Positions 1-64,000 of a DNA stretch of 64,000 bases are shown here, in pieces (within the stretch, counting starts at the first letter, position 1; each line of letters starts with the position of its first letter). The notes under the pieces were generated by a model, which saw only the letters and a list, made by a program, of their open reading frames with translations, searched no databases and was not told where the DNA came from. A program made the translations under genes and the position numbers. Source of the stretch: Gammaproteobacteria bacterium (GTDB lineage: Bacteria > Pseudomonadota > Gammaproteobacteria > CBDBNL01 > JAAOII01); the NCBI GenBank assembly GCA_965209035.1, contig OZ242372.1:32001-96000 (forward strand), read 5' to 3'.

Positions 1-1
1 G

Positions 2-463
2 GCACGCAACGACCTCGGGCGAATTGCCGAAACGGGCACAGTGGAAGTGACGGATAACTTTTCGGTGGAACGATATTCGCGAGTGATGCATATCGTTTCC
101 AATGTGCGCGGCAAACTCCGAAAGGGATTAAATGCTATGGATGTTCTGCGCGCATCCTTGCCTGCCGGCACCCTAAGCGGTGCCCCCAAAATACGCGCCA
201 TTGAAATTATTGACGAACTGGAAGAGGAGCAGCGCGGCGTTTACGGCGGTGCTCTGGGGTATCTGGGCTGGAACGGTAATATGGATCTGTGCATCTGCAT
301 CCGAACGATTGTCATTAAAGACGGTTTTATTTATGTTCAGGCGGGCGGCGGAGTTGTTGCGGATTCGCAGCCGGACACCGAATGGGAAGAAACCCTGAAC
401 AAACGGCGGGCTATTTTTCAGGTGATGAATATGCTCAACGCAACCAACAGAAATGAAGCATAA
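2..463 (+). CDS. trpE: Anthranilate synthase component I, C-terminal part (5'-truncated by window edge)
   Basis: Frame open from position 2 ([16 protein letters not shown]...). Chorismate-binding motifs [39 protein letters not shown]. Confidence 0.9.
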
Positions 464-1240
464 ATGAAGCAAGAAGGAGCATCCTCCGCGGGATTTGTCG
501 GCGATTTTTGGCAGGGTGCGGCGACCGCTCGGCCAATTGTTTTGGGATATTTCGGCATCGGATTAACCTGCGGCATCGCCGGAGCGAACGCAGGCTTATC
601 GCCGAGCGAAGTATTCTGTTTGTCTTTGTTGGTGTTCGCGGGATCCGCCCAATTTGTATTCGCCCAGTTATGGACAGCCGGTGCCTGGGTTCTTTGGCCG
701 GCAATATTCTTTCTGAACTTTCGTCATTTTTTGTATTCCGCCTCCTTTGCACCCTTGGTGCGCGAACTTTCTCCCAAAATGCGTTTTGGCATAGGAACAC
801 AACTAACCGACGAGACCTTTTCGCTGGCATCGGCCATTCTCAACGGTCGTCATCTGCGCACAGGTTCTTGGATGCTGGGACTGAACCTTGCTGCTTATTC
901 TTCATGGTGCCTCAGTAATCTGTTGGGAGCACTCTTGGGAGATAACCTTGAAGGCACGGATGCCCTGGGGCTGGATTTTGCTTTGCCGGCTATGTATGCG
1001 GCCATCTTTGTGCTGTTAGTCAGGGCATTCCGCAAAGAAAAAAACACCATTTTAATGGTTGCTGTTGTTGCCGCCGGAGCGACCATTGGACTGGGGCTGT
1101 TGTACCCGCATCCAAGCAATGTTTTAATCGCCGCAATGCTGGCGGCGAGTTTGGGGTTAATCTTCTTCGGTCCTAAGAAAGCCAAAAAAGCCGGGAAAAC
1201 AAAGAATAACTCCGGCAAACAGAGCCAGCCGCCCGCCTAA
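464..1240 (+). CDS. azlC: AzlC-family branched-chain amino acid exporter permease
   Basis: Motifs SLLVFAGSAQF, NFRHFLYS, LTDETF, GLDFALPA; hydrophobic; abuts the trpE stop. Confidence 0.85.
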   Translation: MKQEGASSAGFVGDFWQGAATARPIVLGYFGIGLTCGIAGANAGLSPSEVFCLSLLVFAGSAQFVFAQLWTAGAWVLWPAIFFLNFRHFLYSASFAPLVRELSPKMRFGIGTQLTDETFSLASAILNGRHLRTGSWMLGLNLAAYSSWCLSNLLGALLGDNLEGTDALGLDFALPAMYAAIFVLLVRAFRKEKNTILMVAVVAAGATIGLGLLYPHPSNVLIAAMLAASLGLIFFGPKKAKKAGKTKNNSGKQSQPPA

Positions 1241-1253
1241 GTTTCATCACTGC

Positions 1254-1583
1254 ATGCTACCGAGACCGGAAATTCTGCTTCTCATTTTGGGATGCCTTGC
1301 CGTTACCATCCTGCCCCGGGTCTTCCCTCTTTTAATGATTGACAAGGTATCACCGGGACCGCGCGCCCTGACATGGCTGCGGTATGTGGTCCCGGCGGTG
1401 ATCGTGTCGCTTCTTTTTCAAGATGTCCTCACGGGGGCGGAGGGAATGCTCAACCCGCTTCCGATCGCCAAGATCATTGCGACTGTTGCGGCCCTTTTCA
1501 TTGCCTTTGTCAGCCGCAGCATCATATGGACGGTGGTGGGCAGTATCGGTTGTTATGCCTTCCTTAAAATCTTACTGCCATGA
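1254..1583 (+). CDS. azlD: AzlD-family small membrane subunit
   Basis: 109-aa hydrophobic protein after azlC; VTILPRVFP and WLRYVVPAV motifs. Confidence 0.8.
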   Translation: MLPRPEILLLILGCLAVTILPRVFPLLMIDKVSPGPRALTWLRYVVPAVIVSLLFQDVLTGAEGMLNPLPIAKIIATVAALFIAFVSRSIIWTVVGSIGCYAFLKILLP

Positions 1584-2989
1584 ACGAGACCGGACAAACA
1601 ATAAATACAATGGATACCGGTCAGTATCAAAAGATATTTTCGCTGCTTAAAAGCGAAAAGCAGGGTTTGCTCGTTTCCGGCGGGGCGGGTACCGGCAAGA
1701 CCACTTTTATTGAGTACCTCGGCAGCCCGGAAGGGATTGACGCCTATCGGCTCGCGGAGAAAATGGCGATTGTTGCCCCGACAGGTGTTGCCGCCATGCG
1801 GGCCGGCGGGTCAACCATTCATTCTATGTTTGAATTCCCGCCGGAAAGCTTTGATTATCAAACCAAACAGTTTGCCGGCGGCGAAGAAATCACGCCGATG
1901 GAACACAAAAAAGAACTCTTTGCCGAAATGCATCTTCTGGTCATTGACGAGGTCTCCATGGTGCGCGCCGACTTGATGGATGCCATTAATCTGTCGCTTC
2001 AAGTGCATCGCGGCAACAAGAAACCGTTTGGCGGTCTTAAGGTGCTGTTTATCGGCGATATTTTTCAATTACAGCCGGTGGTGAACCGGGAGGACATGCC
2101 TTTATTACAAAAACTTTATCTCGAAAAAAACGGGATGTTCTTTTTTGAATCTCTGGTCTTTGACGAGATGCGGGCGCGCGATCGCTTGGCGTACTTTGAA
2201 CTCAACATTCCTTACCGGTTTGGACAAACCGAGGAAGAGCGAAACGGTGAATTCCCCGCCATGCTGAACAGGTTGCGGCACGGGAACACGCAGGATCTGT
2301 CTCGTCTTAACAAACACTTAAACCGCCCGTCTCACTGGCAAAAACTTCTGGAAAAGGGGGCTGTGATGCTAACCGGGCTGAGGAGAAATGCGGAATCCTA
2401 TAATGAAAAAAAATTGGGGGAACTTGAGGGCGAAGAAACGGAGTTCATCGGCGAAGCCGAGGGCAAGTGTGCCAATTACAAAAACAACAGCCTTCCCGCA
2501 CCGATTCAGTTGCTATTAAAAAAGGGTGCCAGGGTCATTTTTGTTCGCAATCATGCAAACGGCAAGTGGCGCAATGGCACACTCGGGACTGTGGAAGACT
2601 TCGGCAGCGACGACTCGGACGAAGAATACATTTCAGTGGAATTGGATAGCGGAGAAACTGTCCGAGTGAAACAAGAATCCTGGGAGATGGCATCTTACCG
2701 ATACGACCCGTCGGTGAAAAATATTATCAAAGAAGAGGACGGCAAGTACACGCAATTTCCGCTGATGCTATCCTGGGCTCTGACAATTCACCGCGCCCAG
2801 GGGCAAACTTTGGATCTGGCGGTTGTGAATCTGCACCGGGCGTTCAGCGCCGGGCAGACCTATGTGGCCTTGAGCCGTTGCCGGCAGGCCAAGCATTTGG
2901 GATTGATGCATCCGCTCAAAGCGCAAGATCTTATATGCCACAAAGCGGTGAATCATTTTTATGATACAATTCTTACGAAATATATCTGA
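1580..2989 (+). CDS. PIF1/RecD-like SF1B DNA helicase
   Basis: GGAGTGKT, APTGVAA, TIHS, IDEVSMV, FGG, GDIFQLQPV, QFPLMLSWALTIHRAQGQT, YVALSR; ATGA overlap with azlD. Confidence 0.9.
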   Translation: MNETGQTINTMDTGQYQKIFSLLKSEKQGLLVSGGAGTGKTTFIEYLGSPEGIDAYRLAEKMAIVAPTGVAAMRAGGSTIHSMFEFPPESFDYQTKQFAGGEEITPMEHKKELFAEMHLLVIDEVSMVRADLMDAINLSLQVHRGNKKPFGGLKVLFIGDIFQLQPVVNREDMPLLQKLYLEKNGMFFFESLVFDEMRARDRLAYFELNIPYRFGQTEEERNGEFPAMLNRLRHGNTQDLSRLNKHLNRPSHWQKLLEKGAVMLTGLRRNAESYNEKKLGELEGEETEFIGEAEGKCANYKNNSLPAPIQLLLKKGARVIFVRNHANGKWRNGTLGTVEDFGSDDSDEEYISVELDSGETVRVKQESWEMASYRYDPSVKNIIKEEDGKYTQFPLMLSWALTIHRAQGQTLDLAVVNLHRAFSAGQTYVALSRCRQAKHLGLMHPLKAQDLICHKAVNHFYDTILTKYI

Positions 2990-3209
2990 TTCTTCTTTTA
3001 TGACTTCTTATCTTTTTGTGATGCATCTTTTCCAAAACTTCCTAAAAGCTACCCCCAATTTTTCCCGAAACCTAAAAATAACCGTAAATAACCGTAAATA
3101 ACTTGGACATCTCCCGCTCACCACACACAGCCCGGCACAGGCATTCTCAAACCTCGAAAACCTCTCAAACCTCGAAAAACCCGGGCAAAAACATAAAGGA
3201 CAGACTGCA

Positions 3210-3869
3210 ATGAGTTTGGCTGTTTTTGATTTGGATCATACCATTCTGGAAGGGGATAGCGATTCCAACTGGCTGATATTCCTTGCGGGCAAAAACCTGG
3301 TGAGCAAGGAAACTGTCTTACAAAAAAATGCGGGGTTTTACCGGGATTACATGGCGGGCAAATTAAACTATAACGCTTATGCGGAATTTGCCTTTGGCAT
3401 TATCAGTAATATCCCGCTTGCGCGTTTGAAGGTGTTACGCCGTGCCTATTTTAAAGAGAAGATTCTGCCGATGATTCGTGTCAAAGCGGTAAAAAGAATT
3501 AACGCACACCGAAAGAGCGGACATAAGATCGTCATATCCACCGCCACCAACGACTTCATCGCCTATCCGGTTGTCAGATACTTGAAGGCGGACGACCTTT
3601 TGGCAACCTCTTTGGAAAAGTCGGATGACGGCTTTACCGGCAAGTATCACGGCATTCCCAATTTTCGCGAAGGGAAGGTTACGAATTTTCTTAATTGGCT
3701 GAAAACAAACCACGAACATCAGTTGGCAACCACTTATTTTTACTCTGATTCTATTAATGATCTGCCGCTTCTCCAAATTGTCGGTTATCCGCGCGTCGTC
3801 AACGGCGACGCCGAACTGACCGCCAAGGCCGAAGAATTCGGCTGGCGTCATTGCAATTTTAGTTCTTAG
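3210..3869 (+). CDS. HAD-superfamily subfamily IB hydrolase (SerB-like phosphatase)
   Basis: FDLDHT motif I, ISTAT, GK, YSDSINDLPLL; AAGGA RBS upstream. Confidence 0.9.
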   Translation: MSLAVFDLDHTILEGDSDSNWLIFLAGKNLVSKETVLQKNAGFYRDYMAGKLNYNAYAEFAFGIISNIPLARLKVLRRAYFKEKILPMIRVKAVKRINAHRKSGHKIVISTATNDFIAYPVVRYLKADDLLATSLEKSDDGFTGKYHGIPNFREGKVTNFLNWLKTNHEHQLATTYFYSDSINDLPLLQIVGYPRVVNGDAELTAKAEEFGWRHCNFSS

Positions 3870-3907
3870 CCGGCATTAGACATTAGGCATTAGGTATTAA
3901 AAGTAAA

Positions 3908-5785
3908 ATGGCACGTCGTTCCGCCATTCGCGAAGCCACAGCGGTTAGCCCCCGGCAGATATGGAATAGGCTCCGCCAGGCTTCCAAAAAACCGCAAACA
4001 AGCGGGCAAATCAGTTGGCGCGAGATTCTGGGAAACATCTTTGCCAAGCGGGGTATGCTCTTACGAGCGAATATTTTGGCATTACTCTCCATGATGGCAA
4101 CCATCTGTTTGCCGTTGCTTCTGCCGCTTCTGGTAGATGAAATCATTCTGGGCGCCGAGGGACCCATATTACCGGTTCTCCGTTCGTTCTTGCCTTCTTT
4201 CATGCATACTTCCTTGGGATTTGTGGCGTTCATTACCGTCTTGTCCGTTTGTTTGCGTTTTGTCGGTCTGGGGCTGGATATCCTCCAAACGCGCATCTTC
4301 GCGAATATTGCCAAACACATTACATACTCCGTCCGCAAACGGGTTCTGTCTTACTTGCAAAATGTTTCCATGCACGAGTTTGAAGTCCTGGGCAGTGGCA
4401 AGGTTGCCAATCATTTGACAACCGACATCGCCACCATTGACGATTTTATCGGCCAGGCGCTCAGTCGTTTTTTGCTGGGGATGTTTTCTTTGGTAGGTGT
4501 TTTGGTCGTGATGATATGGATCAGCCCGCTGCTCACCTTATTTCTGGTCGTATTTAATCCGTTCGTTGCCGTGTTCGGTCGTTACTTGGGCAAGTACATC
4601 AAACAATTAAAGAAAAAAGAAAACGCCAGTTTGGATATGTTCCAGACGGCACTGACGGAGACGATGGAATCTGTTCAGCAGATCCGGGTTAGCCATCGCG
4701 AAAAAATCTTTTTTGGTCGTCTCACCGAGCTTGCTGACAAGGTGCGCCTGACTTCCGTTAACTTCGGCTGGCGCAACGATGCGGCCGAGCGTCTCAGCAC
4801 CTTCGTGTTTATGTTCGGTTTTGATCTGTTTCGCGCGCTTGCCATTCTGTTGGTCGCACTGACTACCCTGACGATCGGTCAGATGTTTGCAATGTTTGGT
4901 TATCTTTGGTTCATGCTGGGTTCGGTGCAGTCTATCTTGCAGATACAATTCAGTTTTTACAGTGCCTACGGCGCGTTGGAACGCATCAACGGTCTCTTGA
5001 ACCTGCCCGCGGAAAAACACATTCCCTGTCGGGTTAACCCGTTCGTGCCGGGCGAGCCGGCATCTTTGGAAATCAAAGATCTGACTTTTGGTTATCAACC
5101 GGATAAATCTATTTTAAAAAATCTGTCTCTTGCCGTGGCGGCCGGTGAAAAGGTGGGTATCCGCGGCGAGAGTGGCTGTGGAAAATCCACTATGGTGCAG
5201 GTTTTGTTGGGTCTTTACCGCCACTCAAAAGGGAGCATGTTGTTTAATCGGCTGGATATTGCCAAGATCGGCTACCAAACTGTTCGCTCCAACACGGCGA
5301 CCGTGTTGCAGCATCCGGGTCAGTTAAATACCACCGTCCGGGTTAATCTTTGCTTGGGCAAAGAACACTCGGAACGCGAACTCTGGCATGCTCTGGAAAT
5401 TGCCCAACTGGCGGATTTTGTGGCGGACATGCCGGACGGGCTGGACAGTATGGTTGGCAATCGGGGGGTGCGTCTTTCCGGCGGGCAGCGGCAACGCCTT
5501 GCCATTGCCCGGGCGGCCCTGACCCGACCGAGCATTCTCATTTTGGATGAGGCAACTTCCGCGTTGGACGAAGCGACCGAAACGAAATTGCACGGTTCTT
5601 TAAATAAGCACTTCCATAGCATCACCACTTTAATTATTGCACACAGAAGAAGCGCACTCAAACAGACGGATATCGTCTATACTCTTGCGGACGGTAGCTT
5701 ACTTGCGGCGTCGGAGAATAACCTGTCCGTAACGGGGACGGGTACAGAAGCCGCATTCGGCGGAAGGGTACAAACCATCCGATGA
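3908..5785 (+). CDS. ABC exporter, fused permease and ATP-binding protein
   Basis: N-terminal TM domain; Walker A GESGCGKS, signature LSGGQRQR, Walker B ILILDEATSALD, IAHR. Confidence 0.92.
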   Translation: MARRSAIREATAVSPRQIWNRLRQASKKPQTSGQISWREILGNIFAKRGMLLRANILALLSMMATICLPLLLPLLVDEIILGAEGPILPVLRSFLPSFMHTSLGFVAFITVLSVCLRFVGLGLDILQTRIFANIAKHITYSVRKRVLSYLQNVSMHEFEVLGSGKVANHLTTDIATIDDFIGQALSRFLLGMFSLVGVLVVMIWISPLLTLFLVVFNPFVAVFGRYLGKYIKQLKKKENASLDMFQTALTETMESVQQIRVSHREKIFFGRLTELADKVRLTSVNFGWRNDAAERLSTFVFMFGFDLFRALAILLVALTTLTIGQMFAMFGYLWFMLGSVQSILQIQFSFYSAYGALERINGLLNLPAEKHIPCRVNPFVPGEPASLEIKDLTFGYQPDKSILKNLSLAVAAGEKVGIRGESGCGKSTMVQVLLGLYRHSKGSMLFNRLDIAKIGYQTVRSNTATVLQHPGQLNTTVRVNLCLGKEHSERELWHALEIAQLADFVADMPDGLDSMVGNRGVRLSGGQRQRLAIARAALTRPSILILDEATSALDEATETKLHGSLNKHFHSITTLIIAHRRSALKQTDIVYTLADGSLLAASENNLSVTGTGTEAAFGGRVQTIR

Positions 5786-5941
5786 CAGGTCCCTTGTTAT
5801 ATTGTTATAATATTAATGATATCAATCACTGAAAAATGAGTTTGCCAATCCACATGACAAGTTTTAAGAAACCTGTGCCGCGGCGTCTCGGATAGCCCCG
5901 GGATAAGGCGAGTTAATAAAAATCGTAAGCCCGCTTCGTTC

Positions 5942-6850
5942 ATTAAAAAAGTCATTAAACAAATCATTAAACAAGCGCTTTCGGCTCAAGGTTGGTCACT
6001 CTTAAAACTGAGCGGAGAAGACAGCAAAAATTTTCTGCAAGGGCATCTCACTTGCGATCTGCGGCAACTTGAAAAGCAGTCCGCAATCTTGGGTGCCGCA
6101 TGCAATCTTAAGGGCAGGGTCGTCGCCAGTGCGTATGTGATTCGCACCGAAACTCCGGGAGAATTCTATTTGTTTTTGCCAACCGAAATTCTGTCAATTT
6201 TATTGAACTTTTGGAAGTTGTATCTGCCCCTGTATCGTCGCTGCCAACAGTCCGTCTGTGCGGGAGACATCGTGATTGTCCCGCAGCAGACATATACCCA
6301 CACCAAAAAACTCCCCGGCGGCGACCTGTGCCGGTCCTTTCCCTTTATAGAAGAAACGAATCTGGTGCTCATTCCGGCTGATTCCAAAAATAGCGACAGG
6401 CCAACGCAGCAGCCACAAGAGGCATCCAATATATCAAATACATGGAATGCTTTTTTAATGCGGCAAAAAACACCGTTCATTCTTGCCGCAAGTAGCGGGA
6501 AGTGGACCCCGCAGATGCTTGGCTACGACCGTCTCGGGGCGGTCAGCTATGAAAAAGGTTGTTATCTTGGTCAAGAAGTGGTCGCCCGCACGCATTACTT
6601 GGGCAAGGCCAGCCGCACCTGCCGTTTGTTGGAGGTCACCGTACCGGAACCGAAGCCGGGCATGATTTTTTACAATGCCAAAGGCGACAAAAGCGGAGAG
6701 GCGGTCAATGTGTGTCCTGCCGGCAGCGATACCGATGCCGATGCCACCCCCAATTTTTGGCGTTGTCTGGCAATTCTTAATAATAACCCCGTGGATCTGG
6801 AACAATTTTGGACCGACAGAGAGCAAAAGGTTCCTTTGCATTTGTTATGA
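5942..6850 (+). CDS. ygfZ: YgfZ/GcvT-family folate-binding Fe-S/tRNA-modification factor (start uncertain)
   Basis: Signature KGCYLGQE. The in-frame region upstream of the ORF-track start (6089) encodes the conserved N-terminal LKLSGEDSKNFLQGHLTCD, so the real start lies upstream of 6002; 5942 is a placeholder. Confidence 0.8.
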   Translation: MKKVIKQIIKQALSAQGWSLLKLSGEDSKNFLQGHLTCDLRQLEKQSAILGAACNLKGRVVASAYVIRTETPGEFYLFLPTEILSILLNFWKLYLPLYRRCQQSVCAGDIVIVPQQTYTHTKKLPGGDLCRSFPFIEETNLVLIPADSKNSDRPTQQPQEASNISNTWNAFLMRQKTPFILAASSGKWTPQMLGYDRLGAVSYEKGCYLGQEVVARTHYLGKASRTCRLLEVTVPEPKPGMIFYNAKGDKSGEAVNVCPAGSDTDADATPNFWRCLAILNNNPVDLEQFWTDREQKVPLHLL

Positions 6851-8841
6851 GCATAAGAAATAAAAATGATGGGTTTTGCCGCGGGTTGCCGTTCGGGACC
6901 GTGTTACTTCTGCTTCTTTTGTTGCCCGCCTGCGGCCCGGAAGATGCGAAACCGCCTTCAACAGGCCCAAACGGGGACGGAAACAGTAACCGCCTTTCTT
7001 TGAACGATGTCATGCGTGCATCTCTGGGAGCGGCGGAAACGGACAGATGGGAAGTGCGTCTGCCGACGGCCGGTTCTTTGGTGGTTTACACTCAGGGCAC
7101 TTTGAATACTCTGGGTGTTTTGGAGGATCAAGACGGGACAGTTCTGGTCAGAACGGAAAGAACGGACTTGAACAATTTTTATCTTTGCCGCAACCTGTTA
7201 GCCGGAACCTACTATATCCGGGTTTCGGAAACCACGGGGCGTGGCGGGGAATACGCGATTCGCACGGATTTTGATGAAGAAGGCAACTGCGGGATTGGCG
7301 ATTTCAATCAATGGAACCTGGACGATTACGGCATTCGGGAGCTGCATGCGCGCGGCATTACGGGAGAGGGCGTTCGGATTGCCGTGGTGGACGGCGATGT
7401 GGAAATCGGACACGAAGATCTGGAAGGAAATTTAATACCCGGCCTCAGTCATAACTATGAGGATCAAAGCGATGACCCCAGCCCGGCTTCCGGCTCGGAC
7501 AGACACGGGACCGCGGTGACAGGGGTCATTGCCGCAAGTGCCGACAATGGCATAGGAATTACCGGCGTGGCGGGGAAGGCTTCTTTTTACGCTCTTAATC
7601 TTCTCAAAGAGCCGACAACCGTGAATATCGCCAATGCAATGATTCGCCACACCAACATCACGGATATTGTCAGCAACAGTTGGTCCGCCGGCTCGGATCT
7701 CAATGTGTTCCATTCGCCGTCAAAACAGTGGGAGATGGCAATAGAGAAAGGATTGCGAGAAGGAGCAAACGGCAAGGGGACTGTGTATGTTTGGTCGGCG
7801 GGTAACGGCAGAAGAATTCAAGCCAGTGCCAATTACGACGGCTATGGCAACCATTACGGGGGGATGAGTATCTGCGCGCTAAACAGACAAAGACAAATTA
7901 CGGCTTACAGCGAGCCGGGCGCGAATCTTTGGGTCTGTGCCCCGGGCGGAGAGGATAGTGATAGAATTACCACTACGGACCTGACCGGTGCCGGCGGTTA
8001 TAACAGTGGCAGAAGCAGAAACGATTACCGCAACCCGGATTACACTGCGAGGTATAGTGGCACATCGGCATCGGCGCCGTTTGTTTCCGGGGTGGTGGCT
8101 CTCATGCGCCAGGTTCATTCGAATTTAACCTGGCGAGATGTCAAGTTAATTCTCGCCCAAACTGCCGATCAAAGCGATGCCCCCGGTTGGTTGCAAGGAG
8201 CGCCGGTTTATGACCCGAACTTGCCGAACAGCCCCGCGAATTACTCCGTTCATGCGCGCACTTTTGTCAGAGGGTTTCGCCGACCCGAGCGCATCTATTC
8301 TTTTCATCGCATTCATGATTACGGATTTGGGATTATTAACGCAACCAAAGCGGTCGCGGCGGCGGCGAATTGGAACCCGGTTCCGCCGATGCAACCTGCC
8401 GAAGTTTATTCTTCCGGTCCGGTAGGGCTGAAAATCCCGGACATCAATTTTGATAGGGTTCCTTACGATCTATTCTTGCTGCCCGAACCGATCGGATTAA
8501 TCGGGATCACGGATTACCGGGCAAGTACTGTCCAACATTCCATAACGGTCAATGACAGTAATATCACCTTTGTGGAGTACATAGAAATTCGGACGAACAT
8601 TGCCCACTCCAATGCGGGCAATTTGGAAATAGAACTGGTTGCTCCGAGCGGGCAAGTGAGTCTTCTCAATGATCTGCGTACCTGTACCGGCAGATGCGGT
8701 TCCTTGGCGGGTCACCGTTTTGGCAGTGCACTGCATCTGGGCGAAAACCCCAACGGGAATTGGACCCTGATGGTCAGGGATTTGGCAACGGAGCACAACG
8801 GCACATTAAACGATTGGAATCTGAGGTTTTACGGGCATTAA
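6847..8841 (+). CDS. Kexin/furin-like S8 serine protease lipoprotein with PPC-like and P domains (copy 1)
   Basis: Lipobox LLLLPAC; catalytic VVDGD, RHGTAV, AGNG, GTSASAP; LTWRDV, YGFG; C-terminal P-domain (LEIELVAPSG...GENPNGNWTL). ATG 6847 overlaps the ygfZ stop. Confidence 0.9.
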   Translation: MSIRNKNDGFCRGLPFGTVLLLLLLLPACGPEDAKPPSTGPNGDGNSNRLSLNDVMRASLGAAETDRWEVRLPTAGSLVVYTQGTLNTLGVLEDQDGTVLVRTERTDLNNFYLCRNLLAGTYYIRVSETTGRGGEYAIRTDFDEEGNCGIGDFNQWNLDDYGIRELHARGITGEGVRIAVVDGDVEIGHEDLEGNLIPGLSHNYEDQSDDPSPASGSDRHGTAVTGVIAASADNGIGITGVAGKASFYALNLLKEPTTVNIANAMIRHTNITDIVSNSWSAGSDLNVFHSPSKQWEMAIEKGLREGANGKGTVYVWSAGNGRRIQASANYDGYGNHYGGMSICALNRQRQITAYSEPGANLWVCAPGGEDSDRITTTDLTGAGGYNSGRSRNDYRNPDYTARYSGTSASAPFVSGVVALMRQVHSNLTWRDVKLILAQTADQSDAPGWLQGAPVYDPNLPNSPANYSVHARTFVRGFRRPERIYSFHRIHDYGFGIINATKAVAAAANWNPVPPMQPAEVYSSGPVGLKIPDINFDRVPYDLFLLPEPIGLIGITDYRASTVQHSITVNDSNITFVEYIEIRTNIAHSNAGNLEIELVAPSGQVSLLNDLRTCTGRCGSLAGHRFGSALHLGENPNGNWTLMVRDLATEHNGTLNDWNLRFYGH

Positions 8842-9214
8842 TCGTCAATTGTTCGGTTATGCCGAGCGACCCGCTGCCGGTCATATCTCACTCCGGTTAA
8901 GCACAAAACCGGCCTCGTTTTGAGTGCCTATCTCAAAGAGTGCACCAAGGATGCCACCGGCACCGCGAGCGTGGCTTTACTCCGCAGGCTTCTCAAAATG
9001 GACCGGCGCGGATTATAATTTAACAACGGGTATTGCACCGGCAGGTTGAATTCACCCCATTAATAACGATGCAACATAACAATTAATGAATCAACGAATC
9101 CGCTTAACTTTTTATCGGCTCGGTTGGTGAGAGGAACATCCAACATCCGCCCGGCTGTCATGCTCGGTATGGGCACAGGGCATTCATAATAAGATTCTTA
9201 GTTTTTATCCTTTA

Positions 9215-11959
9215 ATGTCGTTAATGTCGCGGGTTGCCGGGCGAGTTACATCGCAGCTGACGGCAGCATCTAATACTTGCCTGCGGATGCGGCGGCTGGC
9301 TCGTTCATTATGCGCCGCTCTGCTGATGGGCATGCCGGCTTTGATTCTTGCCGGTTGTGGTGGTGGCGACGAAGGCGGCGGTGGCCCCAACCCCGACACC
9401 AATTTCGGTGTGACCGCGATTGATATTACATCGGGAGGGACAAGCCTTGCCATAGCCTGGACCAACCCCAATCAACGGGAGATTACCGGCTTTCATATTA
9501 CTTGGATGAATACCCAAAACCAAACGGACGCCGGCGTGAAAGAGTCGACACCCCCGGGTGTGGATGTCTCGGCCGGTGCGCGTGTGGTTGAAACCGTTAC
9601 GGGTTTGATGCGGGATGCTACTTACAATATCACCATTGCGACGATCTATGCGGATGGTCGGGTGGTGGCTATTGCGGTGCCCATGCCGGCGACGACGGGA
9701 GGCGATTCGGCGAGAGATCTGGATGGAGACGGGATCTCGGATGCGACAGATAATTGTTTGGCGATTGCCAATGCGGATCAAATCAACACGGACAATGCGA
9801 ATGACGGCGGCGATGCTTGCGATGATGACGATGACAATGATGGTGTGGCGGATGAGACGGATACCTGCGCGGGCGGTGCGACCGGTTGGACTTCCAATGC
9901 AACAACGGACCATGACAGTGATGGCTGTCGCGATGGCGATGAGGATTTGGACGATGACAATGACGGTGTGGCGGATGAGGCGGATGCCTGTGCGCGCCAT
10001 GCGACCGGTTGGACTTCCAATGCGACAACGGACAACGACTGTGACGGCTGTCGCGACAGAGATGAAGATCCGGATGATGGAGACGGAAACAGTAAGCCCC
10101 TTCCTTTGAACAGTCTCATGAATGCATCTTTGGCGGCGGCGAAAACAGACAGGTGGGAGATTATGCTGCCGACGGCCGGTTCTTTGGTGGTTTACACTCA
10201 GGGCACTTTGAATACTTTGGGTATTTTGAAGGACCCGGGCGGGACAGTTCTTGTCAGAACGGAAGACACCGACTTGAACAATTTTTGGTTTTGCCGGGTT
10301 CTGCCAGCGGGAACCTACTATATCCTGGTTTCGGCGACCGCTGGTCAGGGCGGGGAATACAAGATTCAAGCGGATTTTGATGAAGAAGGCAATTGCGGGA
10401 TTACCGATTTCAACCAGTGGAACCTGGACGATTATGGCATTCGGAATCTGCATGCGCGCGGCATTACGGGAGAGGGCGTTCGGATTGCCGTGGTGGACGG
10501 CGATGTGGAAATCAGACATGAAGACCTGGAAGGAAACTTAATACCCGGCCTCAGTTACGATTATGAGGATCAAAGCGATGACCCCAGCCCGACTTCCGGC
10601 TCGGACAGACACGGGACTGCGGTGACAGGGATCATTGTCGCGGATGCCGACAATGGCATAGGAATTACCGGCGTGGCAGGGAAGGCTTCTTTTTACGCTC
10701 TTAATCTTCTCAAACGGTCGACAATGAACAATATCGCTAATGCGATGGTTCGCCATACCGGCATCACGGATATTAGCAGCAACAGTTGGTCTGCCTGCAC
10801 GAAGATCAATCGCTTCTGTTCGCCGCCAATACTTTGGGAGATGGCAATAGAGCAAGGATTGCAGGAAGGGGCAAACGGCAAGGGAACCGTGTATGTTTGG
10901 GCGGCCGGCAACGACAGAAGAATCGATTCCAGTTCCAATTACAACGGCTATAGCAATCATTACGGGGTGATCGCTGTTTGCGCACTAAACAGGCAAAGAC
11001 AATTTACGACTTACAGCGAGTCGGGCGCGAATCTTTGGGTCTGTGCCCCGGGCGGGGATGGAATCGAGAATGACGGAAGAATTACCACTACGGACCTGAC
11101 CGGCACCGGCGGTTATAACAGCGGCAGGAGCAGAAGCGATTACAGCAACCCGGATTACACCGCGGGGTTTGGTGGCACATCGGCATCGGCGCCGTTTGTT
11201 GCCGGGGTGGTGGCTCTCATGCGTCAGGTTAACGCGAATTTAACCTGGCGAGATGTCAAGTTAATTCTCGCCCAGACCGCCGACCAAAATGATGACCCGG
11301 GTTGGTCGACCGGGGCGCCAGTTTACGACCCGAGCTTGCCGAACAGCCCCGCGCATTACTCCGTTCATTCGGGCATGGTTGTCCGAGAGTTTCGCAGACC
11401 CGATCCCATCTATTCTTTCCATCGCACACACGATTACGGGTTTGGGATGATTAACGCAACCAAAGCGGTCGCGGCGGCGGCGCATTGGAAACCGGTGCCG
11501 CCGATGCAACCTGCCGAAGTGTATTCTTCCGGTCCGGTAGGGATGAGAATCCCGGACATCAATTTTGCCGAGGTTCCTTACAACATCCAATTGCTGTCCG
11601 AACCGCCGATATTCGTTAGGGTTGCGGATTACCGGGACAGCACTGTCCAACATTCCATAACAGTCAGTGACAGTAATATCACCTTTGTGGAATACATTGA
11701 AATTCGGACGAACATTGCACACACCGATGCGGGAGGCTTGGAAATAGAATTGGTTGCGCCGAGCGGGCAAGTCAGTCTTCTCAATGAACTGCGTACCTGC
11801 ACCGGCGGCAACTGCGGTTACTTGGCGGGTCACCGTTTTGGCAGTGCACTGCATCTGGGTGAAAACCCCAACGGGAACTGGACCCTGATTGCCAGAGATT
11901 TGGCAACAGATCACAGCGGCACATTAAACGACTGGAACCTGAAGTTTTACGGGCATTAG
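9215..11959 (+). CDS. Kexin/furin-like S8 protease lipoprotein with FN3-like module, TSP3-type Ca-binding repeats, PPC-like and P domains (copy 2)
   Basis: Lipobox LILAGC; DxDxDG repeats at about 9716-10085; same catalytic motifs as, and high nucleotide similarity to, copy 1. Exact start uncertain. Confidence 0.9.
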   Translation: MSLMSRVAGRVTSQLTAASNTCLRMRRLARSLCAALLMGMPALILAGCGGGDEGGGGPNPDTNFGVTAIDITSGGTSLAIAWTNPNQREITGFHITWMNTQNQTDAGVKESTPPGVDVSAGARVVETVTGLMRDATYNITIATIYADGRVVAIAVPMPATTGGDSARDLDGDGISDATDNCLAIANADQINTDNANDGGDACDDDDDNDGVADETDTCAGGATGWTSNATTDHDSDGCRDGDEDLDDDNDGVADEADACARHATGWTSNATTDNDCDGCRDRDEDPDDGDGNSKPLPLNSLMNASLAAAKTDRWEIMLPTAGSLVVYTQGTLNTLGILKDPGGTVLVRTEDTDLNNFWFCRVLPAGTYYILVSATAGQGGEYKIQADFDEEGNCGITDFNQWNLDDYGIRNLHARGITGEGVRIAVVDGDVEIRHEDLEGNLIPGLSYDYEDQSDDPSPTSGSDRHGTAVTGIIVADADNGIGITGVAGKASFYALNLLKRSTMNNIANAMVRHTGITDISSNSWSACTKINRFCSPPILWEMAIEQGLQEGANGKGTVYVWAAGNDRRIDSSSNYNGYSNHYGVIAVCALNRQRQFTTYSESGANLWVCAPGGDGIENDGRITTTDLTGTGGYNSGRSRSDYSNPDYTAGFGGTSASAPFVAGVVALMRQVNANLTWRDVKLILAQTADQNDDPGWSTGAPVYDPSLPNSPAHYSVHSGMVVREFRRPDPIYSFHRTHDYGFGMINATKAVAAAAHWKPVPPMQPAEVYSSGPVGMRIPDINFAEVPYNIQLLSEPPIFVRVADYRDSTVQHSITVSDSNITFVEYIEIRTNIAHTDAGGLEIELVAPSGQVSLLNELRTCTGGNCGYLAGHRFGSALHLGENPNGNWTLIARDLATDHSGTLNDWNLKFYGH

Positions 11960-12042
11960 TCATCCATTAATTGTTTGGTTGTGCCGGGAGCGGTGTTATC
12001 ATTAATTTCAGTTTTGATATATAAAAAATAGCATTCTAAAAG

Positions 12043-12051
12043 TGGTATAAT
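12043..12051 (+). promoter_or_regulatory. Extended -10 promoter (TGGTATAAT) 6 nt before the ATG; likely leaderless transcript
   Basis: Perfect TGnTATAAT at 12043-12051, ATG at 12058, no Shine-Dalgarno in between. Confidence 0.55.
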
Positions 12052-12057
12052 ACCAAT

Positions 12058-12570
12058 ATGAAGAAAAATTATACATTTGAGTATGTAAAGTTTTTTATAC
12101 TCATCATAACTTTAATCATTCTTGCCTTTTTGAAAGGGTACTATTTTCCAATCACTCAATCATATGCTACGGACGTTATGATTAATTCAATGGCAGCATT
12201 CTTTGGTGTTTTTGGAATATTTCAACTACTGGCCTATCAAGAATTTGTTAATGTATTTCCCAAGTATGATCCTATTGCAAAGGTTGTTCCGGGTTATGCA
12301 AGAATATATCCAATACTAAGTGTTACCATAGGTGTACTATATTTCCTTAATTTATTCTCTCCATGGAGAGATATTTTAGTAGCAATAATAACTACAATTG
12401 CTTTCATAGGAATATCTGTAACAATATATTCAGACAAAAAGAAAGAAAGAGTGCATTGTGTCTGTTTAGGGAATGCAATAAAATTACCCATCTCTACTAT
12501 CACAGTTTTGGAAAACTTAGTGATGTCTGTGATGTCAATTATAATCATCATTAATTATTTCTTCTTCTAG
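12058..12570 (+). CDS. MauE/DoxX-like membrane protein, AT-rich
   Basis: Multi-TM; F..YDPIAK...Y...YP and C-x-CLG...LP....T..EN..M motifs; markedly AT-rich relative to the flanks. Confidence 0.75.
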   Translation: MKKNYTFEYVKFFILIITLIILAFLKGYYFPITQSYATDVMINSMAAFFGVFGIFQLLAYQEFVNVFPKYDPIAKVVPGYARIYPILSVTIGVLYFLNLFSPWRDILVAIITTIAFIGISVTIYSDKKKERVHCVCLGNAIKLPISTITVLENLVMSVMSIIIIINYFFF

Positions 12571-12574
12571 TCGG

Positions 12575-13183
12575 GGTTGCGGATTACCGGGACAGCACTG
12601 TCCAACATTCCATAACGGTCAATGACAGTAATATCACCTCGGAACATTTGTGGAATACATAGAAATTCGGACGAAATTCGGACGAACATTATGCATTCCG
12701 GTGCGGGGCACACTCCAATGCGGGGCACACACCGATGCGGGAGATTTGGAAATAGAACTTGTTGCGCCGAGCGGACAAGTGAGTCTTCTCAATGAACTGC
12801 GTCCCTGCACCGGCGGCAACTGCGGTTCCCAGGCAGGTCACTGTTTTGGCAGTGCACTGCATCCGGGTGAAAACCTCAACGGGAACTGGACCCTGATTGC
12901 CAGAGATTTGGCAACAGATCACAGCGGCACATTAAAAAAGGAAAAAAGGGAATTATACACTTAACAACCCCTAAAAAGTATATGAGCATAAATACTGGTA
13001 AATACAAGAAAAAAGAGGGTTATTTTCTGTTTGAGACCTTCAGAATGGAAGTTTTGACAGAGCCCCAGGCTATTTGCAATGGATCTTGAAGCAAATGGCG
13101 AATTTGAAGTGCATAGGTTGTCAAGTGTATAATTCCCTTAAAAAAACGAAAACGACTGAAATCTGAAGTTTTACGGGCATTAG
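12575..13183 (+). pseudogene. Remnant duplicate of the S8 protease 3' end (P-domain), frameshifted and interrupted by a MITE
   Basis: Matches about 11618-11959 and the equivalent part of copy 1; has small internal duplications; resumes after the MITE with acgactgaaatctgaagttttacgggcattag. Confidence 0.85.
12948..13137. mobile_element. 190-bp MITE with 22-bp terminal inverted repeats, IS1595-family-like ends
   Basis: gggaattatacacttaacaacc (12948-12969) and ggttgtcaagtgtataattccc (13116-13137) are inverted repeats with 1 mismatch; A-rich flanks; interrupts otherwise colinear protease-derived sequence; no transposase ORF. Confidence 0.75.
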
Positions 13184-13276
13184 TCGTCCATTAATTGTTC
13201 GCCAATTGTTGATTGTGCCGGGCGGACAGGTGTGCCGGTCATACCGCCGTGCCGCAATGATGCCGCCGCGTGCCGC

Positions 13277-14758
13277 CTACTGATAAATCAAGCGCGGCAG
13301 GTAGGTTGCCAGTTGCGGAAACAACCAAACCAGAAATACTATCAAGAGTTGCAAACAAACGAAAGGGACAGCCCCCCGGCAAATATCTCGAAAAGTGACC
13401 TCGGACGGGGCAACCGCCCGCAAGTAAAAAAGAGCAAACCCGAAAGGCGGCGTAAGAAAAGAGGTCTGCAAACAGACAGCGATCATCACTCCCAACCAGA
13501 GCGGGTCCGCCCCCATGCCGATGAGAATCGGGGCAAGTATCGGCACCAAAATCACCGTGATTTCTATAAACTCCAAGAAAAAGCCCAAGACAAATATCAA
13601 CAGAACAGTTGCCCAGATAGCGCCGACCGGACCTCCCGGCAAATGGGATAAGAAGGCTTCCAAGATTTTATCGCCGCCATAACCGCGAAACACCAAGGCA
13701 AAAAGTGTCGCGCCGATTAAAACGGAGAATATCTGTGTATTGATTAAAGCCGCATGACGCACGGCGGCACGCATCGCCGACCATTTCGTCGACCATTTTT
13801 TTAATGTTCCTTTTTTGATAAGAAGTAACACGAAAGCACCCAAAGAGCCGAGGGCGGCCGCTTCGGTCGGTGTTGCCAGCCCGGCGACAACAGTTCCCAA
13901 AACCAACATCATTAACAGCCCCGGCGGCAACAGATGCCACATTAACAAACCGATGTCTGTGGCATAAGGACTTTTATGGGGTGCGAGATGATCGCGATCG
14001 GAGCCGGCGTCCGCCGTTTGAGCCGCTGGGTAGGGCCCCACCGATGCGCGCGCAGCTGCCCAATCTGTCCCCAAACTTATCGACGCCCCCCGCATTTGAT
14101 GCGGGCGGGTTTGAGAGATCACCAACAAGTAACAGATGTAAAGAAGAGCCAGCCCGATCCCAGGCAGGAGCGCACCGAGAAAGAGTTCGCCCACCGAAAC
14201 CGTATTGGCTAACAACCCTGCGTTACCCATTTGCACTTGCTGATTGGCGGTGATCAGCGCATCACCGAGGACGATCAAAACAATGGAAGGCGGAATAATC
14301 TGACCGAGTGTGCCGGCCGCCGTCACTGTGCCGGCCGCCAGGGACGGCTTATAACCGTTTTTTAGCATCACCGGCAGGGCGAGCAGGCCCAAGGTGACAA
14401 CCCCCGCGCCCACAATCCCCGTAGTGGCCGCAAGAAGCATCCCCACAATGATTGTGGCAAACGCCAGACTGCCCGTTCCCGCCCCCAATAAAAAACCGAC
14501 CGCCTTCAGCAGATCCTCGGCAATGCGCGATTTCTCAAGCAAGGAACCCATCAAAATAAATAACGGCACCGAGAGCAGTGTTTGGTTTGTCATCACCGCA
14601 AAGATGCGAGAGGGAATTGCCGTCAATAAGGCAATATCAAAATGACCTGTGATGACCCCCGCCAAGGCAAACAAGAGAGAAGTGCCGGCGAGCACGAAGG
14701 CGACCGGATAGCCGCACAGCAGGGCGGCAAAAACGACCGGGAAAAGAATAAGAGCCAA
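13277..14758 (-). CDS. TRAP transporter large permease (DctM)
   Basis: SVPLFILMG, AAGTLGQIIPPS, ATPTEAAA, SFLTPPFGFALFYL. Confidence 0.92.
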   Translation of the reverse strand: MALILFPVVFAALLCGYPVAFVLAGTSLLFALAGVITGHFDIALLTAIPSRIFAVMTNQTLLSVPLFILMGSLLEKSRIAEDLLKAVGFLLGAGTGSLAFATIIVGMLLAATTGIVGAGVVTLGLLALPVMLKNGYKPSLAAGTVTAAGTLGQIIPPSIVLIVLGDALITANQQVQMGNAGLLANTVSVGELFLGALLPGIGLALLYICYLLVISQTRPHQMRGASISLGTDWAAARASVGPYPAAQTADAGSDRDHLAPHKSPYATDIGLLMWHLLPPGLLMMLVLGTVVAGLATPTEAAALGSLGAFVLLLIKKGTLKKWSTKWSAMRAAVRHAALINTQIFSVLIGATLFALVFRGYGGDKILEAFLSHLPGGPVGAIWATVLLIFVLGFFLEFIEITVILVPILAPILIGMGADPLWLGVMIAVCLQTSFLTPPFGFALFYLRAVAPSEVTFRDICRGAVPFVCLQLLIVFLVWLFPQLATYLPRLIYQ

Positions 14759-14775
14759 ACGAAAAGGTTCTTATC

Positions 14776-15285
14776 TTATCCCGACTTATGACCGCGATAA
14801 AGCAAGTAAGATGCCCTGATCCCGGAAACACACTGCAACAGCAGCAAAACGGGCAACACCAAAAGAAGAGTCTTCGGCAAATACAGAAACGGGATGCCGC
14901 CCGGCTCGGCGGATTGTTCCAGGTCACGCCAAGAATTCAGCACATACTCCCATGAAAAAACCAAAAGAGCCAACGCAAGCGGGCACAGCAAAAAAAGATG
15001 TCCAAGCAAGTCCGTGAGTGCCCGTTTTTGGACGGAAAACTTCTCATAAAAGAGACCCAGGCGGACATGCGCGTTCCATTGCTGACAAGACGCCACCATC
15101 AATGCCAAAAGAACGGATTGCATATAAACCAACGACTCTTCCAGCCGCACAGATCCCGTATTAAAGCCATAGCGAAGGAGCACCACCAGGCCGCCGGTCA
15201 GTGCCATTAGCGGCAACAAAACGGGGACGATCCTCCCCAATGTGCGGTTGATGCGATCCGCAATACGGCAGAAAGTATCAATCAA
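14776..15285 (-). CDS. TRAP transporter small permease (DctQ)
   Basis: 4-TM protein with VVLLRYGF and HVR motifs, directly upstream of the DctM gene. Confidence 0.88.
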   Translation of the reverse strand: MIDTFCRIADRINRTLGRIVPVLLPLMALTGGLVVLLRYGFNTGSVRLEESLVYMQSVLLALMVASCQQWNAHVRLGLFYEKFSVQKRALTDLLGHLFLLCPLALALLVFSWEYVLNSWRDLEQSAEPGGIPFLYLPKTLLLVLPVLLLLQCVSGIRASYLLYRGHKSG

Positions 15286-15299
15286 TAATAAATGTCCAA

Positions 15300-16073
15300 C
15301 TAAGGAGAGCGAGGGCTGTTACCTGTGTGTCGGCAAATCCAAGCTGAGAGATCTTCCAACTCCGCCATGCCGATGTAATGTTCCAGATCGTATTTCTTTA
15401 ACTCCGGTTGACGCGTCCGCAAGGCATCTCGAGTTTCCAAACAGTACTTAAACGGCACCGTCTCATCTCGGACGCCGTGCATAAGAAGAATAGGGCAAGA
15501 GTTGTTGTTTTGCCGCAGAAGTTCGGGGCAGGGCGGCAGAAAGCCGGCAATGCAAGCAACCCCGCCCGGCGGCACTTCGGCAAGAAGCCCGTATGCCAGA
15601 GCCACGGAACCGCCTTGGGAAAACCCCGTCACGAAGATATTCCGCTCGGCATAACCCTCGTTCTTTAACTCGGCAATCAGTTCACCGACGGAGCGAACAA
15701 CATCGCCAATATCCCGGCAGTTGGCATGGGGCGGATCCAAACTGAGGATATCATACCAAGAAGGCATCGTTACGCCGCCGTTCAGGGTCACCGGCATTGT
15801 GGGCGCGTTCGGCAGGACCAAAAGGGCGGACGGAATGCGCCGTTGCAGTTCCAAGGCGGCCGCCGAGATGTCCTCGGCATCCGCACCGAGGCCGTGCATA
15901 AAAATAATGCAGATCCTTTCATCCGGAGAGGCTGCGGCTGTTACTGAAGAAAATGCTTTCGCTTTGGCGGCTGCTTTACGGGCTGCCGTTTTCGGTGGCA
16001 ATATCAGACAGTCTGTTTTATTCATAGGATGATTAATTTCGGGTAGGTGCTGATGTGCCGTCACTTCGGTCAT
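15300..16073 (-). CDS. Carboxylesterase/acyl-protein thioesterase-like alpha/beta hydrolase
   Basis: HGLGA, PVTLNGGVTMPSWYDI, GFSQGG, HGVRDETVP, catalytic His near the C-terminus. Confidence 0.88.
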   Translation of the reverse strand: MTEVTAHQHLPEINHPMNKTDCLILPPKTAARKAAAKAKAFSSVTAAASPDERICIIFMHGLGADAEDISAAALELQRRIPSALLVLPNAPTMPVTLNGGVTMPSWYDILSLDPPHANCRDIGDVVRSVGELIAELKNEGYAERNIFVTGFSQGGSVALAYGLLAEVPPGGVACIAGFLPPCPELLRQNNNSCPILLMHGVRDETVPFKYCLETRDALRTRQPELKKYDLEHYIGMAELEDLSAWICRHTGNSPRSP

Positions 16074-16392
16074 CCGTTGTCCGCTGTAATTTGTGCTTAT
16101 GCATATATATGTATAGTTTGAATTTCACAGGTAATCATCCTCATTTTATCCAAAATAAGCATCATAATGCCGAAAGATACAAGCAAAGTAGCAAAAGCAG
16201 CCGGCAAAAGCATCGGTTGGCGGGTTGGCAAGTCGCTTAGGGTTGCCGGTCCGCGTACTTAACTTAACAAGAAAACTCTAGACCGGGCGGGGTGGGACAA
16301 AAGATGCCTAGCCCCTGCCTAGCCTCACTGAAATAGGGTAAAATATTAACAATGCTGATTTTATCTTTAATAAAAACAACCAATCATTCATT

Positions 16393-18743
16393 ATGAGCAT
16401 ATTCGCAATACACGCTATCCGTAGCAACGGCATCGTCGCAGCCGGCCAAACGGCACACCGCGGCATCATCCTATTATTAACCATCGGCTTGTCGGCCGTC
16501 TTGCTCGCCGCTTGCGGCGGCGGTAGTTCTACCCCCCCCCCCCCCCCCCCCCCCCCGATAAGTTCGGTGTTACCGAGATTGAGTTTGTGGCAGGAGATAC
16601 CAACACGAGTCTTGTCGTCTCTTGGAAGAATCCGAATCAACCCAATATTACCGGCTTCCATATTACCTGGTTCAATGTTGCCAATATAAGCGATGGCGAC
16701 ACGGAGGAACTTAATTCCACCACATCGGATGTTTCGCTGTTACCCGGTGCTCGGGTGATCTACAACATCACAGGCTTAACCAGTCACACCGTTTACCGAA
16801 TCACAATTGCGGTACTTTATGAAAATGGCGATGCTGCGGTTTCGGCTCCTATTGAAAAAACGACCGAGGCGGACCCGGATGGCGGTGGTAATCCGGTTCC
16901 CGATCCTTTGGCTGTTTCCGGTATCCGAACCATAGTCAGTGGGAATAATATTATCGTGAGTTGGACCAATCCAAACCGGGAGAGTATCAGCGGGTTCAAT
17001 ATTAATTGGATCAATGTTGGCGATGATGCCGATACGACCGCTCGCGGAGAAATGGAACTTACTGATTCCCTGGCGAATGTTGTGGCGGGTGCTTCGGATA
17101 ATACATATAAGATTACGAATCTAAACTATGCTGCCACCTATCGCATCACAGTTACAGTGCGTTATGCGGATGGCACTTCGGTGGCTTCAACTTCGGTTGA
17201 AGGCATCACCGGAACGGATCCGGACGATATTGATGGTGATGGTGTGGCGAATGCGGATGATTTGGACTATGACGGTGACGGCTTGATAGAGATTCACAGC
17301 TTGGACCAGTTAGCATTACTGCGCGATGATCTGGACGGCGATGGAGATGATGATGAGAATATTGACGAGATTACCGCCGTGGGTTCCGCAGGCTGTCCGG
17401 TCTCGGACAGCTGTCGGGGCTACGAACTGACTCGCTCGCTGAATTTCAGCGATGCGGCTTCCTATTTGCCGGGCAGTGCTAATAAGGCTGCTTGGACGAA
17501 TCGCAGTGGCAGCGGCTGGCAGCCGATCGGTTCCTGCTCCGCCCGGAATACTTGCACTCCTTGGACGGCTGTGTTTGATGGCGGCGGTTATTCTATTGCC
17601 GATCTGTTCATTTCTGTCAATCATACCGTCAATGGCATCGGCTTGTTTGGTGCGTTCAATGGCACTATCCAAAATCTGCATCTCCAAGATGCGAATGTCA
17701 GTGGCGGTGCCAATGATGTGGGCCTGCTGGCGGGCTATGGCCGCAATGCTCGTTATGAGAATCTGTCGGTTATCGGGGGAGTGATCATGAGTGCGTCCGC
17801 GGATTCTGTCGGTGGTCTGGTTGGCGATGCGTCCGGTGCGGATACTATGATGCATGCGGTATCCGTGTCCGATGCGACTGTTGCCGGCGATGATCAGATC
17901 GGCGGCCTGGTCGGCGATGGACGGGATGCGACGCTTCGGGCCGCCTTCGTGTCCGATGCGACTGTGCGTGCCGCTGATGACCATGCCAGTGCCGATGATG
18001 ATCGTGTCGGCGGTCTGGTCGGCGATGGACGGCGTGCGACGATTCATGCCGCGGCTGTGTCCGATGTGACTGTTGCCGGTGACAATCGTCTCGGCGGTCT
18101 GGTCGGCGATGGAGAGGGTGCGACGATTCGTGCCGTGTCCGTGTCCGATGCGAATATTACAGCCCTTGATGCGCATGGTGGTACGTTTATTGGCGGGGTG
18201 CTCGGTAATGGGATAGGTGCCGATGTTCGTCATTCCTATGTGGTCCGTGGCAGTGTTGGTGGTCTTGGAAGGCGTGCGGCTCCTGCTTCTATTCGATCGG
18301 TGGGTGGCTTGTTCGGTACCGGGATGGGTGCCAATGTTCGTTATTCCTATGTGGCCAGTGGCGAGATCTCAGGCAATGTATTTTTCGGTGGCTTGATCGG
18401 TAGTTCCGCCTTTTTCATAACGACAACATTCTTCATCGCATCCTATTGGAACACGCAAACCACAAGGCAGTCGCTAGTGTCGTCAGGTGTTCATGTGGGG
18501 AAGACAGGAACGGCGGCGAAGACAACTGCGGAGCTGCAGACCCCGACTAACTTCACCGGGACGGACAACATCTACGCACTCTGGGGCAACTTCTGGTGTG
18601 ATCCGGTTAGTCTCGAGATCCGGGAAACCACAGATGCCGGCGGCCCCGGTGCCCCTTTCATTCGTCTGTGGGATCTGGGCGCGGCCAACCAATACCCCGC
18701 CCTGAACTGCCTTCCCCTCAGCCCGGCACAACAACGGCAGTAA
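16393..18743 (+). CDS. Surface lipoprotein with two FN3-like modules, DxDGDG repeats and GLUG-type repeats; frameshifted at a poly-C tract
   Basis: Lipobox VLLAAC in ORF 16393; the body (from gat at 16557, DKFGVTEIEF...) is in another frame and continues as ORF 16587-18743; repeated VGGLVG motifs. Confidence 0.8.
16532..16556 (+). repeat. C25 homopolymer tract
   Basis: 25 consecutive C right after the lipobox-linker codons. Confidence 0.95.
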
Positions 18744-18994
18744 GCAATAACAAACTGAGCAAGCGAGAATCCGGTCACCTGCCTTGTTTTTTGTCAATGT
18801 AGAACAGCAAGCGGCAATAGGCAATAACGGGCAGGCAGAGTAAACGGGCGGGACTCAATAACCCCTCATTCTTTAATACTTACGGACCAACTCTCGGCGG
18901 TTCGGGGAGTGGCTTGAGGGTCGTGCGGACACAAACACGCAGAGTCCAAAACCGGGTGGGATGGGACAAAAAAATCTTCTATAACAACAATAGA

Positions 18995-19046
18995 TGCTAT
19001 AATATATTTGTTAGTAATGATTTTAAAAACATTACAAACAAAGGAG
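18995..19046 (+). promoter_or_regulatory. Extended -10 (TGCTATAAT) and RBS (AAGGAG) for the 19055 gene
   Basis: TGnTATAAT at 18995-19003; AAGGAG at 19041-19046, 8 nt before ATG 19055. Confidence 0.55.
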
Positions 19047-19054
19047 ATTATGTT

Positions 19055-19597
19055 ATGAAAAAACATGAAAATGTTGGCAGTATGCTAAACAAAGAACTTT
19101 ACAACGGCTTGCGCGCTGCGGGTGTTTCGGATGAGAACGCGCAACGCATAGCCGGTGAGGCGGCAAAGTATGACTTTTACTTTACCACCTTGGATAAATC
19201 TATCAGCGGGCTACGCTCGGATATGGAGAAGTCCAATCTTGCGTTACGCTCGGATGTGGATAAATCTATTTCGGATATGGATAAATCTATTAATGCGTTA
19301 CGCTCGGATACGGAGAAATCCAATCTTGCGTTGCGCTCGGATGTGGAGAAGTCCAATCTTGCGTTGCGCTCGGATATGGATAAATCTATCAGCGGGCTAC
19401 GCTCGGATACGGAGAAATCCAATCTTGCGTTGCGCTCGGATATGGAGAATTCCGCCTTAGAAGTCCAGAGAGATATCAAGAGGCTGGGAGAGAAAATTGA
19501 CAAAATTGCCTTTACAGATCGCCTGTTAATCGGGGTGAATCTGGTAACTCTTGGGGTTGCGTTGACCGGTTTCATTAGTATAGCCCGCATATTGTAA
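19055..19597 (+). CDS. Coiled-coil protein with 11-aa tandem repeats and a C-terminal membrane anchor (DUF1640/CCDC90- or Bdr-like architecture)
   Basis: Repeats of LRSD(M/V/T)(E/D)KS(N/I)(L/S)(A/G), 33-bp unit, about 19190-19450; N-terminal LYNGLRAAGVSDENAQRIA head; hydrophobic C-terminus. Confidence 0.7.
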   Translation: MKKHENVGSMLNKELYNGLRAAGVSDENAQRIAGEAAKYDFYFTTLDKSISGLRSDMEKSNLALRSDVDKSISDMDKSINALRSDTEKSNLALRSDVEKSNLALRSDMDKSISGLRSDTEKSNLALRSDMENSALEVQRDIKRLGEKIDKIAFTDRLLIGVNLVTLGVALTGFISIARIL

Positions 19598-19983
19598 TTG
19601 CAGCATCCCGGTTCGGCGATTCGGGATGCGGTTTGGGGGCGTGCGGACACCAACACGCAGAGTCCAAAACCGGGTGGGATGATACACACAAACAACTCTC
19701 GGCGGGTGCGGGGCTCAACAAAAAGGCATCATTGCCCGCCACTTTTTTTGGAGGGGGCGGACGGACACAGACAGAAAAACTTCAAAACTTCAAAGTATCA
19801 AAACTTCAAAATCTCCAAAACCCCGAAAACCGGGCGGGGCGATCTGGCTGGGGCGGAATGAGCTGGCTGGGCTGGGGCGGGATAGAACAAAACAGCGAAA
19901 GGTTCCTCTACCGACGGACCAACGGACCGACCGACAACCGACTTTTTTATCTGTGCTAAAATATCGGTAATCCTAATGGAATT

Positions 19984-21324
19984 ATGAAATCTATCAAAAC
20001 TATGAAAACTACCAAATCTATGGAAACCCGGCAAGAGATAATGAATCACAAACAAGGCACGGAAAACCTTGCCGAGTATGTGCGACAACTGGGGGAAGCG
20101 GCAAGAGCGGCGGCGGCCGTTTTGGCAACCGCATCCACTCAGGTTAAGAACAATGTGCTGCTAAAAATCGCCGATCTGCTGGATGCTCGCCGGGCGGAAC
20201 TTTTGGCTGCCAACGCCCGGGATATGCAACTTGCCGAAACCGGCGGACTGGAAGCCGCACTCAAAGACAGGCTTCTGCTTAATGATGCGCGCATCGATGG
20301 GATGATCACCTCGGTGCGTCAGGTGGCGGAGCTGACGGATCCGATTGGTGAGATAAGCGATTTGAAGTGCATGCCCAGCGGAATTCGGGTCGGTAAGATG
20401 CGTGTGCCTTTGGGTGTTGTCGGCATCATTTATGAATCGCGCCCGAATGTCACTATTGATGCGGCAATTCTGTGCTTGAAGTCCGGCAATGCCTGTATTC
20501 TGCGCGGCGGTTCCGAGGCGTTTCATTCCAACCGCCTGCTGGGCGATATTCTTGCGGCGGCACTGACGGATGTCGGCCTGCCGGCCGCCGGTGCGAGCAT
20601 TGTGGCAACCAAAGACCGGGAGGCGACGCGTCTTTTGATTTCCTCGGATGCCTATTTGGATGTACTGATCCCGCGCGGCGGGCGCGGCCTCATTGAGCAT
20701 GTGAACAACACTGCACGGGTGAATGTGATTAAGCATCTGGACGGTAATTGTCATGTGTATGTCAGCCGGCATGCGGATACGGAGATGGCGGTACGGATTA
20801 CGGTGAATGCCAAGACGCGCCGCTACGGAGTTTGTAATGCGATGGAGAGTCTGTTGGCGGATGTCGCCTGTGCGGGGACATTTCTGCCGTTGTTTGCCAA
20901 AGCACTGGCGGAGCGGGATGCGGTGGAACTGCGCGGTTGCCCGGCAACCTGTAAGATTCTGCCGGAATGCAAACCCGCCGCGGAAAGTGATTGGAGCGAG
21001 GAATACTTGGCGCCGATTTTGTCGGTCAAGATTGTTGACGGCACCGAAGAAGCCATTCGGCATATTAATCAATACGGTTCCAAGCACACGGATGCCATCA
21101 TTACCGACAGTTACGCGGAAGGGCAAGAATTTTTGCGCTCGGTAGATTCCAGTTCGGTGATATGGAATGCGTCCACCGGCTTTGCCGATGGTTTTGAGTA
21201 TGGTCTGGGAGCGGAGGTCGGGATATCCACCGACAAGTTTCATGCGCGCGGCCCCGTCGGCTTGGAAGGCCTAACCTGCCAAAAATTTGTGGTGCTGGGG
21301 CAGGGTGAAACACGCGACAATTAA
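19984..21324 (+). CDS. proA: Gamma-glutamyl phosphate reductase
   Basis: [68 protein letters not shown]. True start may be ATG 20041. Confidence 0.97.
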
Positions 21325-22048
21325 GAAGGCATATGCTGTTTTGGGGGGTGCGTTTGATCCGATTCATATCGGTCATATGCGTGTCCTGATTGAAGTAAGC
21401 GAACTGTTTCCTTTTGAAAAGGTCTTTTTTATGCCTTATGCGCATTCGCCGGTTGGGAAAGAACCCTATGCGGCTGCGGAAGATCGCAAAGAAATGATCG
21501 CAGTCGCCTTAAAAGAATTGCATTCGCCAAAAATCGGTTTGGAAGAATGCGACTTAAAACGAGAGGGTCCTGCCTATACCTGCGACACCTTGGCGGGGTT
21601 GCGTAAAAAATACGGCGGAGAATGTCATTTGAGTTTGATATTGGGCAATGATGTTTACGCGAGTTTGCCGTCTTGGAAAAACTGGCGGTCTTTGCTTGCC
21701 AATGCAAATATTTTGGTGATTAATAGAAATGGCGCAAAAAACGGGGGTTCTGTGCCGGCGGAGTTGCACGCGTTGCGTGCCGAGGAGGAGGGCAGGTTAA
21801 CCAAGGCGGACAATTTTATGGATAGTATCTGCGGTTCTGTGTGCAAGACACAGATTCCTTTATTGGAGGTATCGTCTTCGGCGATCCGCAAGAAACTGCA
21901 TGCCGGTCAGGACCCGGCATATTTGCTGCCGGCAGGCGTGCCGGATTACATACGGGCAAAGAGGCTTTATATGAATAGGAATGTTGATGCGGACAGCCGG
22001 TTTTTGTCGACGAGATCAGACGGGGCCGGTAGGGTCGCCGGAGGATAA
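21305..22048 (+). CDS. nadD: Nicotinate-nucleotide adenylyltransferase
   Basis: [34 protein letters not shown]; follows proA. GTG 21305 chosen as start. Confidence 0.93.
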
Positions 22049-22487
22049 GGTTTTGACAAAACTTGGCTTAGCCGCTCGATCTAACCTGTCTACCCGGCCT
22101 GCCCGAGACGCCCAACCGGCGCATCCGGCGGCCGGAAAAAAGAGCGGCAAAGTTTTGTCGGCGGATGGAGTCAGAGATCTGGTTCTGCTGTCTTTGGAAG
22201 ATATGAAGGCTGTCCGGCCGGTAACGCTTAATGTGTCCAAGTTAACGGACATGACGGACTATATTGTTGTCGCCGAGGGAAACTCCAAACGGCATGTGAC
22301 CGCCATTGCCGATAAGGTTTGGGAAGATGCCAAGAAGGCGGAGTGCGAGGTTTTCGGGGCGGAAGGGCGGGAACACGGCGAATGGGTCCTGATAGACCTG
22401 AATACGGTGGTGGTTCATCTGATGTTGCCGGAAACTCGGGAATACTACAGGCTGGAGGATCTTTGGCAGGTCGGGGCGGACTACTGA
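21981..22487 (+). CDS. rsfS: Ribosome silencing factor (Iojap)
   Basis: LEDMKA, TDYIVVAEGNSKRHV, EWVLIDL, VVVHLM, REYYRLEDLW. True start probably downstream of 21981. Confidence 0.92.
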   Translation: MLMRTAGFCRRDQTGPVGSPEDKVLTKLGLAARSNLSTRPARDAQPAHPAAGKKSGKVLSADGVRDLVLLSLEDMKAVRPVTLNVSKLTDMTDYIVVAEGNSKRHVTAIADKVWEDAKKAECEVFGAEGREHGEWVLIDLNTVVVHLMLPETREYYRLEDLWQVGADY

Positions 22488-22689
22488 CAGAGTCAAAGGG
22501 CAGAGTAAAAGGGCAGAGTAAACAAACGAAAACGAATGAATACGGGAAAGACTTTCGGGTTAATGATTAGAAGATGATGAGGATATCGGGGGGCAGTTAA
22601 ATGCAAGTAAATGCAATCCAATGCAATCCAATCCAATGCAAACAATCGCAATAAAAAATAAAGCAATAAAGCATTAAAACAATAAAATA

Positions 22690-24561
22690 ATGAAACCTTT
22701 TGCGGACAGTCAAATCAAGGATCCTTTGCAAGAAAGAAGAATCTTTCGGCAGCGTTTAAATATTGTGGTGGTTTTTATCTTTATTTTGTTCTTTTCGGTT
22801 CTCGGACGCGTCTATTATCTGCAAATATGGCGTTACAGTGCTTTGCTGGGGCAATCGCATGACTTTCATATCCGCTTGCGCAGTATATCGCCGGAAAGAG
22901 GGCTGATACGCGATCGGCACGGAAATGTTCTTGCCGGAAATGTTCTTTCTTATGCTCTTTCGGTTCATACCTTACATGTGCAAGATATTAATCAATTACT
23001 CGACAGAATCTCAAGAATTGTTGCGCTGGATAAAGAGGATATAGACAAGTTTCTACGCCAGTATCGCAGCTCTTCTTTCCGCAATGAATTGATTATCTTG
23101 AAAGAAACCTTGACCGAAGAAGAGATTGCGGGAATAGCGGTTGACAAGTATCATTTACTCGGGGTGGAAGTGCAACCGCGTTATCGGCGTTTTTATCCTC
23201 ATCGCCATATGGTCAGTCATGTTTTGGGGCATATCGGCAGACTAACCGAAGAGGAATATGCGGATGCCGATCAAAGCGAATATCAAAATTTCGATCATAT
23301 CGGCAAGTTGGGGTTGGAAGGGTTTTACGAGAATAAATTGCGCGGTAAAAGCGGTGTGGAGGAGGTGGGAGTGGATGCCCACGGAAATGTGGTGAAGGTG
23401 TATCGCCGGGTTCCGGCAGACAGAGGGAAAGATATTTCCTTATGGTTGGATTTTGATTTGCAAAAGTTTGTCTGGAACGCGATGGAAGACAAGGTGGGAG
23501 CGGTCTTGGTCGCCGATGTTGCTACGGGCGGGATCCTCAGCATGGTGAGCAGACCCGCATACGATAACAATCAATTTGCACTCGGTTTGACACAAGCCGA
23601 CTTTTCCAAACTGCTAAAACAACCCGATGCACCGCTGCTTAATCGCGCCGCATCCGGGCGATATCCGCCCGGTTCTACGATCAAACCTTTTTACGCGATC
23701 TATGCGCTTGAAAACGAAATAGTCACTCCCGAATGGACAATTCATGACAAAGGCTATTTCAAACTGCCCAACAGTAATCAGGTGTTTCGCAACTGGAAGA
23801 GAAAGGGGCATGGCGATGTGGCGTTGCGGCGTGCAATACGCGTGTCCTCGGATACCTACTTCTACAATTTGGCTGTTCTCAACGGTTATGAAGGAGTCAC
23901 TCGTTCTTTAAAATCTTTCAGGTTTGGGGAGCGCGGTGCCGCGGATGTTTTTGACGAAATTCAGTTATCGCTGCCGACACCCGAATGGAAAATAGAACAC
24001 CATAACTTGCCTTGGTTTCCCGGTGATACGGTCAACATGGGCATAGGACAAGGTTATCTGCTGGCAAGCCCTCTGCAACTTTTGACGGCAACCCTGATAC
24101 TGGCTAACAGGGGGTTGGATGTGCGGCCGTATTTGGCACATTTCATTGGCAATGCCACCGCTTCGCCGAATGCCGATGAGTACGCGATCCGTCTCTCGGC
24201 GAAACAAGAAAATTGGGATCTGGTGTTTGCGGGGATGACAGATGTGATGCATGATAAAAAAGAAGGAACGGCAAAGTATGCCGGTCTGGGAATGAGTTAT
24301 CGGATGGCGGGGAAAACCGGAACAGCCCAAGTGGTTTCCTTGGATACGGTGGAACGCGCCGAAGAATTGGGATTGAAAATAAAAAAAGAATGGCTGGATC
24401 ATGCGTTGTTTCTTGCCTTTGCGCCTGCGGAGGCTCCCAAATATGCAATTGTTGTTGTGCTGGAAAACGGCGGTTCCGGCTTTAACGCGGCAAAACTGGC
24501 AAGGAAGGTTATGGACTATCTGATGGAAGATAAGAAAATTTCAAGTTTGGAGAAGGAGTAA
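22690..24561 (+). CDS. mrdA: Penicillin-binding protein 2
   Basis: RGLIRDR dimerisation domain; SxxK (GSTIKP), SxD (SSDTYFY), KTGTAQ; followed by rodA. Confidence 0.95.
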   Translation: MKPFADSQIKDPLQERRIFRQRLNIVVVFIFILFFSVLGRVYYLQIWRYSALLGQSHDFHIRLRSISPERGLIRDRHGNVLAGNVLSYALSVHTLHVQDINQLLDRISRIVALDKEDIDKFLRQYRSSSFRNELIILKETLTEEEIAGIAVDKYHLLGVEVQPRYRRFYPHRHMVSHVLGHIGRLTEEEYADADQSEYQNFDHIGKLGLEGFYENKLRGKSGVEEVGVDAHGNVVKVYRRVPADRGKDISLWLDFDLQKFVWNAMEDKVGAVLVADVATGGILSMVSRPAYDNNQFALGLTQADFSKLLKQPDAPLLNRAASGRYPPGSTIKPFYAIYALENEIVTPEWTIHDKGYFKLPNSNQVFRNWKRKGHGDVALRRAIRVSSDTYFYNLAVLNGYEGVTRSLKSFRFGERGAADVFDEIQLSLPTPEWKIEHHNLPWFPGDTVNMGIGQGYLLASPLQLLTATLILANRGLDVRPYLAHFIGNATASPNADEYAIRLSAKQENWDLVFAGMTDVMHDKKEGTAKYAGLGMSYRMAGKTGTAQVVSLDTVERAEELGLKIKKEWLDHALFLAFAPAEAPKYAIVVVLENGGSGFNAAKLARKVMDYLMEDKKISSLEKE

Positions 24562-24567
24562 CAAGTA

Positions 24568-25719
24568 ATGAGTGAAAAAATAAACATCATTAGACGGGAT
24601 CCCTATATCCGGGGAGCATCGCCGACATTTGAGAAGCCCCGTTATTTTCGCTCTTTCCATGCGGACCCCATCTTGCTGGGTTTGTTGAGTGTGATGATGT
24701 TGATTAGTTTGACAATGATTTACTCGGCAACGGAGAGTAATTTTTCGTATGTCATCCGTCAAACAATTTTTTATGCGGTGTCTTTTGGATTATTGTTTTT
24801 TATCTCGGGCATAGAAATTTACCGGTTCCGAATTCTGGCTTTCCCGCTTTATGTTTTGGGGATTGCTCTTCTTATCTGCGTCTTACTCTTTGGCATAGAA
24901 ATTAACGGCTCGCGTCGTTGGTTAGACCTGGGTCCCGTTAACTTTCAACCTTCCGAATATATGAAGATTGTGCTGCCATTATTCCTGTGTTGGATACTCA
25001 CCTACAAACCGCTGCCGGTACCCCTGCCACAGTTGTTTTATGTCCTGGTCGCAACTTTGATACCGGCCGGGCTGGTATTTATTCAACCGGATCTGGGGAC
25101 GGCGATGATTATTGTCATCACGGCGGCCTGTCTGATTTTCTTGGCGGGAATCGGGTTACGACTGATTTTGGCTTCTTCACTCATTCTGATTCTCAGTCTG
25201 CCGTTCGCTTGGTATTATCTTTTGCATGATTACCATAAGAATCGTATTTTGGCGTTTTTGGCCCCGGAAAACGATCCTTTGGGGTCTGGCTGGAGCGTTA
25301 TTCAGTCCAAAATTGCAATCGGAACAGGCGGATTCTTTGGCAAAGGGTGGGGGAATAATTTGCAAGGAAGCTTGGATTTTTTGCCCGAAACGCACACGGA
25401 CTTTATATTTTCAATTTTTGCCGAAGAATATGGCATGCTCGGTGTGACTTTTTTGATGTTATTGTATTTTTCTATCATTATGCGTTGTCTTTATATCGCC
25501 ACGGGAGCGAGAGACACTTTTGAACGATTCTTTTGCAGCAGTTTAACTTTTATTTTTTCTATGTATGTATTCATCAATATCGGGATGGTATCCGGTGTGT
25601 TGCCGGTGGTGGGGGTGCCTTTGCCGTTGATCAGTTACGGTGGGACTTCGTTGATTACCTTTTTCGGCGCTTTTGGTATCTTGATATCTGTGCATAATCA
25701 CAATCGCAAGGTTGTTTAA
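24568..25719 (+). CDS. rodA: Rod shape-determining peptidoglycan glycosyltransferase RodA
   Basis: GSRRWL, QPSEYMK, QPDLGTA, FLPETHTDFIF, PVVGVPLPLISYGGTS. Confidence 0.95.
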   Translation: MSEKINIIRRDPYIRGASPTFEKPRYFRSFHADPILLGLLSVMMLISLTMIYSATESNFSYVIRQTIFYAVSFGLLFFISGIEIYRFRILAFPLYVLGIALLICVLLFGIEINGSRRWLDLGPVNFQPSEYMKIVLPLFLCWILTYKPLPVPLPQLFYVLVATLIPAGLVFIQPDLGTAMIIVITAACLIFLAGIGLRLILASSLILILSLPFAWYYLLHDYHKNRILAFLAPENDPLGSGWSVIQSKIAIGTGGFFGKGWGNNLQGSLDFLPETHTDFIFSIFAEEYGMLGVTFLMLLYFSIIMRCLYIATGARDTFERFFCSSLTFIFSMYVFINIGMVSGVLPVVGVPLPLISYGGTSLITFFGAFGILISVHNHNRKVV

Positions 25720-26854
25720 ATTTACCTTATTAAAGCGGATTGAAGCGGTTTGGCGGCCGGTTTGGAATCTGGCTTGGCGGCGGCCCGGAATCCGCGGGAA
25801 GTCTCTTTGGCGGCTTTGGCGGCCGGTTTGGAATCTGGCTTGGCGGCTGCCCCGAATCCGCGGGAAGTCTCTCATACTGCTCCCCGTTATCCCGGCATTA
25901 TTGTCTTTTGAAATTCGCGCCGAAACCTTTGCCGAGGATCCGCGCACACAACAATTTGCCCGAGAACTGCAACAACACGGATTGTCTTATGAACAGGTGC
26001 TGTCGGATCTCGCAGCCGCCAAGCGACTGCCGGCGGTGTTGCGTTTGATTCAAAAACAACCGGAGAGCCGGGCGACCTGGCCGGATTACCGTGCCCGGTT
26101 TGTCAATAAACAGCATATCCGAGACGGCGTGAAGTTTATGACAAGGTACCGGCAAACCTTGAAGGATGCCGAAGCCGTGTTTGGTGTGCCTGCCTCGGTG
26201 GTTACCGCCATTATCGGTGTGGAAAGCAATTACGGACGACTTCACAAGACACACAGAGCGTTGGATGCGCTGGCTACTTTGGGCTTTTCGGACTATCGGC
26301 GCGCCGCTTTCTTTCGCAACGAACTGAAAGAATTGTTTCTTTTGGCATCGGAACAACAGAGCAGTGTGCTTTCTTATCGCAGTTCGTTTGCCGGGGCGAT
26401 GGGGTGGGGGCAGTTTTTACCTTCCAGTTATCGCAATTATGGCAAAGATTTTGACGAAGACGGCAAGGTGAACCTGCAAAATAACCCGGCAGACATCATT
26501 GGTAGTGTTGCAAACTATTTGGCAAAACACGACTGGCGGGCGGGCGAACCGATTTTGATCCCCGCCATGATGGTGGCGGTGGCGGAAAGCAACGCTTTAC
26601 CCGAGTTTGGCAATTCACTCAAACCAAACATTAGTTTGCGCCTTGCCAAAAAGCGTTATGGGCTTGTCCCCGCCGTTAGCGACTTTGAAGGGCGGGGGCT
26701 TGTCAGTCTTTGGAAGTTTGCGGGACAGGATCCTCCTTATTGGCTGGGCTTCGATAACTTTTATGTTCTTTCCCGCTACAATCGCAGTTCGCAATATGTC
26801 ATGGCGGTTTTTTTGCTGAGCGATGCCTTGGAAGCGGCGAAGGCGCCTTCTTGA
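25712..26854 (+). CDS. mltB: Lytic murein transglycosylase B
   Basis: IIGVESNYG, ALATL, FFRNEL, SFAGAMGWGQFLPSSY, SVANYL, NFYVLSRYNRS. Confidence 0.9.
   Translation: MFKFTLLKRIEAVWRPVWNLAWRRPGIRGKSLWRLWRPVWNLAWRLPRIRGKSLILLPVIPALLSFEIRAETFAEDPRTQQFARELQQHGLSYEQVLSDLAAAKRLPAVLRLIQKQPESRATWPDYRARFVNKQHIRDGVKFMTRYRQTLKDAEAVFGVPASVVTAIIGVESNYGRLHKTHRALDALATLGFSDYRRAAFFRNELKELFLLASEQQSSVLSYRSSFAGAMGWGQFLPSSYRNYGKDFDEDGKVNLQNNPADIIGSVANYLAKHDWRAGEPILIPAMMVAVAESNALPEFGNSLKPNISLRLAKKRYGLVPAVSDFEGRGLVSLWKFAGQDPPYWLGFDNFYVLSRYNRSSQYVMAVFLLSDALEAAKAPS
25749..25872 (+). repeat. 66-bp tandem duplication in the mltB 5' region
   Basis: Units start at 25749 and 25815 and encode WRPVWNLAWR.P.IRGKSL twice. 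Confidence 0.9.
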
Positions 26855-26943
26855 TGCACCTTAAAAAAGGCACTTTATTAAGGTAGGCATTTTAAGAGCA
26901 CCTTAAAAAGCATTAATATCCTATGCCCATAAAATAAAAAACT

Positions 26944-27891
26944 ATGCCAACTATGCCTATCACGAAAAGCCCGATCGTTTTGTTAGGAGATTGCCTGAAA
27001 CACATTGAAAAGACACGCTGTGATATCAGTTTTGTCGACCCGCCGTTCAATCAAGGCAAGGAATACCGATACTTTAATGATAAACAGGACGAAACCGAAT
27101 ATTGGCGTTGGATGCAAGAGGTTCTTGCCTCCCTATTTGAAATTACATCCAACGGCGGGGCGGTTTACTTTATGCAGAGAGAGAAGAATGCGGAGTTTGT
27201 GCTTGAAGCATTACGCAAAACAGGTTGGAAACTACAAAATTTGATTATCTGGAAGAAAATGGCGTCCGCAGTCCCGTGTTCCAATAGATACGGCAAACAT
27301 TATCAGATCATTGCCTATGCGGTCAAAGGAGACAAGCCAAGACTATTCAATCGCTTGCGCATTCAACCGCCCATGCTGCCGCATCACAAACTACCCAGAG
27401 AAAAGGGATTATATGTTACGGATGTTTGGGATGACATCCGGGAACTCACTTCCGGCTATTATGCCGGTAAAGAAGTCCTGCGCGATGAAAACAATAATCG
27501 TTTTCACAAACAACAGGCTCCCATTGCCTTGCTATTGAGGATTTTGCTTGCCTCTTCCATGCCGGGCGATAGGGTGCTTGACCCTTTTGCCGGCACAGGC
27601 ACAACCTGTGTGGTCGGGCAACAATTGGGGCGGGAAGTCACAGGCATAGAGTTGGACCCTCAAAATGTCGCCTATATCAAAAAACGACTGACTCCCGTCA
27701 GAACCGGCGACAACATTGACAAATATCATGTTTATTACGGATTTACGCCAAACCTGGACAAAATATGGGGAGAAGTAGCATCCAAGGCATCCGGGACATC
27801 TAAGGCATCCCGGACATCGAAGAAGCAAAATGAATTTGAAAAACGACAGGACCTATTCCATTTATCATCTGTTTTAAGGATGTCATCTTGA
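26944..27891 (+). CDS. Solitary beta-class amino (N6-A/N4-C) DNA methyltransferase
   Basis: Catalytic DPPF precedes the SAM motif VLDPFAGTGTT; IIWKK, DVWDDI, H..Q.P. Confidence 0.88.
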   Translation: MPTMPITKSPIVLLGDCLKHIEKTRCDISFVDPPFNQGKEYRYFNDKQDETEYWRWMQEVLASLFEITSNGGAVYFMQREKNAEFVLEALRKTGWKLQNLIIWKKMASAVPCSNRYGKHYQIIAYAVKGDKPRLFNRLRIQPPMLPHHKLPREKGLYVTDVWDDIRELTSGYYAGKEVLRDENNNRFHKQQAPIALLLRILLASSMPGDRVLDPFAGTGTTCVVGQQLGREVTGIELDPQNVAYIKKRLTPVRTGDNIDKYHVYYGFTPNLDKIWGEVASKASGTSKASRTSKKQNEFEKRQDLFHLSSVLRMSS

Positions 27892-27895
27892 TAAT

Positions 27896-27937
27896 AAAGG
27901 GACTGTCAAACATTTATTTGTTTAACGGTCCCTTTTT
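27896..27937. terminator. Probable bidirectional intrinsic terminator between the convergent MTase gene and lysS
   Basis: aaagggactgtcaaaca / tgtttaacggtcccttt inverted repeat with A and T tails. Confidence 0.65.
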
Positions 27938-27947
27938 GGTTACTCAA

Positions 27948-29576
27948 CTAAGATTTCGAGGGATTTGAGGGCGGTTGTGGTCGCAACTGCGGAAAAAGCA
28001 GGACATCGCGTATGGAGGCGCTGTCGGTGAGAAGCATAATTAGTCGGTCAATGCCGATTCCTTCGCCGGCGGTCGGCGGCATCCCGTATTCCAACGCCAT
28101 AATATAATCCTCGTCATACAGCATCGCCTCGTCATCTCCCTGTCCCTTGGCTTCGGCCTGGGCGCGCAGAACGCGTGCCTGTTCTTCGGGGTCATTGAGC
28201 TCGGAAAATCCGTTGGCAATTTCATTGCCGGCAATAAACAATTCAAATCGGTCGGCAATCGCCGGATCCCGGTCATTGCGTCGGGCAAGCGGAGAAATGG
28301 CAGCCGGATACTCGGTTACAAATGTTGGCAGGATGAGTTCTTTTTCCACTGTTTTCTCAAACAGCGCGTTTTGCAGGTTTGCCAACTTCCAACCGGGCAG
28401 GACCGGAATTGATTTTTTCTCCAAATGCCCGCGCATCAGATTCTCTGAATTTAAAGTTTCTGTGTCAAGTTCCGGATTGAACTTTAATAATGCATCTCGG
28501 TACTTGATTTTTTGGAAGGGCGGCTGCATGTCAATTTTGGTCCCCAGATACACGATGAATGTTTGTCCGTCTTCTTTAAAGGAAGCAACCAGGTCGGCTA
28601 GCAGGGTTTCGGTGAGACGCATCAAATCCGCATAGTCGGCATAGGCCTGATAAAACTCCAACATTGTAAATTCCGGGTTATGCTTGGTTGAGACGCCTTC
28701 GTTACGGAAGTTTCTGTTGATTTCAAACACCTTTTCAAAGCCGCCAACAACCAGTTTTTTTAAGAATAGTTCCGGGGCGATGCGCAGAAACAAGGGCATG
28801 CTTAACGCATTGTGATAAGTTTCAAACGGGCGGGCATTTGCACCGCCCGGCAAACTATGCAACATCGGTGTTTCCATTTCCAAAAATCCTTTTTGTTCAA
28901 AAAAGTCTCTAATAAAAGCGATGATTCGGGATCTGGTGCGAAACAAATCTGCCGATGCGGGGTTCATCAAGAGATCCAAGTAACGGCGACGATGTCGTAA
29001 TTCCTTGTCTGTCAAACCTTTGTGTTTATCCGGCAAGGGACGCAGATTTTTTGCCAATAACCTTAAGCGGTTCGCTTCAATACTCAGTTCGCCGGTTTTG
29101 GTCCTAAATACTTTCCCGCCAACTCCGATAATGTCTCCCAGATCCCATTCCAGAAACTGCTTGTATGTTTCTGCTCCGATCAAATCCGAACGCACATATG
29201 CTTGAAAATCACCGGAGTAATCTCGCAAAGTGATAAACGCCGCTTTACCCATTATTCGCCGGCGCATCACACGCCCGGCAATGGTGTGCTTTGTTTGTTT
29301 TTGTTCCAGCTGTGCGTTATTTAGATCGCCGTAATCGGCATGCAGGGAGCGACTGGTCGCATCCCGCCGAAAATCGTTCGGATAGGGGACCTTGCCATTG
29401 CCGGCATCCAGCCGCAAGGCCGCCAATTTTTGGCGTCGTTGCAGAAGAAGTGATTGTTCTTCGTCCTTACTTTTGGGGTTCTGCGAGTTATTCAAACGGA
29501 TATTTGCCGTATTTGCCGATGCGTGCGAGTCAATTTGTATGAGAATCTGTGATAAACACTCAAAATTATAAGGCAA
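27948..29576 (-). CDS. lysS: Lysine--tRNA ligase (class II)
   Basis: AGRVM..R.MGKA, FLEMETPM, LRIAPELFLK, RNFRNEG, FSELNDP, GMPPTAGEGIGIDRL. Start may be TTG 29495. Confidence 0.97.
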   Translation of the reverse strand: MPYNFECLSQILIQIDSHASANTANIRLNNSQNPKSKDEEQSLLLQRRQKLAALRLDAGNGKVPYPNDFRRDATSRSLHADYGDLNNAQLEQKQTKHTIAGRVMRRRIMGKAAFITLRDYSGDFQAYVRSDLIGAETYKQFLEWDLGDIIGVGGKVFRTKTGELSIEANRLRLLAKNLRPLPDKHKGLTDKELRHRRRYLDLLMNPASADLFRTRSRIIAFIRDFFEQKGFLEMETPMLHSLPGGANARPFETYHNALSMPLFLRIAPELFLKKLVVGGFEKVFEINRNFRNEGVSTKHNPEFTMLEFYQAYADYADLMRLTETLLADLVASFKEDGQTFIVYLGTKIDMQPPFQKIKYRDALLKFNPELDTETLNSENLMRGHLEKKSIPVLPGWKLANLQNALFEKTVEKELILPTFVTEYPAAISPLARRNDRDPAIADRFELFIAGNEIANGFSELNDPEEQARVLRAQAEAKGQGDDEAMLYDEDYIMALEYGMPPTAGEGIGIDRLIMLLTDSASIRDVLLFPQLRPQPPSNPSKS

Positions 29577-30133
29577 AAACTCGCATAGCCGCCATCCAAA
29601 CAGGGCTTTTTATCCCGGATCCGAGACAAACGAAAACTTCCTCTCTGCCTTTTGATTCCCTTACCCGGACGGAATGACCCGGAATGGCAAGGATGCCGTT
29701 TTCCCGGCAGGAATGAGTTGCCCCAAATGGCGCTATTGCATCGTATCACTTCCTATTATCTCAATAATAGGAAGTCATCTATGAGGCTTTTAGGCGGTTT
29801 TGGGCTGTGTTTTCCTTGATATTCCTTGATATTGTTGATTTCCTTGCTTTTGTAGAGGTTTGCCTGTATAGTTAATTGCTGTTTCCCGGGTTTGTGCGAA
29901 CAAGTCATCGCAGTCATCGCCCTGCCGATCTCTTGCGTGTTTTTCATTCGTCCGCTTTTAGGCCTTTAGGCCTTTTAGACTGTGACACAGGTATTCAACT
30001 CTTTGCAAAGTTGTACCTTTGTGTATCGTCAATGTATAATTTACAAAAGTCACTCTTATGTATTGATGTATTTGACTGACTTGCTTATTAACATTTATTA
30101 CATTCATTAAAAATTAATTAAAGGAGAAAAGAA

Positions 30134-30505
30134 ATGAAAAAACTTTACATACTAACATTATTACTATTACTACCCGGCATCTATGCCCAAGCTGTCTATG
30201 CGGAATGCCGTGCCGGCTACACGCATGATGTGGGCTTTGCTTTTACCGGTAGCAACTCTGAAAGCCGGAACAACCCGGATGACCCTGACTTTGTAACGCA
30301 GGAACGTGATTATGAGAGCAACGGTCTCGTGATTGGCGGCGAACATTGCGTCTTGAATGGTGCCAACTATGATCTTTATGTGGGTTGGGGGCTTTCAAGT
30401 TCCAGAGCCACCTTTACAGACACACGGGCAGATAACGGCAACCGAGTATCCCAGGGGAGTGCTGCCGGCACCGGGTCATCTTTGGGGATCGGTTTTAGAT
30501 GGTAA
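30134..30505 (+). CDS. Small secreted protein, outer-membrane beta-strand type
   Basis: AAGGAG RBS; Sec signal MKKLYILTLLLLLPGIYAQAVYA; ends LGIGFRW (OMP-like C-terminal signature). Confidence 0.6.
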   Translation: MKKLYILTLLLLLPGIYAQAVYAECRAGYTHDVGFAFTGSNSESRNNPDDPDFVTQERDYESNGLVIGGEHCVLNGANYDLYVGWGLSSSRATFTDTRADNGNRVSQGSAAGTGSSLGIGFRW

Positions 30506-30513
30506 CCGGGTTG

Positions 30514-30561
30514 TGCTTCGGGCTTTGGCGGTATTACTTTCTTTGTTGGTTCTGCGGTGCT
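30514..30561 (-). repeat. 48-bp copy of the 5' end of the MTase gene (33250-33297)
   Basis: Encodes STAEPTKKV(I/T)PPKPEA; 1 mismatch to the MTase copy. Confidence 0.9.
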
Positions 30562-30606
30562 TGTTTTCGGCACAGCCATCCTAAATATTAAACATATGGC
30601 TGAAAG

Positions 30607-31230
30607 TTACCAGGCATAGCCGATAAGAAAAGCGATGTTCTGAATACTGAAATCTTCCAGTTCTCCGGTTATATCAACAGATTCGCCAAAACCGCTAATA
30701 CTGTCTGCTTTTAGATCTTCAGGCAGAGTGTATATTAGGTGTGGCCCCAAAGACAGACCGGAAGTAAAAACATGCTGATAACCCAAAGTAAATGTGGGAA
30801 GAAGAGTGCGTTCAAATGTGACTTCAACATCATCAGTTACAAATGTGCCCTGCACATCATGGATGGTGGAAGTCAAAGATGCACTCATCAAGCCACCACC
30901 GAAATAAAAGCCACTAGGAAAATGATAACGATAACCTGCTAATAAGCCTGCCAACTGATGTGTGGCAGCATAACGCTCATCGGTTTCATCAAATACTTCT
31001 GTAAACAAATAATAGTCCAATGCAAAAGCATGAGTACTACCAAAGTCAAGAAGGATACCAACACCGCTTTTAGCATCAGCACTTATCTCTCTGTCCTTAT
31101 ACTCAAAACTCTGCAGTGAATCTGCCAAATAACCGCCAGAGATTAAGAGGTTAACACTACCGGCAGCGTATGTCCCGGAAGCAAAAAATAATGTTATTAA
31201 AACGATCACTAAGTAAATAAACTTTTTCAT
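30607..31230 (-). CDS. Outer membrane beta-barrel protein (small, about 8-stranded type)
   Basis: Sec signal; alternating hydrophobic strands (AGYRYHF, LGYQHVF); ends FLIGYAW. Confidence 0.7.
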   Translation of the reverse strand: MKKFIYLVIVLITLFFASGTYAAGSVNLLISGGYLADSLQSFEYKDREISADAKSGVGILLDFGSTHAFALDYYLFTEVFDETDERYAATHQLAGLLAGYRYHFPSGFYFGGGLMSASLTSTIHDVQGTFVTDDVEVTFERTLLPTFTLGYQHVFTSGLSLGPHLIYTLPEDLKADSISGFGESVDITGELEDFSIQNIAFLIGYAW

Positions 31231-31285
31231 AATTTTCTTATTTTGTTTTGTCCTTTAATTTTCATCATATTAATCATTATACCAT

Positions 31286-31458
31286 TTTTGTAATGACATC
31301 TGACTGTTTTTAAGGTTGCCCTCTTTGATCCTCTGTTGGGCGATATCACAATATTCCTGCGATATGTCTATGCCCGGATAGTTTCTACCGGTTCTATTGG
31401 CAACAAGCGTCGTTGTTCCTGCTCCGTTAAAAGGATCCAGTATAAAATCACCGCGGAA
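31286..31458 (-). pseudogene. 173-bp duplicate of the MTase 3' end (32321-32493)
   Basis: Ungapped alignment, 8 mismatches counted by eye; encodes FRGDFILDPFNGAGTT...QMSLQ. Confidence 0.92.
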
Positions 31459-31482
31459 TAAGATAAAGTTGTTGCCTATTTG

Positions 31483-32292
31483 TTAACTGCCTCGCAGATA
31501 GCCATATTGCTCAATCATTTGATTTGTAGTCAAACTTCTCTTATTCCAAAGATGTTGCTTAATGGATTTTAGAAGATGTTCAACAACATCTGGTTGTATC
31601 TTATTTGGGTTCTTCTTGGGGCGACATTTTCTAAGGACATAAATATTATCTATTTGTGAAGTTTCAATGTCCACCTTATCACTGACATCATAAGTTTCTG
31701 CCACTATGTAAAACAAGCACCACGGATTGCCATTCTTAATTTTACTTGCCGTTGAAACACTGCCTTCCGGCATTGTTTTATCCAAGTAAGTTTTGCATTC
31801 TATGCAGACAATCGGAACAAAAATTTTGTATTCTTTCCCGTCGCCGGTTGTTAATTTTTCAATTTTGAAAATACCAACATCTTGATTCTTTTCATTGACC
31901 TTCAGTTGCAAGTTACTCTTAAAACTTTCTTGATCAGTATAGTGGAAATACATGCTGGAATAGGCTTTTACGGGACCATATTGCAAAACATCATTCCCTA
32001 ATTCATTTTTAAGTATTTGGCAAAGGTATTCCTCCAAAACAGTTGAAGAAAATTTACTTTGTGCCGAATACTTTATACCCAGTTCCGCTTGAGTGTTAAT
32101 AAAATCTTTATACGCATTAAATGATGCTGTTGCTCGCTTTAGGTCGCCCGAAGTAATTGCCCGGTAAAACTTTTGATACTCTTCAAAAAATGAGTTAATA
32201 TCTTTGGTCTCTCTTTTTGCCAGTATATTGCGACCATGGATATGTCTCTTGTCAAGTTGTTCTAAAAACCTTATTTGTTCTTTGGTAAGCAT
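31483..32292 (-). CDS. Bpu10I-family type II restriction endonuclease
   Basis: QSKFSSTVLEEY, KNQD, CIECKTYLDKTM, QIDNIYVLRK; directly downstream of an MTase gene. Confidence 0.78.
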   Translation of the reverse strand: MLTKEQIRFLEQLDKRHIHGRNILAKRETKDINSFFEEYQKFYRAITSGDLKRATASFNAYKDFINTQAELGIKYSAQSKFSSTVLEEYLCQILKNELGNDVLQYGPVKAYSSMYFHYTDQESFKSNLQLKVNEKNQDVGIFKIEKLTTGDGKEYKIFVPIVCIECKTYLDKTMPEGSVSTASKIKNGNPWCLFYIVAETYDVSDKVDIETSQIDNIYVLRKCRPKKNPNKIQPDVVEHLLKSIKQHLWNKRSLTTNQMIEQYGYLRGS

Positions 32293-32313
32293 AGCCGTGC
32301 CGGTAATTGATGA

Positions 32314-33300
32314 TTACAAGTTTTGTAATGACATCTGACTGTTCTTAAGGTTGCCCTCTTTGATCCTCTGTTCGGCAATATCACAATATTCCTGCGATAT
32401 GTCTATGCCCAGATAGTTTCTGCCGGTTTTATTGGCAACAAGCGTCGTTGTCCCCGCTCCGTTAAAAGGATCCAGTATAAAATCACCGCGGAAACTGAAC
32501 AGTTTTAGAACCCGGTTGGCAATTTCTTCCGGGAACATCGCCGGATGTCCGTATTTCTTCATATTGCGCTCCGGGGCGACAGACCACTTGGCAAGAACCC
32601 ATGTTTTGAACTCATCTATGGTGATGTCTATATTCTGTTTATCGCCCTCTTTTTTCAAGATTCCCTTACAAAACACCTCTATGAACTCCCAAGTGTACTT
32701 GAGATACGGACTACTCGGGCTATGCCAACTACCCCAAGCGGTATATTTGCAGTTATAGTTATTCTTTTCCCACAGAATTTCACCCTTCCAAATCAGCCCC
32801 CTATCCATCAAATGCTTACTAATTAAATGATGACTCGGTATGTAATCCGAAAAAAGTGGCTGAACATTCACAACCAGCCTACCGCCATGTTTGAGAACAC
32901 GGATACACTCATCCAATACGGCAAACAACTGATTAAAGTATTGTTCCCAATCCATGGCATCCGACGCGGTTCCATACTCCAAGCCAAAATTATATGGCGG
33001 TGAAGTGAAAACCAGGTCCGTGCAGTTGTCCGGCATCTGTCGCAGGACATTCAAACTGTCCCCGCATAAAATCTTATTTTTCAGATCTCCTGGCACCGCA
33101 GAATTGTTGTGAGCATCTTGTTTGGCAAAGGCACCATTCGCATAAAAATACTTGCCGCGAACCTCTTCCTTGACTTTTCTGTTCTTAACCTTGCGTTCGA
33201 CACGATAGACTGCAAATTCTTCCTTGCTCTTTGCAGTTCTTGGGGACATTGCTTCGGGCTTTGGCGGTGTTACTTTCTTTGTTGGTTCTGCGGTGCTCAT
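32314..33300 (-). CDS. Beta-class DNA methyltransferase (SPPY, probably N4-cytosine)
   Basis: FTSPPYN, TAWGSWHSPSSPY, HPAMFPEE, ILDPFNGAGTT. Confidence 0.92.
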   Translation of the reverse strand: MSTAEPTKKVTPPKPEAMSPRTAKSKEEFAVYRVERKVKNRKVKEEVRGKYFYANGAFAKQDAHNNSAVPGDLKNKILCGDSLNVLRQMPDNCTDLVFTSPPYNFGLEYGTASDAMDWEQYFNQLFAVLDECIRVLKHGGRLVVNVQPLFSDYIPSHHLISKHLMDRGLIWKGEILWEKNNYNCKYTAWGSWHSPSSPYLKYTWEFIEVFCKGILKKEGDKQNIDITIDEFKTWVLAKWSVAPERNMKKYGHPAMFPEEIANRVLKLFSFRGDFILDPFNGAGTTTLVANKTGRNYLGIDISQEYCDIAEQRIKEGNLKNSQMSLQNL

Positions 33301-34208
33301 TTGTTACCGGGCGTGTTGTTATTCTTGCTTTGCCGGATCTTGCGACGACATTTCTTTATTGCTTCCGGGTTTCCGTAATATTTTTTCAGTTTCTCCAATA
33401 ACAGGATGATCATCAGTAAAATCTCTATTTTTGTAATTTCTGTTTCCTCAGGGTGTGCGCCCTTATTTCCAACTTCCCGAATGTAATCATATGCTTCTTC
33501 ATAGCATTCCGGGCATGATTTTTTCAAGATATTGATCCTGTTAGATAATGACACTTTTTTGTTTTCCTTTTCCTTTACCTTTAGTCCGTAAAGATCCTCT
33601 AACATCGCTTCTAAGCAGACGCGAAGGCGCACTCCCCCTGTTGACGGATGTTGTGCACAGAGTTTATAAGCACTTTGCCAAATAGTAATAATTTTTTCTG
33701 GAATAAGTCCTGGCGTTTCTTTTGAATACTTATTAATATATTCTTCCACACATTTCTCTATACATTCCCCAACTATCTTTAAAGGTTCCGAAGGATCTTT
33801 TGTTATTACCGGATCTTTCGATGGAACAACGGGACTTGGTTTTCTCGGAATAGAAAGTACGGACAGGTTTATTCCCAAGATAACATGAGGATGCAGCCGG
33901 AAGGATACCAGCTTGTTAATCGCCGCCCTATTTGTCCCGTTCCCCATGTCTCCAAAATATTCATACTTTCCATTGCGAGAATATTCCTTGGCAATCTCTT
34001 TGAGCTTGTCAATATCTATGTTGTAAAGATCTAATATTACGCCTCCTTCTTCATTTTCCGCCCAATGGATGGCTATTTTGTCAATTCCATAAACATAAGA
34101 TTCGATCGTAATAATCGTATGCGGACTGCCGTTCTTACCGACGGTTCGCATCCATCTTATGAAATGAGTAGTTGATATTCGTGTGTTGAGCAGCTTTTCC
34201 ATAAACAA
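33297..34208 (-). CDS. DUF4145 (HEPN-like) domain protein with an additional N-terminal domain
   Basis: C-terminal LRVCLEAML...LSNRINIL...IREVGNKGAH (RxxGNxxxH); 4-nt overlap with the MTase start. Confidence 0.7.
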   Translation of the reverse strand: MFMEKLLNTRISTTHFIRWMRTVGKNGSPHTIITIESYVYGIDKIAIHWAENEEGGVILDLYNIDIDKLKEIAKEYSRNGKYEYFGDMGNGTNRAAINKLVSFRLHPHVILGINLSVLSIPRKPSPVVPSKDPVITKDPSEPLKIVGECIEKCVEEYINKYSKETPGLIPEKIITIWQSAYKLCAQHPSTGGVRLRVCLEAMLEDLYGLKVKEKENKKVSLSNRINILKKSCPECYEEAYDYIREVGNKGAHPEETEITKIEILLMIILLLEKLKKYYGNPEAIKKCRRKIRQSKNNNTPGNK

Positions 34209-34259
34209 TTTTAATCCTCGGTGTCGTTCATCGTTTTTTTGCTGCTAAACATCCAAACA

Positions 34260-35138
34260 TCAATACTCCATTTCGTGCCTTGATAAGTGTTGCGGCAATC
34301 CTATAATCTGCACATCAAACTTAAGGGAAGGTGTTACCTTGCTCTCTGCGTTGTGTATTCTAAAGGACATTTGCCAACCCTTATCAAAATAGTACATAAG
34401 CGTTGTTTTGGAAGATTGTGTATGCTGTGCTATAGTAGATGGAAGGGATAATTTTTTACCCCATTTAAGAGTGCGGTTGATATTGAAGGATTGAATGACC
34501 GCCTTGCCGTTCTCTTTCGCTACTTTGTAGAAGTCATAATACCCCAATAAATAATGCAGTAGGTTTTTCGGCACATTATCCTTATCCATAGCATAAATGC
34601 GTTGCATTTCCAAGTTGAAGGCGTGCAATATCGGCACATAAAATCGGTCCTCTTTATCGGGTATATCTCGCCATAATTGATTTCTCTTCTTTCGGCTGCG
34701 CATTTGTTCAAACAAAGGCACGACTGCATCCCAATATTCTTGCGATACATTATGCCCCAACCATTTTTTGCCAAAATCTATTTTGTCTGACAGTCGAGGA
34801 TTCTTAACTCCAAAATGTCTGTTTTTTGCCGATATTCCTATTTCTTCCCCGGGCGTTTCAATAATCAGGTCTCTTACATCCCCCTTGCCGCCCTCTTGGT
34901 CTGATTGCATTCTGACCGTGCAATGTTGTTGTTTTATTCTTGTGTCGTGTCCGATCAGAAAGATGACAATTTTCTCGGCGGCCTTCATGATCTTATCCCG
35001 CTCTGCATCACTACACCGGTTGAAATAAGAGCGACTATTTTCCAAATACCCGCTTTGCACCGGCGTGACCCCTGCTATCTTTTGCAGTTGGTATGCAATG
35101 CCGTACTCAAATCCCTTACCACTTTGTACTTGGCTCAA
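34260..35138 (-). CDS. HaeIII-family type II restriction endonuclease
   Basis: GKGFEY, QSDQEG..GDVRD, IGISAK..H...K.PRLS..IDFG..W, SFRIHNA.S...PSLKFDVQ. Confidence 0.8.
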   Translation of the reverse strand: MSQVQSGKGFEYGIAYQLQKIAGVTPVQSGYLENSRSYFNRCSDAERDKIMKAAEKIVIFLIGHDTRIKQQHCTVRMQSDQEGGKGDVRDLIIETPGEEIGISAKNRHFGVKNPRLSDKIDFGKKWLGHNVSQEYWDAVVPLFEQMRSRKKRNQLWRDIPDKEDRFYVPILHAFNLEMQRIYAMDKDNVPKNLLHYLLGYYDFYKVAKENGKAVIQSFNINRTLKWGKKLSLPSTIAQHTQSSKTTLMYYFDKGWQMSFRIHNAESKVTPSLKFDVQIIGLPQHLSRHEMEY

Positions 35139-36010
35139 GCGACCCTCTCCAAATCGTGAGACAGCACCACTATTTCGTTAGATTTTTTACTGTTCCCCAT
35201 TCCATATTTCCAGCCCGCCCTTAAGATTGGATAATCCTGATACCATTTTCTTATGGTAGGACAATCGTTATAGGATAGTATCCAGTTATCTCGTTGGTCC
35301 AGCAGTTCTTTTAGTGATTCGTGGTTGAACCCTGCGTGCGTATCTCCTTTCACCCCGTATAGTTTTTGCCCGTTAAGGTATGGCGGGTCAAGATAAAGAA
35401 AAGCATCCGGGTTATCGGCGATTGATTGCCGATAGTCCGCTTTCTTTACCGTAAAATTGTCTGTCGCAAACTCTCTTAGTTTCTCCATTGAACTTTGATT
35501 AAAACGGGGATGCCCTATGGACATACCGCCCGAGAGAGTAATCCCCGAAAATGACGACCGATTGAGCACATAAAATACCGCCGCCCGCTCTAAGGCATTT
35601 TCAAGCACGGGAAACCTTCGCTGCAAAGCATAGAATTGCGTTCTCTCCAACGGATGATATTCCTCTACCCTATCGGCCAGCTTATTGGGGTCATCTAACA
35701 GGCATTGCCAAAAGTCCACCAGCGGCGCAAATATATCATATCCCTTAACCTCCAGACCCGCCGCTACGCAAGCCAATTCAATGGAAGCCCCCCCTACAAA
35801 CGGGGAGCATACCACTTCAGTCTCATTCGGTATCAAAGGCAGTATCTGCGATACCGCTCTGCTTTTGCCACCCGGGTACCTCAAGGGAGAGCGCATATAT
35901 TGACCGGGTAGATCAACATCACCCACACAGGTATGCTGACGAATGGTTTGTACTCCGGCTTGATGTTCGAGATCTAAAATTTGTTGAGCGACCATAGTGT
36001 ATTTTGCCAA
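35135..36010 (-). CDS. Dam-family (alpha class, D12-type) N6-adenine DNA methyltransferase
   Basis: SPLRYPGGKS, SPFVGGASIE, NRSSFSG, YLDPPY, WILSYND; 4-nt overlap with the REase start. Confidence 0.9.
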   Translation of the reverse strand: MAKYTMVAQQILDLEHQAGVQTIRQHTCVGDVDLPGQYMRSPLRYPGGKSRAVSQILPLIPNETEVVCSPFVGGASIELACVAAGLEVKGYDIFAPLVDFWQCLLDDPNKLADRVEEYHPLERTQFYALQRRFPVLENALERAAVFYVLNRSSFSGITLSGGMSIGHPRFNQSSMEKLREFATDNFTVKKADYRQSIADNPDAFLYLDPPYLNGQKLYGVKGDTHAGFNHESLKELLDQRDNWILSYNDCPTIRKWYQDYPILRAGWKYGMGNSKKSNEIVVLSHDLERVA

Positions 36011-36086
36011 ACTATAATAATTTGTTCTATGTCTCTATTCTATTACGGCTTTAACAGAAAAAGGAAGTATTGCCATTCTCTACCAA

Positions 36087-36269
36087 TTATGGTTGAATGC
36101 CTGCTTGTCCAATAGAATTAGCATTTCTTTTTATGTCATCGATCTCACGTCTTACTTCGGATTCATTTGAACATACCTTTATTGCCGTGGCTACCGGTTG
36201 TCTTCCATTCATAAGCACCCAACGATAACCATCTTTAACCGGTTCTATAAGAAAATAATATTGCTGCAT
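36087..36269 (-). CDS. YegP/DUF1508-like small protein
   Basis: F.I...KDGYRWVL..G...VA.......ES....EI..IKRNA pattern. Confidence 0.6.
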   Translation of the reverse strand: MQQYYFLIEPVKDGYRWVLMNGRQPVATAIKVCSNESEVRREIDDIKRNANSIGQAGIQP

Positions 36270-36372
36270 AACTTGATTTATTTAATATGGTTAATTGTTA
36301 ATCTTTATTATAACTGGGTGCAACTAATAGATGTCAAACTTTTCTAAGATGATATTCCCCGCATCCGATACA

Positions 36373-36717
36373 TCATTTTCGGGTAGTTTCCCATTCGCGA
36401 AACTCAACGAAGCAGGTTATCGCTGCACTATATGTTCCGTGTCCCTTTCTTTCCTCGCCAATTTCTTCGTGTTCACCCCCTTTTTTGTATTTACAAGCGA
36501 TTTTCCTAAGTTGCTCTAAATCATTGATAAGGTATAAATCTGTAATTTTTGTTTCATGCTGAGACCAGTGTTTAGAAAGGATAAAAATTGACCTGGCATA
36601 ATCTTTAGCCGTCCCATTTGTGTAGTGTTCACCGTGTTTCCTTTTATTCCAGGCAATTGTTTTTAGATATTCTATAAACTTTCTGGCATGCTCGGTATCG
36701 TACTTGCTTGTCATCAA
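36373..36717 (-). CDS. Hypothetical protein, homologous to the N-terminal domain of 33297-34208
   Basis: Shared F..(Y/W)...T...Y...I..(L/I)..HW...E......DLY...D...L..IA..Y...G.....G....G.GT..AAI...V.FR. Confidence 0.65.
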   Translation of the reverse strand: MMTSKYDTEHARKFIEYLKTIAWNKRKHGEHYTNGTAKDYARSIFILSKHWSQHETKITDLYLINDLEQLRKIACKYKKGGEHEEIGEERKGHGTYSAAITCFVEFREWETTRK

Positions 36718-36925
36718 TATTGAAATCAGTGATTTGATAAATGCCGTGTTTCTTTCATTTGGTTATTTTACTATTTATGCTCCTTCTCACCGCCCCACTC
36801 TTACATCTATACTAGTATTGGTGCATAATTGCATAATCTCAAAACAGATCTACTTCACTTACAATAAGGCATTAAATATCAAAACTTAACTACTTATTTT
36901 AATTTTTACCAAAGGAGTATTTCAA

Positions 36926-37408
36926 ATGCAACAAGAAATAAAAGATTATGTCACGGCTCTGGCAAGTTTTCTTGTCAAGAACAAGAAAAAGATGTCTTAT
37001 AAAGATCTAATTCAACACTTACGATTTAATGATATTTTGGAGTATAAGGAACCGATAGGTATCGGTCAAGGAATTGCTTCACTTTACCGTGGATTAATTA
37101 AAGAAGGCAAGGAAAAGGAGGCCGGTAATGTCGCTCTGGCCTTTTGTGGGCATAACAAAAAATATGCTTGGGATAAGGACGACCCCAAGATGTCCTTATA
37201 TCAAAAACAAGAAGGAATATGTGCCGGTTGCAATAAATTTTTTGTGCCCGGTAATCTCAGCGTAGACCATATAGTCCCCAAAGCCAAAGGAGGCTCGGAA
37301 GATTCAAAAAATCTCCAACTTCTTTGCCGTAGTTGCAATAGCATTAAAGGGGACCGCACTATGGACTATCTAAAAGAACAGTTAACAGCCAAAGGCTACA
37401 ACAAATAA
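36926..37408 (+). CDS. HNH endonuclease with an N-terminal helical extension
   Basis: CAGC...VDHIVPKAKGG...NLQLLCRSCNSIKG; AAGGAG RBS. Confidence 0.88.
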   Translation: MQQEIKDYVTALASFLVKNKKKMSYKDLIQHLRFNDILEYKEPIGIGQGIASLYRGLIKEGKEKEAGNVALAFCGHNKKYAWDKDDPKMSLYQKQEGICAGCNKFFVPGNLSVDHIVPKAKGGSEDSKNLQLLCRSCNSIKGDRTMDYLKEQLTAKGYNK

Positions 37409-37493
37409 AAACTCTGTGAATAACATTAACCATAAGCGTCTCCCAACACCTCAAGTCTAAACATAGCACCAAGGAAAATATAATATCACAGCA

Positions 37494-38729
37494 ATGACAT
37501 CATATAAAGGACTGTATCATGAAGCACTTTCGCGACTGGAAGACCTTAATAAAAAAATAGCAGATTTTCAAGAAACACAACAAGCTTGGGATACTCAAAA
37601 AAATAAACTACAAGAAGAATTAGAAGATAGCAAACATCTATTTCAACAACAACTAGATAGTAACAAGAAACAATTTCAACAGGCACAAGAAAATTGGGAA
37701 TCTCAAAAAAACCAACTACAAAAAGCATTAGAGAATAACGAGAATAAATTTCAACAAAAATTAAAGAATGACGAGAAGCAATTTCAACAGACACAAAAAG
37801 GCTGGAAGAATAAACATAATCAATTTCAACAAGAATTAGAGGATAATGAGAAGCAATTTCAACAGACACAAAAAGACTGGAATAATAAACATAATCAATT
37901 TCAACAAGAATTAAAGGGTAACGAGAAGAAATTTCAACAGACACAAAAAGACTGGGAATCTCAAAAAACCCAACTTCAACAAGAATTAGAGGATAGCAAG
38001 AATCAATTTCAACAAGAATTAGAGAATAAATTACAACAGGCTAGCCAAGATTTAGGAGATAAAGAAAAAGAGATAGACACATTCTTTGGCAAGATGAATG
38101 ATTTCTATGAGGGCGAAGAAATCGGTGAAATTATGGAGGATGGAAAAAAGAAAAGAACCGGGGGAATGAGAGGCAAGGTTAGTCTACTTCAAAAAGAATT
38201 CGAGGAATTGGTAGCAGATCGAACAAAGGAAGCTTTGGCAAAAATATTCGAGGAGCAAGCCGAGAAACATAAAAAGCGTTCCGATGTTGCTACGCTGTGG
38301 TTCAATAGTTCAATTATCGGATTAGTAGGTTTACTATTGGTGATTATCTCAGTTTTTGTATTTACAGAATTAACTTTTAATCTTTCTCTTTATCCTTTAT
38401 TTTCGATCGTAACTTTTGCTTCCGGATATCTTTTATTCCGTCTTAATAAAACTATTTCCGAAGAAACTCGTTTATTCACCGAATATACACACAAGCATTC
38501 TTTGGCAAAGGCATATACGGGATATAAAAAAGAAGCGGAAGGGAACGAGGATTTGCGCCAAAAATTATTATCCGATTTGACCGATGCCATCGCCCAAAAC
38601 CCTGTTCGTCTCTTATCAATTATCCACTCAAAAGAAAAAAACCCGCATCAAGAATTCGTGGATGGTATAAAAAAGACTGCTAAGTCCGCCAAACGACAAG
38701 TGAAAATACCCGGAATGGATTCGGATTGA
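37494..38729 (+). CDS. Long Gln/Glu/Lys coiled-coil protein with two C-terminal TM helices
   Basis: 25-aa (14+11) repeats FQQTQK.W..KHNQFQQEL..NEKQ; two hydrophobic segments followed by EYTHK..LAKAY.GYK. Confidence 0.75.
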   Translation: MTSYKGLYHEALSRLEDLNKKIADFQETQQAWDTQKNKLQEELEDSKHLFQQQLDSNKKQFQQAQENWESQKNQLQKALENNENKFQQKLKNDEKQFQQTQKGWKNKHNQFQQELEDNEKQFQQTQKDWNNKHNQFQQELKGNEKKFQQTQKDWESQKTQLQQELEDSKNQFQQELENKLQQASQDLGDKEKEIDTFFGKMNDFYEGEEIGEIMEDGKKKRTGGMRGKVSLLQKEFEELVADRTKEALAKIFEEQAEKHKKRSDVATLWFNSSIIGLVGLLLVIISVFVFTELTFNLSLYPLFSIVTFASGYLLFRLNKTISEETRLFTEYTHKHSLAKAYTGYKKEAEGNEDLRQKLLSDLTDAIAQNPVRLLSIIHSKEKNPHQEFVDGIKKTAKSAKRQVKIPGMDSD

Positions 38730-38736
38730 TTAGGCG

Positions 38737-39411
38737 GTGACAAACAAAAAGTTAAAGTTGGAGAATATCCTATGGCATCGCAAGTATCCTCAGATCATTC
38801 CGTATATCGGCTCCAAATATAAAGAGAAACGATTGTTATTGATCCTTGAAAGTCATTTTCTACCTGATGAAAGTAAAATTCACTTGGATCCGAAAGCTTG
38901 GTATGAAGGCGATGAATCACTTTTGAGTGAGGAAGAAAAAGGGTGGATATACACCAAGAAAACTATGAGAGGTCATGCCCTTTCACAACCCCAAAATACG
39001 GCGATACCAAAAGTTTATAAAGCAATAGAAGAAACCCGGCTATTCTCAAACTCAGATACAGATAAGGAAGATCCTTTTCCGTATTTTGCTCTGATGAACT
39101 ATTTTGTAAGGCCTGCTATATGTGGCAAAGGAATGGAACGAAGTTATGATAAAGAAGAGATATGGAAACATGATGTTGAACCGGCTAACGAAAGGCTGGA
39201 AAAAGTCGTTGAGATTTTAAAGCCTAAGGGAGTTATCTTTTTATCCTGCTTTGCGTATGACTGTTGCAATGACAGTGGTGGAATCTCCAAACTGAAAACA
39301 AGAGTGGGAGAAGATAAAGTGAGCCGTCAGTATCATCCCAGTTCCAGGGACTGGGATACAAAAGAAAAAGAAGAGTTTCAGCAATGTTTGCGTTCTTTTT
39401 GGAATTTATAA
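38737..39411 (+). CDS. Uracil-DNA-glycosylase-like fold protein (tentative)
   Basis: PYIG..Y...LLLILESH, NY..RP, ILKP..VIFL, terminal HPSS motif. Confidence 0.5.
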   Translation: MTNKKLKLENILWHRKYPQIIPYIGSKYKEKRLLLILESHFLPDESKIHLDPKAWYEGDESLLSEEEKGWIYTKKTMRGHALSQPQNTAIPKVYKAIEETRLFSNSDTDKEDPFPYFALMNYFVRPAICGKGMERSYDKEEIWKHDVEPANERLEKVVEILKPKGVIFLSCFAYDCCNDSGGISKLKTRVGEDKVSRQYHPSSRDWDTKEKEEFQQCLRSFWNL

Positions 39412-39432
39412 AACCAGTAAAAAAATAAAGCT

Positions 39433-40362
39433 ATGAAAAAAATAATGTTATCTTTATTATCAGTGTTAACAGTATTATCATTACCACTATTACTATTAGT
39501 GTCTTGGCTGAATGTATTTCCTCTCTTAAGAATGATAAGTTTATTCTTCATAGCCACACTATTATTCGACAGCGATGAATTTTTTATAGTAGGACTAATA
39601 GCAATTTGGAGTTTCGTTCCTGCGTTCTGGTCTGTTACAAAAGGATATACTCTTTCCAGTGGTTGGTCTGTTGCATTTTTAATTACTTGTTTTTTTACCT
39701 TTATTGCCTTGAGTGTACATGACCCTTTTAGAAGTATTGCTTTATTTGTTGGTTTTCTTACTCCAATGATTATCAATTGGGTCTATCCAAATTATAATTC
39801 TGACCCTGTTAATAATTTTTTCTTGACAGATGAATCAAAGGAAAATATTTCTGCGGAAGTAAATGCAGGCATTATGATTAATATGCGACGCGGTGCTTAT
39901 CTTGGTCTCTGGGCTGGGTTAATGATTGGCTGGGGAATTCCTCTCTTTATATTTCTGTTGATTTCATGGTATTCACTTGATGAATTCGCTTATTATTACT
40001 ATGAGTATGAGGCTGTCGGTGCCTCTCTTATCCTTGCTCCCTTTGGCTTCGTGCTCTTTGGAGGTTTGCTCGGTGGTCTATTTCGCCCCCCTTTGGCTTG
40101 GTATGTGACTTGGATGACCGGGAGAATGCTGGGGGCACTTTTTATGTTTCTTATATTCTATAAGTTCCCTTCTTTGAAGCAAAGAGTGGCACTGGTTGGT
40201 GCGATTTCTGGTGTGATCTCTGGTGGGGTGCTGGCAGGGATTATCTCGCTGACAGAACAAGATGGTATCGGATATGTTTTTATCGTTATAATTTTCTGCT
40301 CGCTTCTAGGGTTTGCATTCGGGAAACTTACCGAATACATCGCTAAGCGTCGTGGTTGGTAG
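39433..40362 (+). CDS. Polytopic membrane protein of unknown function
   Basis: 309 aa, mostly hydrophobic with Gly-rich helices; closely spaced after the previous gene. Confidence 0.65.
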   Translation: MKKIMLSLLSVLTVLSLPLLLLVSWLNVFPLLRMISLFFIATLLFDSDEFFIVGLIAIWSFVPAFWSVTKGYTLSSGWSVAFLITCFFTFIALSVHDPFRSIALFVGFLTPMIINWVYPNYNSDPVNNFFLTDESKENISAEVNAGIMINMRRGAYLGLWAGLMIGWGIPLFIFLLISWYSLDEFAYYYYEYEAVGASLILAPFGFVLFGGLLGGLFRPPLAWYVTWMTGRMLGALFMFLIFYKFPSLKQRVALVGAISGVISGGVLAGIISLTEQDGIGYVFIVIIFCSLLGFAFGKLTEYIAKRRGW

Positions 40363-40470
40363 ATACAGTGACTCTTTCTATATCTTGCAATATAATAATC
40401 TTTTTACAAAGGTCACTAAATTAGGGGATAACTTAGCAGCTAAACTCAAAGAATCTCCCCATAGCATCTG

Positions 40471-40866
40471 TTAATCCACTCTTGTTGCATTTGCAACAAG
40501 AAAGTCCCGGCACCGGACAAACCGCCCTCTGCGTATCCAATAATGGCATTGATATTTGCAGAAAGATTGCATACCCCGTATGGAAGGGTCTAAACTGATA
40601 GTTCCCTTTTTCCACCACCTATGGATCCTTAATCGCCAACGAGGATCCAAACTTGCGTGCACATCCACATAAATGATCTGCCGGCAATCGGCATACGGAC
40701 ATTTGTAGGCAACTTGAAAGGGTTCTCCCCGCTTACCGAGGAGATACATTTTATTTTGCTCCAACTTGGACGGCAAATCCGTCACCTCAACTGCTTCGTA
40801 ATAATGCCATCTTTGTTGTAAACGCTTTTTAAGTAATCCAAAAGATGCAATGATTTTACTAAGCAT
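40471..40866 (-). CDS. DUF6527-family protein (Cys/His, probably zinc-binding)
   Basis: YKCPYADC...PRW.L...GTISLDPSI.....C...CHYWIRRG..VRC; overlaps the E1 stop by 8 nt. Confidence 0.75.
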   Translation of the reverse strand: MLSKIIASFGLLKKRLQQRWHYYEAVEVTDLPSKLEQNKMYLLGKRGEPFQVAYKCPYADCRQIIYVDVHASLDPRWRLRIHRWWKKGTISLDPSIRGMQSFCKYQCHYWIRRGRFVRCRDFLVANATRVD

Positions 40867-42367
40867 AATTTAGCAGTTCGCTCTTGTCGCCCATCGCCCG
40901 ATATTTATCAAAGATCTCTTTTTTAGGAGAACAATTGGCGTGAGCATAGTAGCCGTTGGATAAACTGAATCTCTGAGATTCAAAATCTCTGTTGTCATCG
41001 AATCGAAACCTATGCAAGCGGGCTAAAAAATCATTGACCGCCATGCATGCTGCCTGCATATTCACCGAGATAACTGCCGGTTGATCCTCGTTCACAGCGG
41101 CTAAGTACCCGACCTTTCTTTGTTCCGCATAGTGTTTTCGATCGGTATGATAATAATCTTCGGCAGCCAGTTGTTCCGAAGTATAAACGCCGCGTGTTAG
41201 TAGCCCGGGACCTAAAGGGCTGACATAGTGGGCCGCCATGTCTATTCCCAGGATCTCTCCTTTTTTGTCACCTTCGCTGCTATCTCTAACATCCCCAATA
41301 TCACCACCGTCTCCAACCGCCCCGGCTTCCCCAACTTCCCCGACTTCTATGTGAACTCCGACATCAAAAAGTGGAATTGCATATGCCGAGGCAATCACAT
41401 CCAAGTGATATCGCCCTCTTACCGAATCCACACAACCGAACAGGACATCACAGGTTTTCAAACTGTCTTTTACCGCGGGTGATGTTGTTGTATCATTCAA
41501 TAATTCAACTTGGGTGCCCATACCCATTTCTTTAATTGCCCTGCCGATGACTTGCACTTTGGAGCGAGAGGCGGCGGCGTCTTTTTTGCCGCTGTTTAAT
41601 ATGCGGTTTAGATTTTTATCTTCTATCACATCATCATCTGCCAACACCAACTTGCCGATACAGTTTCTTGCCAAGAGTTCAATCACAATACTGCCGGTGC
41701 CGGAGCAGCCGACCACTCCTATTTTTAGTTGGCGTAAAACATCCAAGGTCCCTTTACCAAAAGTTTGTAAAATTCTCTTGGTAAATGCCGGCTCCTTGTT
41801 CCTGCCCTTGCTCCACTCTTTGTTACCTCTTTTCCAGAAAAACAGATCCTCGCCGCAGGCGGATACGGATTGAATGGGCACAAACCGCCGAGAATGAGTG
41901 ACAATACGCGCGATGATTTCACCTGTCGGCAGCATGATGGCGGAGCCTAACGGGCGTTTATCATCAAACCAGTGATTGGCGGACGCAAAGAACAATTTAT
42001 CGTTGGTATCATCCGTTGTTGAAAAATGCCGGAACCCGGACGGATGGCTGTGTATCGTCAAAAAAGAAAGACCTTGCTTGTCCATATCGGTTATTAGTTC
42101 GGGGGTGATTACATTCTTGGTTGCCCATTCAAGATAGGTGGCGTCGCGCTGAGTGGATTGAGCATACGGAACCAAGATGAGCGAATGTGTAACCAAGCGA
42201 CAGCAATCTTTGGCATCACCTCTGTGGCAGAGTAATATGGCGGCGGCTTCCGCCCCGTCTGCCGGTAGTAAATGCTTTTTTAAGTCCGTATGCTGTTTTT
42301 CATTTAGAACTAACTGATAAGTTTTAGTTGCTTTTGACATGTCTTCAAGATTGACCTTCTCGGTCAA
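40859..42367 (-). CDS. JAB/JAMM peptidase fused to a ThiF/E1-like adenylating enzyme
   Basis: N-terminal E...HSH-x7-S-x2-D (GAEAA...HSHPSGFRHFSTTD); ThiF GVVGCSGTGS, DDDVIEDKNLNR, GCVD, PAVISVN. Alternative start ATG 42340. Confidence 0.88.
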   Translation of the reverse strand: MTEKVNLEDMSKATKTYQLVLNEKQHTDLKKHLLPADGAEAAAILLCHRGDAKDCCRLVTHSLILVPYAQSTQRDATYLEWATKNVITPELITDMDKQGLSFLTIHSHPSGFRHFSTTDDTNDKLFFASANHWFDDKRPLGSAIMLPTGEIIARIVTHSRRFVPIQSVSACGEDLFFWKRGNKEWSKGRNKEPAFTKRILQTFGKGTLDVLRQLKIGVVGCSGTGSIVIELLARNCIGKLVLADDDVIEDKNLNRILNSGKKDAAASRSKVQVIGRAIKEMGMGTQVELLNDTTTSPAVKDSLKTCDVLFGCVDSVRGRYHLDVIASAYAIPLFDVGVHIEVGEVGEAGAVGDGGDIGDVRDSSEGDKKGEILGIDMAAHYVSPLGPGLLTRGVYTSEQLAAEDYYHTDRKHYAEQRKVGYLAAVNEDQPAVISVNMQAACMAVNDFLARLHRFRFDDNRDFESQRFSLSNGYYAHANCSPKKEIFDKYRAMGDKSELLNYA

Positions 42368-42755
42368 GAACTTCCTTCATATTGTTAATATGAGTTCCGA
42401 TATTATCAACGCCTGCTTGCCATGGATAATGCCGAGACCATCGCTGCCACTTTTTATTTAAATGTGTTTCTGATACTAAAGCGTTTATAGGCCGATTATT
42501 TGTTTTCCGGATGCCCGGGTAAAGATAAAACATATCCAAACGTGCTGTAGGATAGTTAGGCGGAATAATAAACATAAATTCCCTCGTGTTGTGTTGATCC
42601 GACAACTCCACGGGAAATGATAACCACTGATATCCATCAGGAATATCAAAATTCCGAATGATCAGATACGAATTACTTCCTTCGGAAACTAATTCCCAAG
42701 CATCCGGATAGTGGATATTAAGCCATTCCAGGTCTTCGGATGTTAACGGACTCAA
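42345..42755 (-). CDS. Prokaryotic E2/UBC-fold protein (E2 family E type), no cysteine
   Basis: LII..F.IP.GY, IP..YP...LDMFY.YP, WQRWSRH. Confidence 0.82.
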   Translation of the reverse strand: MSPLTSEDLEWLNIHYPDAWELVSEGSNSYLIIRNFDIPDGYQWLSFPVELSDQHNTREFMFIIPPNYPTARLDMFYLYPGIRKTNNRPINALVSETHLNKKWQRWSRHYPWQAGVDNIGTHINNMKEVLDREGQS

Positions 42756-42765
42756 ACTTAATTTC

Positions 42766-43071
42766 TTATCCCTGTTGTATCTGCGTTCGTATTGTTTCGA
42801 ATCTTTCCGGACAAGGATACTTAACCAGATCTACTCTATCTTCCGGGTTGATTCTATTGCGAGTTCCATCACTCAACTTTTCTTGTAAATAATACTCGTT
42901 AACTGGTCTGCGTGCTAAGGTCAGTATTTCCTTCCCTGTTATAGTAGGTTTTTCAACTTGATAGTATTTGCCATCTACTTTGATAATGTAAGCACGTCCA
43001 AAATACGGCTTCTTGCCTTCTTTCGCACATTCTTCGAGATTAATAATATCGTTTTTTTCTTGTTCTGTCAT
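42766..43071 (-). CDS. Multiubiquitin-family ubiquitin-like protein ending in Gly
   Basis: Y.IKVDG......PTITGKEIL.LA......Y.L..........I...D.VDL.....ERF; C-terminus TQIQQG. Confidence 0.85.
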   Translation of the reverse strand: MTEQEKNDIINLEECAKEGKKPYFGRAYIIKVDGKYYQVEKPTITGKEILTLARRPVNEYYLQEKLSDGTRNRINPEDRVDLVKYPCPERFETIRTQIQQG

Positions 43072-43073
43072 AA

Positions 43074-44450
43074 TTAATTAATGTCGTTCTTTAATGGTTT
43101 AAAAATCTTAGGATTATTCTTTCGCAGTTCTTTTACGTGATCAGCATCTAACCCTATAACATTATACAAACATTTTGCCTTTGCTAACTGTGCCAGTGTC
43201 AAATTCTGACACCCGGTAAAATCAGAGCCGGTAAAATCAGAATCACTTAAATCTGCCCCCTTAAAATTTGCATCTCTAATATTTAAAAAAGTGATGCGTA
43301 CTCCTTTCAATTTCGCTTTTACAAATCCTGCACCGGATAAATTTCCTCCGGAACTAATATTAATACCACTTAAATCTGCTTTGAAAAAATTTATGCCTGA
43401 CAGATCTGAAGGTAACTTGACTTTTTCCAAGTATACCTCAGACATATCAATTCCAAGAAGGGTTGCTGTGATAGTAACTTCTTTATTTTCGTCCCGTACT
43501 TTCTTGTTTTCTCTATACATTTGCATTATTGATTTAGGATCTATAGACGGCTTAAAAAAGAGATCAATAATCAATTGTTTTATTTCAATAGCATCATCTT
43601 TTGAAAATATTGGTATAGACTTAGACATAGATATCTTGTCATATCCAGCCCTTTCCATTGTTATCGATGAATTTTCAATAGTAATTTTTTTATTTTTATC
43701 CTCTGCTTTCTTATTTATTGATTTAAGGTCTATAGATGGCTTAAAAGAGAGGTTAATATCCCATGGTTTTATTTCAAAAATATCTTTTTTCGTTATCGGT
43801 GCATTTTCAAATGAATTTAATATCTTAATCACTAAACTCATAATAATTGAAGTGTAATCTTGTGGTTCGCGTATATGATTTTTAGTGTCTTCTCTATACT
43901 TGTCGTTCGTTTTATAGGCAAGATCACGCAACATGAATAATCCCGCCTGTTGGTCAATATTCTTTTCAGAAGATAATTTATCTATTGCCTTATCAAATAT
44001 ATCAGATTTGATAGTCGCCAACTGCGTTTGTGCCGTATGTCCTTGTGCTATAGTCCTTCTATTGAGAATTGTCAATCCCCAAACAACTACTACCCCGGAT
44101 AGCATATAACCCAAAGCCATTAGGCTATGCCACTTTTTACCTTTATTCTCTTTACCCTCATTCTCTGCTGCTCCCAGCATCATATCTATCCAGTCATTGG
44201 GGCTACTATCGCACCAAAGAACATCAGACAATGCACGCCAGAGGATTAAAAAAATGATAAAGAGTGCAAAAGAAAGCAACAACCGCAAAAACATATTTCG
44301 CAAAAACACACTTAATGTGTGCCACCACTCTTTAAATGTATGCCACCCTTTTTTTAATCTGTGCCACCACTCTTTAAATGTGTGCCACCCTTTTTTTAAT
44401 CTGTGCCACCACTCTTTAAATGTGTGCCACCCTTTTTTAATAGCCCTCAC
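43074..44450 (-). CDS. Membrane-anchored pentapeptide-repeat protein
   Basis: Two TM helices; F.KAI..L.S.......AG...L..LA helical domain; C-terminal A(D/N)LSG-type repeats ending GCQNLTLAQL. Confidence 0.8.
   Translation of the reverse strand: MRAIKKGWHTFKEWWHRLKKGWHTFKEWWHRLKKGWHTFKEWWHTLSVFLRNMFLRLLLSFALFIIFLILWRALSDVLWCDSSPNDWIDMMLGAAENEGKENKGKKWHSLMALGYMLSGVVVVWGLTILNRRTIAQGHTAQTQLATIKSDIFDKAIDKLSSEKNIDQQAGLFMLRDLAYKTNDKYREDTKNHIREPQDYTSIIMSLVIKILNSFENAPITKKDIFEIKPWDINLSFKPSIDLKSINKKAEDKNKKITIENSSITMERAGYDKISMSKSIPIFSKDDAIEIKQLIIDLFFKPSIDPKSIMQMYRENKKVRDENKEVTITATLLGIDMSEVYLEKVKLPSDLSGINFFKADLSGINISSGGNLSGAGFVKAKLKGVRITFLNIRDANFKGADLSDSDFTGSDFTGCQNLTLAQLAKAKCLYNVIGLDADHVKELRKNNPKIFKPLKNDIN
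44318..44441 (-). repeat. About three 42-bp tandem repeats encoding KKGWHTFKEWWH(R/T)L
   Basis: Visible in both the DNA and the translation at the 5' end of the pentapeptide-repeat gene. Confidence 0.9.
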
Positions 44451-44534
44451 TGCATAAATCCTCCATACAAAATATTATAAGAAGTTAAATTATCTCATCC
44501 GATCCCCTACTCTCCGCAACTGCCTATTCATTAA

Positions 44535-45713
44535 TCACCCGTCCTCCAACAATTCTTCCGGCAGATCCCCCCGCATAAACCCCTCATAAGCATCCAGATC
44601 CGCAAAGTCAATCGCAAACAGGCCGTCCTCTAACTTGGTAATGCGGACGCTGTCGGTATTGGCTTTCAGTAGTTTGTCATAGGTCATCAGTTCCCGGTCT
44701 TTGAGATTAAATATGCCACGCAATAGCCACTTGGCGAGTGCATCGTTGGGGTTGGTCATCAGGGCTTTGCTGTTGTCTTGGCACATCTTGGCGTCGTAGA
44801 TCTCCCCTGTCGGCACCTTCAATCGAAAAGTGGTATCTCGGGGCGGGAAAAAGTCGCCGTATCTTTTGTGGATATCCCACGGCACCGGGATATAAACTTC
44901 GCCGGACTTTCGTTCTCGCCCGCGCGCATTCCATTGATTTAATCCGCTGTGTTGGGGGACATATTTTTCACCCCCTTTGATGACGGAGCGGGTGGAATAC
45001 AACGGCAAAATAACAAACGGCTCTTGCCGATAGGTTTTTTGGGGCTGAAGTTGGGCAAAACGCAACAACATTTCATAAGGGTCCTCAAGAATTTGTATAT
45101 CTATTTTGACAGCATCTGCGGGGATGTGAAAGGTCTTGAATAAAGTGCTTTTTGAAGGGTTGTAGTTATAGCGGTGCTTGCCGTCTTCAAACGAAACCCG
45201 TTTTGTATCTCTCGAAGTGGAATTTGAAGTGGGATTGTTTAATGTCAAAGAAGCGGTGTCTATCGGCTCGTATGTTTCGGAAAAAAGTAACAGATGCTTT
45301 TCCCGTCTTGCCACACAATGATAAAATCCTTGCCGGACGCCGTAAGTCCTGTTCGCCCATTCTATGCGGGCATTGCGATAGTCCGCCAGTGCCTTCACCA
45401 GCGTCATCCCTTGCATATCTCGCAAAGTGGTGCTGAGTTTGTTAAACTCGGCAACCTTTTCCGTTTTGTGCTCGCCCGGTGCCACAAAGGTTTTAATCCC
45501 TATGCCGGTGTTTCCCTTGATGGCGTCATATGCGCCGTCTTCTCTTGCCATGTTTTTTGCCGCAAAGGATTTGCAGGATACATTTTCCACCAATCGGTAA
45601 TAGAGCAGCGGGACCTTTGAGTCGCTGAACAACCGGGATAATGCGGATGACGCTCTCAGGTAATCGGCGTAAAGGCGAAATTCGTTGTTGTTATGATTTA
45701 AGAATTCTCGCAT
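44535..45713 (-). CDS. Type II restriction endonuclease (group usually annotated NgoFVII-family; PD-(D/E)xK-like N-domain, B3-like C-domain)
   Basis: LSRLFSDS.VP.LYYR..EN, YDA....GIGIKTF, KVAEFN; C-terminal SGLNQWNA.GR.R..GEVYIP, CQDNSKALMTNPN; overlaps the MTase stop. Confidence 0.72.
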   Translation of the reverse strand: MREFLNHNNNEFRLYADYLRASSALSRLFSDSKVPLLYYRLVENVSCKSFAAKNMAREDGAYDAIKGNTGIGIKTFVAPGEHKTEKVAEFNKLSTTLRDMQGMTLVKALADYRNARIEWANRTYGVRQGFYHCVARREKHLLLFSETYEPIDTASLTLNNPTSNSTSRDTKRVSFEDGKHRYNYNPSKSTLFKTFHIPADAVKIDIQILEDPYEMLLRFAQLQPQKTYRQEPFVILPLYSTRSVIKGGEKYVPQHSGLNQWNARGRERKSGEVYIPVPWDIHKRYGDFFPPRDTTFRLKVPTGEIYDAKMCQDNSKALMTNPNDALAKWLLRGIFNLKDRELMTYDKLLKANTDSVRITKLEDGLFAIDFADLDAYEGFMRGDLPEELLEDG

Positions 45714-46546
45714 ATACCCAGTTCCGCGGTTAATTCTTGTTTGATATGATTTATGCGCTCTTCACTTTGTTGGCAAAACTTTTTATTGAGTTCAAAACCT
45801 ATGTATCGTCTGCCGGTTTCCACGGCTGCAGCGGCGGTGGTTCCGCTGCCCATGAAGGGATCCAGGACAATATCGTTTTCCTTTGAGGTGGTTAGAACAA
45901 ACGGCCGAATCAATGACAAAGGATAAGATGCCTGATGGTCGCGGAAAGGTTCTATGCCGTTTTTGATGACATCCCGATGGTGTTGGTACTTCCGGGCGGT
46001 GTCCAAATCAAAATAGTATTTGGGGGACTTGACAAAATGAAAGAAGTGTTCGTACACGGGATAGCGTCTGTCCTTGGAATAGCTCGGAATCGGGTTTGGT
46101 TTTTCCCAGATGATCTTGTTGCGCAAGAGCCAGCCCTGCTCCTGCATCCCCATTGCCACCCTTTCCGGTAGCATCAAGAGTTGTTTGTGTTGCAGGTAAC
46201 GGCCGTCCGGTCGCACAATCTTATGCTCTTTATAGTGTTGGTCGGTTTTTCTGGCATATCGCCCTTTGTTGCGAACGAACCCTTTGGAGCCGAAGTAGAT
46301 GTCGCCGATATTCAAATAAAAGGACCCTTGCGGATGCAGGACACGCCGCAACTCGTCCATAAATTGAAGGAGATGTTTGACATAAGCCAGGGGATGTTCT
46401 TCCCGCCCGAGTGTTTCGTCCCCGTATACGCGACAACCGAAGTATGGCGGGCTGGTGATAATCAGGTTCACGAAGTCCTCCGGTAATTGAGAGGTCAATT
46501 CCAAAGAATCACCGCATATGATTTTATTGATCCATTTTTCAGTCAT
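45698..46546 (-). CDS. Beta-class DNA methyltransferase (SPPY, probably N4-cytosine)
   Basis: IICGDSL, ITSPPYF, IIWEKPNP.P, HQASYP, VLDPFMGSGTT, GFELN. ATG 46546 chosen as start. Confidence 0.9.
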   Translation of the reverse strand: MTEKWINKIICGDSLELTSQLPEDFVNLIITSPPYFGCRVYGDETLGREEHPLAYVKHLLQFMDELRRVLHPQGSFYLNIGDIYFGSKGFVRNKGRYARKTDQHYKEHKIVRPDGRYLQHKQLLMLPERVAMGMQEQGWLLRNKIIWEKPNPIPSYSKDRRYPVYEHFFHFVKSPKYYFDLDTARKYQHHRDVIKNGIEPFRDHQASYPLSLIRPFVLTTSKENDIVLDPFMGSGTTAAAAVETGRRYIGFELNKKFCQQSEERINHIKQELTAELGICENS

Positions 46547-46690
46547 AGTCTGCCCCGCCTTGCAAATGTTTTGTATCAATAAAAGAAATCGTTCAAATAA
46601 TATGTTTTTTAATATTTTATGATAGTTGGTGGCGGTAGAAACAGAAATGAGTAGGAAGTGACCGTCTGTGCCGGACTTTCCAATAGCATC

Positions 46691-46775
46691 CTAAGAACTG
46701 TATTTGCTCTCCCGGACAAAAGGACCATAACGCCGGATAACCTTGGCGATGAAATCTTTCATCCGTTCTGTCTGT
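46691..46775 (-). repeat. 85-bp duplicate of the xylulokinase 3' end (53319-53403)
   Basis: Encodes QTERMKDFIAKVIRRYGPFVR versus QTEQMKGFIAEVIRRYGPFVR; 5 mismatches in the 63-bp core; stop codon at the same offset. Confidence 0.9.
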
Positions 46776-46956
46776 GATTTGCCAGATCTATCCTCAAGTG
46801 TTCGGCACGCATCGGGTAAAAATGCTCTGGCGTTTTTGGTGTTTTCTATAACATCGTGGCAAGCATTACAAGACAAAACTTTGCCGTTTGGTTCTTTTTG
46901 TCAGACTGCTTGGCAAGGTCGGACCGGAATATCCTTGGTTTCGTTGAAAATTACTT

Positions 46957-48503
46957 GATGTTTAGAGCAAGAACTGGCTTGACAAAAGGAACAAAATGCC
47001 AATCAGAGGTTAATTGGATTAGATAAGATAGATAGTGTGACTTGCCTCAATCAATCTTTCTTGGATATGCTTTCAGGTTCGAGGATTTTCCATTTTTGTG
47101 TCCCGCCCCGAAGTATACACAGAGCAGAATAGCTTAAATTTTTTCATATTATCTGAGACATCAGTATTCGGTTTATTCACACAGAATTTTCTTTAAATAC
47201 TTATTCACGCCGCCACCCGTTCGATCGACGTCATACCCATTTTTTTCCCACAATTTAACTGTTTTATGATAGGAAATAAGGTTTTTTCTCACATCATCCT
47301 CAGTGATTTCAGAGGTACCGGAGACACCGAAGAATTTGGCAACATAATATAGTATTAACTTAAGAGTGGTCGTGTCTTTGTAATCACGCCAAGAATGTCT
47401 CTTATTAAAATACATTATCGAAGTATCTTTTAGCCCAACTAACACAGTGTCACCCTCACCTCTACCTGCTTGTTTTGAAAAATTAAGCAGATGGATGTCT
47501 ATTATCGGGAAAATTGCATGCAATTCTATAGGCGGGGTTAAAGACTTATTACTATTTATTGCGCGCCAAAGTCCTGAAATGAAGGTGGCCCCACCAGTGC
47601 CACGTGTCACCACGTTATCCACTAAATTTTCTCTTATCAATTCACTTAATGTTTTAGCTGCTTCGTGTTTTTCGTAGAAATTGCGGCGACTACTATCTGA
47701 ATCTCTAGTCCCCCATTTCCCCTGTTCAACACGTGCCTGGCTATCCTTAATATAATAAATAGTATGCGGCATCTCCTTTTTGGATCCCTTCCCTTTATTA
47801 CATAATGTGTAGAAGTTTTTAAATATTTTCTTGTTAATTTGAGTTGCCCCAAACTTTCTTTCCGCCCGTCGCCCGATATAAAAAATCCTCCGGCCACCTC
47901 CTCCTTTTACCTTATTATTAAGTTCTTCTATAAATTTTGCAATCCCTTCCTTATCATTACTCCATTTTTGCATTTTTCCTGTTCCTGGTGGCGGGACATG
48001 ATAAATATACCCGTCATTTTGTTCCTGTTTTTTAGTGGTCGACGACAGAATATCAATACCACGTTCCGACACAAAAATGATCGATGCCACAATACCAACA
48101 ATAGAAAAGACAGACACCAAGGTCAAAACTTTTCTCTTCATAACATATTTTAAAAATGTTTTCATGATAATATTTTTTATATTTTTATAGTAGATATAAT
48201 TTAATTTTTGGCTGAATTCAGCCAACCTTAAAAATTTAAGATTTCCTTATTTTAGCTTTTTTTTGCTAAAAATATCAATTTTTAGAAAAAATTTAGATAA
48301 TTTGTAAATTCGTTAAAATTTGTAATACTTTGGAAATACATATATTAACACCACTTTCTGTGCCTCTATTTCGCTGGCAAAGTTAAATAGATACTTCCTC
48401 AATAGCCTCTTGGTTCGCAATTTCAAATCACTGTCGGACACCTGGTCTTTCAGATGGGATGTTTAAAGCAAGAACTAGCTTGACAAAAAAGAATAAATGT
48501 CAA
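46957..48503. repeat. Repeat A: about 46-bp direct repeat at 46957-47002 and 48458-48503, downstream of two unrelated genes
   Basis: gatgttta[g/a]agcaagaact[g/a]gcttgacaaaa..gaa.aaatg[c/t]caa; the second copy contains a TTGACA...TGTCAA dyad. Confidence 0.75.
47173..48225 (-). CDS. Hypothetical basic protein with an N-terminal membrane anchor
   Basis: 350-aa ORF, one hydrophobic helix, no recognised motif; real start probably at MKTFLK or MKRKVL. Confidence 0.6.
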   Translation of the reverse strand: MAEFSQKLNYIYYKNIKNIIMKTFLKYVMKRKVLTLVSVFSIVGIVASIIFVSERGIDILSSTTKKQEQNDGYIYHVPPPGTGKMQKWSNDKEGIAKFIEELNNKVKGGGGRRIFYIGRRAERKFGATQINKKIFKNFYTLCNKGKGSKKEMPHTIYYIKDSQARVEQGKWGTRDSDSSRRNFYEKHEAAKTLSELIRENLVDNVVTRGTGGATFISGLWRAINSNKSLTPPIELHAIFPIIDIHLLNFSKQAGRGEGDTVLVGLKDTSIMYFNKRHSWRDYKDTTTLKLILYYVAKFFGVSGTSEITEDDVRKNLISYHKTVKLWEKNGYDVDRTGGGVNKYLKKILCE

Positions 48504-49768
48504 GCGGGGGTTGATTGATTGGATGTTGATTTATTGGGTTTCGGTTCGAAAGGAACTTCGCCGATAATTTCTCGCCAAACGCGGTCCCCATAACAGGGAT
48601 GCCATTCGTCGTGTAATCTATCCCTGGAATCCGGATTAATTGAAATACTATTCTTATACGAAAATTGCAAATTAGTGCTTTTACTAACGCAATTTATCAT
48701 CCACTCCAAAGTGATGTCGGAAAGACCGGAATGCACATATCCTCCCCCGATATCACTGTGAACACCGCGAAACCATTCTTGAGCGAATGTGCACTTCTGC
48801 TGCGGATCCGGCTTCTCCCAGAGAGTGGGCAAAAACGTACGCCTTCTTTCATCCAATGCTACTGCGTGAAAAGCGCATTTTACTTTCGGGCTCAATTTCA
48901 CATCGTGGAATTGATAAGTGCTTATGGCATCGATGATTTCGCGATCAATAAAACCAAAATTAATGGCAGAAATATCTATAGAAGATATATTCGGAATCCC
49001 CAAGCTACCGACCGTGTCCCAAACACCGATGCAGGCAATATCATCGATATCTATATTACTGGCAAAGTTCTTCACTTGGTTACGATAAGAATTCCAACTT
49101 TTTTTTAGTGCCTCTTCTTTGAATACCTCTTCTTTGAAGGTCGGAATCCCTTGCCTTGCCAATAAACCACCCAAACTTCGTACCGTATAGGCTCCTCGCG
49201 AAAAGCCAAACAAGTATATTTCATCTCCCAGTTCGTAATGCTCGGCAATCACCCGATAACAATCCATGATATTCTTATTCAAGCCAAAACCAAAAATACC
49301 AGTGTATTGATCATACATATGTGTCCTAACCCCGGCGTGATAAAATACGATTTGTTCCACACCATCACTGGCTTCCCCCAAAATACGCAATGGCCGGCGT
49401 ATTGCTCTTCTTCCACAGAGTGCCTGATATATCTTGGCGACATTTGTTTGTTCACATACCTCTTCATCGGGTCTATTCCAAGTGCCGTCAGCACAAACAA
49501 CAATTCTTTTCATTGAATTTCTCCTATCTTCAATATGTAATAAAACTTATTTTTTAATTATACTTATTTTTTGTTGAAAATAGCAGTTTTTAGAAAAATT
49601 AGATGATTCGTAAATTCGCTAATATTTGTAATATTTTGGAAATACATATATTAACATCACTTTCTGTGCCGCTATTTCGCCGGCACAATAAACCAGGCAC
49701 TTCCTCAATAGCTTCTTGCTCTTGGTTCGCAATTCCAAATCACTGTCGGACACTCGGTCTTTCGGATG
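48259..49768. repeat. Repeat B: about 200-bp non-coding direct repeat at about 48259-48456 and 49567-49768, upstream of two unrelated genes
   Basis: Shared tttggaaatacatatattaaca.cactttctgtgcc.ctatttcgc...cttcctcaatagc...tcttggttcgcaatt.caaatcactgtcggacac..ggtctttc.gatg. Confidence 0.88.
48500..49513 (-). CDS. DUF2235 (Tle1-like) alpha/beta hydrolase
   Basis: KRIVVCADGTWN, TNVAK, GFSRGAYTVR, GVWDTVGSLG, HAVALDERR, WFRGVHSDIGGGY. Confidence 0.9.
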   Translation of the reverse strand: MKRIVVCADGTWNRPDEEVCEQTNVAKIYQALCGRRAIRRPLRILGEASDGVEQIVFYHAGVRTHMYDQYTGIFGFGLNKNIMDCYRVIAEHYELGDEIYLFGFSRGAYTVRSLGGLLARQGIPTFKEEVFKEEALKKSWNSYRNQVKNFASNIDIDDIACIGVWDTVGSLGIPNISSIDISAINFGFIDREIIDAISTYQFHDVKLSPKVKCAFHAVALDERRRTFLPTLWEKPDPQQKCTFAQEWFRGVHSDIGGGYVHSGLSDITLEWMINCVSKSTNLQFSYKNSISINPDSRDRLHDEWHPCYGDRVWREIIGEVPFEPKPNKSTSNQSTPA

Positions 49769-49876
49769 CTTGGACAGTGCCTTACCGATATTCCGGATCG
49801 CCTTGCCCTCAAATATTTCAACGGCAATTCTATTGCACCGATCGAGACGACTTAAGTTTTAGTCTTTTATGTTTTG

Positions 49877-51652
49877 CTATACTTTCAATTGTTTTTGTTC
49901 CAATGCAAAGGTTCTGTTACGAATTACCTCCCGGTTATCCGGGCTTATCCGCAGTGCTTTGTTATAGTCGTCGATCGCCGCGTCATATTGCTTTAATGCA
50001 AGTTTGGCATTTCCCCGGTGGAAGTATACTGTGGCGTATTCCGGGTTAATTTGTATGACACGATCATAATCGGCAATGGCCTGTTCATACTGCCCTAATT
50101 TAAACTTACTAAATCCTCGATTAGGGTATGCGTCCGTATATTCCGGATTAATTTCAAGGGCACAATTATAATCATCGATCGCCGCGTCATATTGCTTCAA
50201 TGCAAGTTTGGCATTTCCTCGGTGGAAGTATGTTGTGGCGTGTTCCGGATTAATTTTTATGGCACGATCATAATCGGCAATTGCCGCGTCATACTGCCCT
50301 AATTCAAACTTGGTAAATCCTCGATTGGAATATGCACCCGCATATTCCGGATTAATTTCAAGGGCACAATCATAATCGGCAATCGCCGCGTCATACTGCT
50401 TTAATGTAAGTTTAACAGTTCCTCTATTGAAGAATTTCTCCGTATTATGGGGATCAATTTGAACCGCGCGGTCATAATCGGCAAGAGCCTTTTCGTATTG
50501 TTTCAACTGGGCCCGGGTAGTCCCTCGATGGAAGTATGCGTCTGCATATCCCGGATTAATTTCAAGGACACGATCATAATCGGCAAGAGATTGTTTGTAT
50601 TGTTTCAACTGGGCATAGGTACTTCCCCGATTATGGTATGCATCTGCATATCTCGGATTAATTTCAATGGCACGATCATAATCAGCAAGAGACTGGGCAT
50701 ACTTCTGTAATTTAACCTTGGCATTTCCCCGAGTGAAATATGCTTCGGCGTACTCCGGATTAATTTTTATGACACGATCATAATCGGCAATCGCCTGTTC
50801 ATACAGTCCTAATTCAAACTTGATATTTCCCTGATCAAAGTATCCATCCTCATATTTCGAATTAATTGCAATGGCTAGCTCATACTGATGTAATTTAAAC
50901 TTAGCATGTTCCCGGTTGAAGTATGCGTCCATATATCCCGGATTAATTTCAATGGCACGATCATAATCGGCAATCGCCTGTTCGTATTGTTTCAACTGGG
51001 CATGAGCATTTCCCCGATTAAAGCATGCGTCCATATATCCCGGATTAATTTCAATGGCACGATCATAATCGGCAATCGCCTGTTCGTATTGCTTCAACTG
51101 GGCATGAGCACTTCCCCGATTGTTATATGCTTCCGCGTATCCCGGATTAAGTTCAAGGGCACGATCATCATCGGCAATAGCCTGTTCATACCGTTCTAAT
51201 TCAAACTTGGCGTGTCCCCGATTGGAGTATGCTTCAGCCGATGCAGGATTAAGTTGAATGACGCGGTCATAATCGACAAGAGCCTGTTCATACTGATTTA
51301 ATGTAAGTTTGACAGTTCCTCTATTGAATAATATCTCCGAGCTGTGAGGATCAATTTGAACGGCGCGGTCATAATCGGCAAGAGCCTGTACATATCTTTG
51401 TAATTCAAACTTGGCATTTCCGCGATTGTTATATGCTTCAGCCAATTCAGGATCAAATTGAATGGCACAGTCATAGTCGGCAATAGCCTGTTCATATTGT
51501 TTCAACAGGGCATAAACAGTTCCCCGATTGCTGTATGCCTCGGTATATTTTGGATCCTGTTCAATGGCTAGGCTATACTCTTTTATCGCACCCGGATAGT
51601 CCTGCTGTTGCCCAAGGGCGTTGCCTCTTTCAAAATACTCTTTTGCGGTCAT
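49877..51652 (-). CDS. Tetratricopeptide-repeat-only protein (copy 1)
   Basis: Continuous 34-aa repeats AY.NRG......L.QYEQAIADYDRAI.INP. Confidence 0.93.
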   Translation of the reverse strand: MTAKEYFERGNALGQQQDYPGAIKEYSLAIEQDPKYTEAYSNRGTVYALLKQYEQAIADYDCAIQFDPELAEAYNNRGNAKFELQRYVQALADYDRAVQIDPHSSEILFNRGTVKLTLNQYEQALVDYDRVIQLNPASAEAYSNRGHAKFELERYEQAIADDDRALELNPGYAEAYNNRGSAHAQLKQYEQAIADYDRAIEINPGYMDACFNRGNAHAQLKQYEQAIADYDRAIEINPGYMDAYFNREHAKFKLHQYELAIAINSKYEDGYFDQGNIKFELGLYEQAIADYDRVIKINPEYAEAYFTRGNAKVKLQKYAQSLADYDRAIEINPRYADAYHNRGSTYAQLKQYKQSLADYDRVLEINPGYADAYFHRGTTRAQLKQYEKALADYDRAVQIDPHNTEKFFNRGTVKLTLKQYDAAIADYDCALEINPEYAGAYSNRGFTKFELGQYDAAIADYDRAIKINPEHATTYFHRGNAKLALKQYDAAIDDYNCALEINPEYTDAYPNRGFSKFKLGQYEQAIADYDRVIQINPEYATVYFHRGNAKLALKQYDAAIDDYNKALRISPDNREVIRNRTFALEQKQLKV

Positions 51653-51797
51653 GATCGATCTTGTTGGTAAACTCTTGGTGGGTAGTGTTGTGGTGAATAA
51701 CGAACTCGGTTAGTCCCTCGCTATTTCTTGCTCCTTTATATTTATATCTCTTTCTTCGCCTTTCGTATTCACTGCATGTTTTATCAAATGTTTTTTG

Positions 51798-53192
51798 CTA
51801 ACCTTTCGATTGTTTTTGTTCCAATGCATAGGCTATGTTATTACGAATTACCCCCTGGAAATGCGGGTTTATCTGCAACACTTTGTTATAGTCTTCTATC
51901 GCCCCGTCATACTGTTTTAATGCAAGTTTGGCACTTCCCCGATTGTTGTATGCGCCCGCATATTCCGGATTAATTTGTATGGCGTGGTCATAATCAGCAA
52001 TAGCCTGCTCATACTTCTGTAATTTAAACTTGGTAGTTCCCCGATTGAAGTATGCTTTGGTGTATTCCGGATTAATTGCAATGGCACGATCATAATCGAC
52101 TATCGCCTGTTGATACTGTTCTAATTTAACCTCGGCATTTCCCCGATTGAGATATGCTTTGGCTAATTCAGGATTAAGTTCAATGGCGCGATCATAATCG
52201 GCAAGAGATTGTTGATACTGCCCTAGCTCAAACTTGGCAACTCCGCGATTGGTGTATGCTTCGGTGTCTTGAGGATTAAGTTCAATGGCGCGATCATAAT
52301 CGGCAAGAGCCTGTTGATACTTCTGTAATTTAAACTTGGTAACTCCCCGCTGGAAGTATACTTGGGCGTCTTCCGGATTAATTGCAATGGCACGATCATA
52401 ATCGGCAATCGCCTGTTGATACTGCCCTAATTTATTTTTGGCCCTTCCTCGATTGTTGTATGCACTCGCATATTCCGGATTAATTTGTATGGCACGGTCA
52501 TAATCAGCAATAGATTGTTCGTATTGTATCAATTGAGCATGGGCAGTTCCCCGATGGAAGTATACTTCGGCGTCTTCCGAATTAAGCTGAATAGCGTGGT
52601 TATAACTGGCAATAGCCTCTTCATACTGCTCTAATTCAAACTTAGCAAGTCCCCGATTACTGTATGCTCCCGTCAATTTAGGATTAAGTTGAATGGCGCG
52701 ATCATAATCGGCAATCGCCTGTTCATACCACCTTAATTTAAACTTGGCAAGTCCCCGCGTGAAGTATGCGTCCGTATATCCCGGATTAATTGCAATGACG
52801 CGATCATAATCGGCAATCGCCTGTTTATGCTGTCCTAATTTATCCTTGGTAAGTCCCCGAGCGAAGTATGCGGATGCCCGTCCCGGGTCAAGTGCAATGA
52901 CACGATCATAATCGGCAATCGCCTGTTTATGCTGCCCTAGTTTATCCTTGGTAAGTCCCCGAATGGAGTATGCTTCAGCCGAAGCAGGGTGAAGTTGAAT
53001 GACGCGGTCATAGTATGCAAGAGCCTGTTCGTATTGTTTTAACAGGATATGGGCAGTTCCCAGATTTAAGTATGCGACAACATCTTTTGGGTCCTGCTTA
53101 ATAGCAAGACTATATTCCTTTATCGCCCCGGTATAGTCCTGCTTCTGCATCAGGGCGTTGCCTTTATTCAAATATTCTTCTTTTGTGGTCAT
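51798..53192 (-). CDS. Tetratricopeptide-repeat-only protein (copy 2)
   Basis: Same TPR consensus; termini and upstream DNA paralogous to copy 1. ATG 53192 chosen by alignment. Confidence 0.93.
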   Translation of the reverse strand: MTTKEEYLNKGNALMQKQDYTGAIKEYSLAIKQDPKDVVAYLNLGTAHILLKQYEQALAYYDRVIQLHPASAEAYSIRGLTKDKLGQHKQAIADYDRVIALDPGRASAYFARGLTKDKLGQHKQAIADYDRVIAINPGYTDAYFTRGLAKFKLRWYEQAIADYDRAIQLNPKLTGAYSNRGLAKFELEQYEEAIASYNHAIQLNSEDAEVYFHRGTAHAQLIQYEQSIADYDRAIQINPEYASAYNNRGRAKNKLGQYQQAIADYDRAIAINPEDAQVYFQRGVTKFKLQKYQQALADYDRAIELNPQDTEAYTNRGVAKFELGQYQQSLADYDRAIELNPELAKAYLNRGNAEVKLEQYQQAIVDYDRAIAINPEYTKAYFNRGTTKFKLQKYEQAIADYDHAIQINPEYAGAYNNRGSAKLALKQYDGAIEDYNKVLQINPHFQGVIRNNIAYALEQKQSKG

Positions 53193-53318
53193 GATTAATG
53201 TTCTTGGTAACAACTTGGTTGTGTTAGTGGTGAATAACACACTTGGTTAGTCCCTTGCTTTCCCCATTGTTTAAATTTTTGTCGAACATGTTTTATTATA
53301 CTTTTTAAGTTTTAGTAT

Positions 53319-55448
53319 TTAAGAAGTATCTTTATTCTGTCGGACAAAAGGACCATAACGCCGGATAACCTCGGCGATGAAACCCTTCATTTGTTCTGTC
53401 TGTTGCTTGCTTGCCCGGACTGGCTGTTGATTGCCGATGAGATCTGTTGCCAGTTTTTCCGCCTCTTCTTTGTTGCAGAGGGATGCGTATGCGGACAGGG
53501 CCGCGCCCATGGGTGTGCCGACTTCGCTGATGGAACATACCGGGCGGTTCCAGATTGCACTGACGCGCTCCAAAACGGCTCGGGATGCCGATGCGCCGCC
53601 GGTAACATATAAGATTTTTTCGGTCGGCGGCTGTGAGCCGGAACTGGCGGGGTTGGTTGTTGTTTCACCGCCCGCACTGTCACTCTCTCCTGTTGTAGAA
53701 ATAAAATGAGCGGACAACTTATCCTCACCGGCACTGCCCTCTCTTGTCGCTGAAACGGAATCAGTGAGTGCGTTCGGGGCATTTGGATGCCCTCCCACAC
53801 CAGTACTGCCACCCTTTCCTGTCGCTGAAACGGAATCAGTGAGTGCGTTCGGGGCATTTGGATGCCCTCCCACACCAGTACTGCCACCCTTTCCTGTCGC
53901 TGAAACGAAATCAACGGGTACGTTTGGATGCCCGTCCCCGCCCGCGCTGCCGGACCAAATAGCGAGAATTGCGAGTACTGTGTCTATGATGGCGGGATAG
54001 TCTTTACGGACATCTCCTGTTTGGCCGATCGGGTCAATGATCGGGGATACGGGGAAGGATTCTTTGAGGGGCTGCCATATTAAAAACTGCTTGCCGAATT
54101 GGGCGAATTGGGTATTGGTCAGAATCTTTTCCGCCTCTGCGTAGGTGAGGTTGCCGCGCAGTTTGTCCCAGACGAGTGCGCCGTTGGTGCGCGGGAAGAA
54201 GTAAAAGGGTCTGTCCAGTCCATCGTACATGCCGTTCGCTCCGGTTGCCGCAGAGTGTGGCGGTCTTTCCGCAGTGGTCTCGCTCGCATCCGCCTCCCCC
54301 CCTGCCTCTGTTTTGGCGAATACTTCGGGTGATGATTCGGATGCTTCTTTTGCGCTCACACTCCCACTCCCACTTCCACTCGCCCCCTGCTCCATCGCAC
54401 TCCTCGCATCCTGCCCCGCATTCACTCGCACCCGGGCGGGAACAGATGCCGATACCTCCTCGCCGCCATGCCGGTGCCCGTCACTGTCCCCGTCCCGGAA
54501 ACTGCCGGTCTCTTGCATATAGACAAAACTGGTCCCCAATGAAAGCAGGTCGCCTTTTATCAGAGATTTCGTATGCGGGTTGTCGCCGCCACCGCTTGCG
54601 ACCAGGCAATTCGGTGAAAAGCCGTGCCGTCTTATCCAGTATTCGGAAAGGCACTGAGGCGCCAGGTAGGCGGATGCCAAAGGCGGTAACTTGTCCCTTA
54701 GCGCGTCCTTGCCACCGGGCAATCCTGCGGCAACCGCGTCCAGCAGTGTGTCCGACCATTCTCGCCGGCGGTAGTCCATCAACAGCATCCCGCTGGCATT
54801 GCCGAAATCAATCGGATGACGTGGACTGGCGGTCAGTAATGCGGTAAGGAAACTACTGATGAGATGGATGCAAGCGGTTCGGCGATAGGCGTCCGGTTGC
54901 TCTTGTCCGATGCGGCGGATAATGACGCCGGTGAAACGCAACGGGACATCGGCGCCGGCAATCTGTTCCGCCCGGGCGGAACCGCCCAAGGCGGCGCGGA
55001 TTTCGTCCGCGGGGCGTTTGGTGTTGGCGGTCATCCAGATGGGGCTGTGCGGATAAGAGAAGCAATCCCGCAAAAGAGCCACGGGCGGTCTGTCGGCTTT
55101 TGCCAAATCACTCACGGAAAATATGGGCGACCGCTCAAAGGATGCGTTCATATAGACATGGCTGTGTTGTTGTGCCGATACGCTGATTGATTCTATGCGT
55201 GAGATGCAGCCGCTTTCTTTTAGAGCAAAAAAGAGTTTGTCAAGACATTCAACAAACATCAGAGGCGGCTGTTCAAATGCACCCGGTGGCAGACCGTCCA
55301 GGGAAAAGGTTCGGGGATTTAGACCGAAGTCCGCCGCAAGTTCCCGGTAGGGGATGCTGTGCTTCCAAATGGTTTGTCGGTCATCGCTGTTTAGGAGAAT
55401 ACCGCTGCAACTTTGGGTGCTCATATCCACCCCGAGGCAAATGCTCAT
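53319..55448 (-). CDS. xylB: FGGY-family sugar kinase, eukaryote-type xylulokinase subgroup, with low-complexity insertions
   Basis: GVDMSTQS, SAQQH, SPIWM, LRFTG, IHLISSFL, ASGMLLMD, GDNP, SLGTS, VTGGAS; located in a GH43/sugar-ABC operon. Confidence 0.75.
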   Translation of the reverse strand: MSICLGVDMSTQSCSGILLNSDDRQTIWKHSIPYRELAADFGLNPRTFSLDGLPPGAFEQPPLMFVECLDKLFFALKESGCISRIESISVSAQQHSHVYMNASFERSPIFSVSDLAKADRPPVALLRDCFSYPHSPIWMTANTKRPADEIRAALGGSARAEQIAGADVPLRFTGVIIRRIGQEQPDAYRRTACIHLISSFLTALLTASPRHPIDFGNASGMLLMDYRRREWSDTLLDAVAAGLPGGKDALRDKLPPLASAYLAPQCLSEYWIRRHGFSPNCLVASGGGDNPHTKSLIKGDLLSLGTSFVYMQETGSFRDGDSDGHRHGGEEVSASVPARVRVNAGQDARSAMEQGASGSGSGSVSAKEASESSPEVFAKTEAGGEADASETTAERPPHSAATGANGMYDGLDRPFYFFPRTNGALVWDKLRGNLTYAEAEKILTNTQFAQFGKQFLIWQPLKESFPVSPIIDPIGQTGDVRKDYPAIIDTVLAILAIWSGSAGGDGHPNVPVDFVSATGKGGSTGVGGHPNAPNALTDSVSATGKGGSTGVGGHPNAPNALTDSVSATREGSAGEDKLSAHFISTTGESDSAGGETTTNPASSGSQPPTEKILYVTGGASASRAVLERVSAIWNRPVCSISEVGTPMGAALSAYASLCNKEEAEKLATDLIGNQQPVRASKQQTEQMKGFIAEVIRRYGPFVRQNKDTS
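53745..53932 (-). repeat. 75-bp in-frame tandem repeat (about 2.5 copies) inside the kinase gene
   Basis: Units start at 53745, 53820 and 53895; encode GHPNAPNALTDSVSATGKGGSTGVG. Confidence 0.9.
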
Positions 55449-55700
55449 CGGCGGCGGGTAGGTATAAGCAACAATAGAAATAGAAACATCTTGCGGAGTC
55501 GTTCAAGAGGCAAAGGCATTAAAGGAAAGGCAACCATTCATTCATTCATCCGGCCCCCTTCACCTCTCACCCCTTCATTCCTTTTTATCTTTGGCACACG
55601 CAAGTCCCGCCGCTTTTTCTTTTGGAGCGAAAACAAAAAAAGCGAACGGGAACAAAGAGAACGAGTGCGGAATAAAGAGGCGCGCGTGTTCCCCGTGATG

Positions 55701-56723
55701 TTAAGACAACAGAGAAGATATCTTTTCTATTTGCGCCGAACTCAGTTTTTCAAACCGCATGGTGCCGGCATTTTCTTTTGCTTGAGCGACTGTCCGAATC
55801 CCGGGGATTGGAATGGTATTGGGCGAGCGAGACCACAACCAGCAGAGCGCACCCTGGGCGAGACTGCGTCCGTCTTCGGTTAGAACGGAGCGAATTGCCC
55901 GCACCTTTTCATACCACTCCGGCGACGGCTTGCCTCCCTTGAAATACTTCATCCAGTCCGGGCTTGCCCGGCCGCGAACATCGTCTGCGGACAGCTGCGA
56001 ATCCGCGGCATACTTGCCGCTGAGCAGCCCCATTGCCAAGGGACCTCGGTTAATGAGAGCCAGATTTTCCGCCTCGCAAAGGCGCACCATTTCGGCATTG
56101 TCATCCAGAACATTTATTTGTGCCTGAATGGCCGCGCAGTTTTGCCCCTTGGCAAAGACCGCGGCACGCTCCGGGAAGTCGGTGCTCCAGCCGTAGGCGC
56201 GAATGCGTCCCAGACGCACCAGATCTTCCAAAGTATCTCGCACGGACTCCGCCTTTTGCGGCGAATATTCGTTCAGGTGAAACTGATACAGATCTATGTA
56301 GTCGGTATTCAGGCGTTTCAGCGAGGCTTCGCAGGCACTGCGAATGTAATCGGGCGAGGCGTCCATCCCGTCCACGATTCTCTTGCCGGTATCCCCCGTG
56401 TCTGTTTGGGTTTTGGCTTTGAAAGTAAAGCCGAACTTGGTGGCGATGACCACCTTGTCGCGCTTGTTGGCAAAAACCTTGCCGACGAGTGTCTCGCTGT
56501 GTCCGGTGCCATAGATGTCCGCCGTATCGTAAAAGGTGATGCCCTGCTCGTAGGCGGTTTCCAACGCACGGCAGGATTCGGCATCATCGGAAGCACCCCA
56601 GCCAACCGGCGTGCCGTCTGCCTGATAAAAAGGACCGCCGATCGCCCAGCAGCCCATACCCAGCGGGCTAACTTTGATGCCGCTGCGTCCGAGAGTTCTC
56701 TTTTTTTGAATTATTTCTGTCAT
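55701..56723 (-). CDS. Aldo/keto reductase
   Basis: LGMGCWAIGG, YDTADIYG.G.SE, IATKFG, SLKRLNTDYIDLYQFH, PIPG. Confidence 0.93.
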   Translation of the reverse strand: MTEIIQKKRTLGRSGIKVSPLGMGCWAIGGPFYQADGTPVGWGASDDAESCRALETAYEQGITFYDTADIYGTGHSETLVGKVFANKRDKVVIATKFGFTFKAKTQTDTGDTGKRIVDGMDASPDYIRSACEASLKRLNTDYIDLYQFHLNEYSPQKAESVRDTLEDLVRLGRIRAYGWSTDFPERAAVFAKGQNCAAIQAQINVLDDNAEMVRLCEAENLALINRGPLAMGLLSGKYAADSQLSADDVRGRASPDWMKYFKGGKPSPEWYEKVRAIRSVLTEDGRSLAQGALCWLWSRSPNTIPIPGIRTVAQAKENAGTMRFEKLSSAQIEKISSLLS

Positions 56724-56920
56724 TGTTTTGATGTGATTGTTATGATTATGAATATAAGTAAGATAAAAATCTGTTGCTCCCGTTATGTTAGCGGGCTAAC
56801 TTTGATGCCGTTGCGTCCGAGAGTTCTTTTTTCTTGAATTGTTTTTGTCATTGTTTTGATGTGATTGTTATGATTATGAATATAAGTAAAATAAAAATCT
56901 GTTGTTCCCGTTATGTTAGC
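56662..56920 (-). repeat. 128-bp tandem duplication of the AKR leader and first codons
   Basis: Units start at 56662 and 56790; the upstream copy gives the mini-ORF MTKTIQEKRTLGRNGIKVSPLT* (56851-56783). Confidence 0.92.
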
Positions 56921-56958
56921 AGAGTTAGAGGATTAGCGAGGTTAGAGGGCTAGCCGGG

Positions 56959-58755
56959 TTAAGGGGTTAACGAAAAGTCACCTTCCTCGTACAGAAAATA
57001 GTCAAAATCCGCAGGCATGCGGCGACCGGACATATCGTGGCATGCCATGCCGACAAAGGTACCGGTGAATCCCATCGGATAAGCATGTTCGTCGGACAGG
57101 ATATCGGCCGGCAAGACGGGGCCGACCGGCTTCCAATCCGTCCCGGTTTTCCCGGAACTTTCGGCATCCTCGCTATCAGCCGCGGGAGCGTGCACCGAAT
57201 AGTAAAACTGCAATTTTTCGCGCCGGGTGACGACTCGTAATCGCACCGCGCCGCTTTGCGGCAAGGGGATCTCACCCTCACCGCCCGCGCAACTTAAGGG
57301 CATCCGGAATCTGCCGCCGTCAAAGATAATGATGCCGAGGACTCTGCCCAATTTTTCATCGTAACTGATGCGCAGATAGTACTGATTTTCTTCGTCATAA
57401 CGAACAATCAGTCCCGCCATCTGCTGAAAGTATGTCGGTGTGCAATTTAGACTTGTCTCCGCCATATAACAAAAGTCCTGTTGGCGGCGCGCGATGACAC
57501 TCTGACGAAACTGCGAGGAAAACCCCTCCTGCCCGTAAAGCCGCAGAAAGCCGGGATGCTCTTTGAGCGAACACCATTCTTCGCCGACCGGGATGCGCAG
57601 AGATTGAAAGTCGGTGTGTAACTCCGGTTCGTCAAAATCTGTGCGATGCCGGGTTTGTCGCATGTCTTTGGTATCGCCGGCAATCTCGAACCTTTCCAAT
57701 GGGGCGTTATGACTTCCTCCGTCCCCGCCACCTATGCCATCTCCGCCCCCTCCGTCATCTCCGCGAATGTAAAGCCAGTCATCGTCCTTCCATTCCAGCG
57801 GCTGAACGGCTGTTTCTCGTCCCAAGGGACATGGACATGCCATCTTCCCGGTCCCTTTCTCAGCCCCTTTCTCAGACATATTCCCGGTTAAGGGACGGCC
57901 GCACAGATGAAACAGAAGCCAATCGCCGCCTTCGGTTTGGCAAATACTGCCATGCCCGGCTTTCTGCAGGAGGAGATCCGGCCTGCCGGCGGCAGTGAGC
58001 AAGGGATTTTGCGGGCGGACCTCATAGGGTCCAAACAGCCTGTCGGACCTGGCAAGAGTGACGGCATGCGCATAACTCGTCCCGCCTTCGGCCGTCAACA
58101 GGTAGTATTTGCCTCTCCAATGATACAAGTGCGGACCTTCGGTAAACCCCAACTCGGTTCCGGTAAAGATCTTGTGAACATCTCCGGTTAATTGCCGTTT
58201 TTGCGGGTCGTATTCTTGCAGTAAGATGCCACCGAAATAGCGGGCAAACTGCGAAGGGTCGGCGGTCTGCTCGTTGCCGGGGTCTTCCGGGATGGCGCGG
58301 TAATCCCATTCCATGTTCACCAGCCATTTGCGTCCGTCCGGGGCGTGAAACAGCGACGGGTCAAAACCGCTGCTGTTTAGATAAGCCGGCTCACTCCAGG
58401 GACCGCGGATGTTTGCCGCGGTAACCAGATAATTGTGATTATCGTGTGCCGGGCAGTTGTTCCTGCCCTTCCATGTTTTGACATCCGTGTAAATCAGATA
58501 AAAAATCCCGTCCGCATAGGAAAGTGCCGGCGCCCAAATACCGCCGGACGCAGGATTGCCGGCGAGGTTTAACTGACTTAAGCGCGTCAGCGGATAAGGA
58601 AGTGTTTCCCAGTTAACAAGATCGCGCGTTCGGTGCAGGCGAATACCCGGGAACCATTCAAAAGTGGAAGTTGCAACATACAGGTCCTTGCCGACACAAC
58701 AAACGGAAGGATCCGGATGGAATCCGCGCAATACCGGATTGATGACTGTCGTCAA
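56959..58755 (-). CDS. GH43 beta-xylosidase/arabinofuranosidase
   Basis: NPVLRGFHPDPS, STFEWFPG, GIWAP, GFDPSLF, TEGPHLY, AGHGS, FTGTFVG. Confidence 0.93.
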   Translation of the reverse strand: MTTVINPVLRGFHPDPSVCCVGKDLYVATSTFEWFPGIRLHRTRDLVNWETLPYPLTRLSQLNLAGNPASGGIWAPALSYADGIFYLIYTDVKTWKGRNNCPAHDNHNYLVTAANIRGPWSEPAYLNSSGFDPSLFHAPDGRKWLVNMEWDYRAIPEDPGNEQTADPSQFARYFGGILLQEYDPQKRQLTGDVHKIFTGTELGFTEGPHLYHWRGKYYLLTAEGGTSYAHAVTLARSDRLFGPYEVRPQNPLLTAAGRPDLLLQKAGHGSICQTEGGDWLLFHLCGRPLTGNMSEKGAEKGTGKMACPCPLGRETAVQPLEWKDDDWLYIRGDDGGGGDGIGGGDGGSHNAPLERFEIAGDTKDMRQTRHRTDFDEPELHTDFQSLRIPVGEEWCSLKEHPGFLRLYGQEGFSSQFRQSVIARRQQDFCYMAETSLNCTPTYFQQMAGLIVRYDEENQYYLRISYDEKLGRVLGIIIFDGGRFRMPLSCAGGEGEIPLPQSGAVRLRVVTRREKLQFYYSVHAPAADSEDAESSGKTGTDWKPVGPVLPADILSDEHAYPMGFTGTFVGMACHDMSGRRMPADFDYFLYEEGDFSLTP

Positions 58756-59595
58756 CTATTTGACCGAACCAGCCGACAAGCCCGCGATGATGTATCGAGA
58801 AAGAACGATGAAAGCAATTAAAATTGGGATCACGCTGAATGCGATGGCAAGATAAATGACACCGTAGTCCAGCGCAAATGCGGTGCCTCTCAATTCGGCG
58901 ATGATCAACGGCAGAGTGTACTTGTCTTTGGAAAAGATGATAATCAGGGGCGAAAGAAAGTTGTTCCAAGAAGCCACGAAATTGAATATGGACAAGGTGG
59001 CAACCGCCGGCAACATTAAAGGCAAAAAGATGTAATGAAAAATCTGTAATTCGCCGGCACCATCCAAACGGCTCTGCGCCAGCAGATCGCGCGAGACTGC
59101 CACCTCGGCATATTGTTTGATAAAAAAGATCATCGCGCCGTTTGCAATTGCCGGCAGAATTAATGGCCAGAAGGTATCCAACAGACCCAACTTGACATTG
59201 AGGTCAAAAAAACCGATGATGCCCAAATGCGCCGGAATGAGCAGCGTAAAAATAACGATGGCAAAAACAAGATTGCGACCGGGAAACTTGTCAAATGCCC
59301 AGAAACCGTAAACAGCCAGGGGGGCGAAATAGGCGGACAAGAGGACGGATGCGGAGGTGATGATCAGGCTGTTCTTCAAACCCGACCAGACCGCTGTTTT
59401 GGCAACCAAGCGGGTGTAGTTGTCCGCCAAGGCATCGCCGGGAAAGATGGAAAGGCCCTGCCCGATTGCCACAGTATCCCGGGTGGCGTTCACCAACATC
59501 ACATAAAAAGGAAATAGACTGACCAACGCCAGAAAAATTAGAAAGGCGTAAAGGAAAACGCGATTAGTAATGTGGAAAAAGCCGTAGGGTGTCAT
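58756..59595 (-). CDS. Carbohydrate ABC transporter permease (MalG type)
   Basis: EAA-like loop LLAQSRLDGAG; WNNFLSPL; GLSAGSVK. Confidence 0.9.
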   Translation of the reverse strand: MTPYGFFHITNRVFLYAFLIFLALVSLFPFYVMLVNATRDTVAIGQGLSIFPGDALADNYTRLVAKTAVWSGLKNSLIITSASVLLSAYFAPLAVYGFWAFDKFPGRNLVFAIVIFTLLIPAHLGIIGFFDLNVKLGLLDTFWPLILPAIANGAMIFFIKQYAEVAVSRDLLAQSRLDGAGELQIFHYIFLPLMLPAVATLSIFNFVASWNNFLSPLIIIFSKDKYTLPLIIAELRGTAFALDYGVIYLAIAFSVIPILIAFIVLSRYIIAGLSAGSVK

Positions 59596-59607
59596 TTTTG
59601 CCGATGT

Positions 59608-60519
59608 TTATTTTTGAGCGACCAGATTACCGCGAATGGAACGAAACAGAAACAGAGTGCCAACCAGCATGATCAAGAAGATCCCCCAAGAAATAGCCGA
59701 AGCATAGCCGTAATTTTGATATTCAAAGGCCTGTGCGTACATATGCACAGTCATCGTCAATAAGGAGTTATCGGGTCCCCTGCCCGGATGCACCAGATAG
59801 GGGATCTCAAAAATCTGCATACCGCCTATCAGGGAAGTAACCAGGATGAACAACATAGTCGGTCGCATCATCGGCAAGGTAATGTGCCAAAATACCTGGC
59901 TTGGCTTGGCGCCGTCCACCCGTGCCGCCTCGTAAACCTGCATGGGGATGGCCGTCATCCCCGCCATACAAAGAATGGCACTGTGTCCGAACCACATCCA
60001 CCACTGGACGAAAGAGACGATGCCGCGCGCCGCCACCGGGTAGGACATCCAATAGACCTTTTCGTCTATGAGACCCAACGCCAAAAGAACCTGATTGAGT
60101 GCGCCGTATTCCCAGTCGGTCAGGGCAAAGAACAGAATCGCCATAGATGCGGCGGCGACCAGGTTGGGAAAGTAGAAAATGGCGCGAAAAAATGGCATTC
60201 CCTTAACGCGGCCGTATGTGAAGACCGCCCCCAAGAACAAGCCCAGGAAGATCTGCGGCAGGAAGTTAACCAGCCAAATCACCCATGTATTAAAAACACT
60301 CAAAAGGAAATAGGAATCCGTTACCAAACGAACATAATTTTTAGCGCCGATAAACACCGGCGGACTGAAGCCGTCGTATTGCGTGAAGCTGAGATATAGC
60401 GTATAAACCACCGGGTAAAGCCCGAACACCAAAAAGGTGAGGAGGAAAGGAGCGAGAAACCAATAGGCCTTGTAAAAACGGAAGGGACCGACTTTTGTGT
60501 ATTGATGAAAATCACTCAT
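59608..60519 (-). CDS. Carbohydrate ABC transporter permease (MalF type)
   Basis: YEAARVDGA, FWHITLP, YGYASA. Confidence 0.9.
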   Translation of the reverse strand: MSDFHQYTKVGPFRFYKAYWFLAPFLLTFLVFGLYPVVYTLYLSFTQYDGFSPPVFIGAKNYVRLVTDSYFLLSVFNTWVIWLVNFLPQIFLGLFLGAVFTYGRVKGMPFFRAIFYFPNLVAAASMAILFFALTDWEYGALNQVLLALGLIDEKVYWMSYPVAARGIVSFVQWWMWFGHSAILCMAGMTAIPMQVYEAARVDGAKPSQVFWHITLPMMRPTMLFILVTSLIGGMQIFEIPYLVHPGRGPDNSLLTMTVHMYAQAFEYQNYGYASAISWGIFLIMLVGTLFLFRSIRGNLVAQK

Positions 60520-60741
60520 AATAATTTGTTGTTTTTTACATTATACGGATTTTTGCCTTGCCGAGTGTATGCGAGGCGTTGGCGAAGGTGAGCAACAGCA
60601 CTATTAACTTCATTTATATGTCTCGGCTTCTAATCAGATGTTAGCCTGACAGGCATATTCCCGTAGAATTAAATATTTGTATTTAAGCGGCGAGGAGTTT
60701 TCATGCTTTTCTTTTATTCTTTTTTGTTGAATAGTGTTTTT

Positions 60742-61544
60742 CTATTCTTTCTTTTTCCTTTTTGCTGTTTCCCGATTTGAAATGCTCTTGTAAAAAGACT
60801 GACATCTTTTCTTAAGTTTTCCCATCAGTCGATAGCACCCGCGCGATAACATCCGAGAAATATTGACGGATATATATTGTTGCCAAAAAGTGGGGTTCTT
60901 AACATACAAAGCATCACCGCTATTTTTTCTCTTTTATTTGTCCAAGAAGTGACCATCCGCTGAAAACCAAATTGATCAAGATAACCATCCAATTCTTCCA
61001 CAAGAGCACACCCCTGATACATTTCTGTGCCATTAATTTCCGAGATGATATAATCTACTTCACTTAGCGTTTTTGCCGCACCTTTCAAGACCTCCAATTC
61101 ATAGCCCTGAACATCTATAAACAAAAAATTATAATGCCGGACAGGCAATGCTTTCCTTACCATCAAATTATCCAATGTGATCATCCCCACTTGTTCTTTT
61201 TCATTAAACTCAATGTGTGGTTGGAGTTCTAAATGTTTTTTAGGTTCTAAAACAGAAGAACTCGCGCCTTTATTTGCAGTATCTACATGCATAATCACCT
61301 TGCTCGTTTTGTTACCCAAAGCCACTCTTTCCAATAACAAACTATTAAACTTTTTCTTATACAAAGCCGTATGATCGGTCAACTTCACGAATGTTTTTGG
61401 CAACGGCTCAATCATTAACAAGTTTTTAACCCCCGCATCGTTGAATCCTTGTATCTCTTGCCCATCATGGGCACCAATCTGAATAACACCCCTAATTTTG
61501 AGACGAAAAAGTTTTTTTAGAAAACGAAAAGAATACCCAAACAT
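60742..61544 (-). CDS. FkbM-family methyltransferase, frameshifted near the 3' end
   Basis: IGAHDG.E, IEP, ALG, SSSVLEP, IDVQGYELEVLKGA, MYQG. The terminal GDALYVK strand lies in another frame after an A6 run (60923-60928); that frame ends at 60742, the as-read ORF at 60825. Confidence 0.8.
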
Positions 61545-61550
61545 AAAATC

Positions 61551-61586
61551 CTATTTTACATAGCAAAAATACCTGTTTGATTTCAT
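61551..61586 (-). pseudogene. 11-codon stub (MKSNRYFCYVK*) of a further copy of the tandem gene, just upstream of the FkbM gene
   Basis: First 10 residues identical to the two paralogs; same upstream spacer DNA. Confidence 0.8.
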
Positions 61587-61619
61587 ATTGAAGTATTTTT
61601 TATTTTTGACAGAACAACA

Positions 61620-62735
61620 TCATTCTTTCGCGTTGAGGTTAAACCGTGCGAACGCTTCCCGGTTACTAGCCAGATGTAGATAAGTTAACACCAAGCTATC
61701 TGCGCTATGTTTTATCAAAGCTCTTTCAATGAGTTTCAATTTTGCCGTATCGGGGGTTTCCGGCGAACCCAACGCGGATATTTCCGGGAAGTCATCGCAA
61801 AAGTAGAGTTCAAATGCATCCCCCAAAGGGCGAAAATGCTCTTTATCGTAAGGATTCCAAAGATTAGATGCTATGTACAACTTACTGCCTTTCGGAAATA
61901 TTTCTAACAAGCGTTGCTTTAAATCTTCGGCAGATAAAAAATGCCGTAACATTTTGGATGCTTGACGAGACGCCGGACGTCTCCGGACATAATCATTAAT
62001 ATATTGATTCAGAAGGTCCATACTAAACGGACCGTATCGATCCCAAGGGAATCTACACATTAAAAAATAATTTCTGCCAAGTTTGGCAGACACTTTCCGG
62101 GCGGTCTTCTCCACTTGCTCGGATAATTTCAAACTGACTGTCGTTGTACAGTAGAAATGTTTGAACGGATTATTTTTTGACATTCGGGTTACATTAAGAG
62201 CCGCAGGATACGTAGGATTCAAATATCGAATGATGATCGTGTTTTTATGGCTTTCTTTTGGAATACCGGGCTTCTTTGTCCTGAATACACAAACACGATA
62301 ACGACCCCGCAATTGTGACAGGTCGTTGAGAAGAATGTAATTTAACTTTTGCCTTTTTCTTCCTCCTTTTGCCGTTGTCATGTAAGATTTTGACAGATTG
62401 TAGTACTCCTCGACAGACCGGCTTATCCCTTTACCAAAATTGTGACCGGGCGATATCCTCATTGGAAAAATGATCGGGGTTGCCTTTACATAAAATGCCT
62501 CTTTCAGCAGGCACTCAAGATTGAAAGTAAGATGATCTATACCTGCCGAAAAAATTACATGCTCCATTAATAGGGATGAGTATCTTCCGGGATATCTAAA
62601 CTTCCAAAAATAGAGTGTTCTTAGGCGAACGGATTGGATAAGATATTTCGGGTTTCCTTTAATAACAAGTTCAAAAATACTCCTCTTGTAACTTGGAGGG
62701 CGAACAACATAGCAAAAATATCGGTTTGATTTCAT
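61620..62735 (-). CDS. Putative O-fucosyltransferase-like (GT-B) protein, tandem copy
   Basis: AGIDH...NL.C.L.EA......P........HN and LYIASN......F.PL...F.....DF patterns recall O-FucT-like families; near-identical to its neighbour. Confidence 0.5.
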   Translation of the reverse strand: MKSNRYFCYVVRPPSYKRSIFELVIKGNPKYLIQSVRLRTLYFWKFRYPGRYSSLLMEHVIFSAGIDHLTFNLECLLKEAFYVKATPIIFPMRISPGHNFGKGISRSVEEYYNLSKSYMTTAKGGRKRQKLNYILLNDLSQLRGRYRVCVFRTKKPGIPKESHKNTIIIRYLNPTYPAALNVTRMSKNNPFKHFYCTTTVSLKLSEQVEKTARKVSAKLGRNYFLMCRFPWDRYGPFSMDLLNQYINDYVRRRPASRQASKMLRHFLSAEDLKQRLLEIFPKGSKLYIASNLWNPYDKEHFRPLGDAFELYFCDDFPEISALGSPETPDTAKLKLIERALIKHSADSLVLTYLHLASNREAFARFNLNAKE

Positions 62736-62767
62736 ATTGAAGTATTTTTATTTTTGACAGAACAACA

Positions 62768-63892
62768 TCATTCTTTCGCATTAAGGAGGTTAAACCGTGC
62801 GAACACTTCCCGGTTCTTATTACTAGCCGGATATAAATAGGTTAACACTAAACTATCCGCGCTATGTTTTATCAAAGACCTTTCAATGAGTTTCAATTTT
62901 GCCGTATCGGGGGTTTCCGGCGAACCCAACGCGGATATTTCCGGGAAGTCATCGCAAAAGTAGAGTTCAAATGCATCCGCCAACGGACGAAAATGCTCTT
63001 GGTTATAAGGATTCCAAAGATTAGACGCTATGTATAACTGACTGCCTTTCGGGAATATTTCTAATAAGCGTTGTTTCAGATCTTCGGCGGATAAAAAATG
63101 CCGTAACATTTTGGATGCTTGACGAGACGCCGGACGTCTCCGGACATAATCATTAATATATTGATTTAGAAGATCCATACTAAACGGGCCGTATTGTGAC
63201 CAAGGAAATCTGCACATTAAAAAATAATATTTGCCAAGTTTGGAAGACACCTTCCGGGCGGTCTTCTCCACTTGCTCGGATAATTTCAAACTGACTGTCG
63301 TTGTACAGTAGAAATGTTTGAACGGATTATTTTTTGACATTCGGGTTACATTAAGAGCCGCATGATACATAGGATCCAAATATCGAATGATGATCGTGTT
63401 TTGATGGCTTTCTTTTGGAATACCGGGCTTTCTTGTACTGAATACACAAACACGATAACGCCCCCGCAATTGTGACAGGTCGTTGAGAAGAATATAATTT
63501 AACTTTTGCCTTTCCCTTCCTCCTTTTGCCGTTGTTAGATAAGACTTTGACAGATTGTAGTATTCCTCAACAGGCCGACTTGTCTTTTTACCAAAATTGT
63601 GACCGGGCGATATCCTCATTGGAAAAATGATCGGGGTTGCCTTTACATAAAGCCCCTCTTTCAGCAAGCACTCAAGATTGAAAGTAAGATGATCTATACC
63701 TGCCGAAAAAATTACATGCTCCATTAATACGGATGAGTATCTTCCGGGATATCGAAACTTCCAAAAATAGAGTGTTCTTAGGCGAACGGATTGGATAAGA
63801 TATTTCGGATTTCTTTTAATCACAAGTTCAAAAATACTCCTCTTGTAACTTGGAGGGCGAACAACATAGCAAAAATATCTGTTAGATTTCAT
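62768..63892 (-). CDS. Putative O-fucosyltransferase-like (GT-B) protein, tandem copy
   Basis: Paralog of 61620-62735 with scattered substitutions and small C-terminal indels. Confidence 0.5.
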   Translation of the reverse strand: MKSNRYFCYVVRPPSYKRSIFELVIKRNPKYLIQSVRLRTLYFWKFRYPGRYSSVLMEHVIFSAGIDHLTFNLECLLKEGLYVKATPIIFPMRISPGHNFGKKTSRPVEEYYNLSKSYLTTAKGGRERQKLNYILLNDLSQLRGRYRVCVFSTRKPGIPKESHQNTIIIRYLDPMYHAALNVTRMSKNNPFKHFYCTTTVSLKLSEQVEKTARKVSSKLGKYYFLMCRFPWSQYGPFSMDLLNQYINDYVRRRPASRQASKMLRHFLSAEDLKQRLLEIFPKGSQLYIASNLWNPYNQEHFRPLADAFELYFCDDFPEISALGSPETPDTAKLKLIERSLIKHSADSLVLTYLYPASNKNREVFARFNLLNAKE

Positions 63893-63924
63893 AATGAAGT
63901 ATTTTTATTTTTGACAGAACAACA

Positions 63925-64000
63925 TCATTCTTTCGCATTAAGGAGGTTAAACCGTGCGAACACTTCCCGGTTCATATCCGGATATAAATAGGTCAAGACC
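63925..64000 (-). CDS. 3' end of a third tandem paralog (runs off the window)
   Basis: Same C-terminus (NREVFARFNLLNAKE*) and the same 32-bp spacer. Confidence 0.75.
   Translation of the reverse strand, partial: VLTYLYPDMNREVFARFNLLNAKE

Follow-up and report, generated by a model that had tools for sequence, protein, structure and literature searches.

A probable Type I Bub operon with separate ubiquitin-like and E2 genes in a restriction-rich, low-GC region of a gammaproteobacterial genome

The window analyzed here, a stretch of 64,000 nucleotides of contig OZ242372.1 from a gammaproteobacterium, carries on the minus strand four consecutive ORFs that are all open, intact and oriented in the same direction. 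These are bubA (42766..43071; 101 aa), which encodes a single, unfused beta-grasp ubiquitin-like protein (Ubl) with Gly101 as its last residue; bubB (42345..42755; 136 aa, TTG start), coding for an E2-like protein with Asp74, Ser107 and His109; bubCD (40859..42367; 502 aa), in which a JAB/JAMM peptidase is fused to an E1 adenylation domain; and bubE (40471..40866; 131 aa), which encodes a DUF6527 protein, a Ser-His peptidase that carries a C4 zinc site and begins with a short hydrophobic stretch. The bubA stop and the bubB start are separated by 10 nt and lie in different frames, bubB overlaps bubCD by 23 nt, and bubCD overlaps bubE by 8 nt; both the ORF list and the sequence thus bear out the four tightly packed, co-oriented genes described in the initial annotation. 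A promoter/terminator scan gave counts near the shuffled expectation (18 vs 14.1 and 11 vs 7.6).

The Pfam matches of all four proteins exceed the curated cut-offs and include every family that the initial annotation had named for a profile search (Multi_ubiq, Prok-E2_E, Prok-JAB, ThiF and DUF6527). BubA matches Multi_ubiq (7e-9) as well as the multi-ubiquitin protein of PDB entry 9cd2 (1.7e-6). The top Foldseek matches of its AF2 model (mean pLDDT 90.8) are the bacterial multi-ubiquitin structures 8u38, 9cd2 and 9d5b and the Citrobacter BubA (9ea8_B); the predicted fold is a beta-grasp resembling the solved BubA and multi-ubiquitin proteins, in agreement with the fold originally proposed. The C-terminus of BubA reads ...QIQQG and is followed by a TAA stop, Gly101 is invariant across a 51-row alignment (A4), and the C-terminal pattern ...ERFET...QQG agrees with that at the site where fused BubAB proteins are cleaved. 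BubB matches Prok-E2_E (2.1e-24) and the Citrobacter BubB in PDB 9eae_C (1e-11); in the latter alignment, the QRWSRH and LDMFY motifs line up. Ser107 and His109 are invariant and Asp74 is conserved in at least 90% of the 42 stand-alone E2s compared, and there is no cysteine anywhere in the BubB sequence.

In BubCD, the JAB/JAMM part spans approximately residues 13-180 (41828-42331) and the E1 adenylation part approximately residues 196-476 (40940-41782); the match to the Citrobacter BubCD (PDB 9ea4_A) covers residues 13-476 with E=6.3e-69. The ThiF domain is recognized by Pfam at 2.4e-25 and Prok-JAB at 1.8e-5, the latter being a narrow pass (25.1 bits vs a cut-off of 25). The JAMM motif, previously read as an intact HSH-x7-S-x2-D, is indeed complete (H106-S107-H108, x7, S116, x2, D119, with Glu40 upstream), and residues E40, H106, H108, S116, D119, R255 and Y421 are kept in all 151 aligned BubCDs. 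No cysteine is present in the E1 crossover region at residues 313-440. An in-frame tandem repeat with 18/9-bp periods (41313..41347, TRF) underlies a Gly/Glu/Val/Asp-rich insert of ~24 residues (about 342-365) that is absent from relatives, such that the alignment to the Citrobacter BubCD and other relatives breaks at residues 341/365; the branch of the window copy in the BubCD tree is long (0.77).

BubE matches DUF6527 (5.1e-10). Among 72 aligned BubEs, both members of the Ser-His dyad are invariant (S95 and H108, 72/72 each), and the four-Cys site is nearly so (C56 72/72, C61 71/72, C103 72/72, C107 69/72). The role of DUF6527 had initially been considered open, with an E3-like adaptor as a suggestion; this suggestion did not hold up, given that Ye, Gong, Chambers and Corbett (bioRxiv 10.1101/2024.11.21.623953) showed BubE to be a Ser-His peptidase acting in the removal of BubA conjugates.

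Taken together, we have high confidence that this locus is an intact Type I Bub operon with the unfused layout bubA, bubB, bubCD, bubE, located on a horizontally acquired, restriction-rich island. Bub stands for bacterial ubiquitination-like, and Type I was formerly known as 6E.1/DUF6527. The characteristic features of Type I are all found here, namely JAB fused to the N-terminus of an E1 of the single-domain, homodimer type that has no catalytic Cys but an invariant crossover-loop Tyr and an adenylation Arg, a Cys-free Prok-E2_E protein with Ser, His and Asp, a Gly-ended Multi_ubiq Ubl, and a DUF6527 protein with Ser-His and four Cys. All residues required in the published work are present as well, so that the initial assignment to a complete, DUF6527-associated Bub-type operon of Ubl, E2, JAB-E1 and DUF6527 stands. 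The one feature that is absent is the Ubl-E2 fusion (BubAB), by which the text of Ye et al. defines Type I, stating that "all Type I Bub operons are fused"; here, Ubl and E2 are separate ORFs. The fusion does not appear to be truly defining, however, because Table S1 of the same preprint (10.1101/2024.11.21.623953) files unfused operons under Type I, with separate Ubl and E2 genes in 31 of the 139 Type I rows.

A frameshift or assembly error was considered as the source of the split between Ubl and E2 and rejected: the stop codon immediately follows Gly101 and the arrangement recurs in relatives. Separate Ubl and E2 genes were found in 58 of 80 genome loci and in 46 of the 64 classifiable metagenome loci (out of 80), that is, in 104 of 144 classifiable related loci overall; in 43 of 160 related loci (44/161 with the window included), the Ubl ORF stops directly after the Gly. 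The reading of the locus as an undescribed unfused variant was accordingly dropped in view of the 31/139 unfused rows in Table S1 and of the plasmid NZ_CP069372.1; the unfused layout is catalogued and common, and the window copy is a member of an already described family of bacterial ubiquitin-like protein-tagging systems. The sequence adds little in this respect, since the family, the chemistry and the layout have all been published and are covered by standard genome annotation. Close relatives were found neither in a single-protein metagenome scan nor in viral contigs scanned with an alignment (A3), and tblastn against phage records yielded only partial ThiF-fold matches in 4 Listeria phage records.

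The mechanism of the window operon was inferred by homology to the Citrobacter Bub system, in which, according to Ye et al. (bioRxiv 10.1101/2024.11.21.623953), conjugation proceeds via Tyr and Ser oxyesters. The residues reported there as mutated (BubCD E28, D104, R227 and Y370; BubB S333 and H335; BubE S92 and H102) all have counterparts in the window proteins that are invariant or nearly so among relatives. By analogy, the E1 half of BubCD would adenylate Gly101 of BubA with ATP/Mg and Arg255, and Tyr421 of the crossover loop would accept BubA as an oxyester; BubA would then be handed to Ser107 of BubB, aided by His109 and Asp74, and placed by BubB onto lysines of target proteins. Thioesters would not be involved, BubB being devoid of cysteine and the family using E1-Tyr and E2-Ser oxyesters in the published account. 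BubE, with its Ser95-His108 dyad, C4 zinc site and hydrophobic N-terminus, is predicted to cut BubA conjugates and would therefore restrain the system.

BubA already terminates in Gly when it is translated, which leaves no need for JAB in its maturation. The initial annotation was correct on this point, and comparative support comes from other Gly-ended operons: all JAB residues are kept in every one of the 42 operons that combine a Gly-ended Ubl with a full BubCD (43 counting the window), these being related loci and not independent. Relative to E1, JAB is also no less conserved when the Ubl is Gly-ended, the JAB/E1 ratio of pairwise identities being 0.82 in such operons, compared with 0.76 in tailed and 0.76 in fused operons. 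Full conservation of the active site despite a BubA born with a terminal Gly argues that JAB has another substrate, candidates for which are conjugates, BubA chains or BubA-BubB adducts; judging from these comparisons, JAB probably does more than maturation in Gly-ended operons, with retention for a purely structural role being a conceivable alternative. Operons in which the Ubl is born Gly-ended represent a natural experiment on the role of JAB, and they speak against the suggestion, made in the preprint, that the BubCD JAB acts "primarily or solely" in precursor cleavage (10.1101/2024.11.21.623953), because neither the active site nor overall conservation is diminished in them. A strong deconjugase activity of JAB is disfavored, in turn, because conjugation was robust with the wild-type JAB, according to the same source (10.1101/2024.11.21.623953).

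Upstream of bubA and co-oriented with it, there is a gene that was overlooked in the initial annotation and is a possible fifth gene of the unit. It encodes a pentapeptide-repeat protein of 458 aa (43074..44450, minus strand; Pfam Pentapeptide 8.4e-12) and ends 2 nt from the ATG of bubA. Hydropathy points to two hydrophobic helices at about residues 46-81 and 109-130, with the repeat domain C-terminal. A 42-bp x 3 tandem repeat (44312..44438; TRF, 97% matches, score 240) encodes a thrice-repeated KKGWHTFKEWWHRL at the N-terminus. The protein may be a membrane-anchored, DNA-mimic-type beta-helix; its ESM Atlas matches consist of generic pentapeptide clusters only. Homologues of this gene abut or overlap the Ubl ORF at the same head position in four related loci (L003, L039, L083 and L099). 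In ten other relatives, the head gene encodes a subtilase of ~745 aa, and in L101 it encodes a SAVED-domain protein; L102 has an ORF of matching length at its head. The word pentapeptide does not occur in Table S1 of Ye et al. (10.1101/2024.11.21.623953), and none of the listed papers on pentapeptide repeats in anti-phage defense systems links such proteins to Bub.

The operon lies among restriction-modification genes, which are present on both sides of it according to Pfam and PADLOC, as the initial annotation had claimed. On the side of the pentapeptide gene and 84 nt upstream of it, a type II pair (44535..46579) is co-oriented with the bub genes and consists of an NgoFVII-like REase (44535-45713, minus strand; PADLOC REase_II, 8.7e-114) and an N6/N4 MTase (45698-46579, minus strand; PADLOC MTase_II, 3e-72), both of which we treat as context and not as Bub components. 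Further restriction genes occupy positions 31483-37408 (a HaeIII-type REase, a D12 MTase, a Bpu10I-type REase with MTase, and an HNH gene). The GC content is 0.35-0.46 over about 30-53 kb of the window vs about 0.5 on the flanks, and a search for Prok-E2_E in relatives of the host genome was negative in all 40. The borders of this island rest on GC and gene content because the nearest genomes are too distant for synteny: the lysyl-tRNA synthetase-like gene is only 52-61% identical there, and of the four genomes searched for the right-flank gene, one gave a weak match (E 7e-4) and the others none. BubCD homologues were found on 139 plasmids, and frequent neighbors of the related Bub loci include AAA_15/AAA_21 ATPases, GmrSD, Type III-like res/mod genes and SAVED proteins. 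Profile searches of the genes next to the window operon detected no CapH/CapP, CapW or CapK/CapS, the DNA-damage regulators that accompany and drive many Bub operons.

Alternative explanations bear on the identity and integrity of the machinery, on its output and on the standing of the head gene. The possibility that the window encodes a cysteine-based conjugation system of the Bil or CBASS Cap2/Cap3 type, or a ThiF/MoeB sulfur-carrier pathway, is practically negligible: the PADLOC E1-E2 matches are weak (best 1.3e-9) and confined to the adenylation fold at BubCD residues 196-345, and NCBIfam matches to ThiF/MoeB do exist but peak at 65.8 bits, far under the cut-off of 275 for an equivalog-level match, whereas the full-length matches to the solved Bub proteins are strong and neither an E2-E1 fusion, nor a separate JAB, tandem adenylation domains or a catalytic Cys is found. 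It is also very improbable that what remains here is a relic that has decayed or lost its catalytic activity. The lack of the canonical cysteine in this E2 family was taken as inactivity in earlier bioinformatics, and the repeat-derived insert in the E1 and the long BubCD branch would fit decay; against this, none of the four reading frames is interrupted and the genes are closely coupled, the residues essential in the Citrobacter system are all there and invariant among relatives, and cysteine-free chemistry is the Bub mechanism described by Ye et al. As for the output, a defense or stress response is most likely, and the restriction-rich, low-GC setting, together with the lack of E2 homologues in the 40 relatives, makes an anti-phage role plausible. 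The initial annotation called the operon probably defensive on the basis of its genomic context; Ye et al. found no phage protection by any Bub operon in E. coli (10.1101/2024.11.21.623953). Use of the same machinery in general stress or housekeeping protein modification, with the restriction neighbors reflecting accumulation on mobile DNA, is a serious contender, if at less than even odds. This reading gains from that result, from a 2026 paper stating that phage protection by Bub had yet to be demonstrated and suggesting global stress responses, and from the DNA-damage regulators of many Bub operons; it loses from the position of the window copy between restriction systems on DNA absent from the 40 relatives, from the defense-type neighbors of related loci and from the frequency of BubCD homologues on plasmids.

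With respect to the head gene, we consider it somewhat more probable than the opposite that the pentapeptide membrane protein is independent of Bub, an accessory of defense islands or of the upstream restriction system that abuts bubA by chance. The gene sits just downstream of the co-oriented REase/MTase pair; a paralogue in the L003 genome directly follows an N6/N4 methylase and a DUF6996/6997 pair, with no Bub nearby; the gene is missing from L034, which is Gly-ended and clusters with L003 and L039 in the tree; and of the 161 loci, only 7 were found to contain it. Independence is harder to reconcile with the 2-nt gap to the bubA start, with the recurrence of the same head position in four loci although their BubCDs are only 48-50% identical, and with L039, where the pentapeptide gene heads the unit and the upstream genes are all on the opposite strand. 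Combining the latter observations with those on JAB, we tentatively advance a scheme that we regard as rather unlikely in its entirety, in which Bub cores are combined with exchangeable head genes whose products the pathway acts on or works through, the pentapeptide protein being the dedicated target of BubA conjugation or a membrane-tethered sensor or effector, and JAB an editing deconjugase, not a maturase, in Gly-ended operons. A membrane-anchored protein in any of these capacities would be consistent with BubE associating with the membrane, as has been proposed, and tightly coupled head genes, such as the pentapeptide gene of the window and the subtilase gene of other loci, are candidates for what Bub acts on.

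Among the known systems, Type II Bub (6E.2; BubA, BubBD, BubE) shares with the window operon the free Ubl, the DUF6527 protease and the oxyester chemistry, but has an E2-E1 fusion, typically lacks JAB and carries Lys and His beside the E2 Ser; the window operon, with a free 136-aa E2 containing His and Asp and with JAB fused N-terminally to E1, cannot be assigned to this type. [quoted passage not shown] Type II CBASS is characterized by the E2-E1 fusion Cap2, a CD-NTase substrate and the Cap3 JAB; the window operon has neither the fusion nor a separate JAB, and no CD-NTase was detected among its scanned neighbors. The closest comparison is with the Type I prototype, BubAB-BubCD-BubE of Citrobacter sp. 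RHBSTW-00271 (PDB 9ea4, 9ea8, 9eae, 9eav; 10.1101/2024.11.21.623953), which has in common with the window the fusion of JAB to E1, along with its peptidase residues, Arg finger and crossover Tyr, the Cys-free E2 with Asp/Ser/His, the Multi_ubiq-type Ubl with the conserved Gly, and DUF6527 with the Ser-His dyad and C4 site. The prototype has three beta-grasp domains in the Ubl vs one in the window, and its BubAB is fused, whereas in the window Ubl and E2 are separate and the Ubl, ending at Gly, needs no JAB cleavage; the window further differs in having a pentapeptide-repeat membrane gene at the head and in showing none of the Cap regulators. The same unfused four-gene order is found on the Neotabrizicola shimadae plasmid NZ_CP069372.1, in a copy that has a divergently transcribed XRE-family regulator, no pentapeptide gene and a BubCD about 40% identical to that of the window; its genes are annotated as multiubiquitin domain protein, E2-UBC family protein, ThiF family adenylyltransferase and DUF6527 family protein and encode 119, 136, 473 and 131 aa, compared with 101, 136, 502 and 131 aa in the window.

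The four genes of the ubiquitin-like conjugation operon are tightly packed and co-oriented on the minus strand, as initially annotated and confirmed here by open reading frames and Pfam matches: bubA (42766-43071), encoding a 101 aa Ubl with the C-terminus QIQQG followed by TAA (Multi_ubiq, 7e-9); bubB (42345-42755), encoding a 136 aa E2 with a TTG start (Prok-E2_E, 2.1e-24); bubCD (40859-42367), encoding a 502 aa fusion of Prok-JAB (1.8e-5, barely above the cut-off) and ThiF (2.4e-25) domains; and bubE (40471-40866), encoding a 131 aa DUF6527 protein (5.1e-10). A gap of 10 nt lies between the stop codon of bubA and the start codon of bubB, the two genes being in different frames, and the remaining junctions overlap by 23 nt (E2/JAB-E1) and 8 nt (JAB-E1/DUF6527). 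Among solved proteins, the 502 aa product matches Citrobacter BubCD (E=6.3e-69, residues 13-476 covered), the E2 matches Citrobacter BubB (1e-11) and the Ubl matches a bacterial multi-ubiquitin protein (1.7e-6). Judged by this sequence similarity, the operon is a Type I Bub system (formerly 6E.1 or DUF6527), that is, an additional member, with a catalogued layout, of an already biochemically characterized family (Ye, Gong, Chambers and Corbett, bioRxiv 10.1101/2024.11.21.623953), and its initial assignment to the DUF6527-associated Bub type was right.

According to Ye et al. (10.1101/2024.11.21.623953), the E1 activates the Ubl by adenylation and bears it on a tyrosine in its crossover loop (Y370), and the cysteine-free E2 uses a serine for this purpose (S333, together with H335 and D299). 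In the same study, the JAB domain (E28, H91, H93, D104) cleaves the Ubl-E2 precursor behind a conserved glycine, and BubE (S92, H102 and four cysteines) is a serine-histidine peptidase that strips conjugates; the role of DUF6527, regarded as open in the initial annotation, has thus already been answered in print. The counterparts of the BubCD residues (E40, H106, H108, S116, D119, R255 and Y421) are present in the window and identical in all 151 aligned BubCDs (the window and those 150 of 160 related loci whose BubCD frame is not shorter than 440 aa, with the ten truncated frames excluded). The JAMM motif, H106-S107-H108 ... S116 .. D119 with Glu40 further N-terminal, is intact as claimed. In 42 stand-alone E2s (the window and 41 chosen from 69 short representatives), S107 and H109 never vary, and the conservation of D74 is at least 90%; there is no cysteine in the window E2 or between residues 312 and 441 of BubCD. 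Across 72 BubE proteins (the window and those 71 of the 80 genome loci in which the BubE frame reaches 100 aa), S95, H108, C56 and C103 are present in all, C61 in 71 and C107 in 69. For the AlphaFold2 model of the Ubl (mean pLDDT 90.8 from a 51-row alignment), the nine top Foldseek matches (E <=1.8e-4) all belong to bacterial multi-ubiquitin or BubA proteins of known structure, and ubiquitin and NEDD8 appear lower in the list. The lack of a beta-grasp or UBC fold, which would have refuted the initial interpretation, is therefore not seen, the former fold being supported by this model and the latter predicted from homology to solved BubB. In the E1 domain of BubCD, one loop contains an insert rich in Gly, Glu, Val and Asp (about residues 342-365), encoded in part by an 18/9-bp in-frame tandem repeat (41313-41347) and missing from the aligned Citrobacter BubCD and related loci.

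The separation of Ubl and E2 was considered as a possible novelty and rejected. The text of Ye et al. (10.1101/2024.11.21.623953) describes Type I operons as having the Ubl fused to the E2, but Table S1 of that paper has 139 Type I rows, of which 106 read "Ub+E2 fusion", 2 "Ub missing" and 31 give separate Ubl and E2 accessions; the same four genes are annotated in RefSeq on plasmid NZ_CP069372.1; and 69 of the best 150 cluster representatives (out of 417 matches) for the window E2 are 170 aa or shorter and hence are stand-alone E2s. Among 80 loci from species genomes, retrieved by E2 alignment, the Ubl is split and Gly-ended in 7, split with a tail of 1-17 residues in 51 and fused in 22, with none lost at contig ends; the respective numbers for 80 metagenome loci, a sample that is blind to the Ubl/E2 layout because it was retrieved by BubCD alignment, are 36, 10 and 18, with 16 lost. 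The window Ubl ends in the motif (ERFET...QQG) that precedes the cleavage point of the fused proteins. A quick maximum-likelihood tree built from 75 BubCDs requires at least five changes between the fused and split states and places the window on a long, unresolved branch.

The operon is located within approximately 23 kb of reduced GC content (0.35-0.46 vs. ~0.5 on the flanks) that encodes three or more restriction-modification pairs together with an HNH nuclease and a DUF2235/Tle1-like hydrolase. Given this composition and gene content, the absence of Prok-E2_E from all 40 genomes examined as relatives of the host, ranging from members of its family to members of its class (37 at least 90% complete), and the presence of BubCD homologues in 139 plasmid records (66 predicted conjugative), horizontal acquisition of the operon into a defence-type island is well supported. 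A defence function, as initially proposed from the restriction-rich setting, is not supported: Ye et al. (10.1101/2024.11.21.623953) report finding no phage protection by Bub operons, and a June 2026 paper of the same group still describes it as undemonstrated. Of the regulators described by that group (CapH/CapP, CapW, CapK/CapS), none was detected among the scanned neighbours of the window operon. Four plus-strand genes (36926-40362) converge on bubE, encoding the HNH nuclease (160 aa), a 411 aa coiled-coil protein with C-terminal hydrophobic segments and weak DUF6161 and ZorA/JetC matches, a 224 aa protein and a 309 aa polytopic membrane protein, the latter two of no family; they may represent a further defence-type cassette. 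The low-GC end of the island (47173-53240, minus strand) holds the DUF2235/T6SS Tle1-like hydrolase gene (48500-49513; Pfam 7.3e-72) beside a 350 aa gene without known function and two long TPR-repeat genes. The nearest species-genome relatives of the window E2 all come from metagenome-assembled genomes (80 of 80) of at least 10 phyla, and several host names (Poriferihabitans, Spongiihabitans, Porisulfidus, Tethybacter) are suggestive of sponges, which together point to a brisk horizontal spread within a single habitat, the latter taken solely from the names.

Directly upstream of bubA, ending 2 nt before its ATG, is a minus-strand gene (43074-44450) for a 458 aa pentapeptide-repeat protein (Pfam, 8.4e-12) that consists of three copies of a 14-residue motif, two hydrophobic helices, a middle region and C-terminal pentapeptide repeats. 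The N-terminal copies, of KKGWHTFKEWWHRL, are encoded by a 42-bp x 3 tandem repeat (44312-44438, 97% matches), and no such repeat was found in the homologues from four related Bub loci (L003, L039, L081, L099). A functional link of this protein to Bub appears possible but is the less probable reading. Homologues of the same architecture, with the tail at the C-terminus conserved, directly adjoin the Ubl gene or overlap it in L003, L039, L083 and L099, even though the BubCDs of these loci are just 48-50% identical to that of the window, and in L039 the gene is the first of a co-directional unit. However, it is missing in L034 and was detected in only 7 of 161 loci, in two of which it does not adjoin the Ubl; a paralogue in the genome of L003 (L178:6577-9626) lies directly behind the genes for an N6/N4 DNA methylase and for a DUF6996/DUF6997 protein, in a neighbourhood devoid of Bub genes; and in the window a restriction pair ends 84 nt upstream. 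As a family, these membrane pentapeptide-repeat proteins may generally accompany restriction or defence genes. The same head position is occupied in ten metagenome loci (L097, L098, L108, L116, L119, L120, L126, L129, L140, L158) by a same-strand subtilase gene (Peptidase_S8, about 745 aa in most; assigned by Pfam in five loci and by phmmer in all ten), always with a free Gly-ended Ubl, and in L101 by a gene for a SAVED-domain protein; further relatives have divergent CapP/CapH-like or sigma-70 genes. An AAA_15/AAA_21 (ABC/OLD-type) ATPase of roughly 560-660 aa follows or overlaps the bubE end on the same strand in 51 of 80 genome loci (e.g., L004:8015-9727; Pfam was run on two of the 51) and is absent from the window, and 19 other loci encode a 430-470 aa AAA_15 ATPase and a small protein of no known function just upstream of the Ubl.

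This head-gene pattern and the constraint on the JAB domain in Gly-ended operons are the only points that we consider worth retaining. Since glycine is translated as the last residue of the Ubl, the initial view that its maturation needs no JAMM activity is upheld. The full set of JAB catalytic residues is nevertheless present in all 42 related Gly-ended operons with a full BubCD, and the JAB/E1 ratio of mean pairwise identity is 0.82 in Gly-ended operons vs. 0.76 in both tailed and fused ones. The constraint on JAB thus shows no relaxation, although this comparative evidence is crude in that related sequences are not independent. Ye et al. (10.1101/2024.11.21.623953) proposed that precursor cleavage is "primarily or solely" what the JAB domain of BubCD does; the conservation seen here argues against "solely" and for a second substrate of this domain.
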